From: an uncultured delta proteobacterium
GTDB taxonomy: Bacteria; Desulfobacterota; Binatia; UBA9968
Direction of reading: 5' to 3'
Length of the DNA: 64,000 nucleotides
Assembly: GCA_963745835.1 (NCBI GenBank)
Contig: CAVUZH010000020.1
Coordinates: 128,001-192,000 of the forward strand
Shown: one piece after another, positions 1 to 64,000 of the stretch
Layout of the letters: each line of letters begins with the position of its first letter
How positions within the stretch are numbered: position 1 is the stretch's first letter
Notes under the pieces: model-generated
Told to the model about the DNA's origin: nothing
The model's input: only the letters and a program-made list of their open reading frames with translations
Database searches by the model: none
Translations under genes and position numbers: made by a program

Positions 1-1714
<1,714 letters not shown>

Positions 1715-1778
1715 GGAGCGGTCAATCAAAGATTGAACGTTGCCGGCAGAGCAGGTTCAAGTTGAGTCAGCGGTTCTC

Positions 1779-2591
1779 TTAAGAGGTTCGGGCAGGGCGC
1801 GGCCTGTCGATATTACCCTGAGATCTCGAATCTTGTTTGTCGATTGGCTTGGATTCTTCTTTCCTCTTACGATCCCCTTCAGGAATTATGAGTAACCGTC
1901 TATAGGATCCTTGGCCAAGGCTTTTGGTTGTGATCCAAGGATCGTCCTGTAGCGCGGCGTGAACAATGCGCCGATCAGCCGCGCTCAGAGCATCTACGGT
2001 TACCGTCTTTCGTTGTCGTTTGGCTTTTTCACCGAGGCGCAACGCCATGTCTTCGAGCGATTTTTTCCGCCGTTGACGATAATTCTCGATATCGACCAGG
2101 ATGTGCGGCCCCTCGCTTCCTTGTCGGTCCCCGGCGATGCGCGTCACGAGGTACTGCAAAGCTTCCAGGGTTTGACCTTTGCGCCCGATCAGCAGGCCGC
2201 TATCATCACAGATGACTTCCAAAACGATCTCGTCGGCTTTGTCGCCGGTCTTAGCCTGCACAGATGCTTCGATTCCCATTCTTTTCAGGATTTCATTCAG
2301 CACGCCTTTGGCCTTTTCGCCAATAGCGGCGGTTTCCGCCTCGGTTAAGGGCTTGGCAGCTGCGCTTGCAACCACCCCGGGATCCGGTGCCGGCTCGAGA
2401 TGGTTCGCTTCGACGGGAGGTCTTCTTAGGGACGCCCGCACCCGCGCTTTTTGAGTGCCAAAACCAAGGATGCCGCGTTTTCCTTCGGACAGTATTTCTA
2501 TGCTAATTTTGTCACGCTCAACGCCGAGACGTACCAGGGCGTTCTCGATGGCTTGATCGATGGTGTCCCCTTCGGTTTCCACGTAATCCAT
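1779..2591 (-). CDS. jag: Jag/EloR (KhpB) RNA-binding protein (Jag_N, KH, R3H)
   Basis: LLIGRKGQTLEALQYL KH motif and RRIVH R3H motif; located after yidC. Confidence 0.95.
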   Translation of the reverse strand: MDYVETEGDTIDQAIENALVRLGVERDKISIEILSEGKRGILGFGTQKARVRASLRRPPVEANHLEPAPDPGVVASAAAKPLTEAETAAIGEKAKGVLNEILKRMGIEASVQAKTGDKADEIVLEVICDDSGLLIGRKGQTLEALQYLVTRIAGDRQGSEGPHILVDIENYRQRRKKSLEDMALRLGEKAKRQRKTVTVDALSAADRRIVHAALQDDPWITTKSLGQGSYRRLLIIPEGDRKRKEESKPIDKQDSRSQGNIDRPRPARTS

Positions 2592-2614
2592 ACAAGATAT
2601 ACCTCGCTAACAGC

Positions 2615-4231
2615 CTACTTCACGCTGCGATTAATCCACCACTGTTGGGCGATCGAAAGAACATTATTGATCAGCCAGTAGATAGTTAGCCCTGCCGGAA
2701 AGGTTACGAACATAAAGGTAAATATCAGCGGCATCATCAGCATTAGCTTTCGCTGATTGGGGTCTCCCGCAGTCGGGGTCATCCATTGCTGAATGAACAT
2801 ACTAGCCCCCATCAGTATCGTAAGCACGGGAACGCCCAGATGCCAACCGGCAAATTCGAACGGCAGCGATTGCCAATCGGGCTTGGAAAGGTCGTTAATC
2901 CACAGAAATGGTGCATGGCGTAGCTCGATTGGTATGTAGAGCGCATTATAAAGGCCGATAAAAACCGGAAACTGCACGACCATCGGCAGACAACCGCCGA
3001 GCGGGTTGACCCCGTTGCGCCGGTACATTTCCATGATCTCTTTGTTCAGTTTCTCCCGATCGTCCTTAAATTTTTCTTTCAACCGTTCCATTTGTGGCTG
3101 AAGCTTTTGCATCTGCTTCATGGAAGCATAGCTCTTGTGCGTCAGCGGCGCCGTTAATATCTTGAGTAGCACGGTCAGAAGGATGATGTCGATTCCATAG
3201 CTGCGGGTGAACTGGTGAAAGAAATGCAGAATGTATAGAAACGGAATTGAGATAAATCCGAAGTAGCCAAAGTCGATGGCCTTCTCCATTCCCTTGCCAA
3301 TGGATTCCAGGACGTTCAACTCTTTCGGCCCGACAAACAAGGTATAACGGCTGGGCTCGGGCTTGCCGGTTGGTTCAGCGACGGTGAGGATCAGGGCCGG
3401 TCCGGACTGTTGCACGCCCGCTCTGTAGCCGACACCATTCTCTGGCACCAGCGCCATGATAAAATAAGTAAATCCGAATCCCGCCCACGAAAGCTCGCCG
3501 GGGAATTCTTTGCCCTTCCTGAGCTCATCGCTGACTGGTTCACGCTTGACCTTGTCATCGACCACTGTGAGAAAGCCTTCGAACGGCGCGTCCGCATTGG
3601 GATCCTCATACTGGTTGGGAGCGGTGAGCAAAGCCGCGATGGTTAAAGCGCTGCCATCTGAAGCTCGGGCGTCAAGCTCGAGCCCGATCGGGTACTGCGC
3701 TCCGGCAAAGTTCAGTTTTTTGGTGATCGTCATTCCATCTGGAGCGGTTCCCTGGAAGGTTAAAGTTCCCTCGGCCTCACCACTGAGTTTAAGGTCGCCG
3801 CCATCGACTCGATAAATGATCGACGCATCATCGGTTGGCATCGCGCTGTTCCACTTCACTCCTAGAGGATAAGGTACTCCCGGCACCGTCGCGATCATTT
3901 CAAATGGCGGACTGTTGGGATCTGCGGTAGCCTGATAGTGCTTGAACTTAAAACTTTTAAGTCGCGCCCCCTGGTTGGTAAAGAGAGCAATGTAATTATC
4001 GGTTTCAACGCGAATGTCTTGGATCTGTTTTCCAGCCGGTGTTGGCGCTGGCTTAATCTCGGCGGGTGCCGATGGAGCTACCGAGTCAGCAGTTGGTGCT
4101 TTCGCTGCTTCTGTTTTCTGCTCTGCCGGAGGTTGCGGCGGAGGTGTCGGGTACTGGCGGCTGATCCATTCCTGGTAGAGCACCAGGACCAATAAAGAAA
4201 GAGCGATCGCTAGAAAGGCACGTTTTTCCAT
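2615..4231 (-). CDS. yidC: Membrane protein insertase YidC
   Basis: N-terminal TM, periplasmic domain, NPLGGCLP and FPAGLTIYWLINN motifs; synteny. Confidence 0.97.
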   Translation of the reverse strand: MEKRAFLAIALSLLVLVLYQEWISRQYPTPPPQPPAEQKTEAAKAPTADSVAPSAPAEIKPAPTPAGKQIQDIRVETDNYIALFTNQGARLKSFKFKHYQATADPNSPPFEMIATVPGVPYPLGVKWNSAMPTDDASIIYRVDGGDLKLSGEAEGTLTFQGTAPDGMTITKKLNFAGAQYPIGLELDARASDGSALTIAALLTAPNQYEDPNADAPFEGFLTVVDDKVKREPVSDELRKGKEFPGELSWAGFGFTYFIMALVPENGVGYRAGVQQSGPALILTVAEPTGKPEPSRYTLFVGPKELNVLESIGKGMEKAIDFGYFGFISIPFLYILHFFHQFTRSYGIDIILLTVLLKILTAPLTHKSYASMKQMQKLQPQMERLKEKFKDDREKLNKEIMEMYRRNGVNPLGGCLPMVVQFPVFIGLYNALYIPIELRHAPFLWINDLSKPDWQSLPFEFAGWHLGVPVLTILMGASMFIQQWMTPTAGDPNQRKLMLMMPLIFTFMFVTFPAGLTIYWLINNVLSIAQQWWINRSVK

Positions 4232-4233
4232 TA

Positions 4234-4464
4234 TTATTTTATTGAATCAACCGGATCATAGCCGCCGGGGTGCCACGGATGGCAGCGGCTAAGCCGCCTT
4301 ACGCCAAGCGATGCTCCCTTGAGCAAACCATATTTGTAAATCGCTTCGGAAGCGTAGACAGAACAACTCGGGAAAAAACGACATGCTTCTGGCAAGAATG
4401 GCGAGATAAGTCGATGATAAACACCCAAGATGCCGGTGATGACGTGTCGAAAGAATCCTACCAT
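4234..4464 (-). CDS. yidD: Membrane protein insertion efficiency factor YidD
   Basis: CRFFPSCS and [13 protein letters not shown] motifs. ATG at 4464 overlaps the rnpA stop (TAATG). Confidence 0.93.
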
Positions 4465-4826
4465 TAATGCTTGCACGGCCGGCTCTCGGTAACGCATCGA
4501 CGGATTTCGCTAGCCACAGCTGAGAACGAGAGTTTGGCTGCTCCTGGTCTAGCTATGACGAGTATATCCCGCGGCGGCACAATTTGATGATTCCACTGTC
4601 GAAAGGACTCCCTGAGCAATCGCTTTACTCGATTGCGAACGACCGCATTACCCACCTTCGAACTAACGGTAATTCCCAAGCGGGCTTCAGATCGATCGGT
4701 TTCTCTCGTAATGACTACGAAATTAGCGGTGTGCTGCTTTTTGCCGGAGCGCGAGAGCTGGATAAATTCCGGTCGTTTCCTAAGGCGGGCTTGTTTGGGA
4801 AAACCCGCGCCGACCGCACTTGGCAT
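4464..4826 (-). CDS. rnpA: Ribonuclease P protein component
   Basis: [25 protein letters not shown] (RNR motif); synteny. Confidence 0.96.
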
Positions 4827-4828
4827 AT

Positions 4829-4990
4829 CTAGGTTCTAGCCCGTTTCGGTGGCACGACGACCGTTAGTTTCTTCCTTCCTTTGGCGCGACGGCGCCTTAG
4901 AACGTTACGACCACCCGGGGTCTCCATTCGAGTCAAAAACCCATGTGTCCGTTTTCGCTTGATATTGCTTGGTTGATAAGTTCTTTTCAT
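4829..4990 (-). CDS. rpmH: 50S ribosomal protein L34
   Basis: Below the ORF-track cutoff. Manual translation [53 protein letters not shown] (53 aa). Confidence 0.97.
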
Positions 4991-5173
4991 GATGACTTTG
5001 CTCCGTCGTCTACATCAGATATTCAACTGGCTTGCCGCGCAAGAAATCCGCTCGCGAAAGTTCAATCAGCGGAAATGTACGGAAACATGAGCAATACGCG
5101 ATTGGGCACTACCAACAAAAGTGGGCTTTTCGCGGCTAAGCTATTTGAATCATACAGAGTTGGCATTGTCAAT

Positions 5174-6181
5174 TTAGGCTTGTTCAGCCTTAAGGGAACG
5201 CTGCATCAGATCCCGAACCCCCTCTGAAGGCTTCTTGCCTTCATGAATGATCCGGTACATTTGCTCGACAATGGGCATTTCAACGCCTAGCTTTTGTGCC
5301 AAAAAATAAACCGAACGAGCGTTGCGAATGCCTTCCGCCACCATCCGCGAGCCGTGGCTTATTTCTTCAAGGCTCTTGCCGGCGCCGATTTGCAACCCGA
5401 CTTGCCGATTTCGGCTCAACGCGCCAGTGCAGGTGAGGAGCAGATCGCCAACTCCCGGCAAACCAGCCAGGGTCAACGGCTCTGCTCCCATTCTGACCGC
5501 CAACCGCGTCATTTCAGCCAGGCCCCGGGTAATCAACGCTGCGCGCGCATTATGCCCCAACCCCAAGCCGTCGCTGATGCCTGCAGCTATGGCGATAACG
5601 TTCTTGATCACGCCTCCCATCTGCACGCCGATCACATCTTTCGAGGTATAGGCGCGAAGGCTTGCGGTACTAAGAAGTGTTTGGATTTCGGCGGCGATCT
5701 TTTCGGAGTACGCGGCTACGGTCAACGCCGCGGGTAACCCCTGAGCAACCTCGATTGCGAAGGTTGGCCCGGAGATGAATGCTAGTCTTTGGGCGGCGCG
5801 GCTACCGAAGATTTCTAGTAAAACCTCGCCCATGGTTTTCGAAGTCTCCTCTTCCAATCCCTTGGTGCCACAGATGATGATCGCGTGCGAATTGACATGA
5901 GAGAATGCCTCGCTCATGACTTGCCGTACGGCGTGAGATGGCACAGCGCAGCACACAACTTCTTTGCCCGTCACTGCCTCATCCAGGGAGCGGGTCACGT
6001 TTACGTTATCGGGGATCGTAATCCCGGTTAAGTAACTGCGGTTCTGTTTCGTTTCCGCTAATTCACGATAGGTTTGTGCGCCATGACACCAGAGGGATAC
6101 TGCGAGCCCCTTCTGTCCCAAGACGGTGGCCAACGCGGTGCCCCAACCACCAGCGCCGATGATACTAATCAGCTTTGCCAT
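5174..6181 (-). CDS. gpsA: NAD(P)H-dependent glycerol-3-phosphate dehydrogenase
   Basis: GAGGWGTALA, SGPTFA, KNVIAIAAG and GDLLLTC...SRN motifs. Confidence 0.96.
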   Translation of the reverse strand: MAKLISIIGAGGWGTALATVLGQKGLAVSLWCHGAQTYRELAETKQNRSYLTGITIPDNVNVTRSLDEAVTGKEVVCCAVPSHAVRQVMSEAFSHVNSHAIIICGTKGLEEETSKTMGEVLLEIFGSRAAQRLAFISGPTFAIEVAQGLPAALTVAAYSEKIAAEIQTLLSTASLRAYTSKDVIGVQMGGVIKNVIAIAAGISDGLGLGHNARAALITRGLAEMTRLAVRMGAEPLTLAGLPGVGDLLLTCTGALSRNRQVGLQIGAGKSLEEISHGSRMVAEGIRNARSVYFLAQKLGVEMPIVEQMYRIIHEGKKPSEGVRDLMQRSLKAEQA

Positions 6182-6222
6182 GACTCGTTGATGACCCGCT
6201 CGACAGATTTAAATAGTGACCG

Positions 6223-6265
6223 GATTCATCCCACTTTCAGATGAATCGGACATCGAAGATGTCCG
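6223..6265. other. Tandem stem-loops between gyrA and gpsA
   Basis: GATTCATC-9nt-GATGAATC abutting CGGACATC-GAA-GATGTCCG, just downstream of the gyrA stop. No clear U-tract. Confidence 0.5.
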
Positions 6266-6272
6266 GGGAAGG

Positions 6273-8726
6273 CTATTCCGTCTCTTCCTCGTCTTCTTCT
6301 TTTTCGGCCAACCGCGCCAACGAGACCACTCGCTCCCCCTCCTCGACATCGATAAGACGCACTCCTTGTGTGTTGCGTCCGATTACCCGAATGTCTCTCA
6401 TGCGCAGGCGAATGATCTTACCGTTATTGGTCACAAGCATTAGCTGATCGTCGTCGGTAACTTGTTGTCCGCCAACTATACGCCCGGTCTTTTCGGTGGC
6501 CTTCATCGTAATGATGCCCTTGCCGCCACGCGATTGGAGACGATACTCTTCCATCTCCGTGCGCTTGCCATAGCCCTTCTCCGAGACAGTCAAAATACTG
6601 GCACCGCGATTGAGCATCTCCATACTGACCACAGCGTCGCCTGAATCAAGACGGATTCCGAGCACGCCATAAGTTCCGCGCCCGGTCGGTCGGACCTGAT
6701 CCTCCTTGAAGCGGATGGACTGGCCATCCAGGGTCGATAGAATCAGCTCCTGCTGCCCATCGGTAAGCCGCACACCGATTACCTCATCACCGTCTTCGAG
6801 GCCAATGGCGCGTATTCCGGACGCCCGCGGATTGGAATACAACATTAGATCGGTTTTTTTGACCGCGCCCTTCTTTGTTGCAAAAACAATAAACCGGCCC
6901 TCGACGAACTCCCGAACCGAAAGGAAAGCCGAGACCCTTTCACCCGGTTCTAAATTCAGCAGGTTGACGATGGGCTTTCCTTTCGCAGCGCGGCTGGCCT
7001 GTGGCAGTTCATGAAGCTTCACCCGGTAAACCTTGCCGGTAGTGGTGAAAAACAGAATATAAGAGTGCATCGAGGCGATGATTAAGTATTCGACGAAATC
7101 CTCCTCTTTGGTCGTCGTGCCGATCTTTCCTTTACCGCCGCGCCGCTGCGCGCGGTATAAAGTCACCGGGTTGCGCTTGATGTAACCCTCGTGCGAGATG
7201 GTTACGGCCATCTCTTCATCGACGATCATGTCCTCGATGGAAATTTCTTCGGAGCGGGCAACGATTTGCGTCCGCCGCTCGTCGCCGAATTTTTCCTTGA
7301 TATCTTTGAGCTCCGTGACGATGATTTTATAAATTTCTTTTTCATCGGCCAAAATCGCCAGCAGCTTGGTTATCAGTTCGACCGTTTCCTTATGTTCTTG
7401 AAGAATTTTGTCGCGCTCGAGGCCGGTCAATCTCTGTAGGCGCATATCGAGAATCGCCTGCGCCTGAAGTTCCGATAACCCGAAACTGGCCACCAGGCCC
7501 TCTTTAGCCGCCTTGGGATCGTTAGCGTTGCGGATAAGGGTGATCACCGCATCGAGATTATCCAGCGCAATCCTTAGACCTTCTAAAATATGCAGGCGTT
7601 CTTCGGCTTTACGTAGATCGAAAGCGGTGCGCCGGGTAACGACCTCTTTGCGATGATCCAAAAACGCCCGGAGCGCATCGCGAAGGTTGAGAAGCTTTGG
7701 CCGTCCGTCGACGATCGCCAGCATGTTGATACCGAAGGACTCTTGCAGCGAAGTATGCTTATAGAGCTGATTTATGATTATTTCTGACACCGCGTCGCGC
7801 TTTAGCTCAATGACGATGCGCATGCCCTCACGATCCGATTCGTCACGCAGATCGGAGATTCCTTCGATTTTTTTCTCCTGCACCAAGGCGGCAATTTGCT
7901 CGATGAGCCGCACTTTGTTGACCATGAAAGGAATTTCACTGATGATAATCTGTTCTTTTCCGGTGCGTTTGAGCGTTTCGGTGAACGCTTTACCACGCAT
8001 CTGAACGATGCCTTTGCCCTCGCTGTAGGCTTGAACAATGGGTTCTTTGCCGTGAATGAAACCGGCAGTTGGAAAATCCGGCCCGGGAATATATTTCATC
8101 AACTCTTTGATTGTCGTCCCAGGGTTATCGACCAAGGCGACAAGCCCATCGACGATTTCGCCGATATTGTGCGGCGGAATGTTAGTCGCCATTCCAACTG
8201 CGATTCCAGATGCGCCGTTGACCAGGAGATTAGGAATGCGCGACGGTAGAACCGCCGGTTCTTTTAAGGAATCATCATAGTTGGGAATGAAATCGACGGT
8301 ATCCTTCTCGATGTCGGCGAGGATCTCTTCGGCGAGACGAGCCATTCGGATTTCGGTGTAACGCATGGCCGCCGGGGAGTCGCCATCGACCGAACCGAAA
8401 TTGCCTTGGCCATCGATAAACGGGTAACGCATGACGAAGTCCTGCGCCATCCGGACAATCGTGTCATAAACCGCGGTGTCACCGTGGGGGTGATACTTAC
8501 CGATGATATCTCCCACCAGACGGGCGGATTTCTTGTACGGCTTGTCCCAGGTATTGCCCATGTCGTACATGGCGTAGAGCACTCGCCGGTGGACCGGCTT
8601 GAGCCCGTCACGGACGTCGGGCAACGCCCGGCCGACAATGACGCTCATGGCATAGTCCATGTAGGACTGACGCATCTCGTCTTCGATATAGACCGGTACT
8701 TTTTGCGACTTTAATGATGCTTCCAT
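6273..8726 (-). CDS. gyrA: DNA gyrase subunit A
   Basis: [26 protein letters not shown] (catalytic Tyr), GyrA box QRRGGKG and an acidic tail. Confidence 0.98.
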
Positions 8727-8784
8727 AAATTTAAACGGGATTTATAACTAATGTCGTTCGTTCGGCAGTCTGAACTGTGGCTGC

Positions 8785-8904
8785 GGCTGCTCAAAAGATT
8801 CACTGACGAGGAGTGGGAAAATCGCCCAGCGGAAGCGTACTTTAAGCAGTACGTGTAGCGAGGCGATCGCGTGCGACGAAGCCTATGAGTCTTTTCCAGC
8901 AGCC
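8785..8904. repeat. ~120-bp palindromic MITE/REP-like element between gyrB and gyrA
   Basis: Imperfect terminal inverted repeats GGCTGCTCAAAAGATTCA (8785-8802) and TGAGTCTTTTCCAGCAGCC (8886-8904), with an inner CGTAC-N8-GTACG palindrome. Ends next to the CTAG containing the gyrB stop. Confidence 0.7.
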
Positions 8905-8906
8905 TG

Positions 8907-11348
<2,442 letters not shown>

Positions 11349-11570
11349 TCAACTGAAATATTGCCTGGAAAGTTCTGAGGTTAGACCCAAATTGAGACTG
11401 TAGACATAGTACCTCAAACGCGCCCGAAAGTAAAGTCAAAAGTGTCCTCTAAACTAGTGATTTATTTGGAGAATATATTAATCTGCAGTCCCTCTACTGA
11501 AACCGCGCCGGAAGATGTGGAATTGCGCTGCCGTTGACAGCCCCGCGTCTCTAAGAGAAAAGGAAACCGC

Positions 11571-12278
11571 ATGAAGAGCATTGTCGCTGCGTTCAAATTT
11601 CTTACGTTTTTAGGCCGGTTTATACGCTTCCCGCCGAGCGCTCCGATGGTGGGTCAAGCGGCGGCGCTTTTCCCTATCGTTGGTTTAGTGCTCGGCTTGA
11701 GTTTAGCGCTGCTCGCGCGCGCACTTCAAAACTATGTGGATGTCGAAATTCTCAGCACGACGTTAGTGGCTTTTCTGGTACTAGCCACCGGCGCTCTTCA
11801 CCTAGAAGGCTTGAAGAAAACCTTCGATGCGCCAGGGGTAAGGCCAAGCGCAGGGAGCGAGTCATCGAGCAGCGCTGTTGGGATTGTTGCGATCCTTGTC
11901 GTGATCCTTTTCAAAATTAAGGCCATCGATATTCTAGAAGAAAAGCTCACACTCGCATTACTCCTCACGCCTGTAATGGCGCGTTGGGCGATGGTCGTTT
12001 TCATCTACGGCTCATACCGCCACAGCGAAGGGGAGGCCAGTATTATCGCGGCAAACGTCAGATTCTGGCACGTTGCGTTTGTAACGATTGCGACACTCGC
12101 GCCGGCAAGTTACTTACTCGGCCGCAACGCCCTTTGGATCGGGCTTTCTCTTTCGATTCTGAGCCTGCTTTGTCGAGCTCTGTTCCACAAGCAAACCGGC
12201 GCGCTGACCCGTGACAACTACGGCGCCGTGGTCGAAGGGAGCGAAGCCTTGAGCCTGGTTCTGATGGCATCCCTCTGA
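11571..12278 (+). CDS. CobS-like membrane protein with degenerate catalytic motifs
   Basis: AAFKFLT...FPIVG...TGALHLEGLKKTFDA...GALTRDNYGAVVE aligns by eye with the CobS at 22880. Confidence 0.8.
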   Translation: MKSIVAAFKFLTFLGRFIRFPPSAPMVGQAAALFPIVGLVLGLSLALLARALQNYVDVEILSTTLVAFLVLATGALHLEGLKKTFDAPGVRPSAGSESSSSAVGIVAILVVILFKIKAIDILEEKLTLALLLTPVMARWAMVVFIYGSYRHSEGEASIIAANVRFWHVAFVTIATLAPASYLLGRNALWIGLSLSILSLLCRALFHKQTGALTRDNYGAVVEGSEALSLVLMASL

Positions 12279-12286
12279 GTTTCAGA

Positions 12287-13171
12287 ATGTCCGACATGGA
12301 ACTCTTCACTCCGCTTTACCCGGTTGTTCCAGTATTTGTGCTAATCACCATTGGCTTTTGCTTCGCCCATTGGAAGAAAATCACTCTGCTTCCGATCACG
12401 GAGCTGATTGTTTACTTGGGGACGCCTTCTCTGGTGTTTACCTCTTTGGCTAGTAAACCGATCTTGATAAACGATATCCTTGTCTTAGCAGGCGGCGTTC
12501 TTTTAATCTTTATCGGTGTAGGATTTCTGATCCGGCTCTACTTCTCTTTGTTTCGATTCAGCTCCCGCGGTTTTGCTTTACCCGTGTTGTTCATGAACGC
12601 GGGCAATATGGGCATTCCACTGGCACTGTTCGCCTTCGGCGAGCCCGGCATGCAACGTGCCACGTTGATGTTTGTGATCATTACGTTTCTGCAATACTCG
12701 CTGGGCATTTACCTGTTGAGCGGGCGCGGCAACTGGAGCGAGATTTTTCGTTTGCCGTTGATCTACGCAACCATTGCCGGTTTAGGCTTGAACCTTAGCC
12801 GGATGACGATTCCGGAACTGCTCTTCCAACCAATATCGATGCTCGGTCAAGCAACCATTCCAATAATGCTTGTCAGCCTGGGATACCGCCTGCATGAATT
12901 TCAGTCGTTTAAATGGCGCCACGCCTTTGGCGGCGCTCTTGTTCGGATATTCGGTGGGTTTATGACGGCGGCTATCGTGGTTCAATTGATCGCTGCCGAA
13001 GGCGTCAATCGCCAGGTATTGCTGCTTTACGGCGCTCTCCCGGCAGCAGTGATCAATTTCGTGCTCACCGAAAAGTATGGCAAGGATCCGGAGCTCGCTG
13101 CCTCCATAGTCGTTTTGAGCACTTTCATTTCAGTGGTCACGATCCCGATTGTATTTTGGTTGATCCTTTGA
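12287..13171 (+). CDS. AEC (auxin efflux carrier / malate permease) family transporter
   Basis: About 10 hydrophobic segments; FMNAGNMGIPL and LPAAV...PELAASIV..ST motifs. Confidence 0.88.
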   Translation: MSDMELFTPLYPVVPVFVLITIGFCFAHWKKITLLPITELIVYLGTPSLVFTSLASKPILINDILVLAGGVLLIFIGVGFLIRLYFSLFRFSSRGFALPVLFMNAGNMGIPLALFAFGEPGMQRATLMFVIITFLQYSLGIYLLSGRGNWSEIFRLPLIYATIAGLGLNLSRMTIPELLFQPISMLGQATIPIMLVSLGYRLHEFQSFKWRHAFGGALVRIFGGFMTAAIVVQLIAAEGVNRQVLLLYGALPAAVINFVLTEKYGKDPELAASIVVLSTFISVVTIPIVFWLIL

Positions 13172-13223
13172 CCATTCCTATGCGCCCGGCTCATCACTCC
13201 AGCCATTCAATGATCAACTATTG

Positions 13224-13252
13224 TTGACAATTTCCAGCTCACCAGGTAGTTT
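13224..13252 (+). promoter_or_regulatory. Sigma70-type promoter for riboswitch 1 and tonB
   Basis: TTGACA-N17-TAGTTT directly upstream of the riboswitch. A TCAAC-TATT-GTTGA palindrome (13214-13227) overlaps the -35. Confidence 0.65.
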
Positions 13253-13258
13253 CCGCGA

Positions 13259-13440
13259 CATCAGTCCGGTGCTCTAAGGTCAAAGGGAAGGCCGGTGCGA
13301 ATCCGGCGCGGTCCCGCCACTGTAATCGGGTAAGGTCTTTCGCTCAAGCCACTGTCCTGTGCGTTATCGCAGGATGGGAAGGCGTGAAAGGCAGGAGGAA
13401 AGCCTCTCCATACTCGTAAGCCAGGAGACCTCCTTCGAGC
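13259..13440 (+). ncRNA. Cobalamin riboswitch 1
   Basis: AAAGGGAA-GCCGGTGCGAATCCGGC-GCGGTCCCGCCACTGTAA...GCCACTG...GGGAAGGC...AAGCCAGGAGACCT (B12 box), upstream of B12 uptake genes. Confidence 0.95.
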
Positions 13441-13478
13441 CATAAACCGGCCTCTCCGGAAGAGAGAGAAAGGTTTTC

Positions 13479-13517
13479 ATGTATTTTCCCGAATCCCTCA
13501 ATGCCGCTGAGCAGTGA
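13479..13517 (+). CDS. Putative 12-codon leader ORF (MYFPESLNAAEQ) coupled to tonB
   Basis: ATG follows the riboswitch SD-like region (GAGAAAGG). Its TGA overlaps the tonB ATG (TGATG, 13515-13519). Confidence 0.4.
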   Translation: MYFPESLNAAEQ

Positions 13518-14311
13518 TGATCAGATCGGCCTCATTTTTTATTCTGTCTCTCGCTTTACACGCCACCGCATTGGTTTATCCCGTTTCTTTTCGTGGTAAA
13601 GGCCAGGTCGAGACCATTCAGGTAAAGATTCTGCCGATGGAGCAAGAAGCCGGCCGCGCTCAGGGCATTAGCGGAAATCAAGCGCCAAGGACCGATCGGA
13701 AATCGCGCCGCAACAGACCGTCTGCGGTTGGGCCAAAAGTCGAATCAAAGGTAAGCGCCGGTCCAGACTCACATGATCGACAGATTGAAGCGCCAACAAA
13801 GTTGGGCGACAGCAGCTCTACGTCACTTGCGGCAATCGAAAACTCTCCAGAGGCTGACGATATTAGGATGTCAGAATCGGCCGGCAATCACTTGCACAGC
13901 TACAGCACAGGTGGAATCAGAGATGGCATCGGAATCGGCAACGGCGGTGAAGCTTCGGCATCCTCCGGCACGGGCTCCGGACGCGGAAATGGTAGCGGAT
14001 CAGGGTCATCGGGTAATATCAGCACAGTAAGTCAAGCGCGCTATCACGATACGCCCAAACCGAATTATCCGGAAATCGCCCGCCGAGAGGGCCGGCAGGG
14101 CCGCGTGCTACTGCGCGTCCTTGTCGACGAACAAGGCCGAACCAAGACATTGGAGGTAACCAGCAGTTCCGGCAACGAAGCGTTGGACCGCGCCGCCGCC
14201 GAGGCAGTCAGACGATGGCATTTTCATCCGGCGCGCTACGACGATAAGGCCGTCGAGAGCTGGCTGCGGATTCCCATCGAGTTTCGGCTCGCGGATGCGA
14301 AATCTTGGTAA
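13514..14311 (+). CDS. tonB: Energy transducer TonB family protein
   Basis: N-terminal TM with SLALH (SxxxH), Gly/Ser-rich linker, and C-terminal P.YP..ARR.G.QG.V...SSG...LD.AA..AV..W.F.PA domain. Confidence 0.92.
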   Translation: MMIRSASFFILSLALHATALVYPVSFRGKGQVETIQVKILPMEQEAGRAQGISGNQAPRTDRKSRRNRPSAVGPKVESKVSAGPDSHDRQIEAPTKLGDSSSTSLAAIENSPEADDIRMSESAGNHLHSYSTGGIRDGIGIGNGGEASASSGTGSGRGNGSGSGSSGNISTVSQARYHDTPKPNYPEIARREGRQGRVLLRVLVDEQGRTKTLEVTSSSGNEALDRAAAEAVRRWHFHPARYDDKAVESWLRIPIEFRLADAKSW

Positions 14312-14347
14312 CTGTTTTTAGGAGGTTCATAGACAAGTTTAGTAACC

Positions 14348-14555
14348 GCAGACGGATGTAAGGGAAAGAGGTGACCTGAAGAATGAAGGGCGAAAGATTT
14401 CCGCTTTCAGCTTTCATACTTCATCTTCTTAGGAAGTCCTCTGCTGCCCCGCAACTGTAAGGGCCACGAAAGCCGCACGCACTAGCCACTGTCCTTAAAG
14501 GATGGGAAGGCGCGGTGATTAGGGTAAAGCCCGAGCCAGGAGACCTATCCGACTG
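14348..14555 (+). ncRNA. Cobalamin riboswitch 2, with a 59-nt insertion in the P4 loop
   Basis: AAGGGAA-AGAGGTGA[insert]AAGTCCTCT-GCTGCCCCGCAACTGTAA...GCCACTG...GGGAAGG...GAGCCAGGAGACCT; P1 CAGACGGAT/ATCCGACTG; upstream of btuB. Confidence 0.9.
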
Positions 14556-14591
14556 TCTGACATTCCCCTTTCGCGGGAGAAGGAGGGTTCC

Positions 14592-16508
14592 ATGAAAGTC
14601 TGTTTACTTTTCTTGTTTCTCGTTTTGTTTTGCTTCTCTACATTGCCTGCCGCCGAACCGCCTGAGCCAGTCTTACCTCCAGTGTTTGTAACTTCAACGC
14701 GCACGGAAATTCCGTTGGAGCAAGTCACAACATCGGCGTCTGTAATCACCGCCAAGGATATTCAGGCTCAACAGGCAGAGACGGTCTTAGAGATACTGCG
14801 CAGTGTCCCTGGCTTAGACGTGGTGCAGACAGGTTCGCGGGGCACCACTGCCAGCGTCTTCATTCGCGGATCCGAGTCCGATCATGTTTTGGTTCTGATC
14901 GATGGTGTCGAGGTTAACAGCACGACTCTCGGCGCTTTCAACTTTGCTCACCTGACGACGGAAAATGTCGAAAGGATAGAAATTCTTCGAGGCGCCGGTG
15001 GAACGCTCTATGGCTCGCAAGCCATCGGTGGAGTCATCAACATCATCACAAAAAGAGGAAGTGGACCGGTCGAAGCGGGCATCTCGCTTGAAGGTGGTAA
15101 CGGATGGACAAACCGCCAAGTTCTGACCCTGCAAGGTGAGGCCGGAAAACTTGGTTACTCCTTCAGCGCTGCGCACATCGATAGTGATGGTTTTCGCAAG
15201 GTCAATGACGACTATCGAAACCTGTCCACCTCGGCCCGTCTTGATTATAGATTGACTGAGGATATGGGTCTCAAAGGAATCTTCCGCTTTGCCAAGACCG
15301 ACGTCGGGTTGTTCAACAATAACAACTTCGCCTCGCAGCCGGATCCAAACGCTCGCGAGGCCACTACGCAATACCTCGGCAAGTTGGAATGGGAGCAGAA
15401 CATTTTTAAGAACTGGGATTATCGAATCTCCGGATCGCTGTTCAAAGAAAACATAAAAGACACCGACGACATCGACGACTGCACTTTCCTTGAATTTCCT
15501 TGCGATCCCCAACGAACCGTCGATCGCTTCCGTCCACGGACCGATAGCGGAGAATTTCAGACGAATTATCGCTTCGACGATTGGAGCACGACGACTTTCG
15601 GCGTGGAATATAAACGCAGGTCCGCAGATACCAGCGACGGCATAGACGAAGGGATCAGAAATATGGGGTACTACTTGCAGGAACAACTGCAATTTCTCGA
15701 CAAGCGCCTGATCATGATTCCCGGCATCCGGCTGGACGACAATGAGAGCTTCGGCACCGAGTGGACGCCATCTGTTTCGGCGGCGTACCTTTTTCGCGAG
15801 ATCGGCACCAAATTAAAGGCTGGCTACGCCAAAGGGTTTAAGGCGCCGACTTTGAACGAGTTGTTCTTCCCTCCGGCTTTCGGCTGCCCGGCATTCGGCA
15901 ATCCAAATCTCGATCCGGAAAAAAGCTGGGAATTGAACGCGGGAGTCGAGCAAGACGTTTTGGCTGACCGCATCAAGATGGGAGCAACGTATTTTCACCG
16001 TGAAGTAAAGGATTTGATCGAGGGGCGGCCGATTCCCGATGATCCCTCCGGTTGTTTCCGTGCCGTCAACGTCGGCAGCGCGCGCTTTGACGGTGTGGAG
16101 ACGATGTTGCGAATCCAGATCTTTGCGCCTCTTTCCTTGGACACCCAATATACGTTTCTAAACTGGAACACCGCCGGTGGCATACTGCCGCGCCGGCCGA
16201 AACATCGCGGCAGCGTCAGCTTGAACTATTTGCAGGATGGTTTGAACGTGAATATTGCGGCCAAGATCGTCGGGCGGCGCGACGACTTCCGCGCTGCGTC
16301 TCCCTTCGGCAACACGACATCGCCGGGTTATGCGCGCGTAGACCTCGCCTCTTCTTATGCGCTCCCCTGGCGCACGGCTTGGGTCAAGCAAACCAGCGTG
16401 TTTGGCAAAATTGAGAATCTGTTTAACAAGAAATACGAAGAAGTGGATGGGTTTCGCGTCCGCCCGTTTAATTTCTTACTTGGCATGCGTGCGACTTTCG
16501 GCAGTTAA
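14592..16508 (+). CDS. btuB: TonB-dependent vitamin B12 outer-membrane receptor
   Basis: Signal peptide, TonB box (VFVTSTR), plug motifs IRGSESDHVLVLIDG and ERIEILRGA..TLYGS.AIGGVINIIT, barrel motif NLFNKKY; B12 riboswitch upstream. Confidence 0.9.
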   Translation: MKVCLLFLFLVLFCFSTLPAAEPPEPVLPPVFVTSTRTEIPLEQVTTSASVITAKDIQAQQAETVLEILRSVPGLDVVQTGSRGTTASVFIRGSESDHVLVLIDGVEVNSTTLGAFNFAHLTTENVERIEILRGAGGTLYGSQAIGGVINIITKRGSGPVEAGISLEGGNGWTNRQVLTLQGEAGKLGYSFSAAHIDSDGFRKVNDDYRNLSTSARLDYRLTEDMGLKGIFRFAKTDVGLFNNNNFASQPDPNAREATTQYLGKLEWEQNIFKNWDYRISGSLFKENIKDTDDIDDCTFLEFPCDPQRTVDRFRPRTDSGEFQTNYRFDDWSTTTFGVEYKRRSADTSDGIDEGIRNMGYYLQEQLQFLDKRLIMIPGIRLDDNESFGTEWTPSVSAAYLFREIGTKLKAGYAKGFKAPTLNELFFPPAFGCPAFGNPNLDPEKSWELNAGVEQDVLADRIKMGATYFHREVKDLIEGRPIPDDPSGCFRAVNVGSARFDGVETMLRIQIFAPLSLDTQYTFLNWNTAGGILPRRPKHRGSVSLNYLQDGLNVNIAAKIVGRRDDFRAASPFGNTTSPGYARVDLASSYALPWRTAWVKQTSVFGKIENLFNKKYEEVDGFRVRPFNFLLGMRATFGS

Positions 16509-16582
16509 ATCCGTGAAGCTGATTCAACGGAAAGCCGGTCGGACCCGTTACGTGGCAAGATCAATATCTGAATCTTAGCCGA

Positions 16583-16885
16583 ATGATCGCCGTTACCGTG
16601 ACCATCGATTTTGGTTCGGCGCCGCGTCAACCGTTGGAAGCGACGGTTACCTTGACTCACCGCAGCACGGTATTGGATGCGTTACAGATGGCAGCTCCAG
16701 TGGTCACTTCGTACAAGTTTGGCATGGATCATTTCGTCGAGGAGATCGATGGAATTAAAAATGACTTTGCTCGCGATCTCGGCTGGCATTTCGAGGTCAA
16801 CGGCTATCGTTCCAATATTCCTGCGGAGCGATACCTGATCAAAGACCGCGACTGGATCAAGTGGATCTACCTATCGGAAGTTTGA
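16583..16885 (+). CDS. Stand-alone DUF4430 (transcobalamin C-terminal-like beta-grasp) protein
   Basis: STVLDAL...FVEEIDGI.N.....GW.F.VNG......A..Y.IKD.D.I.W.Y pattern. No signal peptide and no upstream in-frame start (in-frame stop at 16520). Confidence 0.8.
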   Translation: MIAVTVTIDFGSAPRQPLEATVTLTHRSTVLDALQMAAPVVTSYKFGMDHFVEEIDGIKNDFARDLGWHFEVNGYRSNIPAERYLIKDRDWIKWIYLSEV

Positions 16886-16901
16886 CGCTGGGGAAGCACG
16901 C

Positions 16902-18479
16902 GTGAGAAAAAATGCTTTGATGATGCTTGGAACCTCCTCGCATGTGGGAAAATCGATTCTCACGGCTGGCTTAGGTCGGGTCTTCGCGTATGACGGTTAC
17001 CGCGTGGCGCCCTTTAAGGCCCAGAATATGTCGCTCAATTCTGCAGCAACGCCGGACGGCGGTGAGATCGGCAGGGCCCAAGCGCTACAAGCCGAAGCCT
17101 GCCGGGCCATAGCATGCGTGGAGATGAACCCCGTTTTGCTCAAGCCGTCGACCGATACCGGCGCGCAGGTAATCTTCATGGGCAAGATCTGGGGACAAGT
17201 CAGCGCATCGGATTACCACACGCGACGCGTCGAGCAGCTCTTTCCCGAGGTGCTCGACGCGTATAAGCGTTTATCCGCAAGTTACGATCTCATGCTGCTC
17301 GAAGGAGCCGGCTCGCCCGCGGAAATAAATCTGCAAGAACATGACATCGTCAATATGCGCATGGCGCATGCGGCTGATGCGGCATGTTTGCTGATCGGGG
17401 ACATCGATCGCGGTGGCGTATTCGCTGCGATATTGGGCACACTGGAATTGCTCGCGCCTGAAGATCGCGCCCGCATCGGCGGATTCATCATCAACAAATT
17501 TCGCGGCGATGAGTCGCTTTTACGTCCGGGCGTGACAGCGATAGAAGAACGCCTGGGACTGCCATGCGTGGGCGTGGTGCCGTATCTTGCCGATCTCGGT
17601 CTCGATGAGGAGGACGGCGTTGCCTTGGAAGAGCGTCCTTCAGCCGCGCGCCGCTGGACGTCTCTCGAGTCGGCATCAGCACGACCGCTGCGCATCGGCG
17701 TCATCGCACTGCCGCACATGGCGAATTTCACGGACTTCGATCCTCTGGCGCTTGAGCCTTCTGTCTCGCTTGCCTTTCTCGAACATGCCGATGAAGCAAA
17801 AGCAGCCGACTTGCTGATATTGCCCGGTAGCAAACAAACTATTGACGATCTTCAGTGGCTCGAGCGGCGCGGGTTCGCTCACGCAATTCGACAGCTGCAT
17901 GAAAGCGCCGTGCCCATTATCGGAATATGCGGCGGCTTTCAGATGCTCGGTAGTTCTATCGAGGATCCGCAAGGCGTGGAGAGTCATGGGAATTCGGTTT
18001 ATCAAAAGGGACTCGACCTTCTGCCGGTGCGAACCGTCCTCCGGGCGGAAAAAACCGTCCGGCGTGTTCGAGGCTGTCTTCGGTTCGATCTTTTCGGCCA
18101 TCGGCTCTCTTACCAACCCCGCTTCGAAGGCTACGAGATCCACGTTGGAGAGACGCTTTATGAGGGCGGAGCGCAGCCTCTCGCCGAGATCACGTGCGAA
18201 GGGCTCTTCGCGGCGATCGACGACGGCGCCGTGGATGCGTCTGGCCGCGTTATAGGCACTTACGTACACGGCTTTTTCGACAATGACGATTTTCGCCATT
18301 CCCTGATTCAGGCCGCACGCGCTGCACTCGGTCTCAATCCGGCGCTGACATGGGTTTATGCCGCTGCTCAGCGCGAAGCACGAATCGAACGTTTGGCCAA
18401 TCAACTAAGGGAATCCCTAAACATAAATCTGATCAAAAGCTGGCTTGTCACTCCTTGCAAGCCGAAGGCGTCGCTATGA
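16902..18479 (+). CDS. cobQ: Cobyric acid synthase
   Basis: GTSSHVGKS, PFKAQNMS, EGAGSPAEINL, DIDRGG, GICGGFQMLG and GTYVHG motifs. Confidence 0.96.
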   Translation: MRKNALMMLGTSSHVGKSILTAGLGRVFAYDGYRVAPFKAQNMSLNSAATPDGGEIGRAQALQAEACRAIACVEMNPVLLKPSTDTGAQVIFMGKIWGQVSASDYHTRRVEQLFPEVLDAYKRLSASYDLMLLEGAGSPAEINLQEHDIVNMRMAHAADAACLLIGDIDRGGVFAAILGTLELLAPEDRARIGGFIINKFRGDESLLRPGVTAIEERLGLPCVGVVPYLADLGLDEEDGVALEERPSAARRWTSLESASARPLRIGVIALPHMANFTDFDPLALEPSVSLAFLEHADEAKAADLLILPGSKQTIDDLQWLERRGFAHAIRQLHESAVPIIGICGGFQMLGSSIEDPQGVESHGNSVYQKGLDLLPVRTVLRAEKTVRRVRGCLRFDLFGHRLSYQPRFEGYEIHVGETLYEGGAQPLAEITCEGLFAAIDDGAVDASGRVIGTYVHGFFDNDDFRHSLIQAARAALGLNPALTWVYAAAQREARIERLANQLRESLNINLIKSWLVTPCKPKASL

Positions 18480-19192
18480 ACCGAGGCTTTATGGTTCGGG
18501 TGGAACAAGACGTCTTCATAGTTAGTTTTCTAACACCCGTGCGGGTATTAAGTTGGGCAGTTCTCAACGGCGGGTTTTGTTACGCCGATCACATTATCAA
18601 TCACCGAGTGCGCGGCAGCGATGGAGCTTTCTGCACCCAACCACGCTCATGGCTGCGGCGCGCTGCTGTAGATCTGGGACTTCACGGCAAGATCGTGGCG
18701 ATGGCGACTGCAGTAGAGATGGAGAACCTAAGCCAAGCTTCAATGTCCGGCGGCGGCGCCGAGGTGACATGTTTTGCGACTGTGGGTTGCGGCAATGGAC
18801 TGTCCGCAGGCGATCGGGCTTCGGTGGCGATGGAAGATCCGGCCCAAGCGTCTCTTCACACCATCAATATGATATTGACGGTTCAACCGGGTCTGTCGGA
18901 CGAAGCGATGGTCGAGGCTATTCAGGTCGCCACCGAGGGCCGCGTGCGCGCGCTCTACGAAGCCGGAATTCAGAGCTCGGCATCGAATCTCCTCGCCACT
19001 GGCACCGGCACTGACTGCATTGTCATTATTTCTCTCAATGCGGCGCGCAAAATCTATTGCGGCAAGCACACGAAGCTCGGCGAGCTCATCGGCCTGGCAG
19101 CATACTCCGCGGTGAAAAGGGGATTGACGCGAGGGGCTACCTGCAAAGGGTCAGCGCTGAAAACGAATGGCAAGCCTAAAATCGGAGAATGA
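18476..19192 (+). CDS. cbiZ: Adenosylcobinamide amidohydrolase
   Basis: LSWAVLNGG, MATA, ATVG.GN, HTIN, ATGTGTD and CGKHTKLGELI motifs. ATG at 18476 overlaps the cobQ stop (ATGA). Confidence 0.9.
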   Translation: MNRGFMVRVEQDVFIVSFLTPVRVLSWAVLNGGFCYADHIINHRVRGSDGAFCTQPRSWLRRAAVDLGLHGKIVAMATAVEMENLSQASMSGGGAEVTCFATVGCGNGLSAGDRASVAMEDPAQASLHTINMILTVQPGLSDEAMVEAIQVATEGRVRALYEAGIQSSASNLLATGTGTDCIVIISLNAARKIYCGKHTKLGELIGLAAYSAVKRGLTRGATCKGSALKTNGKPKIGE

Positions 19193-19231
19193 GCAGTGTA
19201 GGCACATGGATCATAGGGTCAGAATAAAGCA

Positions 19232-20203
19232 TTGATGGACTGGCAACCTGTCTTAAGCTCCACGGCGGCGATGATCATCGGCGCCTTCCTTTTGGATCTC
19301 GCTACCGGCGATCCGCACTGGCTGCCCCATCCGGTGGTCCTGATGGGCAAGCTTATTGCCCACGCGGAATCGGCGGTGCGCACGGGAACAGCGCGGCATG
19401 ATTTTCTCGCCGGTATGGCTCTCTCACTCTCAGTGATCGCCCTCTCCTTCCTCGGAGCTTGGTCTCTGGTCGTTCTTTTTCGCATGCTGCCTTTCTGGTT
19501 TTATTTTATTTTTATCGCCGCACTCGCCTCGACCACCTTGGCAACGCGCGGGCTGCTCGACGCTGCTAAACGAATTGAAGCCTCTCTCGTCGCTGGCAAT
19601 GTTGCCACGGCCCGGCGTAAACTTTCTCACATCGTCGGCAGGGAAACGTCCAATCTGAATCAGGACAGGGTGATGCGTGCTACTCTGGAATCTTTGGCTG
19701 AGAGCACCTGCGATGGCATCATAGCGCCGCTCTTTTATCTTTTTCTCGGCGGCGTTCCGCTGGCGATGGCCTACAAAGCGGTCAGCACCCTTGATTCGAT
19801 GATCGGCTATCGGACAGAGCGCTATTTCTACTTCGGTAAATTTGCCGCGCGGCTGGACGACGCCGTCAATTTCGTCCCCGCCCGTCTAACCGCTTTCTTC
19901 ATGATCGTCGCGGCGCCGGCGGCGCGTCTCAATGCAGTACGAGCCCTGCATGCGGTATGGCGCGATCATGCCAACCATTTAAGCCCCAACGCGGGCTATC
20001 CCGAGGCGGCCCTGGCAGGGGCATTCGGCATCCGGCTCGGGGGTCCGAGTATTTATTTCGGCAAGGAAGTCCACAAGCCCTATATCGGCGATGACTTAAC
20101 ACCGGTTCGAATCAAAATGCTAAGGGAGGGACGTATCTTATGCCTGCTCACGGCGATTCTCTCGCTCGCGAGTTTCGCGCTACTGTCAACGATGCGCGAA
20201 TAA
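19232..20203 (+). CDS. cbiB: Adenosylcobinamide-phosphate synthase
   Basis: GDP..LPHPV, IVGRET, ES.AES..DG..APL, YKAVSTLDSMIGY and SPNAGYPEAA motifs. Confidence 0.95.
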   Translation: MMDWQPVLSSTAAMIIGAFLLDLATGDPHWLPHPVVLMGKLIAHAESAVRTGTARHDFLAGMALSLSVIALSFLGAWSLVVLFRMLPFWFYFIFIAALASTTLATRGLLDAAKRIEASLVAGNVATARRKLSHIVGRETSNLNQDRVMRATLESLAESTCDGIIAPLFYLFLGGVPLAMAYKAVSTLDSMIGYRTERYFYFGKFAARLDDAVNFVPARLTAFFMIVAAPAARLNAVRALHAVWRDHANHLSPNAGYPEAALAGAFGIRLGGPSIYFGKEVHKPYIGDDLTPVRIKMLREGRILCLLTAILSLASFALLSTMRE

Positions 20204-21288
20204 AACCACGGCTTGACCGCACGCACGGCGGCGACATTGATGCTGCGGCACGAAGCGTCGGCACCGAACCTAAAGAAATCATCGATTTCAGCGCCAGCAT
20301 CAATCCGCTAGGGCCGCCGCCGTCAGCGCGCAAGGCATTTATCAATAGCTATGGCGAAATCTCGCGTTATCCTGATCCCTACGGAGAAAAGCTCAGAGAA
20401 GCTCTGGCCAAGCGCCATGGAATGAAAACCGCTGAAGTGCTGGTCGGCAACGGATCGACGCAACTCCTCTATGTGTTGTGCGCGGCTCTACGGCCGCGTA
20501 CGGCATTGGTCATTGGCCCGGCATTTTCCGAATACGCCAATGCTCTGGCGCTCGCAGGGTCGAACATTCGCTCGCTTTCTCTTAGCGTGGGCGACGGTTT
20601 CCAATTCTCGACGGAAAGACTGATGGCGGCATGGGAAAAGAACTGCGACCTGCTCGTTCTCACAACGCCCAACAGTCTGACCGGTCGGTTAATTCCAAAA
20701 AAAGAAATAGAAAACATCGCTCGGCTCGCTTTGGTCAGAAAGAGTTTTGTAGTCGTGGATGAAGCATTTATCGACTTCGTCGAAGATGAATCGGTCAAGA
20801 TGCTGGTGCAGCACAATCCGTTTGTGATCGTGCTGCGATCGCTGACGAAATATTACGCGCTGCCCGGCCTTCGCCTCGGCTATCTCATCGGCCAAGCCCG
20901 CAGAGTGGCACAGCTGGCCGCCTTTCGGGAACCCTGGTCAGTCAATGGCCCGGCGATGAGCGTGGCGCTGGCCTGTCTGGCGGATGCAGGGTTTACGGCA
21001 AAGACGGAGGGCTGGTTAGAACAGGAGAGAACTTTTTTGTTCCAGGGTCTTATGAAGCTCTATGGATTCCATCCTTTCTCATCGAGAACCAATTTCTTGC
21101 TGGTCAAGATCGAGAAGCATGGTGTCGATGCGCTGGAGCTCCGTTCCTTTCTCTTGCGCAGGAAAATTCTCATTCGCGCATGCAACGGTTTTGCAGAACT
21201 GAGCGGCGGTTTCTTTCGTGTTGCAGTTCGACGCAGAAAAGACAATCGCCGGCTGCTCGGGGCACTGAGCGAATGGACGCATCTGTAA
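20140..21288 (+). CDS. cobD: Threonine-phosphate decarboxylase (PLP)
   Basis: HGGD...DFSASINPLG, GNGS, DEAFIDF and RSLTKYYALPGLRLGY motifs; GGAGG upstream of ATG 20140. Confidence 0.92.
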   Translation: MPAHGDSLAREFRATVNDARIKPRLDRTHGGDIDAAARSVGTEPKEIIDFSASINPLGPPPSARKAFINSYGEISRYPDPYGEKLREALAKRHGMKTAEVLVGNGSTQLLYVLCAALRPRTALVIGPAFSEYANALALAGSNIRSLSLSVGDGFQFSTERLMAAWEKNCDLLVLTTPNSLTGRLIPKKEIENIARLALVRKSFVVVDEAFIDFVEDESVKMLVQHNPFVIVLRSLTKYYALPGLRLGYLIGQARRVAQLAAFREPWSVNGPAMSVALACLADAGFTAKTEGWLEQERTFLFQGLMKLYGFHPFSSRTNFLLVKIEKHGVDALELRSFLLRRKILIRACNGFAELSGGFFRVAVRRRKDNRRLLGALSEWTHL

Positions 21289-21300
21289 TAAAGTGTTCCC

Positions 21301-21831
21301 ATGGCAACAAACATTGTCTTAATCACCGGCGGCGCGCGCTCGGGAAAAAGCCGTTATGCCGAGCAGCGCGCACGAGAATTGGGACCAAGATTGCTCTATA
21401 TCGCCACCGCAGAAGTCCGGGACAAAGAAATGTGTCAGCGCATCGCGGAACATAAAAGACGACGCGGCAATGACTGGGTGACCATCGAAGAACCGCTGGA
21501 ATTGACCGCAACGCTTTTAGCGCAGCGCACCCGAATGGATTGCGCTCTGGTGGATTGTTTAACCCTTTGGCTCAGCAATCTTCTGCTTGCCTACGAGATG
21601 AAATATGCGCGGGAAAAAGTCGAACGACTTGTCGAGACCACGAGGCAGTTGGACTTCCATCTTATGTTGGTGACCAATGAGGTCGGCTGGGGCATCGTGC
21701 CAGATAATTCGCTGGCGCGCCAATTTCGCGATCTATCAGGCTGGGCCAACCAACGGATGGCTACAGTAGCAAACGAAGTCGTTCTTATGGTTGCCGGCAT
21801 TCCCATGATCGTCAAGAAAACAACCCTATGA
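21301..21831 (+). CDS. cobU: Bifunctional adenosylcobinamide kinase / cobinamide-phosphate guanylyltransferase
   Basis: GGARSGKS, YIATA, DCLTLWLSN and VTNEVGWGIVP motifs. Confidence 0.96.
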   Translation: MATNIVLITGGARSGKSRYAEQRARELGPRLLYIATAEVRDKEMCQRIAEHKRRRGNDWVTIEEPLELTATLLAQRTRMDCALVDCLTLWLSNLLLAYEMKYAREKVERLVETTRQLDFHLMLVTNEVGWGIVPDNSLARQFRDLSGWANQRMATVANEVVLMVAGIPMIVKKTTL

Positions 21832-22883
21832 CCTTGGCCGAGACGCTCAAAGAAATCCGCCCGCTTGATCGTTCGATTGAAAGCGTCGCGCAGGAGCGCC
21901 TCGACTCTCTGACCAAGCCACAGGGAAGTCTGGGAGAATTAGAAGTGCTAGCGCGCCGGATCGCGGTTATTCAGGGCAGAGTTCCGCCGAGGCTAGGGCG
22001 CAAAATGCTTTTTGTTTTTGCCGCAGACCACGGCATCACACACGAAGGCGTGAGCGCTTATCCCAGAGAAGTCACGGCGCAAATGACGTACAACTTCCTT
22101 CGCGGTGGCGCCGCAATCAACGTTTTGGCGCGCCATCACGGCGTCGAGACCGAGATCGTGGATGTCGGCGTCGATCATGACTTCACCGGATCCCTGGGCT
22201 TACGCCACCATAAAATTCGGCGCGGTACGGCCAACTTCGCCCGCGGACCCGCGATGACTCACGGCGAGGCGGAACGGGCACTGGAGTTAGGTATTCATCT
22301 CGCCGGCGAAGTCGCCCGGGAAAATGTCTTTGTTCTGAGCGCCGGCGATATGGGAATCGGCAATACCAGCAGCGCCGCAGCCATTCTTTGCGCAATCACC
22401 GGCGCTGCCCCGGCCAATGTGGTCGGCAGGGGCACGGGAATCGACGATACAACTCTAGAAAGAAAAATTGCCGCCATCGAGAGAGGTTTGGAAACAAATA
22501 GGCCCGACGTCCATGATGCCCTTGATGTTCTCGCCAAAATCGGCGGCTTAGAAATCAGCGCCATGACGGGAATGATTTTAGGCGCAGCGGCGTTGCGCAT
22601 ACCTACGGTCTTGGATGGTTTTGTAGCGGGAGCCGCTGCGCTTCTCGCGCAAAGATTTTCTCCGCATGTGCCAGATATCCTCATCGCATCCCACCTTTCA
22701 GCCGAAAAAGGCCATCGGCAGATGCTCGAACAGCTCGAGCTGAAACCTATCTTCGATCTGAAGCTGCGCCTTGGCGAGGGTACCGGCGCCTGTATCCTTA
22801 TGGGTTTGATTGAAGCCGCGGTAAAGATCATGGGCGAGATGGCTACCTTCAAGTCTGCCGGCGTGGAAGAAAGCTTCGCGTGA
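21828..22883 (+). CDS. cobT: Nicotinate-nucleotide--dimethylbenzimidazole phosphoribosyltransferase
   Basis: LTKPQGSLG, FAADHG, GDMGIGNT and LRLGEGTGA motifs. Confidence 0.96.
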   Translation: MTLAETLKEIRPLDRSIESVAQERLDSLTKPQGSLGELEVLARRIAVIQGRVPPRLGRKMLFVFAADHGITHEGVSAYPREVTAQMTYNFLRGGAAINVLARHHGVETEIVDVGVDHDFTGSLGLRHHKIRRGTANFARGPAMTHGEAERALELGIHLAGEVARENVFVLSAGDMGIGNTSSAAAILCAITGAAPANVVGRGTGIDDTTLERKIAAIERGLETNRPDVHDALDVLAKIGGLEISAMTGMILGAAALRIPTVLDGFVAGAAALLAQRFSPHVPDILIASHLSAEKGHRQMLEQLELKPIFDLKLRLGEGTGACILMGLIEAAVKIMGEMATFKSAGVEESFA

Positions 22884-23611
22884 GTTCGTTTTTCGCCGCG
22901 CTGCAATTTTTGACTCTCTTCCCATGGCCCAAGCGCATCGAGCGCTGCGCCGATGAGATCGGACAATCCGCTATTTTCTTTCCCGTTGTCGGTTTCTTGT
23001 TGGGCTCAATTTTGGTGGTGGCGAACTTCCTGCTCGAGCCGTTTGCAAGCGCGATCCTCGTCAGCGTGGTTCTGGTGACCCTCATGGCGCTGCTGACACG
23101 GGGACTTCATCTGGACGGCCTCGGCGACACTTTTGACGGCTTGGGTGGCGGCGGCGATCGCGAACGCATGCTCAGGATCATGGACGACAGTCACACCGGC
23201 GCTTTCGGACTCATCGCCATCGTGTTGGTTCTATTTTTTAAGATCCATGCCATCGAAAGCCTCGAAGTCGAACGATGGCGCGCACTGCTCGCGACACCGG
23301 TTCTGGGCCGCTGGGCAATGATCCTCCTGGGCTATCGTTCTGACGCGGCAAAACAGGGACTGGGCGCGACATTGATCGATCACCTATCGGCCAAGCAATT
23401 TCTTTGGGCTACTTTGATAAGCGTGCTTTTAGTTGCCGCGATCTTGCACGGCGTCGGAATAGCGATGATGGCCTGGGTTGCGCTCTTTACGATAGCAAGC
23501 AAAATCTATTTTCACCGCCGGCTGGGCGGCGTGAGCGGCGATACGTTTGGCGCCGTTGGAGAATTGAGCGAGACGTCTGTCCTATTCTTTCTAGCTCTGG
23601 GATTGAGATGA
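22880..23611 (+). CDS. cobS: Adenosylcobinamide-GDP ribazoletransferase (cobalamin synthase)
   Basis: TRGLHLDGLGDTFDG, IMDDSHTGAFG and GGVSGDTFGA..E motifs. Confidence 0.95.
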   Translation: MSSFFAALQFLTLFPWPKRIERCADEIGQSAIFFPVVGFLLGSILVVANFLLEPFASAILVSVVLVTLMALLTRGLHLDGLGDTFDGLGGGGDRERMLRIMDDSHTGAFGLIAIVLVLFFKIHAIESLEVERWRALLATPVLGRWAMILLGYRSDAAKQGLGATLIDHLSAKQFLWATLISVLLVAAILHGVGIAMMAWVALFTIASKIYFHRRLGGVSGDTFGAVGELSETSVLFFLALGLR

Positions 23612-24522
23612 ATTGTTGTCCACGAATACTGGCTGTCTCTTTTTTTTGCGCGTTCTTACTAATCTGGTGCGGGCTCGTTCCATTAGCTGGGGCAGCGGAG
23701 CGCCAACCGCAAAAAATCGTTTCCCTCGCACCAAGCGTTACCGAAACGCTCTTTGCGCTCGGCTTCGGCCCTCAAGTCGTTGGCGTTACGACCTATTGCG
23801 ATTATCCCGTCGAAGCGCGGAAAGTTCCCAAAATCGGCGGTTTCATGAGCCCCAGTATTGAAGCCATCATTTCGAAGCGTCCGGATTTCGTGATCGGCGT
23901 CAGCAGCGCTACGGACCCGACTAAGGCTAGAGAGCTGGAACGCTTGGGTTTTAAAGTTACGCTGATTTCGCTGGCGAGTTTGAACGATATCCTGACTTCG
24001 ATCAAGGACATAGCTCGGGTGTTGGGACGTGCGGAGGCGGGGGCGAAGCTCGTAAATGAAATCACCCGTCAAATTGATGAAACCAAGAGTCGAGTTGCAC
24101 CCGCGCCGCGTCGCTCCACACTTTTGGCAGTAGGGCTCCAGCCGCTGGTCGCAGTCGGAGGTAAAAACTATATCGACGAGCTGATTACTTTGGCCGGCGG
24201 TGAAAATATCGCTGGCAATGCGGCGCAACCCTGGCTCAATTTACCCGACGAATATGTAGTAGGCAAAGCGCCGCAGGTTATTATCCAAGCCGGTATGGGA
24301 TCGGAGCGGGGGGCATCGATCAAGAACTGGCGAGATCTGAAATCCATTCCCGCAGTGAGAGATGGGCGCGTCTACTCCTATCAATCCGATAAAATTCTCC
24401 GCCCCGGCCCGCGCGTCGGCGAGGGATTGCGAGAAATCGCCCGCCTGGTGCATCCGGAATGTTTCGCGAAATCCGAGCGCGGCCCAAATAGTGAGAGCAG
24501 ATGTGAAAGTTCTCGACCGTAG
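23608..24522 (+). CDS. btuF: Cobalamin ABC transporter substrate-binding protein
   Basis: Signal peptide, KIVSLAPSVTETLFALG, VGVTTYCDYP and RPGPR motifs. ATG at 23608 overlaps the cobS stop. Confidence 0.9.
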   Translation: MNCCPRILAVSFFCAFLLIWCGLVPLAGAAERQPQKIVSLAPSVTETLFALGFGPQVVGVTTYCDYPVEARKVPKIGGFMSPSIEAIISKRPDFVIGVSSATDPTKARELERLGFKVTLISLASLNDILTSIKDIARVLGRAEAGAKLVNEITRQIDETKSRVAPAPRRSTLLAVGLQPLVAVGGKNYIDELITLAGGENIAGNAAQPWLNLPDEYVVGKAPQVIIQAGMGSERGASIKNWRDLKSIPAVRDGRVYSYQSDKILRPGPRVGEGLREIARLVHPECFAKSERGPNSESRCESSRP

Positions 24523-25540
24523 AAAAATGATTTGGGTTAACGGCGTGCTGCTGGCTCTGCTGGCACTCTCCGTCGTTGGCTGCACGTTATTTGGCCCGGT
24601 TCGCGTAAACCTAGCGAACGTTTGGAGTAACCTGTTTTCGGCCAATCCGGATGCTCAGATAGTTTTTCGCGCACGGCTTCCACGCGTTCTTCTGGGAGTC
24701 GCCATCGGCGGCGGCATGGCGGCCTGCGGCGTCGTCCTTCAAGCGCTGCTCGGCAATCCGCTAGCGTGTCCGCAGATGCTCGGAGTTTCCGGCGGCGCTT
24801 CTTTGGGCGGCATCTTGGGTTTGATCTTTTTTCCTTACTGGCTCGTGCCTATCGGCGGAGGTCTTTTTGGTGAAATCTCTTGGGTGCCACTGGCGGCGTT
24901 TCTCGGCGCGCTCATGAGCATGGTATTGGTTTATCGTTTCTCACTATTCCACGGCCGTCTTCATCCGTATCACTTGCTGCTCTCCGGGGTGATTTTCAAC
25001 TCGTTCATCGCAGCCGTCATTATGTTCCTGAACTCCATAGTCGATTTTTATCAGGCCCAAGGGCTTCTCTTCTGGCTGATGGGTAGCCTGTCGACACGCA
25101 CATATATGACCGTCGCTTTCATCTGGGCCTACATCATTTGTGGTTTTCTCTGGCTATGGGCAAAAGGCGTTTCACTCAACCTCATCACTCTCGGAGAAGT
25201 GACAGCAATGCAATTGGGCGTAGAAACCAAATCTCTCCAGCGGCAGATTTTTGTTGCTTCATCGTTGATGATCGGCGCCATGGTTTCGGTAAGCGGCATG
25301 ATCGGCTTTGTCGGGCTGATGATCCCGCACGTGATGCGCCTGATGGTCGGCAGCGATCACCGCCTGCTTTTGCCGGCCTCGTTTCTCGCCGGCGGAATCT
25401 TCCTGTGTTGGGCGGACACTGTCGCGCGCGTGCTGCTCGCGCCGGCGGAGTTGCCAGTGGGAATCATAACCGCGTTCTTTGGTGGTCCATTCTTTTTGTT
25501 TTTGCTCTACCGGGAGGGCAGAAGAAAGCTGGCTTTATGA
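24503..25540 (+). CDS. btuC: Cobalamin ABC transporter permease (FecCD family)
   Basis: RLPRVLLG, NPLA.P..LGVSGGA, IGFVGLMIPH and ELPVGIITA motifs. Start estimated at GTG 24503. Confidence 0.9.
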   Translation: MKVLDRRKMIWVNGVLLALLALSVVGCTLFGPVRVNLANVWSNLFSANPDAQIVFRARLPRVLLGVAIGGGMAACGVVLQALLGNPLACPQMLGVSGGASLGGILGLIFFPYWLVPIGGGLFGEISWVPLAAFLGALMSMVLVYRFSLFHGRLHPYHLLLSGVIFNSFIAAVIMFLNSIVDFYQAQGLLFWLMGSLSTRTYMTVAFIWAYIICGFLWLWAKGVSLNLITLGEVTAMQLGVETKSLQRQIFVASSLMIGAMVSVSGMIGFVGLMIPHVMRLMVGSDHRLLLPASFLAGGIFLCWADTVARVLLAPAELPVGIITAFFGGPFFLFLLYREGRRKLAL

Positions 25541-26325
25541 CGCTGGCGATTGAGTGCCGTAAGCTCTCGTTCGCTTACAAAGATCGGTCAGTGCTTTTTA
25601 GCATCTCATTGTCGGTTGCGAGAGGCGAAATCGTCGGCATTCTTGGTCCCAACGGCTCGGGGAAAACGACTCTCCTGAAGATTTTTTCCGGGATTCTGAG
25701 CGGGCGAGGAGAGATTAAGTTAACTGGCAAAGATATTGCCCGTTACGGCAGGCGATCGTTGAGCAAGATTTTTGCCATTGTGCCGCAAGAAAACCGAGTC
25801 AATTTTCCGTACACGGTAGCGGAAATCGTCTTAATGGGACGAGCCAGCTATCACCGCGCGTTTGCGCTCGAGGGCAAAGAAGACCTCGACGTCGCCCGTG
25901 CAAGCATGGAGCTCACGGATTCGCTCTTCCTCTCCGATCGCTATTTCCACGAACTGAGCGGTGGCGAAAAACAACGGGTGATGATCGCGCGCGCGCTTGC
26001 GCAACAGCCGGAAATATTACTCCTGGATGAGCCCTCTGCATTTCTCGACCTGAAGCATCAAATCCAGATCTTCGAGCTTCTGCGGCGACTCAATTCAGAG
26101 CGCGGGCTGACCATCGTTGCCGCGCTGCATGATCTCAATCTCGCGGCGCTGTTCTTTCCCCGCCTGATCATTCTCGACAAAGGAAAAATTCACTGCGACG
26201 GATCGCCAGCGGAAGTTTTGACGGAACGAACGATCGAAGAAGTTTATGATATTCGAGTTCGAATCGAACGCGATCTTTCCGGCAAAAAACCTCGTCTGTT
26301 CATTTCCCCTTGGTTAAAGGAGTAA
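25537..26325 (+). CDS. btuD: Cobalamin ABC transporter ATP-binding protein
   Basis: GPNGSGKT, LSGGEKQR, LLLDEP and LHDLNLA motifs. ATGA overlap with the btuC stop. Confidence 0.92.
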   Translation: MTLAIECRKLSFAYKDRSVLFSISLSVARGEIVGILGPNGSGKTTLLKIFSGILSGRGEIKLTGKDIARYGRRSLSKIFAIVPQENRVNFPYTVAEIVLMGRASYHRAFALEGKEDLDVARASMELTDSLFLSDRYFHELSGGEKQRVMIARALAQQPEILLLDEPSAFLDLKHQIQIFELLRRLNSERGLTIVAALHDLNLAALFFPRLIILDKGKIHCDGSPAEVLTERTIEEVYDIRVRIERDLSGKKPRLFISPWLKE

Positions 26326-26331
26326 TCTGGC

Positions 26332-27483
26332 TTATCGGTTGGCAGTTCTATATCCCAACGCGTCTTGAGCGATGATCATCTTCTGCACGTTCGAGGAGCC
26401 TTCGACGATTTGATAGGACTTGGCATCTCTATAGTAACGCTCAACCGGGAATTCGGTGGAATAGCCGTAAGCGCCTAGGATCTTCATAGCCGCATCGACG
26501 GCAAATGCCGCAGCTTCTGCCGCGGTGTATTTTCCAATCGAAGTTTCGAGATTGTTGGGCTTTTTTTGGTCGGCAAGCCACGCCGCGCGGTACACGAGCA
26601 GGCGCGCCGCGTCTTCATGCACCACCATCTGTGCGATCAGGTCCTGGTTCATTTGAAACTCGCCGATCTTTTGGCCGAACTGAGTGCGCTCTTTTGCATA
26701 ATTAATCGCGGCTTCTTTGGCGGCGCGGGCGAGACCCAACGCGCCGGCAGCGCAGTTGAGCCGGGTCTGATTTAATTGCCACATGCAGATCTTAAAGCCG
26801 TCTCCTTCATCACCGAGACGATTGTTTACAGGCAGGCGAAAATTTTCGAAGGTAAGCTCCCCCAGGGGTGAACAATGGGCGCCCATGGTTTCGAGCGGTT
26901 TTCGAGTCACGCCCGGCAGGCGCAGATCGGCATAGAAGGCAGTCATGCCGCGATGTTTTTTTGAACGGTCGGTATACGTGTAGAGCAGACCGCCATCGGC
27001 CACCGGCCCGTTGGAGATCCACAGTTTGGTGCCGTTGATCGCATAGTGATCGCCGTCCCGTGTCGCCGTCGTGCGCATCGCCGCCACATCCGATCCGGCG
27101 TCAGGTTCGGTGATGGCAAAGCAACCGATGCTGTCCCCTTGCACCAGGGGCGGTATCCACTGCTGCTTCTGCTCTTCGCTAGCGAACTGTAGCAACGCGA
27201 GCGCCGGACCGATTTGCATATTGATGGCAACTCTCATGGCGCTATGAACGCGGGCAATCTCTTCTGTAATGAGCACCATCGCAAGAAACCCCATGCCATT
27301 GCCACCGTATTTTTCCGGGATCACGCTACCGTAAAATCCGAGTTCGCCCATCTTCTTTACCAGGTCACCTCTAAAAGCATGCTCTCGATCGTCCTTGGCC
27401 GCTGTCGGCGCCACTTCCTTTTCAGCGAACTCCCGCGCCAGATCGCGTACCGCAACTAAGTCATCCGTTAACTCAAAATCCAT
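26332..27483 (-). CDS. Acyl-CoA dehydrogenase, resembling non-decarboxylating glutaryl-CoA dehydrogenase
   Basis: ITEPDAGSD, KLWISN, RTQFG..IGEFQMNQD, ILGAYGYSTE and IVEGSSN...IIAQDALGYRTANR. Confidence 0.85.
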   Translation of the reverse strand: MDFELTDDLVAVRDLAREFAEKEVAPTAAKDDREHAFRGDLVKKMGELGFYGSVIPEKYGGNGMGFLAMVLITEEIARVHSAMRVAINMQIGPALALLQFASEEQKQQWIPPLVQGDSIGCFAITEPDAGSDVAAMRTTATRDGDHYAINGTKLWISNGPVADGGLLYTYTDRSKKHRGMTAFYADLRLPGVTRKPLETMGAHCSPLGELTFENFRLPVNNRLGDEGDGFKICMWQLNQTRLNCAAGALGLARAAKEAAINYAKERTQFGQKIGEFQMNQDLIAQMVVHEDAARLLVYRAAWLADQKKPNNLETSIGKYTAAEAAAFAVDAAMKILGAYGYSTEFPVERYYRDAKSYQIVEGSSNVQKMIIAQDALGYRTANR

Positions 27484-27704
27484 TTTTCCTCCGTTGCGAA
27501 GGCTGATAGCCGTTGGCTGTTGCCGGTTGCCTCCTTATTTCATCAATTCCTTAGGGCAAACACGGCAAAACCGGAGCACCAATTTCTTCGGCTGCCGCTC
27601 CTTAACTTTTAGTGTAACGCGAATTGATCGCAAGTCGCGCCGGTGACCGGAACGGTTTGATCAGTCCGAGCAATCACGGTGGGCTGACCCCATCAACAAA
27701 GCGT

Positions 27705-30164
27705 TTAGGTTTCGGTCGTTAGCGAAGGATCGTGCCGAACTCCGGCTGCGTTGATCTGCCGCTGCCGCTCGGCAAAGTGCGTCAGCTTTTGTTCAACCAA
27801 CGCGTTGATCGATCCCGCTGGAAACTTACCTGCGGTATTGCGTGTCCCGGCGACAACATCGGTCAGCACCTCGATGCCCTGGTCGATGGATTGCACCGCG
27901 TAGATGTGAAACTTTTCCTCTGCCACTGCTTGGACGACATCGGCGCGCAACATCAGATTACGCAAGTTCGATATCGGCACGAGCACGCCTTGGTCTCCGG
28001 TCAAGCCTTTTACCCGGCAGAGATCGTAAAAACCCTCGATCTTACGATTGATGCCGCCGATCGCTTGAATTTCTCCGTTTTGATTAACTGAGCCGGTGAC
28101 GGCGATATTCTGTTTCAACGGGACGCCCGAGAGACTCGAGAGAATTGCATAAAGCTCGGTGGAAGAAGCGCTGTCGCCGTCAACGCCATCGTAAGACTGT
28201 TCAAAGCAGATACTCGCCGAAAGCGACAGGGGTTTTTCCTGAGCATACTTGCCGCCGAGATAGCCGCTCAGGATCAGAACTCCCTTATCGTGGCTTTTGC
28301 CGCTGAGCTTAGCTTCGCGTTCGATATTGACCAGCCCGCCCCGGCCCATGTAAGTCTTCGCGGTAATGCGGGACGGCTTGCCAAAACTGAAATCACCCAT
28401 CTGGTAGACCGCCAAGCCATTGATTTGTCCGACCTCCGATCCCTGGACCTCTACCAGAATCGTTCCGTCGGTGATCAATTCCTGCAGGCGTTTCTCCAAA
28501 AGGTTTAAGCGGAAGGTCTTCTCGAGAATAGCTTGCTCGACGTGCTTGGCTGATACCAGTTCCGCTTTCTCTCTGCCGGCCCAGTATTCCGATTCAATCA
28601 ACAGGTCAACGGTATCGCTAAAACGGGTCGAGAGTTTTTCCTGATCTTCGACCATCCTGACGCAGTGCTCGATCACTCGCGCCACTCCGCTGGTATCGAA
28701 ATGGCGTAAGCCTTCGCGGCTGCAGTAATCGCTGATAAAACAAGCGAACGCGGTGATGTTTTGTTGCGAACGGTCCACTTGAAAGTCAAAGTCCGCTTTG
28801 ACTTTGAACGTCTCGCGGAAATCTGGATCGGTGCTTGCCAAAGCGCGATACAGGTGAGGATCGCCGATAATGATGACTTTGGTATCGGTGGGGATCGGTT
28901 CCGGCCTTAGTCCCTGGGGCGGCGCCCAACCGAAAAACGCTGCCGGCTCTTCGATCCGCAGCTCGCGATTCTTGATCACCCGCAATAGTGCTTCCCAAAC
29001 ACCCGCGTTGGCCAGGACATCACGATCGTAAAGAACAATATAGCCGCCGTTCGCTTTGCTCATAGAGCCGGCTTTAATGAGCGTAAAGTCAGTTATGTAA
29101 CCGCCTACCACCGGCTTTTTCTCAACGACACCAAAAAGATTGTGATAGCTGGGATTGGTCTCGACAATGATCGGCGGACCTTGAACGTCGCTGTTATCGA
29201 CGATGACATTTACCCGATAGGGAAGAAATGGGTCGGTTACGGGTTCCGCCATCTGCACCGGCAGCAACTGTGCCGCGGCGGCATCAGGCTCGGCAGCCTT
29301 GAAGCGATGTAGACTGTTCAAGATGTGATCGCGCACACCATCGAAATAGCGTAACAGCTTTAGATTATCGCTATATTTTTCTCTCAACTCCGCTAGCGGG
29401 ATGGCGACCAGGTATTCGCCAGCTTTTTTTTCCAGCTCTTCAAGTCTTTGGTTGATTTCGTGCTCTACTTTCTTCCCTTCGCGCAAAGTCTCTTCCACCC
29501 TTTTGCCTATTTCAGAGCGCTTATCCTCCAGCGCTTTCTTCTGTTCAGGTGGCAACGCGAGGTAATCAGCCTCTTGCATCGGTTTGCCTTCTTTCGTTGG
29601 CAGCAGCGCAACTCCGGATGGAGTCATCCGCAACGTGAAGCCGTTTTTGTCGGCCTCGGCCATCAACGGCTCCATCAGGCCTTGTTGCTTTCTCTGCAGC
29701 TCTTCCACGAGTGACTGGCGATCACGTGCGAATTCGTCCCCTTCAAACACTCTTCTGCCTTCCCGTTGCAGATATTGAATCAGCTGTTCCATGTCGGATT
29801 TCAGGACCTTTCCCCAGCCTCGACGCATCTTGATAAACTGCGGGCGATCCGGATCGGTAAAATTGTAAACATAGCACCAGTCCGCAGGCGATTCGGCATC
29901 AGCCTGAACCGGAGCGCGTTCGGCGGTTGCTTTCTTGAGAAAGGCTTTGACGATGCTGGTTTTTCCGGTTCCGGTTAGCCCGGTAACAAAAATATTGAAG
30001 CCGGGTTTATTGACGCCGAGGCCGAATTGGATCGCGCGAATCGCCCGATCCTGACCGATAAAGTCCTCCAGCGGCGTCATCTCCGCCGTGCACGTGAAGG
30101 GTAGATAGGATAAATCGCAACGCCAGGACAGCTTGTCTGGCGGAACTTCAAATTTACGCGCCAT
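27705..30164 (-). CDS. Lon-like (LonC/LonB-type) protease with AAA-like and S16 protease domains
   Basis: GQDRA, GLTGTGKT, GQINGL, FEQSY..VDGDSAS (catalytic Ser), IAVTGS and GGINRKIEG (catalytic Lys). Start at 30164 is supported by a GAGGT SD and a TTGACG-N17-TATTCT promoter. Confidence 0.9.
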   Translation of the reverse strand: MARKFEVPPDKLSWRCDLSYLPFTCTAEMTPLEDFIGQDRAIRAIQFGLGVNKPGFNIFVTGLTGTGKTSIVKAFLKKATAERAPVQADAESPADWCYVYNFTDPDRPQFIKMRRGWGKVLKSDMEQLIQYLQREGRRVFEGDEFARDRQSLVEELQRKQQGLMEPLMAEADKNGFTLRMTPSGVALLPTKEGKPMQEADYLALPPEQKKALEDKRSEIGKRVEETLREGKKVEHEINQRLEELEKKAGEYLVAIPLAELREKYSDNLKLLRYFDGVRDHILNSLHRFKAAEPDAAAAQLLPVQMAEPVTDPFLPYRVNVIVDNSDVQGPPIIVETNPSYHNLFGVVEKKPVVGGYITDFTLIKAGSMSKANGGYIVLYDRDVLANAGVWEALLRVIKNRELRIEEPAAFFGWAPPQGLRPEPIPTDTKVIIIGDPHLYRALASTDPDFRETFKVKADFDFQVDRSQQNITAFACFISDYCSREGLRHFDTSGVARVIEHCVRMVEDQEKLSTRFSDTVDLLIESEYWAGREKAELVSAKHVEQAILEKTFRLNLLEKRLQELITDGTILVEVQGSEVGQINGLAVYQMGDFSFGKPSRITAKTYMGRGGLVNIEREAKLSGKSHDKGVLILSGYLGGKYAQEKPLSLSASICFEQSYDGVDGDSASSTELYAILSSLSGVPLKQNIAVTGSVNQNGEIQAIGGINRKIEGFYDLCRVKGLTGDQGVLVPISNLRNLMLRADVVQAVAEEKFHIYAVQSIDQGIEVLTDVVAGTRNTAGKFPAGSINALVEQKLTHFAERQRQINAAGVRHDPSLTTET

Positions 30165-30247
30165 GAAAATACCTCGAGTTGGTCGAGTCAGAATATGGGG
30201 TCCATGAGAAAGCGTCAACCTGCTCAGCGTTTGCTGGAGCAACGCGG

Positions 30248-30276
30248 TTGAACCGTCTCCGGCGCCTCACTATAAT
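30248..30276 (+). promoter_or_regulatory. Sigma70 promoter, probably giving a leaderless transcript
   Basis: TTGAAC-N17-TATAAT, 6 nt before GTG 30283. Confidence 0.75.
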
Positions 30277-30282
30277 CTTCGA

Positions 30283-31698
30283 GTGATTCAAACCTGCAGG
30301 TCCGGTGGATGCCAGAAGCTATGGTCCTGGCTGTTGGTGACTTGCCTCCTCATTACAGGTTGCGCTTCTTACCGGTCACCGCTTCCGAGTGTCAGCCCGC
30401 CCGGTGAAGACGAGGAAACACGGATCAGCCGCGAGTTTCGCCGCGAGGCAAAAAAGCACTTTACCTACGTAAACAATCCGGAGATCGAACGGTATATCGA
30501 ACGCATCGGTCAACGGATTCTGTCAGCGATGGGTCCGCAACCATTCGAGTATCGGTTCTTTGTCATCGCAGACCCGCAGCTAAATGCGTTTGCAGTGCCC
30601 GGCGGTTCGGTCTTCTTTTACTCTGGCCTTATCGAACGGGCGAAAAGCACTTCTGAAATCGCCGGAGTCATGGGACATGAAATAGTTCACATCAAAGGAC
30701 GTCATATGGCGCGCCAGTCCGGTCCGGACGCGATTTCGCTTTTGAGTTTGGTGGGAATGCTTCTGTTGGCTCGTAGCGGCGCTGGTGCGCAAGCAGCGGG
30801 CGTCGTTGGCCAAGCGGTTTCTGCTACTCGTCAAATCGCCTATAGTCGCCAGTTGGAGATGGAAGCCGATACCCTAGGAGTACGTTACATGACAGCGGCA
30901 GGCTATGATCCTGCCGGTTCGCTTGGATTTCTCAAGACGCTGGATCAGGAGCGATCTTTAAACCCGATAGACGTGCCGGCCTATATGATGACTCATCCGA
31001 TAACCCAGGAGCGGGTCGCCAACGTTCAACTGGTCATTCGCTCCCTCGGCGATGTTCAAAGCAAATCCGAAGGTTTTGATCAGCTTAAAAAGATTCAGGT
31101 GCTTATTCGCTTGGCGCGGCAGGAGACCGATAAGGTAATCGACGAATTTCAAAAACTGGTCGCGCAAACGCCTGGCGACAGCGCCGCGTTTCATCTTTTA
31201 GCGCTGGCACAGCATCATAAAGGCCAGATGTCACAAGCAAAAGCGAACTATGAGAAGGCGCTGAAACTTAACCAGGAAGATGCAGGTTTGTACCGCGACC
31301 TCGGCCGGCTATACACCGACTCGGGCGACTTCGGCGCAGCCCGCGCTATGCTGGATAAGGCCTCCAGCATGGAACCCAAGGAACCGCTGAATTACTTCTA
31401 TCTCGGAGAATTACTGGAAAAAGAGAACGACTTACGCGCCGCGGCCGGCGCGTATCTCAATGCTCAGCAGCTTTCGCCACTCTGGGATAAACCGCCTGCC
31501 CGGCTTGGCACCATCTATGGAAATCTCGACCGGCTTGGAGATGCCTACTACTATAGGGCTCGGTCCTTATTGTTGCAGGACGAAGACGAGCGGGCGATGG
31601 CCGATCTTGAAAAGGCGATCAAAATCCTCGGCGAGAACTCTGCACGTGGGCAGACTGCCAAAGACGAACTGAATAATCTACGAGCTCGTCGGCGCTGA
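30283..31698 (+). CDS. M48 family zinc metalloprotease with TPR repeats (BepA/YfgC-like), probable lipoprotein
   Basis: LITGC lipobox, NAFAVPGG, HEIVH, YSRQLEMEAD and THP motifs, followed by TPR repeats. Confidence 0.9.
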   Translation: MIQTCRSGGCQKLWSWLLVTCLLITGCASYRSPLPSVSPPGEDEETRISREFRREAKKHFTYVNNPEIERYIERIGQRILSAMGPQPFEYRFFVIADPQLNAFAVPGGSVFFYSGLIERAKSTSEIAGVMGHEIVHIKGRHMARQSGPDAISLLSLVGMLLLARSGAGAQAAGVVGQAVSATRQIAYSRQLEMEADTLGVRYMTAAGYDPAGSLGFLKTLDQERSLNPIDVPAYMMTHPITQERVANVQLVIRSLGDVQSKSEGFDQLKKIQVLIRLARQETDKVIDEFQKLVAQTPGDSAAFHLLALAQHHKGQMSQAKANYEKALKLNQEDAGLYRDLGRLYTDSGDFGAARAMLDKASSMEPKEPLNYFYLGELLEKENDLRAAAGAYLNAQQLSPLWDKPPARLGTIYGNLDRLGDAYYYRARSLLLQDEDERAMADLEKAIKILGENSARGQTAKDELNNLRARRR

Positions 31699-32076
31699 GC
31701 CTCTACCGGCTCTGTTAGCGACGGGAAAAGAATAGATCTTGCCACGTACAGGACTTGCGTATCTGCCTTCTTTCTTGATTAGCACCTTGCGAAGGTAGTC
31801 GGGATCAAATCCTAAAAGATCGCAGATGTTGTTAAACGAAAACAGCCACTCGGTGCCTTCATCCTCGACCCATTCCAAGGCATTCTGATACTGACTATTT
31901 CCTAAATTACTTCGCGCGCCGCGATACTTATTTAGACACTCCACCGCGTCTTTCAAAATAGCGATCATCAAACGTTTCTCACCGTCAAGCTGACGCGACA
32001 GCCCGCCGGTACCGTAGAACTGAGACGGCAGAAAAACATCGGGCTCAAGGATTCGTGCTAGAAAATCATCGTACAT
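31678..32076 (-). CDS. Conserved hypothetical protein, paralog of 36296-36811
   Basis: Shares P.QF, EK.LM.A.L.DAV.C and LFSF.NIC..LGFD..YLR with the paralog. AGGAG SD and TTGCGT-N17-TATAGC upstream. Confidence 0.8.
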   Translation of the reverse strand: MYDDFLARILEPDVFLPSQFYGTGGLSRQLDGEKRLMIAILKDAVECLNKYRGARSNLGNSQYQNALEWVEDEGTEWLFSFNNICDLLGFDPDYLRKVLIKKEGRYASPVRGKIYSFPVANRAGRGSAPTSS

Positions 32077-32338
32077 GTGCGGAAACACTCCTGGGTGAAA
32101 TTGAATCGCAAGCTATATCACGGGAGTTTCTTTCACGCAAGAAATATCGTCAATCAACGCGGGATGGGCCGCAACGCGGCACCGCGCATGAGTGGCAAGA
32201 GCAGATCCTACGGCGCCCAAACGGTCCCAATTGAACGATTCCCGTTAAAGCACTGGGGCAATTGAATAGAGCTTTCGGCCTCCGCCGCGCCGGTATTCAC
32301 CATCCTCTAAGCGCTTCGAACGGCGATTGTGCTGTGGT

Positions 32339-33049
32339 TTAGATCCCTTTCATCAAACCGGCGAGTTCTGTCTTAGCAGCATTGTGATCCCAGATCTTCT
32401 GAACCACCGAGTCTTTGCGGCGCTGTTTCATGACCCTTTGTGTCTCGTCCTCGTTGTAAATTATGACAGGTCCCAGCAATGAAGCTTTATAGAACCGCGA
32501 CGCCGCTTCTTCCAAGTCCACACATCCGGCGAATACCCATTCGATCGAATGAGCGACGACCATCGACCCATGACCGCGCAGCATCACGGCATCCGCGGCG
32601 CCAAGCGCTTTTGCCACTGCGTCGCCCTGCTCTATCGTATGAATCAGTGCTGGGTCCATGTAAACAGGTAATGGTCCCGGGCCAAAAAAAGCGCCAGGAT
32701 TGGAAGAAGCTGGATAGAACGGTTTGTCAACCATGCTCAGGATGGCAACCATATGATTGTGCAGATGAGCGACACTTTGGATATCGCTACGGGCTCTATA
32801 GGCCCGCGCGTGCATATTAACCTCTGACGGCGCTTTGTATTTGCCTTCGATCAATTTCCCATCGAAATCGGTGATCACCATATCGTCCGGTTTTACCGTA
32901 GCGCGACTTACCGGGTGTGGCAGGATAACAAGGTGATCAGACCCGGGAATACGCGCGCTAATATGACCGCTGTAATCGACTAATCCGGCGTTGAACAACA
33001 TGCGGGACGACATAGCGAGCTTTTTTTTGATCTCTGATAATTCCGACAC
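32339..33049 (-). CDS. Class II aldolase/adducin family protein
   Basis: SGHISAR, PSEVNMH, AHLH and LRGHG Zn-site pattern. GAGGAG SD and TTGAAC-N17-TATAGC upstream. Confidence 0.9.
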   Translation of the reverse strand: MSELSEIKKKLAMSSRMLFNAGLVDYSGHISARIPGSDHLVILPHPVSRATVKPDDMVITDFDGKLIEGKYKAPSEVNMHARAYRARSDIQSVAHLHNHMVAILSMVDKPFYPASSNPGAFFGPGPLPVYMDPALIHTIEQGDAVAKALGAADAVMLRGHGSMVVAHSIEWVFAGCVDLEEAASRFYKASLLGPVIIYNEDETQRVMKQRRKDSVVQKIWDHNAAKTELAGLMKGI

Positions 33050-33360
33050 GATTTACTCCTCTCAGTTGAACTGGTTGTCTGTGCTATATCTTTCCTCGAA
33101 TAAGAGTTCAACCGAAATGGGCTAACGTTTGAAGCCGCAAGACTCGTTAAATGCCGAACCGCAACTTTGATGACGTGAAACCGCGAGCATGCATCGACTT
33201 ACCACGACGCCGATTCCGGCGGTCCGGATGGGAGATAGCGGGTTCGGTCGCTAACCGCGGCACGTAAATGTCCGGCCGAGTGGTCTACCTTAGGAAACCA
33301 GCTTTTGCCGAATGGACGAGAGGCAAGTTCTAGTCTACGTCTTCTAACCAGCCTCTAGGA

Positions 33361-34803
33361 TTATTTCATTTTAAAGCTCGGCGGCACCACTTCATCGATG
33401 CTCTTTCCGGTCCAATGCCATTTCGGAACACTGTCCCAGACTTGTTCCCCTTTTTTCTGAACTTTGTCGAGTAGCTCTTGCTCATCCAGGCGAAGGTATT
33501 TGTAATCGTCCACCAGTCTTTCGCCGTCGACGATGACGGTTCGCACATCGCGGCTGACGGCGTTTTCCATCAACGATCGAATGGGGTCGCGGACCGCGCC
33601 AAAGGTGAGGTCGCGGAGATTGACGATCGCAATATCGGCTTTGGCCCCTCTTTCTAATCTTCCGATATCGTTGCGCCCGAGCATCTTGGCGCCGCCTAAG
33701 GTCGCCGCGTTGAACACGTCTCGCGGGTGGCCGGACATGAAGCTCTTGTCGGCGACGCGCGACGCGAGCGCAGCGTAACGCATATCCGACAGAATATCTT
33801 TGGGGAAAGTGTCGGTTCCAATGCCCATGTTGATTCCAGCTTTGAGATAACGGTCGAAGGACTCCATAGTGATACCTAGCTTCAGGTATTTGAGCGGGCT
33901 GTAGGCAACCGAAGCGCCCGAATCGGCGATAATCTTAAGATCATCGCCATATGGATACGCAAGCCAGCTATGGCCGCTGATGAAAATGCAATGAGAAAGA
34001 GAAACCTGCGGATCCAAGAAGCCGATCTTTTGCAGCAACTCGATAGGCGTGCAGCGTTCACGCTGCATCACGGTATGGAATTCGAACAAATTGATCGTCG
34101 CATGGATCTGAATTCGAATGCCGGCATCGTTTGCCGCTTTTTTCGTTTGTTTAAGCAAATCAGGTGTGCAGGAATCGACGTGTCCGGGAAACAACATAGC
34201 ACTCATGCGCCCGTTGCAAGCCCCATCAAATTGCTTTGCGAACTGGACCGCGTTTTTCAAGCCTTCGCTGCCGCGAGCCTCATCCCAGTCGTACTCTAAG
34301 CGGCCCTCGGGGTCGTGAAAAAAACTGACGTTCTTGTAGCTCGGGCCGGTGGCCGTTCGGATGCCGACCTCGTCGACCATGTCGACGAATCGCTCCGGCT
34401 CTGCGCCCGGACCGCCGATCTCAAAAGTAGTCGTTACCCCACTCTTTATTAGATGGATCAAGGAAAACCTCTGGCCAACATCGACATCTTTTAAGTGAGC
34501 GGAATGAGAGCCTTCACGAGTCGGCCCGCCGTGAGCTAGATAATTGGCCGCGAAGAAATCCAATTTCGTGGAATCATTCAGAATGTAATCGCTGGCATTG
34601 ATTCCCGAATGGAAATGAGTGTCGATGAAGCCGGGTGAAACCAAGCAGCCCTTGGCATCGATCTTTCTGTCTACAGCTTGAGAGTAGTCTTTGCCGACGA
34701 ATTCGATTCGATTGCCATCGTAGACGACCAGGCCGTCCTTGATGATCTCATGTTGTGTCCCGTCAAATCCGACTACGAATCCGCCTTGAATTAAAGTTTT
34801 CAT
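33361..34803 (-). CDS. Amidohydrolase family protein (AtzA/TrzA/MtaD-like)
   Basis: PGFIDTHFH, QIHA, SHC, GIGTD and ATLGGAK.LG...G.LE.GAKAD motifs. Confidence 0.88.
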   Translation of the reverse strand: MKTLIQGGFVVGFDGTQHEIIKDGLVVYDGNRIEFVGKDYSQAVDRKIDAKGCLVSPGFIDTHFHSGINASDYILNDSTKLDFFAANYLAHGGPTREGSHSAHLKDVDVGQRFSLIHLIKSGVTTTFEIGGPGAEPERFVDMVDEVGIRTATGPSYKNVSFFHDPEGRLEYDWDEARGSEGLKNAVQFAKQFDGACNGRMSAMLFPGHVDSCTPDLLKQTKKAANDAGIRIQIHATINLFEFHTVMQRERCTPIELLQKIGFLDPQVSLSHCIFISGHSWLAYPYGDDLKIIADSGASVAYSPLKYLKLGITMESFDRYLKAGINMGIGTDTFPKDILSDMRYAALASRVADKSFMSGHPRDVFNAATLGGAKMLGRNDIGRLERGAKADIAIVNLRDLTFGAVRDPIRSLMENAVSRDVRTVIVDGERLVDDYKYLRLDEQELLDKVQKKGEQVWDSVPKWHWTGKSIDEVVPPSFKMK

Positions 34804-35061
34804 GCCTAGCCTTTCAGTCATTTTTTAGGACACGGGCAGGACTAACAAAAGAATTTGGCCAAGACAAGCTATGCCTTTAACCTCGGACGAGAATCTTTGG
34901 GGGCATTTGACCGGAGGTGTTTAGGATAACGAGCTTCTCTGATTGTAAGATAAACTACTTATAGAGGAACGTCGCTCCGGTTGGCGATCTTTTTGATGCT
35001 GAGATGGTCCGAGGCGACTCATAAATCGGTGGCGGGCGGGGGATAGTGATCAAGATCCTGG

Positions 35062-36094
35062 CTAAACGGCGAAGCGGAAGTGAACGATGTCACCGTCCTT
35101 CACGACGTAATCTTTACCTTCGAGACGCAGCTTACCGGCCTCCTTGCATTTGGACTCGCTGCCAAGCGCCATGAAGTCGTCATAAGCGACGACTTCGGCT
35201 CGAATAAAGCCACGCTCAATATCGCTGTGAATCTTGCCCGCGGCTTTGCGCGCTACGGTTCCGTGAGTAATGGTCCAGGCTCGGACTTCATCCTCTCCGG
35301 ATGTAAAAAAACTGATCAGATCGAGCAAGCGATAAGAGGCGCGAATGAACCGGTCTCGCGCAGGTTCCTCTATGCCGATCTCTTTAAGAAAAGCGACGCG
35401 ATCAGCTTCGTCCAATTGCGCGATCTCCATCTCGGCCTTGGCCGCCAGCGCCAGACCCTCCAAGCCGCGCCGTTTCAATTCTTCCAAATAATTAGAATCC
35501 AGCGGCTGCCCAGCCTGCTCTTCCGACTGGTTCAGCAGCACAAGCAGAGGCTTACGGCTCAAAAACCCGAAACCGGCAAGCAAACTCTCTTCATCGGGAG
35601 TGAACGTCAAGTTTCGGAGGCTTTCTTCGTTTTCCAGAGCGGTAACCGCGCGCTCCAACAAATTCTCTTCAAGCGGGCGCGCCTTTTCTTTCTTGAGACG
35701 GGAGCGGCGATTTTCGATGATCCCGAGGTCGGCCAGAATCATCTCCGTGAGAAGATTGTTAAGCTCCCTAATAGGTTTGGCATCGGCCTCAAAGTTACCC
35801 AAGACCAGAGCCATGGCATCGACCTCGCGCATCTGTGCTACTCGCATTGTTGGCTTTGAGATTGTCCTCCCCCTGACTTGGCGGAAAGTCAGTGAAGCGA
35901 ATCTCGGCATAGGTTGTTTTTCTAGGCTTGAAGATTTGGGAAAGCTTATCGATTCGGGGATCAGGAACCTTTATGACACCCAGATGGACTTCTTCCTTGC
36001 CGGCGAAGCCGCCGATCTGGGCATTTAGCCCCGTCAGCATATTAAAAATAGTCGTCTTACCGGCACCACGGGGGCCGATCAATCCTACTTTCAT
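35062..36094 (-). pseudogene. ychF: YchF-family Obg-like ATPase, split by one frameshift near 35842 (possibly an assembly error)
   Basis: N-part GPRGAGKTT...VPDPR.DKL..IFKP; C-part FFTSGEDEVRAW...AAGKIHSDIERGFIRAEV...RLEGKDYVVKDGD. The frames join at AAT GCG A GTA GCA. Confidence 0.85.
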
Positions 36095-36295
36095 ATGGCT
36101 TGGTTCCTCAACGACAGACGATTTGATGCGGCTAGCAGTTTAGAAGATGAGTAAGCCCGACAATGATTTGCGCCTGGACGCTATTCGCGGTTTCTCGCGC
36201 CGGTTTTTTTCCGCGAATGTTCTTAGCCGATCGCCGCCTGGCGACTCACACCCCGAATCACCGATCTCCAAGCAAACCGCTGATCCTGACGTTTG

Positions 36296-36811
36296 CTAGC
36301 CGGCAGCGCGCGTTACAGGCTGGCGGCTTTGTCTTTCCGCCGCCTTTTCCTTCCAGCGCAATAACCCCTGCCGCAAGTAGCTGACATCGAAGCCGAGCGC
36401 CTCGCAAATGTTCTCGAACGAGAAAAGGTAGGATTTGTCCTCTGCGTCAAACCATTCCTCGGCCTCTTGATAAAGCGCCCGCTTTCTCTTGCACGTTGCT
36501 GCAATATTCTCCTGAAAGCAAGTAACAGCGTCCTGCAAAACCGCCAGCATCAGCACCTTCTCAGGATCCAACCGGAAGGTTCTTTGATAAGTCGCAAGAA
36601 ACTGCTCAGGAATGAGAATGTCAGATTGAAAAACAGCAAATGCTTTTTCTTCAGACGCGGCATTGGAATGTCCAGGGCTCTTGGCCCAAAAAGGCGACCG
36701 ACCTTGGCTATGATTATTCGAAACATTATTCGAAACCTGTGCCTCGAATCGTTTTTTCGCAATCACGGAAAACCTCCATTCTGCAATAGAAACAGTGTTC
36801 GTGGCGATCAC
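36296..36811 (-). CDS. Conserved hypothetical protein, paralog of 31678-32076
   Basis: DILIPEQF...PEKVLMLAVLQDAV.CF...AEEW...LFSFENICEALGFD..YLR.GL. True start uncertain. Confidence 0.8.
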   Translation of the reverse strand: MIATNTVSIAEWRFSVIAKKRFEAQVSNNVSNNHSQGRSPFWAKSPGHSNAASEEKAFAVFQSDILIPEQFLATYQRTFRLDPEKVLMLAVLQDAVTCFQENIAATCKRKRALYQEAEEWFDAEDKSYLFSFENICEALGFDVSYLRQGLLRWKEKAAERQSRQPVTRAAG

Positions 36812-36915
36812 GCCTGCGTCTGACGGCAGACGGATACTGCAAGAACTTCAACGCCACTGAATAGCACCGCCGGAGCGGGGCTAAATCGAGCGAAGCCGAC
36901 AGTTAACGAGAAAAA

Positions 36916-37254
36916 TCAAATCAACAGCACTGACTGGAGAATCTGAAGGGAAACCTTGGGCACGTGGTTCTCTAAGAAAAAGGCCAGTTTAACTGGATCG
37001 ACAACCCGGACGTAATTGATCCTATAAGTTTGAAAGTTCGGCTGTGCAGATCGCGGAACATCACCGCTCAGACAGATGACTGCCAGTCTCTCGGGAAATG
37101 TGTCGGATCCTAATAAACCGTCGCCGGAGGCGTGATCGGACGAGGCCGTGGTGTATAACGGCCCTTCCGAAGCAGGCTCGTACGCGAGGCTCATGGTAAA
37201 GGCGCCGAACGTGAAAAATATCAGAATCGCCGAAACCATGAGGCTTTTTTTCAT
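36916..37254 (-). CDS. Hypothetical protein with N-terminal signal/TM and a hydrophobic C-terminus
   Basis: MKKSLMVSAILIFFTFGAFTMSLA signal-like start; ends PKVSLQILQSVLLI*; TTGACT promoter-like site upstream. Confidence 0.55.
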   Translation of the reverse strand: MKKSLMVSAILIFFTFGAFTMSLAYEPASEGPLYTTASSDHASGDGLLGSDTFPERLAVICLSGDVPRSAQPNFQTYRINYVRVVDPVKLAFFLENHVPKVSLQILQSVLLI

Positions 37255-37481
37255 GTGATAGGTGGATTTCAATCTATTTACCATCTTTACGCTAACATTC
37301 ATCGAATGAAAGTCAACAGTGCCTTAATGCGTTTTTCGGTATAACAGATTCGCATTATTGCTAAGGTGCACATTCAACCGCTTTAGCCAAAGAATTGCTC
37401 TTACCATCAGACGAACACCGAGAGTCGCGGTAGCAGGAGGACTGTTTGACCAAGCCAGGCAAGATGCTAAAGTCAGTCACT

Positions 37482-38660
37482 ATGCCTCTGGCTACTATTG
37501 AAGAAGCGATTAATGACATTCGCCGTGGGAAGATGGTCATCCTTATGGATGACAAAGATCGCGAGAATGAAGGGGACTTGTGCATGGCGGCGGAAAAAGT
37601 CACTCCCCAGGCAATAAATTTCATGGCAACTCACGGCCGAGGCCTGATTTGTCTCACCCTAACTGAGGAAAGGGTGAGATTGTTGAATCTTTCTATGATG
37701 GTGTCGGAAAATACCTCTCCGTTCGGCACCGCGTTTACGGTCTCGATCGACTCCGTGCTCGGTATCACCACCGGAATATCGGCGGCTGACCGGGCCAAGA
37801 CGATCCTTGACGCCATCGAAGACGATGCCAAGCCTCAAGATCTAGTTACGCCGGGACATATTTTTCCATTGCGCGCGCGCAATGGTGGCGTTTTGGTACG
37901 AGCAGGTCAGACTGAGGGCTCGGTTGATTTGGCGCGTTTAGCCGGTCTGAAGCCCGCTGGAGTCATCTGCGAAATTATGAAAGATGACGGTACGATGGCG
38001 CGCCAACCGGATCTGATGAGGTTCGCGCGCAAGCACAAGTTGAAAGTAGTGACAATTGCCGACCTGATCCAATATCGACTTAACTACGATTCCTTGGTTT
38101 ATCAGGCGGCGAGTGCGCCACTGCCGACGCGCATGGGCGGGCAGTTTCAGGCGATCGTTTATAATACTCACGTCGATCAAAGTGAGCACCTTGCATTGAT
38201 TAAAGGTCATATTTCTCCAAAAGAAGAAACTCTAGTGCGAGTTCACACGAAATACGTCCCAGGCGATGTTTTCGGCTTCGAGCTGCTCAACACAGGCAGG
38301 GTCATTCAGAGTTCAATGGAAATCATCGCCAGAGAAGGCAAAGGCGTGATCCTCTATTTGCAACCTGAGCACAAAGGCTTAAGTCCGGCAATGGTTACCT
38401 ACCCCACAGTTCAGGGTAAGCAACAAAAGAATATCAATCTTTCATTTATCTATCGCGCGGACTTCAAAGAATACGGGATTGGCGCGCAGATACTGCGCGA
38501 CTTGGGCGTGCGTAAGATGCGGCTACTTACCAATAATAAGAAGCACCTGGTCGGGCTCCGCGGATACGGGCTCGAAGTGACATCGCTCATGCCAATTCCG
38601 CGCGACAACCCGCTGCGTGAAGCCGCCAAGCAAAGACGAACCAAAAGTAGAAACGCTTAA
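37482..38660 (+). CDS. ribB: DHBP synthase fused to a degenerate GTP cyclohydrolase II domain (RibBX-type)
   Basis: [41 protein letters not shown]. The C-domain [13 protein letters not shown] lacks the Zn-binding cysteines. Confidence 0.9.
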
Positions 38661-38786
38661 AGTTCGGGCTCTTGAACGCTTCGCTCAATTATCGGGAAAA
38701 AGGAATTGCCTGTCGAACTGCCGGCCGGCGGCTAATGGCGAAAGAGTTTCAGAATCCCAGCATACAGCTTTTCTGACGGCGCTAGT

Positions 38787-39305
38787 CTATTCAGATTTCT
38801 TGAGGTAGTTGGGCAATTCGGCGCGAATTCTCTTGAGCGCCTCGCCAACATTTGAGAAAACTCGCTCTCGGACCAATTGTCCATCGACCCAATAATCCAG
38901 TGCCGGCGCATCGGTGAAATTGATATCCACATAACGCTCGCCAACGGGTTCGCCGGTGATGACAACCCGCACAGAATAACCGGCGTCAACGATCAGCCCC
39001 CGGGCCCCAGGAGGTAACGGCAAGCCGGTTTTGATTTTGGCCAACTTCTCCGGCGGATAGGTTCCGACGTCCATCGAAAAGTAGCCCCATTCTCCAGGCC
39101 GGACCGTCAGTTCCTTGAGCAGTCGCGCGTTGATATCGACGAGGTTCTTCGCCGCCTGATCCTGATTGTAACCCCTGAGCAGTTCGTAGGCCCACTTCTC
39201 GATAATTCCGGGTACGGGAGCTAGCGGCTTTTCGCGTTCCTTAACCGGGCCGCGATCGATCCACCATTTGCTTTCTTCAAGCGTCTCGTTCTTTTCGTCG
39301 GCCAT
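38787..39305 (-). CDS. Hypothetical protein (172 aa)
   Basis: Protein-like composition; starts 28 bp after the stop of the upstream co-directional gene. No family recognised. Confidence 0.7.
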   Translation of the reverse strand: MADEKNETLEESKWWIDRGPVKEREKPLAPVPGIIEKWAYELLRGYNQDQAAKNLVDINARLLKELTVRPGEWGYFSMDVGTYPPEKLAKIKTGLPLPPGARGLIVDAGYSVRVVITGEPVGERYVDINFTDAPALDYWVDGQLVRERVFSNVGEALKRIRAELPNYLKKSE

Positions 39306-39333
39306 ATAGTCGTCGCCGTTGTTCTGCGGCTCG

Positions 39334-40326
39334 CTAAATTTTAAATTCCTCCAGAGTACTTTTGGCAAAAAGCGTATCAACATCCACAGGCTTGCTGATC
39401 AGTCCTTGCTCGTGAGTGTACTGCACAAGCGTCTCTAGAATATGGCGATTCGCTTCCAGGCCGTACGCCCAGGGATCATCGCCGAGAACCTCGCGCTCTT
39501 TTTCCATCTCATCGATGGACCACGCCAGCATATATTTGAGCGCGGAGAATTCGTACATGCTTTCCTGGCATAACTTCTTGGACTCGTTGAAAGCCTTGAA
39601 TAGGCTCTGCGCGATCCAAGGATTGTTTTCGTAAACTTCCTCGCGAATCACCACGGTGTGCATGATAGGAAAGATCTTGGTGCGACGGAAGTAGTCTTGC
39701 TCGACCTCGCGAAAATTTGGTATCAGCCGCTGCACTTTGGGATGACGTCTAACAAACGGCGATGGCATATGCGCTGAGATCATCGCATCGATCTCGCCCG
39801 TTGCCAACATGCCTGAAAGTGTATTCCCCGCCGGAATCGGTCGGATATCGATATTGGTCGGCAAGTTATGGCTCACCTTATCCTCTCGACCCGGGTGCTC
39901 TTCACCCCCGGTAAACCATTTCATCTTTTCCGGAGGAACTCCGTATTCATGCTGCAGGATGCCCCGCGCCCAGGTAGCCATGGTGATCTGATATTCGGGT
40001 ACCCCGACTTTTTTTCCTGCCATATCGGCTGGTTTTCTGATGCCGGAATCAGTGTTGATATAGATACAGGAGTGCCGGAATGTCTTGGACGGAAAGACCG
40101 GGATCGCAATCAACTTGGGCGCGCCTTTGTCCCGCGACATAAGGTAAGAACCAGTCGACATCTCCGCTGCATCGAACTCCCCGTAGCGCAGCATTCGCCA
40201 GAAGGTCTCTTCCACTCGCAACGGCAAATAAGTCAAATCAACGCCTTCGACTTCGACTCTGCCGTCTTGTAGCGCGCGGGTGCGATCGTAGTCCCAACAG
40301 GCCAGTGTCAAACGGATTTTTCCCAT
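39334..40326 (-). CDS. 4,5-dihydroxyphthalate decarboxylase-like / PBP2-fold substrate-binding family protein
   Basis: LACWDYDRT..L.DGRV, FD.AEMS, IPVFPS..FRH, GVPEYQ.T...W.RG.L, FPIMH and DPW.YG...NR motifs; no signal peptide. Confidence 0.85.
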   Translation of the reverse strand: MGKIRLTLACWDYDRTRALQDGRVEVEGVDLTYLPLRVEETFWRMLRYGEFDAAEMSTGSYLMSRDKGAPKLIAIPVFPSKTFRHSCIYINTDSGIRKPADMAGKKVGVPEYQITMATWARGILQHEYGVPPEKMKWFTGGEEHPGREDKVSHNLPTNIDIRPIPAGNTLSGMLATGEIDAMISAHMPSPFVRRHPKVQRLIPNFREVEQDYFRRTKIFPIMHTVVIREEVYENNPWIAQSLFKAFNESKKLCQESMYEFSALKYMLAWSIDEMEKEREVLGDDPWAYGLEANRHILETLVQYTHEQGLISKPVDVDTLFAKSTLEEFKI

Positions 40327-40372
40327 GCTGTTCTCCTATTCACTAGATAAATGATTGACTTTGCGCGCCGAA

Positions 40373-40570
40373 TTACTTTATTCCGGCAAAGAACTGATTT
40401 GCGCCGACCACGAACTGGTCTTTGTCGCCCTGCAGCACGACGGCCGCTTCCCCCGAAGCAAGCGTCGTCCGCCGCTGAATAGTATAGGTGTTTCCTCGAA
40501 AGATGACTTGCTGCCCGGGGCGATACTGCTCTAGTTTCAAATGATCGTGCTGCGGATCAATCTTTTCCAT
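40373..40570 (-). CDS. Small hypothetical beta-rich protein (65 aa)
   Basis: Fills the gap co-directionally ahead of 39334-40326; YRPGQQVIF resembles an SH3/KOW-like start. Confidence 0.6.
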   Translation of the reverse strand: MEKIDPQHDHLKLEQYRPGQQVIFRGNTYTIQRRTTLASGEAAVVLQGDKDQFVVGANQFFAGIK

Positions 40571-40685
40571 GGCAGATTTTCATAACACATTCACAATTAA
40601 AGCGTAAATCGCGGCGCTTTATGACGGGTGTGAAATTGACATCGGCTAGAGCCGAGAATACAGTCGAACATCGCCAGGGACAAAC

Positions 40686-41615
40686 ATGCGAATTGCGGTG
40701 ATGGGCACAGGAGCGGTGGGCGGATACTTCGGCGCGAAACTTGCCGCTGCCGGCGATGATGTCGTATTCATTGCCCGACAAAGACATCTGCCAGGGTTGC
40801 GCCGCAGCGGATTGCGCATCGAAAGCTTCAATGGCGATCTGCGCGTGCGCAATGGGTTGTTTACCGACTCGCCTGCCGATGCCGGCGTGATGGATTTGGT
40901 GCTCTTCTGCGTCAAGTCTTACGATACAACTGAAGCGGCAGCGGCGCTGGCCCCAATGATCAGCAAACAAACGGCCATTCTTTCGCTTCAAAATGGCATC
41001 GATAATCCCGACAAGATAGCCGGATTTTGGGGCACGGAAAGAACTTTGGCCGGCGTGGTTTATATCGGCGCACAGGTGTCGGCCCCGGGTGTGATCCAGC
41101 ATTCGTCCGGGGGGAAGATCGTTCTCGGACCGATTAGCGGTCATCCGGGCGACACCGCTCACAGAGTCGAGCAAAGGCTGTCGCGCGCGGCGATCCCATG
41201 CGCGATCAGCGCCGCCATCGAGCAAGTTCAGTGGGCAAAGCTGCTGTGGAATGCGCCCTTCTGCGCCATTTCGTGCTTAACCCGCTCCACGGTTCGTGAG
41301 ATCGTCGAGTCGGAAGCTCTCACCAATCTTGCCTTGGACTGCATGAAAGAAGTCCAAGCCGCGGCGCGCATTCGCGGCATCGACCTGAAGACCGAACTAT
41401 TTGATCAAACACTGGCTTTTTCCAAGGGCTTGGGCGATTTCAAAACGTCGATGCTGCAGGATCTGGAAGCACGTAAGCCGCTCGAATACGACGCCCTCAA
41501 CGGATTTGTCATGCGCTTACTGGAGCGAGCCGGAGAGCAAGCGACCATCAACAGGGTGTTTCACGGTACGTTGAGTTTTCTGGATAACAAAGTTCGCGAG
41601 GAGGCCTCAGGCTAA
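40686..41615 (+). CDS. panE: 2-dehydropantoate 2-reductase family protein
   Basis: GTGAVGGYFG, CVKSYD, LQNG, W.KLLWN and SMLQDL...KPLE motifs; TTGACA-N17-TACAGT upstream. Confidence 0.92.
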   Translation: MRIAVMGTGAVGGYFGAKLAAAGDDVVFIARQRHLPGLRRSGLRIESFNGDLRVRNGLFTDSPADAGVMDLVLFCVKSYDTTEAAAALAPMISKQTAILSLQNGIDNPDKIAGFWGTERTLAGVVYIGAQVSAPGVIQHSSGGKIVLGPISGHPGDTAHRVEQRLSRAAIPCAISAAIEQVQWAKLLWNAPFCAISCLTRSTVREIVESEALTNLALDCMKEVQAAARIRGIDLKTELFDQTLAFSKGLGDFKTSMLQDLEARKPLEYDALNGFVMRLLERAGEQATINRVFHGTLSFLDNKVREEASG

Positions 41616-41618
41616 CAC

Positions 41619-42527
41619 ATGCGACAAGTACTACGGATGCGGAGGATGACGCGAGTTCTATTACTCACAGTCGGCGGGTTTTTTATGGCAGCAGCGACGG
41701 TCAATGCTCAGGCCAATAAGGATCTCGTTGCCCAAGGCCAGTACCTCTTCGCCATCGCAGGCGGTTGCGCCTGTCATACTGTGCCAAAAGAAACTTACCA
41801 TACCGGCGGCCGTGCGTTTCCGATTCCCTTGGGCACCGTGTTCAGCACAAACATCACTCAAGACAAAGAAACCGGATTGGGAGATTGGAGCGATCAGCAA
41901 ATTCATGACGCTATGAACGCCGGGATCAGGCGCGACGGCAGCCGGTTGTTGCCCGTAATGCCGTACGAAGCCTATTCCGGCATGGCTCAGCAAGATCTTA
42001 AATCGTTGCTCGCTTACATGAGGACTTTGAAACCGGTGAAAAAAACGACGCCTGATCTGAAGACGTGGGTGCCCTTGGTGCGCAGCGTGGCAGTGCCTGT
42101 TTATCTCAAAGTCTTTGGCGGTTCATCGAATTCGCCCGCGCAAGCGCCAAAGAGCGGGGTCGAACGCGGGCGTTACCTGGTTAATCACGTGTCGATTTGC
42201 GGCGATTGCCACACGTCAAGAAACTCGATTGGCGTTCCAAACCGTTCGCAATACCTTGCCGGCACCATCGCTAAAAATGGCCCGCTCGGAGAAGAGGTGC
42301 CGAACATTACATCTGACAAAGAAACCGGTATCGGCGATTGGAAACGCGAAGATATTGCCGAGCTACTAATTACGGGGACAAAACCAGACTTCGATAATGT
42401 GCAGGGTCTCATGTCCGAGGTCATCCAGGGAACCCCGCACGGCTATAAAGACATGCGGCGGGAAGACGCCCTGGCTATCGCCGACTATCTAAAGTCGATC
42501 CCGCCGATCAAGAACAAGATCAAATAG
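41619..42527 (+). CDS. Periplasmic diheme c-type cytochrome (dehydrogenase cytochrome subunit-like)
   Basis: Signal peptide; two repeats with G.YL...C(x)xCHT, NIT.DKETG.GDW and MP/MS axial Met. The first heme motif is CACH, the second CGDCH. Confidence 0.88.
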   Translation: MRQVLRMRRMTRVLLLTVGGFFMAAATVNAQANKDLVAQGQYLFAIAGGCACHTVPKETYHTGGRAFPIPLGTVFSTNITQDKETGLGDWSDQQIHDAMNAGIRRDGSRLLPVMPYEAYSGMAQQDLKSLLAYMRTLKPVKKTTPDLKTWVPLVRSVAVPVYLKVFGGSSNSPAQAPKSGVERGRYLVNHVSICGDCHTSRNSIGVPNRSQYLAGTIAKNGPLGEEVPNITSDKETGIGDWKREDIAELLITGTKPDFDNVQGLMSEVIQGTPHGYKDMRREDALAIADYLKSIPPIKNKIK

Positions 42528-42601
42528 CGCCGCGGCGCTTGTTAGCAGGCACGTAAAATCAACTTCGTTTAACGAAGTGGTAAGGTGAGTAAGCCTCGAC
42601 G

Positions 42602-43582
<981 letters not shown>

Positions 43583-43599
43583 CGAACTGCCTTTCTGAT

Positions 43600-44976
43600 C
43601 TAGCGGATAAGGTCGCGGTACTCGAGTGGCATTCGCTGTTTCTCCGCCGGAGCCTCAGGCACGTGAGCGGGTAATGGCACATTGCTAACCGGTAGTTTTG
43701 GTCGATTTCTATTTTCTGTGCCGTCTTTGCTCGATGTCGTCATGCCGCTGCTATCAGCGGCAATTTCCTCCGGCAACTGCACGGTCACATACTTAGCCCC
43801 TTTGATGCCATCCGGGCCTTGCTCGCCCGGTTGACGGTAACGCTCGGCCGGTGGTCCGTCCTTGGGCATCTCTTCAGATCTGTTCTTACCTGACCTCCCT
43901 TCCGAGTTTTGTTTCATTTTACCTGCGGATTCATCAGTCGTCTTCTCGGGATTGTTCGGGTCCGATTGACTAGCCTTCTGCTCTTTTTGATCGCCTAAAT
44001 TTTTTTCTTGTCCTTTCCCCTGGGGATCTCCCTGCGCCGATTTTCCGTCTTTCATCTCCGGATTTAACTGCGCGGACAGTTCGCCCTTGGAGTCGCCACC
44101 GCCGCCTTGGCTCGTCTTTCCTTCGCCTTGGCCCTCCTGTGAAGCATTGCTCTGCACACCGCCACTGTCCTTTTTTTGTTCCTGCTGGCCTCCGCCGGCG
44201 GTCTCTTGTTCAAGACTCTTCAACGTACTGCTGGCGTCACTTAGGAGATTTTGATTATCCTGCTCCTGTTCTCTGTCTTGCTGTCGTTCGATCTGCTCCT
44301 GCATCTCGTCAATCAACGATTGCTTTTCCTGTGACGCAACTTGTAAATTATCAAGCTTATCGGCCAGCGATTGCAGGCCGCGAGCAATTTCCGCCAGCGG
44401 CGGGCGGTGTATCATTTGCTCTGCTAAGTCACGAATCCGCTGCTGCGGCGACACGCCAGATTTCGTGAAGCTGCTGTTTACAAGCAAATGGAACAGGAGG
44501 ATTAGTGCGAGCGAACCGATTGTCGACCAGTAGAAGGGCCGCTTGAGCTGATAAGGGAAGTCGCGTCTTATCTCAACGCGACTCAACATTCCCATCGCTT
44601 CACGCCGCAGACGAGCCAGCATAGCCTCGGATGAGGGCGATAATTCTATCGTGGCCAATGTTACGAAACGATCTTTCGCGTCTGCCTTATCATCGACCAG
44701 GCGCGCTGCCGCCGGCATTGACAGCACTCGCGGACGAATTCGAAGAATAACCGCGAGCAGTCCGATTACAATCACTGCTAAAGCCAGCAAAAGCAGCGGA
44801 AGCGCCGGAATCCATGCCCCCCGATACACGACAGCAAGCAAATAGAGGAGGGCCAAAACGGGCGGAGAAAAAGTAAGCAGGGAATCCCAAACGACGTGAT
44901 TGCGCAAATGTCGAACTAGACGATGAACGAAATCCTCCGGCGATCCATATTCCTGTTTGCCGACATAGCCATGCAT
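43600..44976 (-). CDS. Membrane protein with coiled coil and a G/Q/K/S-rich disordered tail (MoxR-operon associated)
   Basis: About 3 TM segments, A.LVD.....KDRF.T..E motif and C-terminal P.EYRDLIR; 17 bp upstream of moxR. Confidence 0.75.
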   Translation of the reverse strand: MHGYVGKQEYGSPEDFVHRLVRHLRNHVVWDSLLTFSPPVLALLYLLAVVYRGAWIPALPLLLLALAVIVIGLLAVILRIRPRVLSMPAAARLVDDKADAKDRFVTLATIELSPSSEAMLARLRREAMGMLSRVEIRRDFPYQLKRPFYWSTIGSLALILLFHLLVNSSFTKSGVSPQQRIRDLAEQMIHRPPLAEIARGLQSLADKLDNLQVASQEKQSLIDEMQEQIERQQDREQEQDNQNLLSDASSTLKSLEQETAGGGQQEQKKDSGGVQSNASQEGQGEGKTSQGGGGDSKGELSAQLNPEMKDGKSAQGDPQGKGQEKNLGDQKEQKASQSDPNNPEKTTDESAGKMKQNSEGRSGKNRSEEMPKDGPPAERYRQPGEQGPDGIKGAKYVTVQLPEEIAADSSGMTTSSKDGTENRNRPKLPVSNVPLPAHVPEAPAEKQRMPLEYRDLIR

Positions 44977-45022
44977 AACGCTGGACTATAACATTTCAAC
45001 GGGATGGCATAAATGCGCGCGC

Positions 45023-46054
45023 CTAACGGAGGCCAGACGTTTTGCGAGGCGCTGATGTGACCTCGCGAACGGGTTGATGGGTCCGCACCGCCTGATTATG
45101 CGACTCCAAGTCTTGTGAAAATATATGCGTGCCGTCGTTCTTTGAAACAAAGAACAGGTAGGGCACATCAGCCGGTCGCAAAGCCGCTTTGATGGACGCG
45201 AGGCTCGGATTGCAGATCGGCCCGGGCGGCAATGCCGGAATCCGGTAGGTGTTGTAAGGATTTTGATCTTTAAGATCTTTGCGGGTTAAATTGCCATCGA
45301 ATTCTTTCAAACCATAAATCACCGTTGGATCGCTTTGCAAAGCCATATTCCGTTTGAGCCGATTGTGAAAAACCGCCGAAATCCACGGCCGTTCAGCTTC
45401 GACGCCGGTTTCTTTCTCTATGATCGAAGCTAGAGTGATGATCTCGTGGCGGTTTAAATTGTGACCGCTACTGAGTTGCGCCCAAATGGGTTCAGATGCT
45501 TTACGGAACTGCTCCGCCATGGTTAGGATAATCTCCCTTTCAGAAGTCATCGGCGTAAATTGATACGTGTTTGGAAATAAGTAACCCTCCAGCCCTTTGT
45601 CCTGTAAGCCAAGAGTTGCCAATAACTCCGGATCCGCAGCGGCTGCAAGAAACTTCTCGCGATCAGCGATCCGCATTTTTGCGAGTAGCTCGGCGATTTC
45701 CTTGATCGTCAATCCTTCTGGAATGGTCACCATTAAAAACACCCGCTTGCCGGTAACCAAGCGCTGTAGAACCTCTTGCGGCGCCAAGGAAGGATCGAAA
45801 CGATAAACACCCCACTGAATCTTTTTATCCGAGCCGGTTAACCGCGCCCATAATGAGAATAGCTTTTCGTTTGGGATCACTCGCTGAGCGCGCAGTTTGC
45901 GGACCACAGCCGCAAAGGGCTCTCCCTGCTCAACTCGCAGTTCGACTGGCTGAGAATTCTCCGAGGTGGCGCGAAAGATATGAGCTACCAGGAACCCGCC
46001 AAACAGCAAGCCAGTAGCGATCAGAGCAAGTACCGTTAGAAAAAACCGCTTCAC
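45023..46054 (-). CDS. mltG: Endolytic transglycosylase MltG
   Basis: TIPEG, LEGYLFPNTY, LASIIEKE, LQSDPTV, YNTY...ALPPGPI.NP and YLFFVS..DG.H.FS motifs. Confidence 0.95.
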   Translation of the reverse strand: MKRFFLTVLALIATGLLFGGFLVAHIFRATSENSQPVELRVEQGEPFAAVVRKLRAQRVIPNEKLFSLWARLTGSDKKIQWGVYRFDPSLAPQEVLQRLVTGKRVFLMVTIPEGLTIKEIAELLAKMRIADREKFLAAAADPELLATLGLQDKGLEGYLFPNTYQFTPMTSEREIILTMAEQFRKASEPIWAQLSSGHNLNRHEIITLASIIEKETGVEAERPWISAVFHNRLKRNMALQSDPTVIYGLKEFDGNLTRKDLKDQNPYNTYRIPALPPGPICNPSLASIKAALRPADVPYLFFVSKNDGTHIFSQDLESHNQAVRTHQPVREVTSAPRKTSGLR

Positions 46055-46102
46055 GATTCGATTAAAAAGCTGGCAGGCGGGTCAGGATAGCTGGCGTCAC
46101 AA

Positions 46103-46681
46103 TCAATTTTCAGTGAGGTTGACCTTCATCCAACCATCCACTTGCCGCAGAAAACCAGCGAAAGGATCCTCTCCCGGTTGGGCGGCAAAATAGGCCTTGC
46201 GCGTGTAATCCAGCGCGCCAGAATAATATTCAAATTTGGTTGAAAGTTCTTGGAACAGAATGAAACCCGTGCGGTAGAGCGATACGTCCAACTCCGAAAC
46301 AGTCCAATAGGAGCGACTACCTTCTTTGATGTAATAATTGAGGAAACCGCGGCCTTCCACATATGTACGAAATATTCCGCTCATGAAAAGAGCGTAATCG
46401 CCGACGTATTTCCGGGTTTCTCGCTCGCGTAGAAGTTGGTTTTCGTTGGCCGGCGCCTCGGGTTCATGCGCCAGCATCTCAACAACACTTTCAATCTTCC
46501 GGCCCGCCCGCGAACGGAGGCGATAAAGACTATCGGTACGGGCAAAATCGGTCAACACGTCAGCGACGTAGCCGGCGACCGTTGCATCATAGATGCCGAG
46601 TTGCCAGAAACTCTGGCGAACCGCATTCAAAAAGAACTCCCGGAGTTTGTTGTCCGAGCTTTGCTTTTCCATTCTAAGCAT
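46103..46681 (-). CDS. Conserved hypothetical helical protein
   Basis: Y.AD.L..F and R..GDYALF.SG.F...YYI.EG..SY pattern; co-directional with mltG. Start uncertain. Confidence 0.7.
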   Translation of the reverse strand: MLRMEKQSSDNKLREFFLNAVRQSFWQLGIYDATVAGYVADVLTDFARTDSLYRLRSRAGRKIESVVEMLAHEPEAPANENQLLRERETRKYVGDYALFMSGIFRTYVEGRGFLNYYIKEGSRSYWTVSELDVSLYRTGFILFQELSTKFEYYSGALDYTRKAYFAAQPGEDPFAGFLRQVDGWMKVNLTEN

Positions 46682-46883
46682 TGATGATACCAAACTTACC
46701 CAAGCTTGAAAAGAATATCCCAGCGGCCATGAGCCGGCTTTCACTTACGGCGACACGCCTACTAACCGATAGCGGGTACACTGAGCCCGCTTCGGCGAAT
46801 GGGCAGAAATGGACGAATGGTAAAATTTGCGGTTTGTGTTTAACTAGATGCGCATTATGCCATTTTCGAAGGAGGAATTAGCG

Positions 46884-47399
46884 ATGGCGCGGGATTTAAA
46901 AGAGGCCTTTTTTCGTCTTGACGGCGCTTGGGCGTCATTCGAGCTCGGATCGATTCGGCGCCGTGACGATTACCTCAAACCTTTTCGAGTACTCCGCTGT
47001 AAAATCGACGATCAGGTCGACTTCCAAAGCCCGGGAGCACCCCAGAGTGCAACCGAGGCTTCCGTTTTGATCGAAGTCTTCGGCGAACAGGAGCTGGTGG
47101 CCGCGAGCGGGCGCGGCCCTGTTCATGCAGTCGACAATGCCATGCGCAAAATCCTTGAAAAACATTTCCCGCAACTCGCCGAAGTCAAGCTCGAGGAGTT
47201 CGATGTGCGGCTGCTGCCATACGAGCCGCGCGATGACGATGATAATGGCGCCGGCGCGCTCGTTCGTGTGCTGGGCATCTTTTCCGATGGAGAGGATCGT
47301 TGGGGAACCGTCGGTGTCGCAGTCGATATCCTCCAGGCAAGCCTTGAGTGCATCATCGACGGCCTGGAATGGAAGCTCAGAGGCGAGCAGAAGCATTGA
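46884..47399 (+). CDS. Stand-alone LeuA/CimA allosteric (regulatory) domain protein
   Basis: ASFEL, EASV..EV, G.GPV.A.D.A.RK.L...FPQL, VRV....SDG...WGTVGV..DI..AS motifs; GGAGGA SD before ATG 46884; no catalytic TIM barrel. Confidence 0.85.
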   Translation: MARDLKEAFFRLDGAWASFELGSIRRRDDYLKPFRVLRCKIDDQVDFQSPGAPQSATEASVLIEVFGEQELVAASGRGPVHAVDNAMRKILEKHFPQLAEVKLEEFDVRLLPYEPRDDDDNGAGALVRVLGIFSDGEDRWGTVGVAVDILQASLECIIDGLEWKLRGEQKH

Positions 47400-47439
47400 A
47401 ACTGTGCTAGTGCCGCCGATTGCCTGGCCGTGGGTATTC

Positions 47440-48285
47440 ATGTCGTCGTTGCCACTGAATCTTCTGTTTTGGACAGTGCTCTCAACAACATTGGTCGGCG
47501 GTTGCAGGATCGAGGACAGATTTATTTTTCATCCTGATCATGTTACGGACCGGGATCCAAGTCATATCGGACTCACATTCGAAAACGTTTTCTTTACAAC
47601 GCAAGATGGCATCCGGTTACACGGCTGGTTTATCCCGCATGAAGACGCCCGCGCCACTCTTGTCTGGTTTCACGGCAACGCCGGAAATATTAGTGATCGC
47701 CTGCTCAATATCAAGCTGCTCCACGACAGGATCAACACTAATATCTTTATTTTTGACTATCGCGGCTACGGTCAAAGCGAAGGGAGCGTCTCGGAGAAAG
47801 GCACGTACCTTGATGGCGAGGCGGCAATTGCATATTTGCTGGGGCGCGATGACGCCGCCGCGCGCAAGCTAATCCTGTTCGGCCGATCGCTTGGCGCGGC
47901 GGTCGCCGCAGAGATGGCCACCCGATTCACTACCCTCGGCCTGATCCTGGAAAGCCCGTTCGTTTCAATCCGGGAAATGGCACTTGAGATTTTTCCTTCA
48001 TTACCGATTGGTTGGCTGCTCCGGACCCGGTACGACACCCTGGAAAAAGTTCGCCTGGTTAAAACCCCGATATTGGTTTTGCACGGCGACCGTGACGCCA
48101 CCGTTCCGTTCGCACACGGAAAAAGAATTTTCGAGGTTGCCTCGCAACCTAAAAGATTTCACCGGATCATCGGCGCCTCGCACAACGACACTTTCGTTGT
48201 TGGCGGCGAAAAGTACTACGAAATTTTGCGAGAGTTTATCGAAAGCACGTTTGCAGCAAATGAAAAGATTGAGCTGTCGCCTTAG
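47440..48285 (+). CDS. Alpha/beta hydrolase (ABHD13/17, Bem46-like)
   Basis: FHGNAGN, DYRGYG.S.G, GRSLG nucleophile elbow, HGDRD and H-N-D motifs. Confidence 0.92.
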   Translation: MSSLPLNLLFWTVLSTTLVGGCRIEDRFIFHPDHVTDRDPSHIGLTFENVFFTTQDGIRLHGWFIPHEDARATLVWFHGNAGNISDRLLNIKLLHDRINTNIFIFDYRGYGQSEGSVSEKGTYLDGEAAIAYLLGRDDAAARKLILFGRSLGAAVAAEMATRFTTLGLILESPFVSIREMALEIFPSLPIGWLLRTRYDTLEKVRLVKTPILVLHGDRDATVPFAHGKRIFEVASQPKRFHRIIGASHNDTFVVGGEKYYEILREFIESTFAANEKIELSP

Positions 48286-48372
48286 CGGCGCAAGGTATTC
48301 AGGAGTCGAGGCGGGCGAGGTGAATCACTATGCGCATTCAATAGCGGCTCATGAACAGCCGGAGAACGACAT

Positions 48373-50100
48373 TTAGAGTAATGATGCTTGGGCCTTGGTC
48401 CAAGCCGGCAGGTAAGCATTTCTGAGATACTGAAACATCATTCGTTGCGTGTTGAAAAACGAACCATTGAAGGCGACTGCCGAGCGCATGACATGAGCAA
48501 ATTTATCAGGAGCGTTGTAATAAAGAGGTAGAATTACTTCTCCCAATTTGTAGTAAAGAGAATCTACCTCAGTCTTGGTGTCGCCATCGCCGGAGCCCAA
48601 TCCGCCGATTGACCACCCGGTCACTCCCTCTATGTGGCCCTCAATCCACCAGCCATCTAAAACACTCAAGCTGGGCACGCCATTCAAGGCAGCTTTCATG
48701 CCGCTGGTACCAGAGGCTTCCTGAGGCCGCAGCGGAGTATTCAGCCAAACATCGACACCAGCACAAATCATTTTGCCGAGGGCCATATCGTAGTTTTCGA
48801 GATAAACGACCCGGACATCATTGGCCAGAGCTGCCGCTGCTTCAAAGATTCGACGAATGATCGCTTTTCCGCCATCATCACGGGGGTGGGCTTTACCGGC
48901 ATAGATCAGCTGAAGCGGTCCCACCTGTCGCGCAATATTCTTCAACCGATCTAAATCGGTGAAGAGCAGATCACCGCGCTTGTACGCCGTTGCGCGACGC
49001 GCAAAACCTAGAGTAAAAACGGCCTCGTCGAGTTGGCTGCCGGTCAGCCAGCGCACCTGCTGCAATAGTTCCCTCTTGGCTTCGGCGTGAGCTTCGCGAA
49101 CTTGCTGCAAAGGAAACCCGATCGCATGGCGAAGATAACAATTGTCGCGGCGCCAATCGGGTATGTGCCGGTCAAACAAGGTGGCGATCGGTTTCGCTAT
49201 CCAGGCTTCGGCGTGAACGCCGTTGGTGATCGCTTCGACACGTTGGCCGGGGAACATCTCGCGGGAGACCTCGCCATGCCGCATCGATACGGCATTAACA
49301 TAACCAGACAAACGCAGCGCCAGCTGGGTCATATTGAGCGAACCGTCCATGACTCCCACCTGACGCAGGAGCGCCCCGCGAGCTTCACCCAACACCTGAT
49401 ACACGAGGTCTGCGGGAAAGCGATCGTGCCCGGCCGGAACCGGCGTGTGAGTCGTAAAAACACACTGCCGCCGCACCGTTTCGATCTCGGTCTCAGAGAA
49501 GCGATGATTGGCGGATAGCTGCTCCAATAACGCTATGGTCGCTAGCGCGGAATGTCCTTCGTTCATGTGGTAGATCTTGAAGCCGGGGTAGTTTAGTGCG
49601 CGAAGCATCTGCACACCACCCAGTCCTAGTACCGCCTCCTGACAAAGACGGTAACGATCATCGCCGCCATAGAGATGATCGGTCAGAACTCGATCGCGTG
49701 AATCGTTCTCATCTAGGTCCGTATCTAGCAACAATAACGGGACGGTGTGGCCCATGATACCATGGAAGCGATACTGCCAGGCCCGTATTTTTACCTCCCT
49801 GCCTTCAATCATCACCGAAACGCGCGGCGGCAACGCTTCGAGAAACTTTTCTGGAGACCACTGCGATGGACTCTCTAATTGATTGCCAACGGCATCAAGC
49901 CGCTGATCAAAATAACCTTTTCGATGCAGGAGCGTGAAGGCGACCATCGGAACGCCCAAATCAGCTGCCGAGCGCAACGTATCACCGGACAAGATACCGA
50001 GGCCGCCGCTGTAGGTTGGAATATCCGAATCAATAGCCACGTCCATTGAAAAGTACGCGATTGTCGCCGGAACAGAAAAAGCAGTTGGTTCAGTCATCAT
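48373..50100 (-). CDS. glgP: Alpha-glucan family phosphorylase (short form)
   Basis: YSGGLG.L.GD, HMNEGH, FTTHTP..AGHD, ITNGVH, ARR...YKR and EASGTSGMKA (PLP Lys) motifs. Confidence 0.93.
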   Translation of the reverse strand: MMTEPTAFSVPATIAYFSMDVAIDSDIPTYSGGLGILSGDTLRSAADLGVPMVAFTLLHRKGYFDQRLDAVGNQLESPSQWSPEKFLEALPPRVSVMIEGREVKIRAWQYRFHGIMGHTVPLLLLDTDLDENDSRDRVLTDHLYGGDDRYRLCQEAVLGLGGVQMLRALNYPGFKIYHMNEGHSALATIALLEQLSANHRFSETEIETVRRQCVFTTHTPVPAGHDRFPADLVYQVLGEARGALLRQVGVMDGSLNMTQLALRLSGYVNAVSMRHGEVSREMFPGQRVEAITNGVHAEAWIAKPIATLFDRHIPDWRRDNCYLRHAIGFPLQQVREAHAEAKRELLQQVRWLTGSQLDEAVFTLGFARRATAYKRGDLLFTDLDRLKNIARQVGPLQLIYAGKAHPRDDGGKAIIRRIFEAAAALANDVRVVYLENYDMALGKMICAGVDVWLNTPLRPQEASGTSGMKAALNGVPSLSVLDGWWIEGHIEGVTGWSIGGLGSGDGDTKTEVDSLYYKLGEVILPLYYNAPDKFAHVMRSAVAFNGSFFNTQRMMFQYLRNAYLPAWTKAQASLL

Positions 50101-50240
50101 CCGTAAAATCTTGCGTTTGTCGCGTTAAATACAGGTTCGATGGTCTGGAGGGGAAATCAATCGTTTGCTCAATTTTTACCCCAAAATGATACCACGGGCG
50201 GCAAATCACGGCAATTCTTTGCTGCTAATTATGGGAACAG

Positions 50241-50960
50241 TTATGGATCGAGTCGATAAGTAGATATGAAATTTTTCCAGGATCCCAGTTCCGCAAGAGA
50301 TCGCAGAGCGATCAGTGTCGGAGGCATCATCGGCAGACCTCCCGACCCGGATAATTTTAAAGCTTCTTGCGGGGTGAGCCAAACGCTCTCGGCGACTTCC
50401 TCGGAACAATCGAGAGGTGTTTGTCCTTCCGGCAGGGAACCCACATAAAACCGGGTGTCGAAACGCACCGGGTGATGATTCGGAGTAATCCGATGGAACA
50501 GGTAAGTCAGCCGACCAACGTCGCAAAAGAGTTGCTCGGATTCCAACAAATCGGCCAACGCCAGCCTCCTGCGCCATAGTGCCTCACGACTTTGCGCCAG
50601 ACGCTCCCGAAGGGCATCCAAGTTTGGTTCAAGAGAGTCCCTTTGTTTGACGAAAAAGTGAATTCCAGTTTCTTCAAACAGCTCTCGTATTGCTGCCACC
50701 CAATGGCCCATCGCTTGTTCCGGAGTCATGGCTGCGGCTAAGATCTGCTTAGCCTCGGGCGGAGACAAACCGCGGCAGCGCGCCAACATTCTATCGGACC
50801 AGTCGTCTTCTTCCACGGCTCCGCCTGGAAACACCAGAAATCCAGCCAGAACCTTGAGATGCGGGGAACGACGGGTCATGAGAACTTCAAAACACCCGCC
50901 TCCTCCTGGTTTTGCCAGTATAACTGTTGAAGCTTTTCCGGGAACAACAAGTTCGCTCAT
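50241..50960 (-). CDS. NUDIX hydrolase (NUDT19-like)
   Basis: VFPGG.V..D...AAIRELFEETG and ITP...P.RFDTRF motifs. Confidence 0.88.
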   Translation of the reverse strand: MSELVVPGKASTVILAKPGGGGCFEVLMTRRSPHLKVLAGFLVFPGGAVEEDDWSDRMLARCRGLSPPEAKQILAAAMTPEQAMGHWVAAIRELFEETGIHFFVKQRDSLEPNLDALRERLAQSREALWRRRLALADLLESEQLFCDVGRLTYLFHRITPNHHPVRFDTRFYVGSLPEGQTPLDCSEEVAESVWLTPQEALKLSGSGGLPMMPPTLIALRSLAELGSWKNFISTYRLDP

Positions 50961-51032
50961 GAAACTCCTGATGGATGGCCCAGTAGTTTTGATTCGATTA
51001 CTTCAGCGGCTATGCCGGACGTCCAAGAACTC

Positions 51033-51821
51033 TCACCGCCTCATGACAGTTCGAAGCGATGGCGACGGTCTGCCGATATGAATGTGCGCCCCGGTCGATG
51101 AGCCGGGAATAACATTTCTAAACGCGATAAATGGGATCCGACTTTGACGTAGATGGGCGATTAAGGAGCGGCCTTCTTGGCTGTCAGGATGAAGCGCGAC
51201 ATCCATCGCATCTCTATGATCGAACTGTAGTCGATCATGAATCGCCGTTTGACCATGAGCACTGACGGGCAAGCTACGGCCGAAGGTCTCAAAAAAGAAA
51301 TTGTGAATCTTCGGCGCGTCACCGATAAACCAGACTCGATCGCCGTTGAAGCGAATAAGAGAACCGGTATCACTGTAGCCATTCGCCGCTAAGCTGGGCG
51401 ATTGCAACTGCTCGCCCACCAACGAAGCTTCAGTAATCGCGATATCTTGCTCGTTGAGCCAGCGTTTATCGCCTTCCAAACGCGCTATCGCCTCGCCAAG
51501 AGAGCGCTGGCTTTGCTCTAGCTCCGCTTTTGAAATTAACCCTTGACCATAAAATTGGCGCCGCTTTTCATATTCCACGGTAAGCTTTTTAACTTCTGCC
51601 TCACGCAATGCAATTAGCTTTTCGGCTCCGGCGCGTGAGTCCCTCATCTTTTGTAGGACATCGGCGCGCAGTTGCGCCAATGTGGCATCGGCCGCCGCCG
51701 CGCGGGAGATACTCGAAGTCGGTCTGGTCTTATTAGCTTGCCCGAGGACGCTGCCGACCGACGCCGGTAATACCAGGAAAGTGAGGAGGATTAGCGGCGC
51801 TGTACGGTTTGAGAACGACAT
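51033..51821 (-). CDS. Secreted coiled-coil protein with a C-terminal putative Zn metallopeptidase (LAS/M15-like) domain
   Basis: Signal peptide, coiled coil, then H..L.FDHRDAMDV and TGAHIHIG. Confidence 0.6.
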   Translation of the reverse strand: MSFSNRTAPLILLTFLVLPASVGSVLGQANKTRPTSSISRAAAADATLAQLRADVLQKMRDSRAGAEKLIALREAEVKKLTVEYEKRRQFYGQGLISKAELEQSQRSLGEAIARLEGDKRWLNEQDIAITEASLVGEQLQSPSLAANGYSDTGSLIRFNGDRVWFIGDAPKIHNFFFETFGRSLPVSAHGQTAIHDRLQFDHRDAMDVALHPDSQEGRSLIAHLRQSRIPFIAFRNVIPGSSTGAHIHIGRPSPSLRTVMRR

Positions 51822-51879
51822 GCTGTACTAAGTTCAGCTCTTTTCACAGAGCGAAGATGTTATACTCCTTAGCACCGTG

Positions 51880-54560
51880 TTAAGCGTGAGCTTCCGCCCA
51901 ATTCGGGCCCACATGGATATCGACGTCAAGGCCGCAGCGAAGATCCGCAGCTTGAGTCATCGCTTCCTCGATCAAAGCCCGAGCCTGCTCAAGGTGCTCG
52001 ACAGGAATCTCGAAGACGAGTTCGTCGTGCACAGTCAACAGCATCTTTGCAAGCGGTTCTCTACGCAACGCTTCACCCACATTGATCATAGCCTTCTTTA
52101 TGATATCTGCGGCGCTTCCCTGTATCGGGGTATTGAGCGCCATACGCTCGCCGAGCGCTCTTAGCCGGAAATTTGACGAGCCCAATTCCGGCAAATAGCG
52201 ACGGCGGCCAAACATCGTGGTCGTAAACCCGTCGATCTTGGCTTGGTTCACCTGCGCGGCTAGAAACTCTTTCACTTTCGGAAATTGCGCATAATAGGCT
52301 TCTACAAAACTCGCTGCCACGTCCATTTCTACGCCGAGCCGTTGCGATACTCCGAAAGTGGACATGCCATAGGCGATGCCATAAGAAAACTGTTTTACCT
52401 GGTTGCGCATCTGCGAGGTCACTTCAGCCAAAGCGATACCGTAGACTTTCGCCGCGATGGTGGCGTGAAAATCATGCCCCTGCGCAAAGGCTTGCAAAAA
52501 AGTTTCGTCTTGCGACAGATGCGCGAGAACACGCAGCTCAATCTGAGAGTAATCCGCTGATAACAGCACATGCCCCGGCGGCGCAATAAAGGCGCGGCGA
52601 ATCTGACGTCCCAGCTCACCACGTATCGGTATGTTTTGCAGGTTGGGTGCGGTTGACGACAAGCGTCCAGTGGCAGCCGTCGTCTGCTCGTAAGTGGTAT
52701 GGATTCGATTGCTTTTGCTATCAATCAGCTCCAACAGCATCTCCGTAAAGCCGGTCTTTAGTTTCGATACCTCTCGATATTCGAGCAGGACTGGAATGAT
52801 TCGATGCACCTCGGCCAGCTTCTCCAATTCGGCAGCGTCGGTGGAAAAACCCGTCTTGATTTTCCTGGTCTTGGGTAGACCGAGCTTTTCGAAGAGAATC
52901 CGCTGGAGCTGTGGCTGCGAGTTCACCTTGAAGTCTTCGCCGGCGAGATCTTTGATTGCCCGTTCAAGCGCGGTTATTTTGTTTCCTAAATCGGCATCGA
53001 ACTTTTCAAGATAATCGCGGTCGATGAGGATGCCATTATGTTCCATTCTGGCTAGTACGCCAATTAGTGGGAATTCCAAGGTGGTGGCAAGTTCCCAGAT
53101 GCCTTGCTCGCTGAGCTGCTCTTGCAGTATGGGAACCATGCCGCGGATAGCCATAGCTTCACGAGCGATGCGCTCTTTTTCTGGGGCGCCGAAGGCAAGA
53201 GTACTTTGTTCGCCGATCGCCAGTTCGGGTGCGTTGCCGTTGAGCAAAACCCCCAGATAACGTTTCGCCGCGTCAGCCAGCGTGTATCCAGAGGCTGATC
53301 CCGGCTCCAGTAAATAGGCGGCAATCTTGGTGTCACAGTAGAATGATCGAAATTCGATACCGACCGTCAAAGCTAAACGATAGATGGATTTGGCGTCATG
53401 AGCCACTTTCAACCGCACAGGATCTTGAAAAAATTCCCCGAGCCGGTCCATTGCTGCGCCCATGCCCAGCGTGTGCACCTCGCCAGGCCCATCACAAACA
53501 GCCAGCCAATTCTCGCTCCAAGCCAATGCGACGGCGCCATCTTGTTTGATTTCGTCAGCCGATCTCAATTCCGAGATTGATTTTGGTTCGAGAGCCGCGC
53601 CGAGAGGCACCGAAACGTGCATATTCAGCGCTCTCAAACGTTCGTGTAAACTACGGAACTCAAGTGAGGTAAAGAGCTTTAGAACTTCTTCATCATCCCA
53701 GCGCTCGAGGCACAGTTTGGTTGAATCGAGTTCGAGTACAACATCATTGAGTAACCGTCCCAGCTCTTTATTGATCCGTACCTGCTCGGCGTGCGCTTTG
53801 ATCGAATCGCGAAGTTTGGGTGTGAGCTCATCCGCATGCGCGATGATGCCTTCAATATCGCTATACTTCTTGACCAGCTGAGCCGCGGTTTTGTCGCCAA
53901 CCCCGGGAATACCAGGAAGATTATCGGAGGGCTCGCCCTTGAGCGCCACGAAATCGAGCCACTGATCCGGGAAACGCCGTAGCGCTCGATAACCGTAGGC
54001 GCGTCATATCGGATGACATCGGAGATTCCGCGGCGAGTCATGATCACCGATACCCCTTCGCCTACAAGCTGGAGAATGTCTCGGTCACCGGTGACGACGA
54101 TTACTTCGCAGCCTTCACCACGGCAATTCTTGGTCAGCGTCGCTAACAAGTCATCGGCTTCATAGCCCTCGAGCTCGACAATCGGAATTCGCAGAGCTCG
54201 AAGCACCTCTCGAATCAATGGCAGCTGCTGCCTGAAAAGATCCGGAGTCTCCGCGCGACCCGCTTTATAGGCAGCATAACGATCGAGGCGAAACTGCGGC
54301 GCGCCTTTATCGAAGCAAACTATGACAGCTTGCGGCCGCTCGTCGGCCAAAAGCTTTATGAGCATGGAGGTGAAGCCGAAAACGGCATTGGTCACCTGTC
54401 CGGAAGATGTGATCAGCGTGTCGGGCAATGCAAAAAAAGCGCGGAACGCGAGAGAGTGACCATCGATCAAGATGATCTTGCGCAGGTTATTTCTAGACCG
54501 GGCACTATCGGTTGATCCAGCCGATTTTTTGCTTGATTGATTTTTGTTTTTAGCGCTCAC
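51880..54560 (-). CDS. polA: DNA polymerase I with a 1-nt frameshift at ~53970 (probably a sequencing error)
   Basis: 5'-3' exo motifs DGHSLAFRAF, EADD, TGDRD and SDNLPG; polymerase motifs TGRLSS..PNLQNIP, ADYSQIELR and LTVHDEL. One extra C restores ERYGVSPDQWLDFVALKG. Confidence 0.95.
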
Positions 54561-54566
54561 CTTCGT

Positions 54567-54595
54567 AGTCTACCCGTTGAAGTTAACCGGAGCAA
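54567..54595 (-). promoter_or_regulatory. Sigma70 promoter for polA, probably leaderless
   Basis: TTGCTC-N17-TAGACT, 6 nt before GTG 54560. Confidence 0.65.
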
Positions 54596-54688
54596 ACAAG
54601 CCGAATTAGCGCTGCAGCGCATCTGGTACTAGTTCAAGGTGCACAACCTTGCTAAGTGCAAACTCGGCCCTACTCCGAGATGGTGGGC

Positions 54689-56254
54689 TTATTTACGCCA
54701 AACTAAAACGCTCGGACTCGCTCCTCCGTCCGACAGCAATGTCTCGCTGTGGCGAATGACTTTTCCCGAAGAGGTACGCGGTAGCGACTCACGGATGACA
54801 ATCTTTTGCGGCACTTTGAAATTTGCCAGATTAGCGCGCAGAAAACTTATCAACTCCTTTGTTGCGATCGCATGGTCTGGCCGGGGCACTACCGCAGCAC
54901 CGATCACCTCACCCCGCTTCGGATCAGGGATGGCAAAGACAATGGTCTCTTGCACGTTCGGAAAGCTGTAGATCAGGTTTTCCACCTCGGCGGGGTACAC
55001 GTTAAGACCGCTGGTGATGATCATATCGTCAAGTCGACCGAGATGGATGAAGTAACCGTCCGAGTCCCGTTTGCCGACATCGCCGGTGTAAAACCAGCCG
55101 TTACGAATGCGCGCTGATGTGGCCTCTGCTTTGCGAAAATACCCTTTCATCACATGGGGACCACTCGTAATGATTTCTCCCGGTTCATCGACGGGCAGTT
55201 CCCTACCGGACTCATCGACGATTCTTACTTCGACTCCCGGTACTGCGCGGCCAATACTTCCCAACTTGGCTTCGGCGTGCTCCGGTTCAACCAGGGTGAT
55301 CATCGGCGAAGTCTCGGTCAAGCCATAACCCTGGATAAGTGCGATGTGCGGCTGAGCTGAATGAAATGCGCGCAGGAGCGGCAACGGAACCGTAGTCCCC
55401 ATCATGGCGGCGATCTTCACGCTGCTGGTGTCATATTTCGAAAGATCGCGCACCCCTAGGAGAAGTTGAAAAACAATCGGCACGCTTTCAAAGACACTAA
55501 TGCGATATTTCTGAATGCCGTCCAACAAGGTAACGGGGTTAATTTGGTCGAAAATGACTAGAGTGAATCCTTTTTCGGCCACTTCATTGCAGACCAACGG
55601 GCCAACGATGTGCGACATCGGCAGGATGCAGCCCCGGATCGTGCTCGAATCGGTGATGCCCATAGCGGTCATGACACGCGGGTACTGCGCCAGATTGCGG
55701 TAACTGAGGACCACGCCTTTGGGTTCGCCTGTGGTCCCTGAAGTATAAAGAATCAGTGCCTCGTCGTCAGCCTGCCGTCGCGGCGCGAGCGCTGATCGAG
55801 GCGGTGCCGCGTAGCGACTTTCAAAGGACTGTTCGCCCTCGCCTTGGACAATCCATATTGATACTGGGGTGAGCTCTTCGAGGACATTGGCCACTTCGGA
55901 GATCAGCTGCTTATGGACAACCAGGAGCTTGAGATCCGCATCGCACAAGACGTCCTGTAACTCCTTGCCCCTCAATCGGGCATCAAGGAGCACGCTCACT
56001 GCGCCGAGTTTTTGACTAGCAAAATAAATCAGCGGAATTGCCGCGCAATTTGGTAACAGCACTCCCACTCGATCGCTTTGTTTGATCCCTTCGCTGTGCA
56101 AGTGACCGGCTAGAGCATGCACCCGCGCGTTAAGAACCGAAAAGCTCAGTTCTTCTTGCTTGTCAATGATCGCGGTTTTGTTTGGATGCTTTCGTGCTGC
56201 TTGGTCGAGCAACTCCGCGGCGAAAAATCCTACTGAATCGATATGGTTTGCCAC
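54689..56254 (-). CDS. Class I adenylate-forming enzyme (acyl-CoA ligase)
   Basis: YTSGTTGEPKG, GYGLTET, YTGD, R.DDMI..G.NVYP.EVE and PRTSSGK motifs. Confidence 0.93.
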   Translation of the reverse strand: MANHIDSVGFFAAELLDQAARKHPNKTAIIDKQEELSFSVLNARVHALAGHLHSEGIKQSDRVGVLLPNCAAIPLIYFASQKLGAVSVLLDARLRGKELQDVLCDADLKLLVVHKQLISEVANVLEELTPVSIWIVQGEGEQSFESRYAAPPRSALAPRRQADDEALILYTSGTTGEPKGVVLSYRNLAQYPRVMTAMGITDSSTIRGCILPMSHIVGPLVCNEVAEKGFTLVIFDQINPVTLLDGIQKYRISVFESVPIVFQLLLGVRDLSKYDTSSVKIAAMMGTTVPLPLLRAFHSAQPHIALIQGYGLTETSPMITLVEPEHAEAKLGSIGRAVPGVEVRIVDESGRELPVDEPGEIITSGPHVMKGYFRKAEATSARIRNGWFYTGDVGKRDSDGYFIHLGRLDDMIITSGLNVYPAEVENLIYSFPNVQETIVFAIPDPKRGEVIGAAVVPRPDHAIATKELISFLRANLANFKVPQKIVIRESLPRTSSGKVIRHSETLLSDGGASPSVLVWRK

Positions 56255-57234
56255 AGCAAAAAGGCCCTCTCGAATGGTTTGTACCAGCGCGCGAGCTGCG
56301 CCAGCTCGCCGCGCTTAAGTTTTAAGTTGCCCTGCTGAGTTGCAAGAAAAGGATCGACGCGGGCTCGAAACACTGCGCTCCACCACTCTTCTGAGCCGCT
56401 GATCATAAACTCACCGCTATCACCCCGTTCAAGCTGCGTGATCTGGCCAGAGTCAAAACGCACGGTCCAGGCTGCGTCCTTTTCTTCAAGAAAAAGCGTC
56501 AGGGATGTAGAGAGGCCGGTCTCTTCCCCGTGAGAACGAAATTGAGAATCATGGTTCGCGCGCTCCACCAAAGCGGACATGTGCTCTTTCGAGAACAACA
56601 CATAAGATTCACGCGTCTGTGGATCGGCGAGGCCCTTTTGTTGTGTTATCCGATCCGCAATCGAAGCGTTCGATTCACTTCGAAGCTCCATGAAAAACCG
56701 GCAACGCACAGCTTCTTCCAGTAAATCGGTAAGCAAAAAGGTCTCTTGAAGATTCCTGCCGATAGCCACCGTGCCATGACCCTTGATGATGGCGACCGGA
56801 CGGTACTTTAATTCTTCTGCTAACCTCTCGGGCTTTGTTACCGTCGGCGTATCCTGAGCGACTATCGGAACTTCGCCAATTGTATACTTCTCCTCAAAAC
56901 TCACCGGAACGAAATGATCATGGGTCAATGAAAATGCCAGAGTCATGGGTGGATGAACATGAACGATGGCTTGTGTCCCGCTGGCTGCATACAGAGCCAA
57001 ATGCAGAGGCGTCTCGCTCGATGCAAGCTGGTCTCGGTTAAGCGGCCTGCCGGCGCCATCAATCCGCACCAAATCTGCCGCTGTTAAAAAACCAAGGGGT
57101 GCATGCCGCCCCGTGATCAAAAACTCGTTCTCTCTAACCCGACAACTGAGATTTCCGCCCCAGCCGCTGATTAGATGACGGTCAAACAGCAGCTTGCCCC
57201 ATTTGATCATCTCTCCTTGGAGCTTCTTCATCAT
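56230..57234 (-). CDS. Class II aldolase fused to a C-terminal SCP2 (sterol carrier protein 2)-like domain
   Basis: GGNLS.R, SSE..LH, HVHP and GHG. C-terminal F.ISGS.E.W..V....DPF.A..QG.LKL..G pattern is SCP2-like. Confidence 0.85.
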   Translation of the reverse strand: MMKKLQGEMIKWGKLLFDRHLISGWGGNLSCRVRENEFLITGRHAPLGFLTAADLVRIDGAGRPLNRDQLASSETPLHLALYAASGTQAIVHVHPPMTLAFSLTHDHFVPVSFEEKYTIGEVPIVAQDTPTVTKPERLAEELKYRPVAIIKGHGTVAIGRNLQETFLLTDLLEEAVRCRFFMELRSESNASIADRITQQKGLADPQTRESYVLFSKEHMSALVERANHDSQFRSHGEETGLSTSLTLFLEEKDAAWTVRFDSGQITQLERGDSGEFMISGSEEWWSAVFRARVDPFLATQQGNLKLKRGELAQLARWYKPFERAFLLWQTISIQ

Positions 57235-57251
57235 TCTAGTCTCAAAATTCG

Positions 57252-58758
57252 TTAAACAACTCCCAGCGGTATGACTTCGCTTTCGAGGGGAAAGATTGAG
57301 GCTCCGCTGGGACAAATATTTTTTCCCATGAACGTCGAGACATCGTTATCAATACTCAATCTCTCAACTGAATCAGACGCGCAGCAGTTCAACGGGTACG
57401 CCATGGGCGCGCGCCAATTCAAGTGCCAACAATGAGCCACAGATAACACTGGCTCCCTGCGGGTCGAGCCGGCTATAGTAGAGGTAGAGCTTACTGATTT
57501 CGGCCCGGGCGAAAAAAAATCCTATCATGTTGTCAGAGATCAGAGTCGTCGGCAGATCGTGCTCAAGCAGCGCCGGCGCCACGGCATGAACGCCCCACAT
57601 ATGCGGCCGCATTTCCGGAATCAAGAAACGGCTGGCTCGCTCAGCTTTCAGCGCACCGACTAAGTGATCGCACTGATCTGAAGGCGGGATACCATAAAGG
57701 AGCAGGTACTTGCTTCCATCCTTTATCGGGCCAGGTTCTGGGGCTCTCTGCTGCTGGTACTTTCGGCGGAAACTTTCAGGTGTGTAGACACCGTCAAAAC
57801 CAATAAGATGCGTAATTAACGGCCCGGGCGTAACATCAAAAGCAGGATAGCGGACCGCAACTCTAGCGTCGGCTATCAGCTGCCGTCCTTGGAAGCTTAG
57901 CAGCTCTGCGCCCGGCCTTTCTTCGATCGGCACATCGCTCCCTTGCACCAACGAACGCGGGTCTTGAACCAGCACGTGAAAAGGAACTCCGTATCGCTTT
58001 GCCATTACCGCCAGCGGATAGGTGCCGACTTTGTTGATGATATCGCCATTCTGTGCCGCACGATCCGAACCGACGACGACTGCATTGACTTCGCGTCGAG
58101 CCATCACCTGGGCAATGGCGCAATCGGGAATCAGTGATACGCGAACGCCTCCTCGTGCGAGCTCCCACGCGGTTAGTCTCGCGCCTTGCAGGTACGGTCG
58201 GGTCTCCGTGGCGATGACGGCGAAGTCTTTGCTCATCGTCGCGCAATGCTGCGCTATCGCCAACAGTTCTCCACTCATGTTGCAGTGGGTCAAAAGCCGC
58301 GCCGGGTCCGGCAAAAGCTCGGCAGCGCGCTTTGCTCTTGCACCCCGGGCACGGACTATCTGCGCGGCGAAATCACAAGCCCGCTCGCTAATCCACTCAC
58401 CGGCACTCACGTTTCCCGGCAGCTTTTCAAACCACTCGTCGAAATATTGACTCAGTCCGCGGAAATCGAATGTCGGTCGCGCTCGGCAGAACTCGTGGGT
58501 CAGTTGATCGATCGATTTTCGCAGCGGGGGGATTTCCTTCGCGTGATAGTTTTGCGCCAGGAGCGCACCGCTATAGAGGAACGTAAGGACTTGACCAAAG
58601 GCACGCGTTTTCATCTCACGCACAGCATCGATGGCCTGCGAAGCATCTTTGACGCTGATATATTGGATCTGCTCGGGAAGCGAAATCTCATTGAGAATTC
58701 GAAAACCGCCACCTTCCCATAGAACCGGCTCAAAAAGCGGACTTTGTACCGAATTCAT
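57252..58758 (-). CDS. MtnA/eIF2B-family isomerase with a second degenerate C-terminal domain; frameshift at ~57381
   Basis: RPT, LTHCN, ETRPYLQGARLTAWEL, GSDR..NGDIINKVGT and PAFDVTP; second copy PEMRP..G, LISDN. The reading continues in another frame as DNDVSTFMG..ICP.G....LESEVIP to the stop at 57252. Confidence 0.85.
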
Positions 58759-58781
58759 AAACGATCTGCAGTTGCACCAGG

Positions 58782-59516
58782 CTAAAAGTACTTGAGAGCT
58801 TGGCGGGCAACCGCAATGATTTTCTCTTCGGCTGCGAAAAACAAAGGGTCACGAAACCCGAATTTGGCGTGCAAACACTCATCCGACACGGCAAGAATGG
58901 CACCGGCCTTTTTCTTTCGAACTTGAGCGATCGTCAAAAAAGCCGAGGTCACCATGTCGATGCTCGAAACATTTTGTTCTGTGAGTTGCGCGATCAATTC
59001 CGGCGTTTCCTGGAATAGCGCGTCAGTGGTAAAAATCCAGCCCAGATGGAAGCGCACCTGCAGGCTTTCCGCGGCTCGCTTCAATGCATCGACTATCTCG
59101 GGGTGAGCCACGGTGGAAAAATTATTCGCCACGTAATAGGGCGATGTGCCTTCACCGCGCAGGGCTCCGGTTACGATGATCAGATCGCCAATCTTCACAT
59201 GCTCCTGCAACGAGCCGCAACTTCCGACGCGGATCAGCGCTCGGGCGCCGGCGCCGCAAAGAATTTCGGTGGTAATCGCCGTGTCCGGAGCGTAGCGCCC
59301 GCCATTGCCGACGGTTACTCTCTTTCCGTCCAGAGTTCCGGTGTGCATCTCGTAATCCAGGAACGTGAAGTTTTTTTGCGGTTGATCCAACATACTCAAA
59401 AGCAATTGGCTGCGATCCTTCGGGCCGGGAATCAAGGCATAAGGACCGAGAGAATCGGCCTTCAGCCCGAGCATCGAGAGCATTCTTTGCGGTGTAAAGT
59501 GAGCTTCTTTGAGCAT
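58782..59516 (-). CDS. Nucleoside phosphorylase (NP-I, Udp/DeoD-like) with an atypical active site
   Basis: IPGPKDR, IRVGSCGSL, ALRGEGTS..Y, TTDALF and AVSD motifs; DMV in place of EME. Confidence 0.88.
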   Translation of the reverse strand: MLKEAHFTPQRMLSMLGLKADSLGPYALIPGPKDRSQLLLSMLDQPQKNFTFLDYEMHTGTLDGKRVTVGNGGRYAPDTAITTEILCGAGARALIRVGSCGSLQEHVKIGDLIIVTGALRGEGTSPYYVANNFSTVAHPEIVDALKRAAESLQVRFHLGWIFTTDALFQETPELIAQLTEQNVSSIDMVTSAFLTIAQVRKKKAGAILAVSDECLHAKFGFRDPLFFAAEEKIIAVARQALKYF

Positions 59517-59519
59517 TGA

Positions 59520-60743
59520 TCAAACAGCTTGGCCGACAAACTCAATCAGATCTTGGGTCGGCAGAGCAGGCTGTTCAAGCGCATTGAATGAGCGCTGGCA
59601 TAACGCGCTTGAAGTCAAAATCAATTCGGCGCCGGTCTCCTTCGCCTCACGCATACGATCGGTTGCGCTCCATTGAGCGAGGCTCGGATCGGCTTCAGGA
59701 ACACCGCCACCGCCGCCGCAGCACCATGCCCAACGTTGGTTCCGTGTCATTTCCACGACCTCGACTCCAGGAATGGCGCGCAAAATGGTGCGCGGCGCTT
59801 CGTATATGCCGCAACCTCGCCCCAAATGGCAGGAATCGTGGTAAGTAACTTTTTTTCGAATCGGTCTGGTCATTTTCAACTGACCCGCCCGTAAGGCGGC
59901 TTCGAGATATTCCACGCCATGCAAGACTTCCAAATCGGCGGCACCAACTTTGGCATTCTCTCGCCAAATGCGCCGGCAACTGCCGCAAGCAACCACCAGC
60001 CTTCGCACTCCACCTTGCGTAATTACGGCCAGGTTTTCCTGTTGCAGACGCTCGTACTCGCGCCGAAATCCGAGATCGTACGCATGCAACCCGCAGCATT
60101 TTTCCTGATCACCGAGGATAACAAAGTCCTCGCCTGCCTTTTGCATCAGCTTGGCTAAGGCCACGACACCGGCGCGGCCGCTTGACTGATCGGCGGAGCA
60201 ACCGGCGAACAACAGCGTCGGGGCATGTCGCTCAGCAATTTTAGCCAGCCCCAATCCGTCGGCCCAAAAGCCGCGTTCTGCCCTCGTTTGTGACCAGGGG
60301 TTATCGTGTTGCTGCAAGCCCTGGTATAGCTGGCGATGAGCGGCAATCGGACCCTCTTCCTCAGTGATCTGCTCGCGCATGGCAACCGTAATATCCCATG
60401 GGCCGTAACCGTCAGCCCGGACGCCGCAAAGCTCCTGGCACATCAGGCAGGTTGTACAACTATAGACGATTTCCTTGAGTTCGGGCGTGATCGGGTCAAG
60501 CCCGTGAAAGACACGCTGCGCCATCAGCCAACGCGACTTTGGCGTGTGGCGTTGGAACCGATAAAATTCATACGGAGGGCACTTCTCTTTAGGCCCGGGA
60601 ACGTCTTCCATCGGATTGGCCGGGCCGTGCCCATAACAGGAGCCGCATAAAACACAGCCACTGCTGCGCGCATTTAGATCTTTGGCATAAAGCCATTTTT
60701 TGACCCGCTCTAGGCCGAGGTTCTTTTTGGATTCGTCTTGCAC
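59520..60743 (-). CDS. Fe-S oxidoreductase with ferredoxin-like and two CCG domains (HdrD/GlpC-like)
   Basis: CVLCGSC...CP, CTTCLMCQELC, FAGC, EKCCG, ACGSC, YHDSCHLGR and WCCGGGGG motifs. Confidence 0.9.
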   Translation of the reverse strand: MQDESKKNLGLERVKKWLYAKDLNARSSGCVLCGSCYGHGPANPMEDVPGPKEKCPPYEFYRFQRHTPKSRWLMAQRVFHGLDPITPELKEIVYSCTTCLMCQELCGVRADGYGPWDITVAMREQITEEEGPIAAHRQLYQGLQQHDNPWSQTRAERGFWADGLGLAKIAERHAPTLLFAGCSADQSSGRAGVVALAKLMQKAGEDFVILGDQEKCCGLHAYDLGFRREYERLQQENLAVITQGGVRRLVVACGSCRRIWRENAKVGAADLEVLHGVEYLEAALRAGQLKMTRPIRKKVTYHDSCHLGRGCGIYEAPRTILRAIPGVEVVEMTRNQRWAWCCGGGGGVPEADPSLAQWSATDRMREAKETGAELILTSSALCQRSFNALEQPALPTQDLIEFVGQAV

Positions 60744-60786
60744 AGTATGAAGCGTGTAAGATCCGCAGCTGTTTGAAGAAATGAAA

Positions 60787-60831
60787 TCTTAAGACATTAA
60801 TTGTATAGCCCCAGACAAACTGGCGTGTCAA
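60787..60831 (-). promoter_or_regulatory. Operon promoter with a candidate operator palindrome
   Basis: TTGACA (60831-60826)-N18-TATACA, then the TCTTAAGA palindrome (60787-60794) near the predicted start site. Confidence 0.55.
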
Positions 60832-60835
60832 CAAA

Positions 60836-61297
60836 CTAGCTTAGATGGACGAGCTCGGCGTGATTCAGCAGCTTTCGTAGCAAGGCGGAGAGTTCTTTCT
60901 GATGCGAAAGATCGAGCGAAGAAAAAATTGCAGATACACTTCTCTCAAAGAGAGGAATTGTGGTCTTGTATAAGTTGGCTCCTTTATCTGTCAATGTTAC
61001 GTGAACAACACGGCGGTCGGTTGAGTCGCGCTTTCTTACGACCAGTTTTTTTTGCTCAAGCCGGTCAACGATACCGGTTAGATTGCTGACCGTCACCATC
61101 ATCTTAGCGCCGATCTCGCCAAATGGGAGGCTGCCTGCGTAACCGATGGTTGCGAGTACGTAGAACTGTGGCGGTGTTAAACCGACTTTGCCAAGATCAG
61201 ATTCCAACTTTTTATGCGATGAGAGATTAAACCTTAAAAACCGCACCCAGAGACTCGTGCTGTAGGAAGCAAAAAAGAGACGTTTTTCGACTCGCAC
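60836..61297 (-). CDS. MarR family transcriptional regulator
   Basis: GLTPPQFYVL, SNLTGIVDRLE and DRRVVHVTLTDKG winged-helix motifs. Confidence 0.93.
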   Translation of the reverse strand: MRVEKRLFFASYSTSLWVRFLRFNLSSHKKLESDLGKVGLTPPQFYVLATIGYAGSLPFGEIGAKMMVTVSNLTGIVDRLEQKKLVVRKRDSTDRRVVHVTLTDKGANLYKTTIPLFERSVSAIFSSLDLSHQKELSALLRKLLNHAELVHLS

Positions 61298-61436
61298 GTG
61301 GCCAATTTAGTCGGCGTCAAATCAAAAAGCAATAAATAGCTCGTTGTTTGCCAATTGAGGGTTGATTCGTGTAAGCGGTTCGGCGGCTTGACTCCTAAAG
61401 CCCAGCGGCTTAACTGGAATTACAATCGAAGTAAAA

Positions 61437-62171
61437 ATGAGACTCCATATACTGGGCTGCGGTGATGCATTCGGCAGTGGTGGGCGTAATCAAAGTGCAT
61501 ACTTAATCGAGGCTCCGGACCGCCTGTTCTTGCTGGACTGCGGCGCGACTTCTTTGCTCGCGCTGAAGAAGCTCGGATTTAATTCGGGCCAACTCGATGT
61601 CATCTTCGTGAGCCACCTACATGGCGATCACTTTGGCGGCTTGCCTTTTTTATTTAGCGAATTTTTGTATGAGAAGAGCCGCGAAAAACCGCTGCATGTG
61701 GCTGGACCCGTGGGAACAGAAGAAAAAGCTCGTGCCGTCTTCGACCTCATGTACGGAAAGGGCACCAAGGCCGTGGATCTTGCCAGTACCCGCTTCCATG
61801 TTTTAGAGCCTGAGAAAACTTCAACGATTCAGGGAATTGAGGTATTTCCATTCCGCGTGCCGCATCAGGTGAACGAAATATCGCTTGCGTTGAAGGTTAG
61901 TTATAACGGCAAGCACGTTTTGTTTTCGGGAGATTCGGCCTGGACAGATGCTTTTCTAAAGCATGCCCGGGGGGTCGACCTTTTCGTCTGCGAGTGTACC
62001 TACTACGACCGGGAGACTTCGAACCACATGAGCTACCTACAGTTGAGAGAACAACTGCCACGTTTGAGCTGCTCTCGAATCATACTGACTCACATGGGCT
62101 ACGACATGCTCGCTCGTAGCGCCGAAATTTCCTGCGCGATGGCAGAAGATGGAATGGTCGTGGAGATTTGA
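61437..62171 (+). CDS. MBL-fold metallo-hydrolase (RNase Z-like)
   Basis: LG.GDAFGSGGR, LDCG, SHLHGDHFGG, SGDS and LTH motifs. Confidence 0.92.
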   Translation: MRLHILGCGDAFGSGGRNQSAYLIEAPDRLFLLDCGATSLLALKKLGFNSGQLDVIFVSHLHGDHFGGLPFLFSEFLYEKSREKPLHVAGPVGTEEKARAVFDLMYGKGTKAVDLASTRFHVLEPEKTSTIQGIEVFPFRVPHQVNEISLALKVSYNGKHVLFSGDSAWTDAFLKHARGVDLFVCECTYYDRETSNHMSYLQLREQLPRLSCSRIILTHMGYDMLARSAEISCAMAEDGMVVEI

Positions 62172-62173
62172 AA

Positions 62174-63415
62174 CTACAAGGGCGGCTCTATCTGGCTTCC
62201 AACACTCTCGTTTTCGGGAATGATGGAATACGGCAGGACAATGGCCCGATGGCCGCTTTCTTTTAACACGTCCTGGAGTATATCCTGCGCCTCCGAAAGC
62301 TCGGCATAAGGACCCAAGCGGACACGATAAGAAGTCTCGCCTTTGTCGCTTAGCGTTGTTTTTTCGACAAAAGCATCAAAGCCTTTTTCCGAGAATGCCT
62401 TCACCAGAGCTTCTGCTCTGTGCTGCTCGCGAAATGAACCAACTTGCAGAATGTAACCGTCGCTCGAAGATTTGAGCGCGGCGTCTTCCTGCGGCATTAC
62501 TGCTAATGCGGATAATTTTGCCGAGTCCGGATTGGCTCGCTGTGCACTCAGGGACTTCGCAGCTGGTGTCAACGTATTAAGGACGTGGTAATTATCGAAT
62601 CCGTATTCTAGAAGGCGTTTCGTATCACCCCAAAGATCGCGCGAGCCGAGTAGCGACACTATCAGGGTTACGCCATTTCGCTCGACCGCACCGACATAGC
62701 ATTTTTGAGCGGCAAAGGTATAGCCTGTTTTGCCGCCGATTGCGCCATCGTAGTTCCACAAGAGCCGGTTGTGATTACGCACTGAGATCAGCCGCGTCCG
62801 CGTGCTTTTCTTTCCGGGCGACAGCGATCTCACCGAACTCATTTTCGTACGCATAATTTCTCGGAACGTTGGATTTTTCATCGCATATCTGAAAATTAAC
62901 GCCAAATCACGAGCCGTCGAGTAATGATCCACCGCCGTCAATCCATGCGGATTACTAAAATGTGTATTGATTGCCCCAAGATCATGTGCCTTTTTCGTCA
63001 TGATCTCGGCGAATCTTTCCACGGAACCCCCGATGCCCTCGGCCAATACGACACTGGCATCGTTAGCGGAGCCTAGCAGCACCCCATAAAGCAGATCTTC
63101 AATACTGACCGTTTGTCCCGGCTTGAGGTAAAGCTTGGAGGCAGGCACCCGGGTTGCAGCTTTGGAAACGGTTAGTCGTTCGTTGGATCCTTTCTGACTC
63201 TCAAGGGTCAGAATTGCAGTAAGTACTTTAGTCGTGCTGGCTGGTGGAAGCGGGGTGTCAGCATTTTTTTGATAAAGGATCTTGCCGGTTTTCGCATCCA
63301 TCAGAAGTAGTGCGCGGGCGGATAAGTCGTCGTCTGGAGAAACTGCCCAGAGCAAAGAATTAGGCAGAAGCGCGGAGATAAACAGGAATCCCGCTATAAT
63401 CAATCGTAAGTTCAA
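62174..63415 (-). CDS. D-alanyl-D-alanine carboxypeptidase (S11) with a C-terminal SPOR domain
   Basis: ASTTK (SxxK), SAN (SxN) and KTG motifs; SPOR motif LQVGSF...YRVRLGP. Confidence 0.93.
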   Translation of the reverse strand: MNLRLIIAGFLFISALLPNSLLWAVSPDDDLSARALLLMDAKTGKILYQKNADTPLPPASTTKVLTAILTLESQKGSNERLTVSKAATRVPASKLYLKPGQTVSIEDLLYGVLLGSANDASVVLAEGIGGSVERFAEIMTKKAHDLGAINTHFSNPHGLTAVDHYSTARDLALIFRYAMKNPTFREIMRTKMSSVRSLSPGKKSTRTRLISVRNHNRLLWNYDGAIGGKTGYTFAAQKCYVGAVERNGVTLIVSLLGSRDLWGDTKRLLEYGFDNYHVLNTLTPAAKSLSAQRANPDSAKLSALAVMPQEDAALKSSSDGYILQVGSFREQHRAEALVKAFSEKGFDAFVEKTTLSDKGETSYRVRLGPYAELSEAQDILQDVLKESGHRAIVLPYSIIPENESVGSQIEPPL

Positions 63416-63674
63416 TGTTTTCAGCTTCTTGGCCTCTCTTTCGGGGCTTCTTCACTGAATGCGCTGGTCGCTCGGAAGCATCAAAATAGAACCAGTTTAT
63501 ATCATATCTCCCGATCTCAGGATAGCTTTTTGTCCTCGAACCGTGTTCGCATCACGACTAGCTGCAATCGATTTGTCAGTCCGAGCCCAGGATCACACTT
63601 GGAGGCCAATAAGCAATCTCCTTTGCGCCGGAATCTCGTCGAAGATACTGATACTGCGTGGATCTAACTGAGAT

Positions 63675-64000
63675 CTACTTCAAAATCTTAATCTGGGAGG
63701 GATTTTCCAAGACCATTTCCAACCCATATTGCGGATGATCCTTTATCTCTCCACGTAGCTCCACGTCCCTGCCATCAAACGCTTTTGGCGGCAGCTTCTG
63801 TTGCTCGAAAAGATCCACGGCCGACGCAAAGATGACCGCCGTCAGCGCGGACCGGGAAGGTCCGAAATTGAGAAAGTAAGTGTTGCTTTTGGCCGAATGG
63901 CCGACACGAAAAATTCGGCCGCGAATCCGCGCAGGCTTTCCGGCCAAAGCACGAATCTTTTCGACCTCGAGCGCCTGCAAAACAGCGGGTTCGACCGCTT
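63675..64000 (-). CDS. OB-fold domain protein, C-terminal part (start lies beyond the window end)
   Basis: Frame open to the window edge; RGRI..V......YFLNFG....LTAVIF...GR.V..RG.I......E..L..PSQI OB-fold pattern. Confidence 0.7.
   Translation of the reverse strand, partial: AVEPAVLQALEVEKIRALAGKPARIRGRIFRVGHSAKSNTYFLNFGPSRSALTAVIFASAVDLFEQQKLPPKAFDGRDVELRGEIKDHPQYGLEMVLENPSQIKILK

Follow-up and report, generated by a model that had tools for sequence, protein, structure and literature searches.

Within the window, a 64,000-nucleotide (nt) stretch of the genome of an uncultured soil bacterium (here G000), six co-directional genes lie on the minus strand in the order marR, CCG/4Fe-4S protein, PNP_UDP_1 phosphorylase, MtnA-like isomerase, aldolase-SCP2 fusion, and acyl-CoA ligase. 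This gene content and these family assignments, claimed in a preliminary description of the locus, were confirmed by open reading frames (ORFs) and by Pfam and NCBIfam profile matches. From marR onward, the intergenic gaps are 92, 3, 23, and 17 nt, followed by a 25-nt overlap between the ligase gene and the aldolase stop. The 17-nt gap is visible only because we repaired a frameshift in the MtnA-like gene and moved the aldolase start from TTG 57315 to ATG 57234. The first gene, marR (60836..61297, minus strand), encodes a 153-amino-acid (aa) MarR-family regulator (Pfam MarR, 59.5 bits versus a cut-off of 24.6), and it keeps this leading position in related loci that extend that far.

The six-gene order is identical in 34 of 49 related loci, and the remaining 15, interrupted by contig ends, hold a contiguous subset in unchanged order. 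Conservation of the five-gene synteny in other genomes had been set beforehand as a check, and the synteny does recur. The dac and mbl genes flanking the module are conserved in related loci too, so the synteny in part reflects plain lineage inheritance; this lineage is mostly labeled Candidatus Binatia in public records. RNA contigs from two soil libraries, 95 to 99% alike, lie on all six genes, but they may stem from DNA carry-over and so count as weak evidence. The literature that we searched contained no paper describing the module, in keeping with the earlier statement that no operon of such composition had been described.

The phosphorylase gene (58782..59516, minus strand) encodes a hexameric-type nucleoside phosphorylase of 244 aa (PNP_UDP_1, 118.6 bits). 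Its best NCBIfam match is uridine phosphorylase (136 versus a cut-off of 280); DeoD-type phosphorylases and AMP nucleosidase are its other top matches, also under cut-off, and the MTAP model is absent among the 13 NCBIfam families matched. The RVGSCG motif, N-terminal His6, and VSD are retained. At the M-E site of aligned PDB phosphorylases, the window protein reads IDMVTS, with Val189 invariant in all 38 family members and in 9 of 9 sequences when distant relatives are included. The ribose-binding Glu is present in 95 of 121 aligned phosphorylases (the window protein together with 120 of 150 listed representatives), and V, I, or A replaces it in 14 of the 15 nearest. The altered ribose site noted previously is therefore real, and on sequence grounds the phosphorylase is a distinct clade without the ribose-binding Glu. 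This loss lacks an explanation, since the subsequent steps still require the 2'- and 3'-hydroxyls.

The MtnA-like aldose-1-phosphate/ketose-1-phosphate isomerase (IF-2B, 187.7 bits) scores above the cut-off of TIGR00524 (192 versus 186) and below that of the MtnA equivalog TIGR00512 (215 versus 279). Its residues C159 and D232 are invariant and align with the catalytic Cys/Asp pair of 2yrf, and its structural model (pLDDT 90.6, pTM 0.91) matches 1t9k_A with a Z score of 30.2. The extra domain reported earlier is borne out by profile match and model as a C-terminal, partial second IF-2B domain; in 7 of 13 distant loci it is encoded separately, by an ORF of about 155 aa. As assembled, the window ORF is 461 aa long, versus about 501 aa for intact relatives and 503 to 517 aa in 119 of the best 120 matches (the exception, P0026, has 372 aa at 81% coverage). 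Among locus ORFs, 40 of 41 measure 497 to 516 aa, and the other, L034, reads on into the aldolase and reaches 838 aa. A public contig (X3, record 26, covering 57268-57445) has one base fewer at 57379 and is otherwise identical, which restores the frame; this support comes from a single contig at a depth of about 3. The apparent 1-nt insertion near 57379 is probably an assembly error, and without that base the isomerase gene spans 58758 to 57252 on the minus strand.

The next gene (56230..57234, minus strand) encodes a 334-aa class II (Zn, DHAP-type) aldolase (Aldolase_II, 125 bits) with a C-terminal SCP2 domain. Residues N28, T41, S72, S73, E74, H92, H94, and H153 are invariant and align with the phosphate, metal, and catalytic positions of FucA. 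In the aldolase model (pLDDT 83.7), residues 2-190 match 2fk5_A (Z 26.6) and residues 211-332 match the SCP2 protein 2cx7_B (Z 18.2, root mean square deviation of 1.7 Å over 120 residues). The window tail itself falls just below the Pfam SCP2 cut-off (20.0 to 20.3 versus 21.3), SCP2 is matched by 21 of 24 family tails, and the tail profile matches a Thermus SCP2 (E of 1e-5). As judged from the model, the tail is a true SCP2 fold, as the preliminary description stated, though such a fold is by itself no proof that lipids are bound. The fusion is full length in 28 of 28 aligned sequences and recurs in other phyla, in proteins of Desulfofervidus and Omnitrophota metagenome-assembled genomes, as the sources name them. 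The proposed core of phosphorylase, MtnA-like isomerase, and class II aldolase thus stands, with its catalytic residues kept.

The last gene (54689..56254, minus strand) encodes a 521-aa ANL-family acyl-CoA ligase (AMP-binding, 284 bits, plus AMP-binding_C). Its closest NCBIfam model is PRK06187, a long-chain-fatty-acid-CoA ligase subfamily (424 versus a cut-off of 476), and its closest structures are feruloyl/fatty-acyl-CoA synthetases and FadD13.

The second gene of the module (59520..60743, minus strand) encodes an HdrD/GlcF-like iron-sulfur protein of 407 aa, with an N-terminal 4Fe-4S dicluster domain (Fer4_8, 28.7 versus 27) followed by two CCG domains (104 bits over two stretches). All NCBIfam equivalogs score far under cut-off, and the top PDB match is 9ojn_A, an "iron-sulfur-binding reductase." Its predicted binding partner is a GlcD-like flavoprotein whose gene lies at a second locus of the genome, G000:C18. 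The complex scored 0.85, a mark that 58 of 80 solved complexes reach, as do 2 of 110 mismatched pairs, and the best control scored 0.00; runs concurred in at least 83% of contacts, with a partner pLDDT of at least 87. This prediction may mirror a general GlcD/GlcF-type likeness and not a specific pairing. Among the loci examined, the CCG gene lies inside the module only in the window's own family, and a weak CCG-like match turns up in just one of 13 distant loci, L085, about 4 kb past its ligase. The suggestion that this protein oxidizes the released aldehyde is not supported, as a canonical aldehyde dehydrogenase (ALDH) takes that role in 6 of the 13 distant loci and the predicted partner of the CCG protein is the flavoprotein.

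These distant loci place the module in a wider context. The trio of phosphorylase, isomerase, and aldolase-SCP2 is kept in tight operons in 8 of the 13, and trio and ligase recur at 31 to 44% identity amid unrelated contexts. The distant operons include a B12 radical SAM enzyme, an MMPL/HAE3 transporter, LolA-like/DUF1329 genes, and DUF1302 genes (7 loci each), as well as the ALDH and an acyl-CoA ligase (6 loci each), and ketosynthases are present in relatives' neighborhoods. The ALDH is closest to non-acylating enzymes, which convert aldehyde to acid; like the ligase and the phosphorylase, it scores under curated equivalog cut-offs. One variant cluster, L090, keeps the aldolase-SCP2 with a ligase, a transporter, and, as its first gene, a MarR regulator, the phosphorylase, isomerase, and radical SAM genes being absent; its MarR is 40% identical to the window MarR, its best match in G000, and the window ligase shares 43 to 44% identity with the ligases of L086 and L090. 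ALDH, transporter, and LolA/DUF1302 genes do not adjoin the module in G000, which has only weak homologs elsewhere.

The G000 ortholog of the radical SAM enzyme lies at G000:C18, beside the gene for the GlcD-like flavoprotein. In a 401-genome phylum sample of interrelated, often incomplete genomes, members of this radical SAM subfamily (at least 41% identity, a threshold picked after data inspection) occur in 14 of 16 genomes with an SCP2-aldolase tail versus 4 of 385 others. In a 301-genome class sample of the same kind, one family has the aldolase in 23 and the radical SAM enzyme in 24 of its 25 genomes, and the latter also occurs in 2 of 3 genomes of a neighboring family; this within-class co-occurrence is confined to a single clade and so represents one event. 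The radical SAM enzyme scores under cut-off for the BchE, HpnR, HpnJ, and P-/C-methylase models, and we know of no 5'-deoxyadenosyl transfer by these B12-binding relatives. None of the module clusters examined contains a known adenosylating enzyme.

Taken together, these observations lead us to favor, tentatively, a "nucleoside-trimming" pathway for a hydrophobic, 5'-substituted nucleoside derived from radical SAM chemistry, of which the window would hold one family's form. The co-occurring B12-binding radical SAM enzyme would supply the nucleoside; we infer this link to the phosphorylase, and with it the direction of flux. The phosphorylase would take the purine off a 5'-substituted, adenosine-type nucleoside to leave a pentose-1-phosphate, which the isomerase would convert to a ketose-1-phosphate. 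Cleavage between C3 and C4 by the aldolase would give DHAP and an aldehyde bearing ribose C4'-C5' and the 5' substituent, with the SCP2 domain holding the hydrophobic product or substrate. The aldehyde would be oxidized and the ligase would then form the CoA thioester, while the CCG protein would act as iron-sulfur partner of the flavoprotein encoded next to the radical SAM gene and the MarR protein as operon regulator. The extended DHAP shunt proposed earlier is in this respect supported indirectly in its logic, which the ALDH, ligase, transporter, LolA-like, and DUF1302 genes of distant operons mirror; its hydrophobic substrate remains inferred.

Class B radical SAM enzymes release 5'-deoxyadenosine, and the trio could clear this plain nucleoside. 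The module may accordingly be a dedicated waste-disposal system, a serious rival reading though the less likely one, in which an ordinary DHAP shunt converts radical SAM 5'-deoxyadenosine (perhaps also MTA) to adenine, DHAP, and acetaldehyde, the last being oxidized toward acetyl-CoA, and the SCP2 domain and lipid-type neighbors serve a radical SAM lipid pathway. ALDH and ligase formally fit the conversion of acetaldehyde to acetyl-CoA, 7 of the 13 distant loci have the radical SAM gene next to the module, and the order of enzymes is exactly that of the phosphorylase-type DHAP shunt, or 5-deoxyribose disposal, in PMC6079011. However, all six module genomes tested contain further PNP_UDP_1 proteins and, apart from the module, an MtnA of canonical type: in G000 these include a true MtnP (TIGR01694, 309 versus 275) and a true MtnA (TIGR00512, 435 versus 279), and 5 of 5 distant genomes have a separate high-scoring IF-2B protein (300 to 324 bits) along with other PNP_UDP_1 proteins. 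By profile score, the module's core enzymes are extra paralogs beside bona fide MtnP and MtnA. Moreover, although these genomes contain many radical SAM enzymes, the module follows a single subfamily of them; its aldolase is invariably SCP2 fused, and its phosphorylase has lost a ribose-binding Glu that aligned 5'-deoxyadenosine enzymes keep. The ligase most resembles long-chain, aromatic, and medium-chain ligases and not acetyl-CoA synthetase, and L090 keeps the aldolase-SCP2 although it lacks the radical SAM, phosphorylase, and isomerase genes.

Purine nucleoside phosphorylases are reversible, and a biosynthetic reverse route can be drawn in which the ligase activates a fatty or aromatic acid, an aldehyde is formed from it, and the aldolase-SCP2 joins that aldehyde to DHAP; isomerase and phosphorylase would then yield a long-chain pentose-1-phosphate or 5'-C-alkyl nucleoside, modified by the radical SAM enzyme. 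We know of no such lipid and regard the route as improbable: the relatives' ALDH type points from aldehyde to acid, and a carboxylate or acyl-CoA reductase is absent from the window, even though the export-type neighbors (MMPL, LolA-like, DUF1302) and ketosynthases of relatives suggest a made product and aldol cleavage equilibria favor condensation, according to PMC6079011. Comparably improbable is ordinary catabolism of a common nucleoside or AMP by a route like the archaeal pentose-bisphosphate pathways, or no single pathway at all, with ligase, CCG, and MarR genes merely conserved neighbors. The top matches of the phosphorylase and a weak ribulose-1-phosphate aldolase match of the aldolase lean that way, as do the likewise conserved dac/mbl flanks; yet a ribose-1-phosphate kinase or phosphatase is absent, the isomerase is closer to MtnA (215 to 239 bits) than to ribose-1,5-bisphosphate isomerase (121 bits), and trio and ligase recur with different flanks. 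Least credible is the adenosylhopane substrate put forward in the preliminary description, which would be processed to a C32 hopanoid aldehyde, acid, and CoA ester. In PMC13459092, HpnH adds a 5'-deoxyadenosyl radical to diploptene and the phosphorylase homolog HpnG takes off adenine, a precedent echoed by a weak HpnG match of the window phosphorylase (28 bits versus a cut-off of 187). The suggested correlation with hpnH and shc was not borne out, neither gene exceeding its cut-off in G000 (97% complete; 42 versus 225 and 19.7 versus 431) or in any of the five further module genomes searched, in searches run without a positive control (0 of 14 control genomes over the cut-offs); for endogenous hopanoids, this reading is largely refuted.

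The nucleoside-trimming module thus resembles the DHAP shunt, which converts SAM-derived nucleosides to adenine, a sugar phosphate, and an aldehyde, and differs from it by its SCP2 domain and its tie to a B12 radical SAM enzyme. Given this lipid-binding-type domain and this tie, the module may go beyond waste recycling and trim a greasy adenosine adduct.

The six genes of the module occupy positions 54689-61297 of the window, in one direction and all on the minus strand. Read from marR, they encode a MarR-family protein (60836-61297, minus; Pfam MarR 59.5 bits against a cut-off of 24.6), a 407-aa protein (here the CCG protein; 59520-60743, minus) in which two CCG domains accompany a 4Fe-4S dicluster domain, a 244-aa PNP_UDP_1 phosphorylase (58782-59516, minus), an IF-2B/MtnA-like isomerase (start 58758, corrected end 57252, minus), a 334-aa class II aldolase-SCP2 protein (ATG at 57234, set by relatives, end at 56230, minus) and a 521-aa AMP-binding acyl-CoA ligase (54689-56254, minus); all six were assigned from Pfam and NCBIfam. 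The module is flanked downstream by polA and upstream by two genes, one for a DacA-like carboxypeptidase and one, divergent, for an MBL-fold hydrolase. Once the isomerase frame and the aldolase start are corrected, the genes are spaced by 92, 3, 23 and 17 nt and then overlap by 25 nt, which bears out the tight packing noted in the preliminary description. The MarR protein reaches no equivalog cut-off, an inverted-repeat search for its operator gave one weak 11-nt pair only, within marR, and a promoter/terminator scan yielded no signal (4.7 promoter-like and 9.7 terminator-like sites expected, 3 and 7 counted).

In the raw window, the MtnA-like ORF is 461 aa long, whereas 119 of the 120 best database matches have 503-517 aa (the exception has 372 aa, with a coverage of 81%) and ORFs of 497-516 aa occur at 40 of 41 related loci. 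At the remaining locus, L034, the MtnA-like and aldolase-SCP2 genes of a related MAG contig form a single 838-aa ORF (2866-5382), which may be a genuine fusion or reflect a sequencing error. After ...GVPVELL, the window isomerase drops out of the frame that carries the conserved tail of its relatives. A contig from the public run X3 that matches 57268-57445 (depth about 3, one contig only) lacks one base at 57379 and is otherwise identical; this restores the relatives' frame and places the end of the gene at 57252. polA is likewise interrupted by a change of frame, giving two overlapping ORFs (53679-54560 and 51880-53949), and is a single frame in two related loci, L005 and L006. Contigs of all three public runs that cover it (X3, X15 and X16) have an extra G after 53968. 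The indels at 57379 and 53968 indicate that the assembly carries indel errors, and both frame breaks are probably artefacts.

The three core enzymes (the phosphorylase, isomerase and aldolase-SCP2, here the trio) had been proposed to be modified at the ribose site, by an extra domain and by a lipid-binding-type domain, respectively, and alignments and models point the same way: a Val for Glu, a partial IF-2B domain and an SCP2 fold. The phosphorylase is of the hexameric DeoD/Udp type and retains the RVGSCG phosphate motif, the N-terminal His and the VSD motif. Where aligned PDB enzymes have M-E, it has M-V; in E. coli PNP and UP, this Glu contacts the 2'- and 3'-hydroxyls of the ribose. Val occupies this site in all 38 family members and in 9 of 9 sequences when distant relatives are included. 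In an alignment of 121 sequences (the window protein and, from 150 representatives listed at 50% identity, the 120 with at least 190 aa), Glu is present in 95, and V, I or A is found in 14 of the 15 nearest representatives among those listed, a pattern that places the window phosphorylase in a distinct clade. By profile it is not an MtnP: it matches uridine and DeoD-type models, all below cut-off, and TIGR01694 (MTAP) is absent among the 13 families that match it.

The isomerase passes the subfamily model TIGR00524 (192.2 against 185.85) and stays below the equivalog cut-offs of TIGR00512 (215 against 279) and NF004326 (239 against 271). Its Cys and Asp at the positions of the B. subtilis MtnA (2yrf) catalytic pair are invariant, and a 7-residue deletion follows the Cys. 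In an AlphaFold model of the intact isomerase from L005 (pLDDT 90.6, pTM 0.91), the core matches T. maritima MtnA with a Z of 30.2. The C-terminal ~170 residues match positions 126-210 of the IF-2B profile; for this extra domain, a wide structure search with the 501-residue model gave nothing specific, the best partial match being 1a9x_A (Z 7.7, residues 347-460).

The aldolase scores 125 bits against a cut-off of 22.2 for Aldolase_II, and the residues aligned with the metal, phosphate and catalytic positions of FucA, His and Glu among them, are all invariant. Its model matches 2fk5_A (Z 26.6) as well as the DrdA structures 6btd and 6btg. The window's own tail falls just short of the Pfam SCP2 cut-off (20.0-20.3 against 21.3); 21 of 24 family tails match Pfam SCP2 (best E 2.4e-6), and the tail profile matches Thermus SCP2 (1wfr/2cx7, E 1e-5). 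Model residues 211-332 superimpose on 2cx7_B with a Z of 18.2 and an rmsd of 1.7 A over 120 of 130 residues, and many further SCP2 proteins follow at Z 8-10. A Foldseek search of the PDB with the whole model listed nothing beyond aldolase folds and the adducin chains of the class II aldolase/adducin family, and was uninformative on the tail. On the modelled structure, the tail is a genuine SCP2 fold. The window encodes another member of the class II aldolase family at 32498-33022 (G000:C20:160498-161022; Aldolase_II 114 bits), and about 16 class II aldolase paralogues occur in the window's own genome, G000. By sequence, the conversion of a nucleoside to base, DHAP and aldehyde is a well-founded prediction for the trio.

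The ligase has the domains of the ANL enzymes (AMP-binding, 284 bits; AMP-binding_C, 65.8 bits) and reaches no equivalog or subfamily cut-off, the best being PRK06187 (424 against 476). The CCG protein has a GlcF/HdrD-like domain composition (CCG, 104 bits over two stretches; Fer4_8, 28.7 against 27) and scores far below the equivalog cut-offs for GlcF, GlpC, TfrB and DsrK.

A pattern scan with one genome per species identified 49 loci, mostly in records named Candidatus Binatia or 'Deltaproteobacteria' MAGs. The proposed five-gene synteny is conserved and extends to marR: six genes keep identical order and strand in 34 of these loci, with aldolase identity down to ~53%, and the other 15 end at contig ends, each keeping a contiguous subset. 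The dac and mbl flanks are also conserved, so part of this synteny reflects lineage inheritance. Across a 301-genome class sample, the aldolase-SCP2 tail is found in 24 genomes (23 of the 25 of the window's family, plus G000) and in 0 of 275 genomes from 19 other families; the two family genomes without it are 87% and 78% complete. Seven loci (L052, L021, L017, L029, L043, L050 and L023) that have the module at 55-88% identity, and in some cases the dac and mbl flanks too, come from MAGs labelled Heimdallarchaeota, Chloroflexota, Udaeobacter, Verrucomicrobiia, Actinomycetes or Pyrinomonadaceae. For these, mis-binning or mislabelling seems likelier than transfer.

G000 (7.28 Mb, 97% complete) also holds a separate bona fide MtnP on contig C3 (309 against 275) and MtnA on contig C15, both above equivalog cut-offs. 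The window enzymes are additional, divergent copies. Near-identical DNA is present in soil and rhizosphere metagenomes from 12 studies. Contigs of two RNA libraries (X15 and X16), 95-99% alike, fall on all six genes, possibly through DNA carry-over; run depths are contig-derived and carry no expression ranking or transcript structure, and uncovered bins are meaningless.

Searching a 401-genome phylum sample with an SCP2-tail profile identified 16 genomes, and we fetched 13 distant loci (L078-L090) together with one from the window's own family (L091). The trio is kept in 8 of the 13 distant loci at 31-44% identity. ORF clustering with Pfam and NCBIfam scans revealed tight operons, such as that of L085, which variously include an MMPL/HAE3 RND transporter, a B12-binding radical SAM enzyme, LolA-like/DUF1329 proteins and DUF1302 proteins (7 loci each), as well as an aldehyde dehydrogenase (ALDH) and an acyl-CoA ligase (6 loci each). 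In 7 loci, the isomerase core is accompanied by a separate ~155-aa ORF equivalent to the extra domain of the window protein. All five distant genomes tested also encode a separate IF-2B protein (300-324 bits) and further PNP_UDP_1 proteins. The preliminary description had postulated that the released aldehyde is oxidised and the acid activated with CoA; genes predicted to serve both steps are present in these operons, where, judging by protein family, the ALDH and ligase sit among proteins of kinds typical for the transport of hydrophobic molecules. The L085 aldolase has a 100%-identical counterpart whose source name is Candidatus Desulfofervidus auxilii MAG, and more full-length aldolase-SCP2 fusions carry Omnitrophota names.

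The module of some lineages adjoins or is close to a larger cluster. This large conserved cluster of the distant relatives (L094-L097; G144:C4, G039:C1 and G205:C2) encodes two B12 radical SAM paralogues, a ketosynthase pair, a cyclase, a START-like protein, an SDR, an amidohydrolase, an aldehyde:ferredoxin oxidoreductase, a glycyl-radical enzyme with its activase, a desaturase-like flavoprotein and an FMN reductase; in G205 it shares the module's contig and begins ~5 kb past the module. A variant at L090 (G035:C7:57000-76999) combines MarR, MMPL, LolA-like, DUF1302, a Zn-alcohol dehydrogenase, a DeoC/LacD-type aldolase, aldolase-SCP2, ligase and a phosphomutase; this cluster lacks genes for the phosphorylase, the isomerase and the radical SAM enzyme. 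Orthologues 57% identical to its alcohol dehydrogenase and DeoC-like gene lie at G000:C15:124223-126241, near another class II aldolase match.

G000 encodes one clear orthologue of the relatives' radical SAM enzyme, full length and 42% identical, at C18:168739-170220. It heads an operon (G000:C18:168739-174462; 7740-13463 of the fetched stretch L092) in which it is followed by genes for an SDR, a GlcD-like FAD_binding_4 flavoprotein, a TenA/haem-oxygenase-like protein and an O-methyltransferase. Of 15 stretches fetched from the family's genomes or those of a neighbouring family, 11 show this arrangement (one of the other four is cut by a contig end and three have no matches), and the flavoprotein is unusually conserved (83-91% identity). 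At an identity of at least 41%, a threshold chosen after the data were seen, the radical SAM subfamily is found in 14 of the 16 aldolase-SCP2 genomes of the phylum sample against 4 of the 385 others. In the class sample, the orthologue is present in 24 of 25 family genomes plus G000, in 2 of 3 genomes of the neighbouring family and nowhere else; related genomes are non-independent, so that the class pattern counts as one event, and the phylum pattern spans several families. A DprE1/DprE2-like sugar epimerisation by the C18 flavoprotein and SDR was considered as a speculative explanation for the lost Glu of the phosphorylase and set aside.

Other genes of the relatives' operons are harder to trace in G000. 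Their ALDH finds generic ALDH matches only, at 29-31% identity. Beside lnt, at G000:C19:137461-142818 (3462-8819 of the fetched stretch L093), are DUF1302/LolA-like ORFs (22% identity), a Ycf48/BNR-like protein and a fragment of an HAE3-type transporter, which may be a remote counterpart of the export genes. The ALDH and DUF1302/LolA-like homologues are too weak to be counted in the system.

GlcF-type CCG/ferredoxin proteins usually partner FAD_binding_4 flavoproteins. A complex prediction from family alignments, pairing the window CCG protein and the GlcD-like flavoprotein of C18, gave a score of 0.85 against 0.00 for the best control; 58 of 80 solved complexes attain this mark, as do 2 of 110 mismatched pairs. 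Contact agreement between runs is at least 83% and partner pLDDT at least 87; in the predicted interface, residues 19-110 of the CCG protein place its ferredoxin-like N-terminus onto the flavoprotein. This modelling supports binding of the CCG protein to the flavoprotein, which was tested as the single candidate of the genome, although the prediction may reflect family-level likeness. Among the loci examined, the CCG gene is inside the module only in those of the window's family; of the 13 distant loci, only L085 has a CCG-like match, a weak one (35% over 87 residues) ~4 kb past the ligase. The CCG protein had been suggested to oxidise the aldehyde. Its predicted pairing, its restriction to the window's family and the ALDH genes of relatives speak against that role, and we read it as a putative electron-transfer subunit of a flavoprotein dehydrogenase in the same pathway.

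That the module trims a hydrophobic nucleoside adduct made with the radical SAM enzyme has, in our estimate, somewhat less than an even chance. We know of no B12-type radical SAM enzyme that adenosylates; these enzymes release plain 5'-deoxyadenosine, and a private disposal of that product by the module is possible, if on the unlikely side. Trimming of a hydrophobic adduct is favoured by the obligate SCP2 fusion, the retention of a divergent phosphorylase and isomerase in addition to housekeeping copies, the link to one particular radical SAM subfamily, the lipid-type genes around the module in relatives and the L090 variant, which keeps aldolase-SCP2 with a ligase and a transporter in a cluster without phosphorylase, isomerase or radical SAM. 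Every specific family assignment is below cut-off, which weakens the case for an adduct. We give little credence to the trio running in the reverse, biosynthetic direction, and equally little to ordinary catabolism or to genes that form no single pathway. A futalosine-type substrate, also entertained as a speculative candidate, was dropped because nothing pointed to it. Adenosylhopane, the candidate substrate raised in the preliminary description together with a suggested test of correlation with hpnH/shc, is scarcely credible. In G000, the best HpnH score is 42 against 225, squalene-hopene cyclase (shc) scores 19.7 against 431, and the window phosphorylase scores 28 against 187 for HpnG. Neither HpnH nor shc is above cut-off in five further module-bearing genomes, the control genomes being without any positive, and adenosylhopane was rejected as an endogenous substrate.

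Hydrophobic-adduct trimming can be extended into a scheme that we entertain only tentatively, in which SAM serves as a two-carbon donor to a hydrophobic molecule. The radical SAM enzyme would couple a hydrophobic acceptor to the 5'-deoxyadenosyl group; the trio would remove adenine and C1'-C3' as DHAP; and C5'-C4' would be left as -CH2-CHO, to be oxidised and CoA-activated. Such an 'adenosylate-and-trim' homologation, so far undescribed, would feed lipid- or polyketide-type pathways in several uncultured lineages, and the window's family would carry it out with two unlinked loci, connected through the flavoprotein/CCG dehydrogenase. Since the module is split across two loci, its functional links can be tested by co-occurrence and by a predicted cross-locus complex. 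If a lipid-linked adenosine is indeed trimmed, this would be a new use of SAM, with ribose as the source of a two-carbon unit, and a new way of making functionalised lipids or starter acids in soil and sediment bacteria that are uncultured and widespread (by public records and source names, Binatia-labelled MAGs, Desulfofervidus relatives and Omnitrophota). It would also give functions to the Glu-less phosphorylase clade, the aldolase-SCP2 fusions and the B12 radical SAM subfamily. If the module is only a private 5'-deoxyadenosine shunt, it would show salvage built into the pathway of one radical enzyme.

The DHAP shunt, or 5-deoxyribose disposal, consists of MtnP or MtnK/DrdK, MtnA/DrdI and Ald2/DrdA (PMC6079011; related accounts, PMC10986504 and PMC12632272). 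By sequence-based assignment, the trio shares its three reaction types in identical order, namely formation of a pentose-1-phosphate out of a nucleoside of the 5'-deoxy type, aldose-to-ketose isomerisation by a member of the IF-2B/MtnA family and cleavage by a class II aldolase to DHAP and an aldehyde. It differs in having a hexameric DeoD/Udp-type phosphorylase without the ribose-binding Glu in place of MtnP, an isomerase that has, or pairs with, an extra partial IF-2B domain, and an aldolase fused to SCP2. The ligase, MarR and CCG protein are additions, as is ALDH in relatives; the module's distribution follows that of a B12 radical SAM subfamily, and in relatives it lies with lipid-export and ketosynthase genes, while housekeeping MtnP and MtnA are present separately. 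In the fluorometabolite pathway of Streptomyces cattleya, 5'-fluoro-5'-deoxyadenosine passes through a phosphorylase, an isomerase and an aldolase to fluoroacetaldehyde, the substrate of an aldehyde dehydrogenase. The likeness is that a 5'-substituted adenosine is converted by a phosphorylase, an MtnA-like isomerase, a class II aldolase and ALDH into a two-carbon acid bearing the 5' substituent. Here, however, there is no fluorinase/chlorinase-type SAM enzyme, and the SCP2 fusion, ligase and B12 radical SAM partner appear instead.

The sole lipid precedent known to us for the proposed logic is HpnH/HpnG, in which a radical SAM enzyme is followed by a PNP_UDP_1 enzyme that takes adenine off a lipid-linked adenosine. 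The module differs in that no HpnH, HpnG or cyclase is above cut-off here and the partner radical SAM enzyme is B12-binding; moreover, hopanoid synthesis retains the full ribose carbon chain, whereas the module would cut it to two carbons. In its main text, a 2026 review of lipid-modifying radical SAM enzymes gives HpnH as the radical SAM enzyme that adenosylates diploptene and HpnG as a PNP homologue responsible for adenine removal in the hopanoid pathway; the words 'aldolase' and 'adenosylation' do not occur in that main text (PMC13459092). The CCG protein recalls the GlcD/GlcF and YdiJ/LdhH dehydrogenases in its Fer4 and two-CCG layout, which is that of GlcF/HdrD. It scores 32 against 333 for GlcF and the C18 flavoprotein 81 against 568 for GlcD, both far under cut-off, and the comparable parts that NCBIfam descriptions of YdiJ and LdhH place in one chain are here separate genes on different contigs. 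Full-text literature searches, confined to main texts, found no description of the module's gene set or of an aldolase-SCP2 fusion, in line with the earlier remark that no operon of such composition had been described. To these systems, the window adds a soil-dwelling lineage with fused isomerase parts and added MarR and CCG genes, in which the ALDH, transporter and ketosynthase genes are non-adjacent and the radical SAM enzyme lies at a second locus, tied to the module by co-occurrence and a predicted complex.
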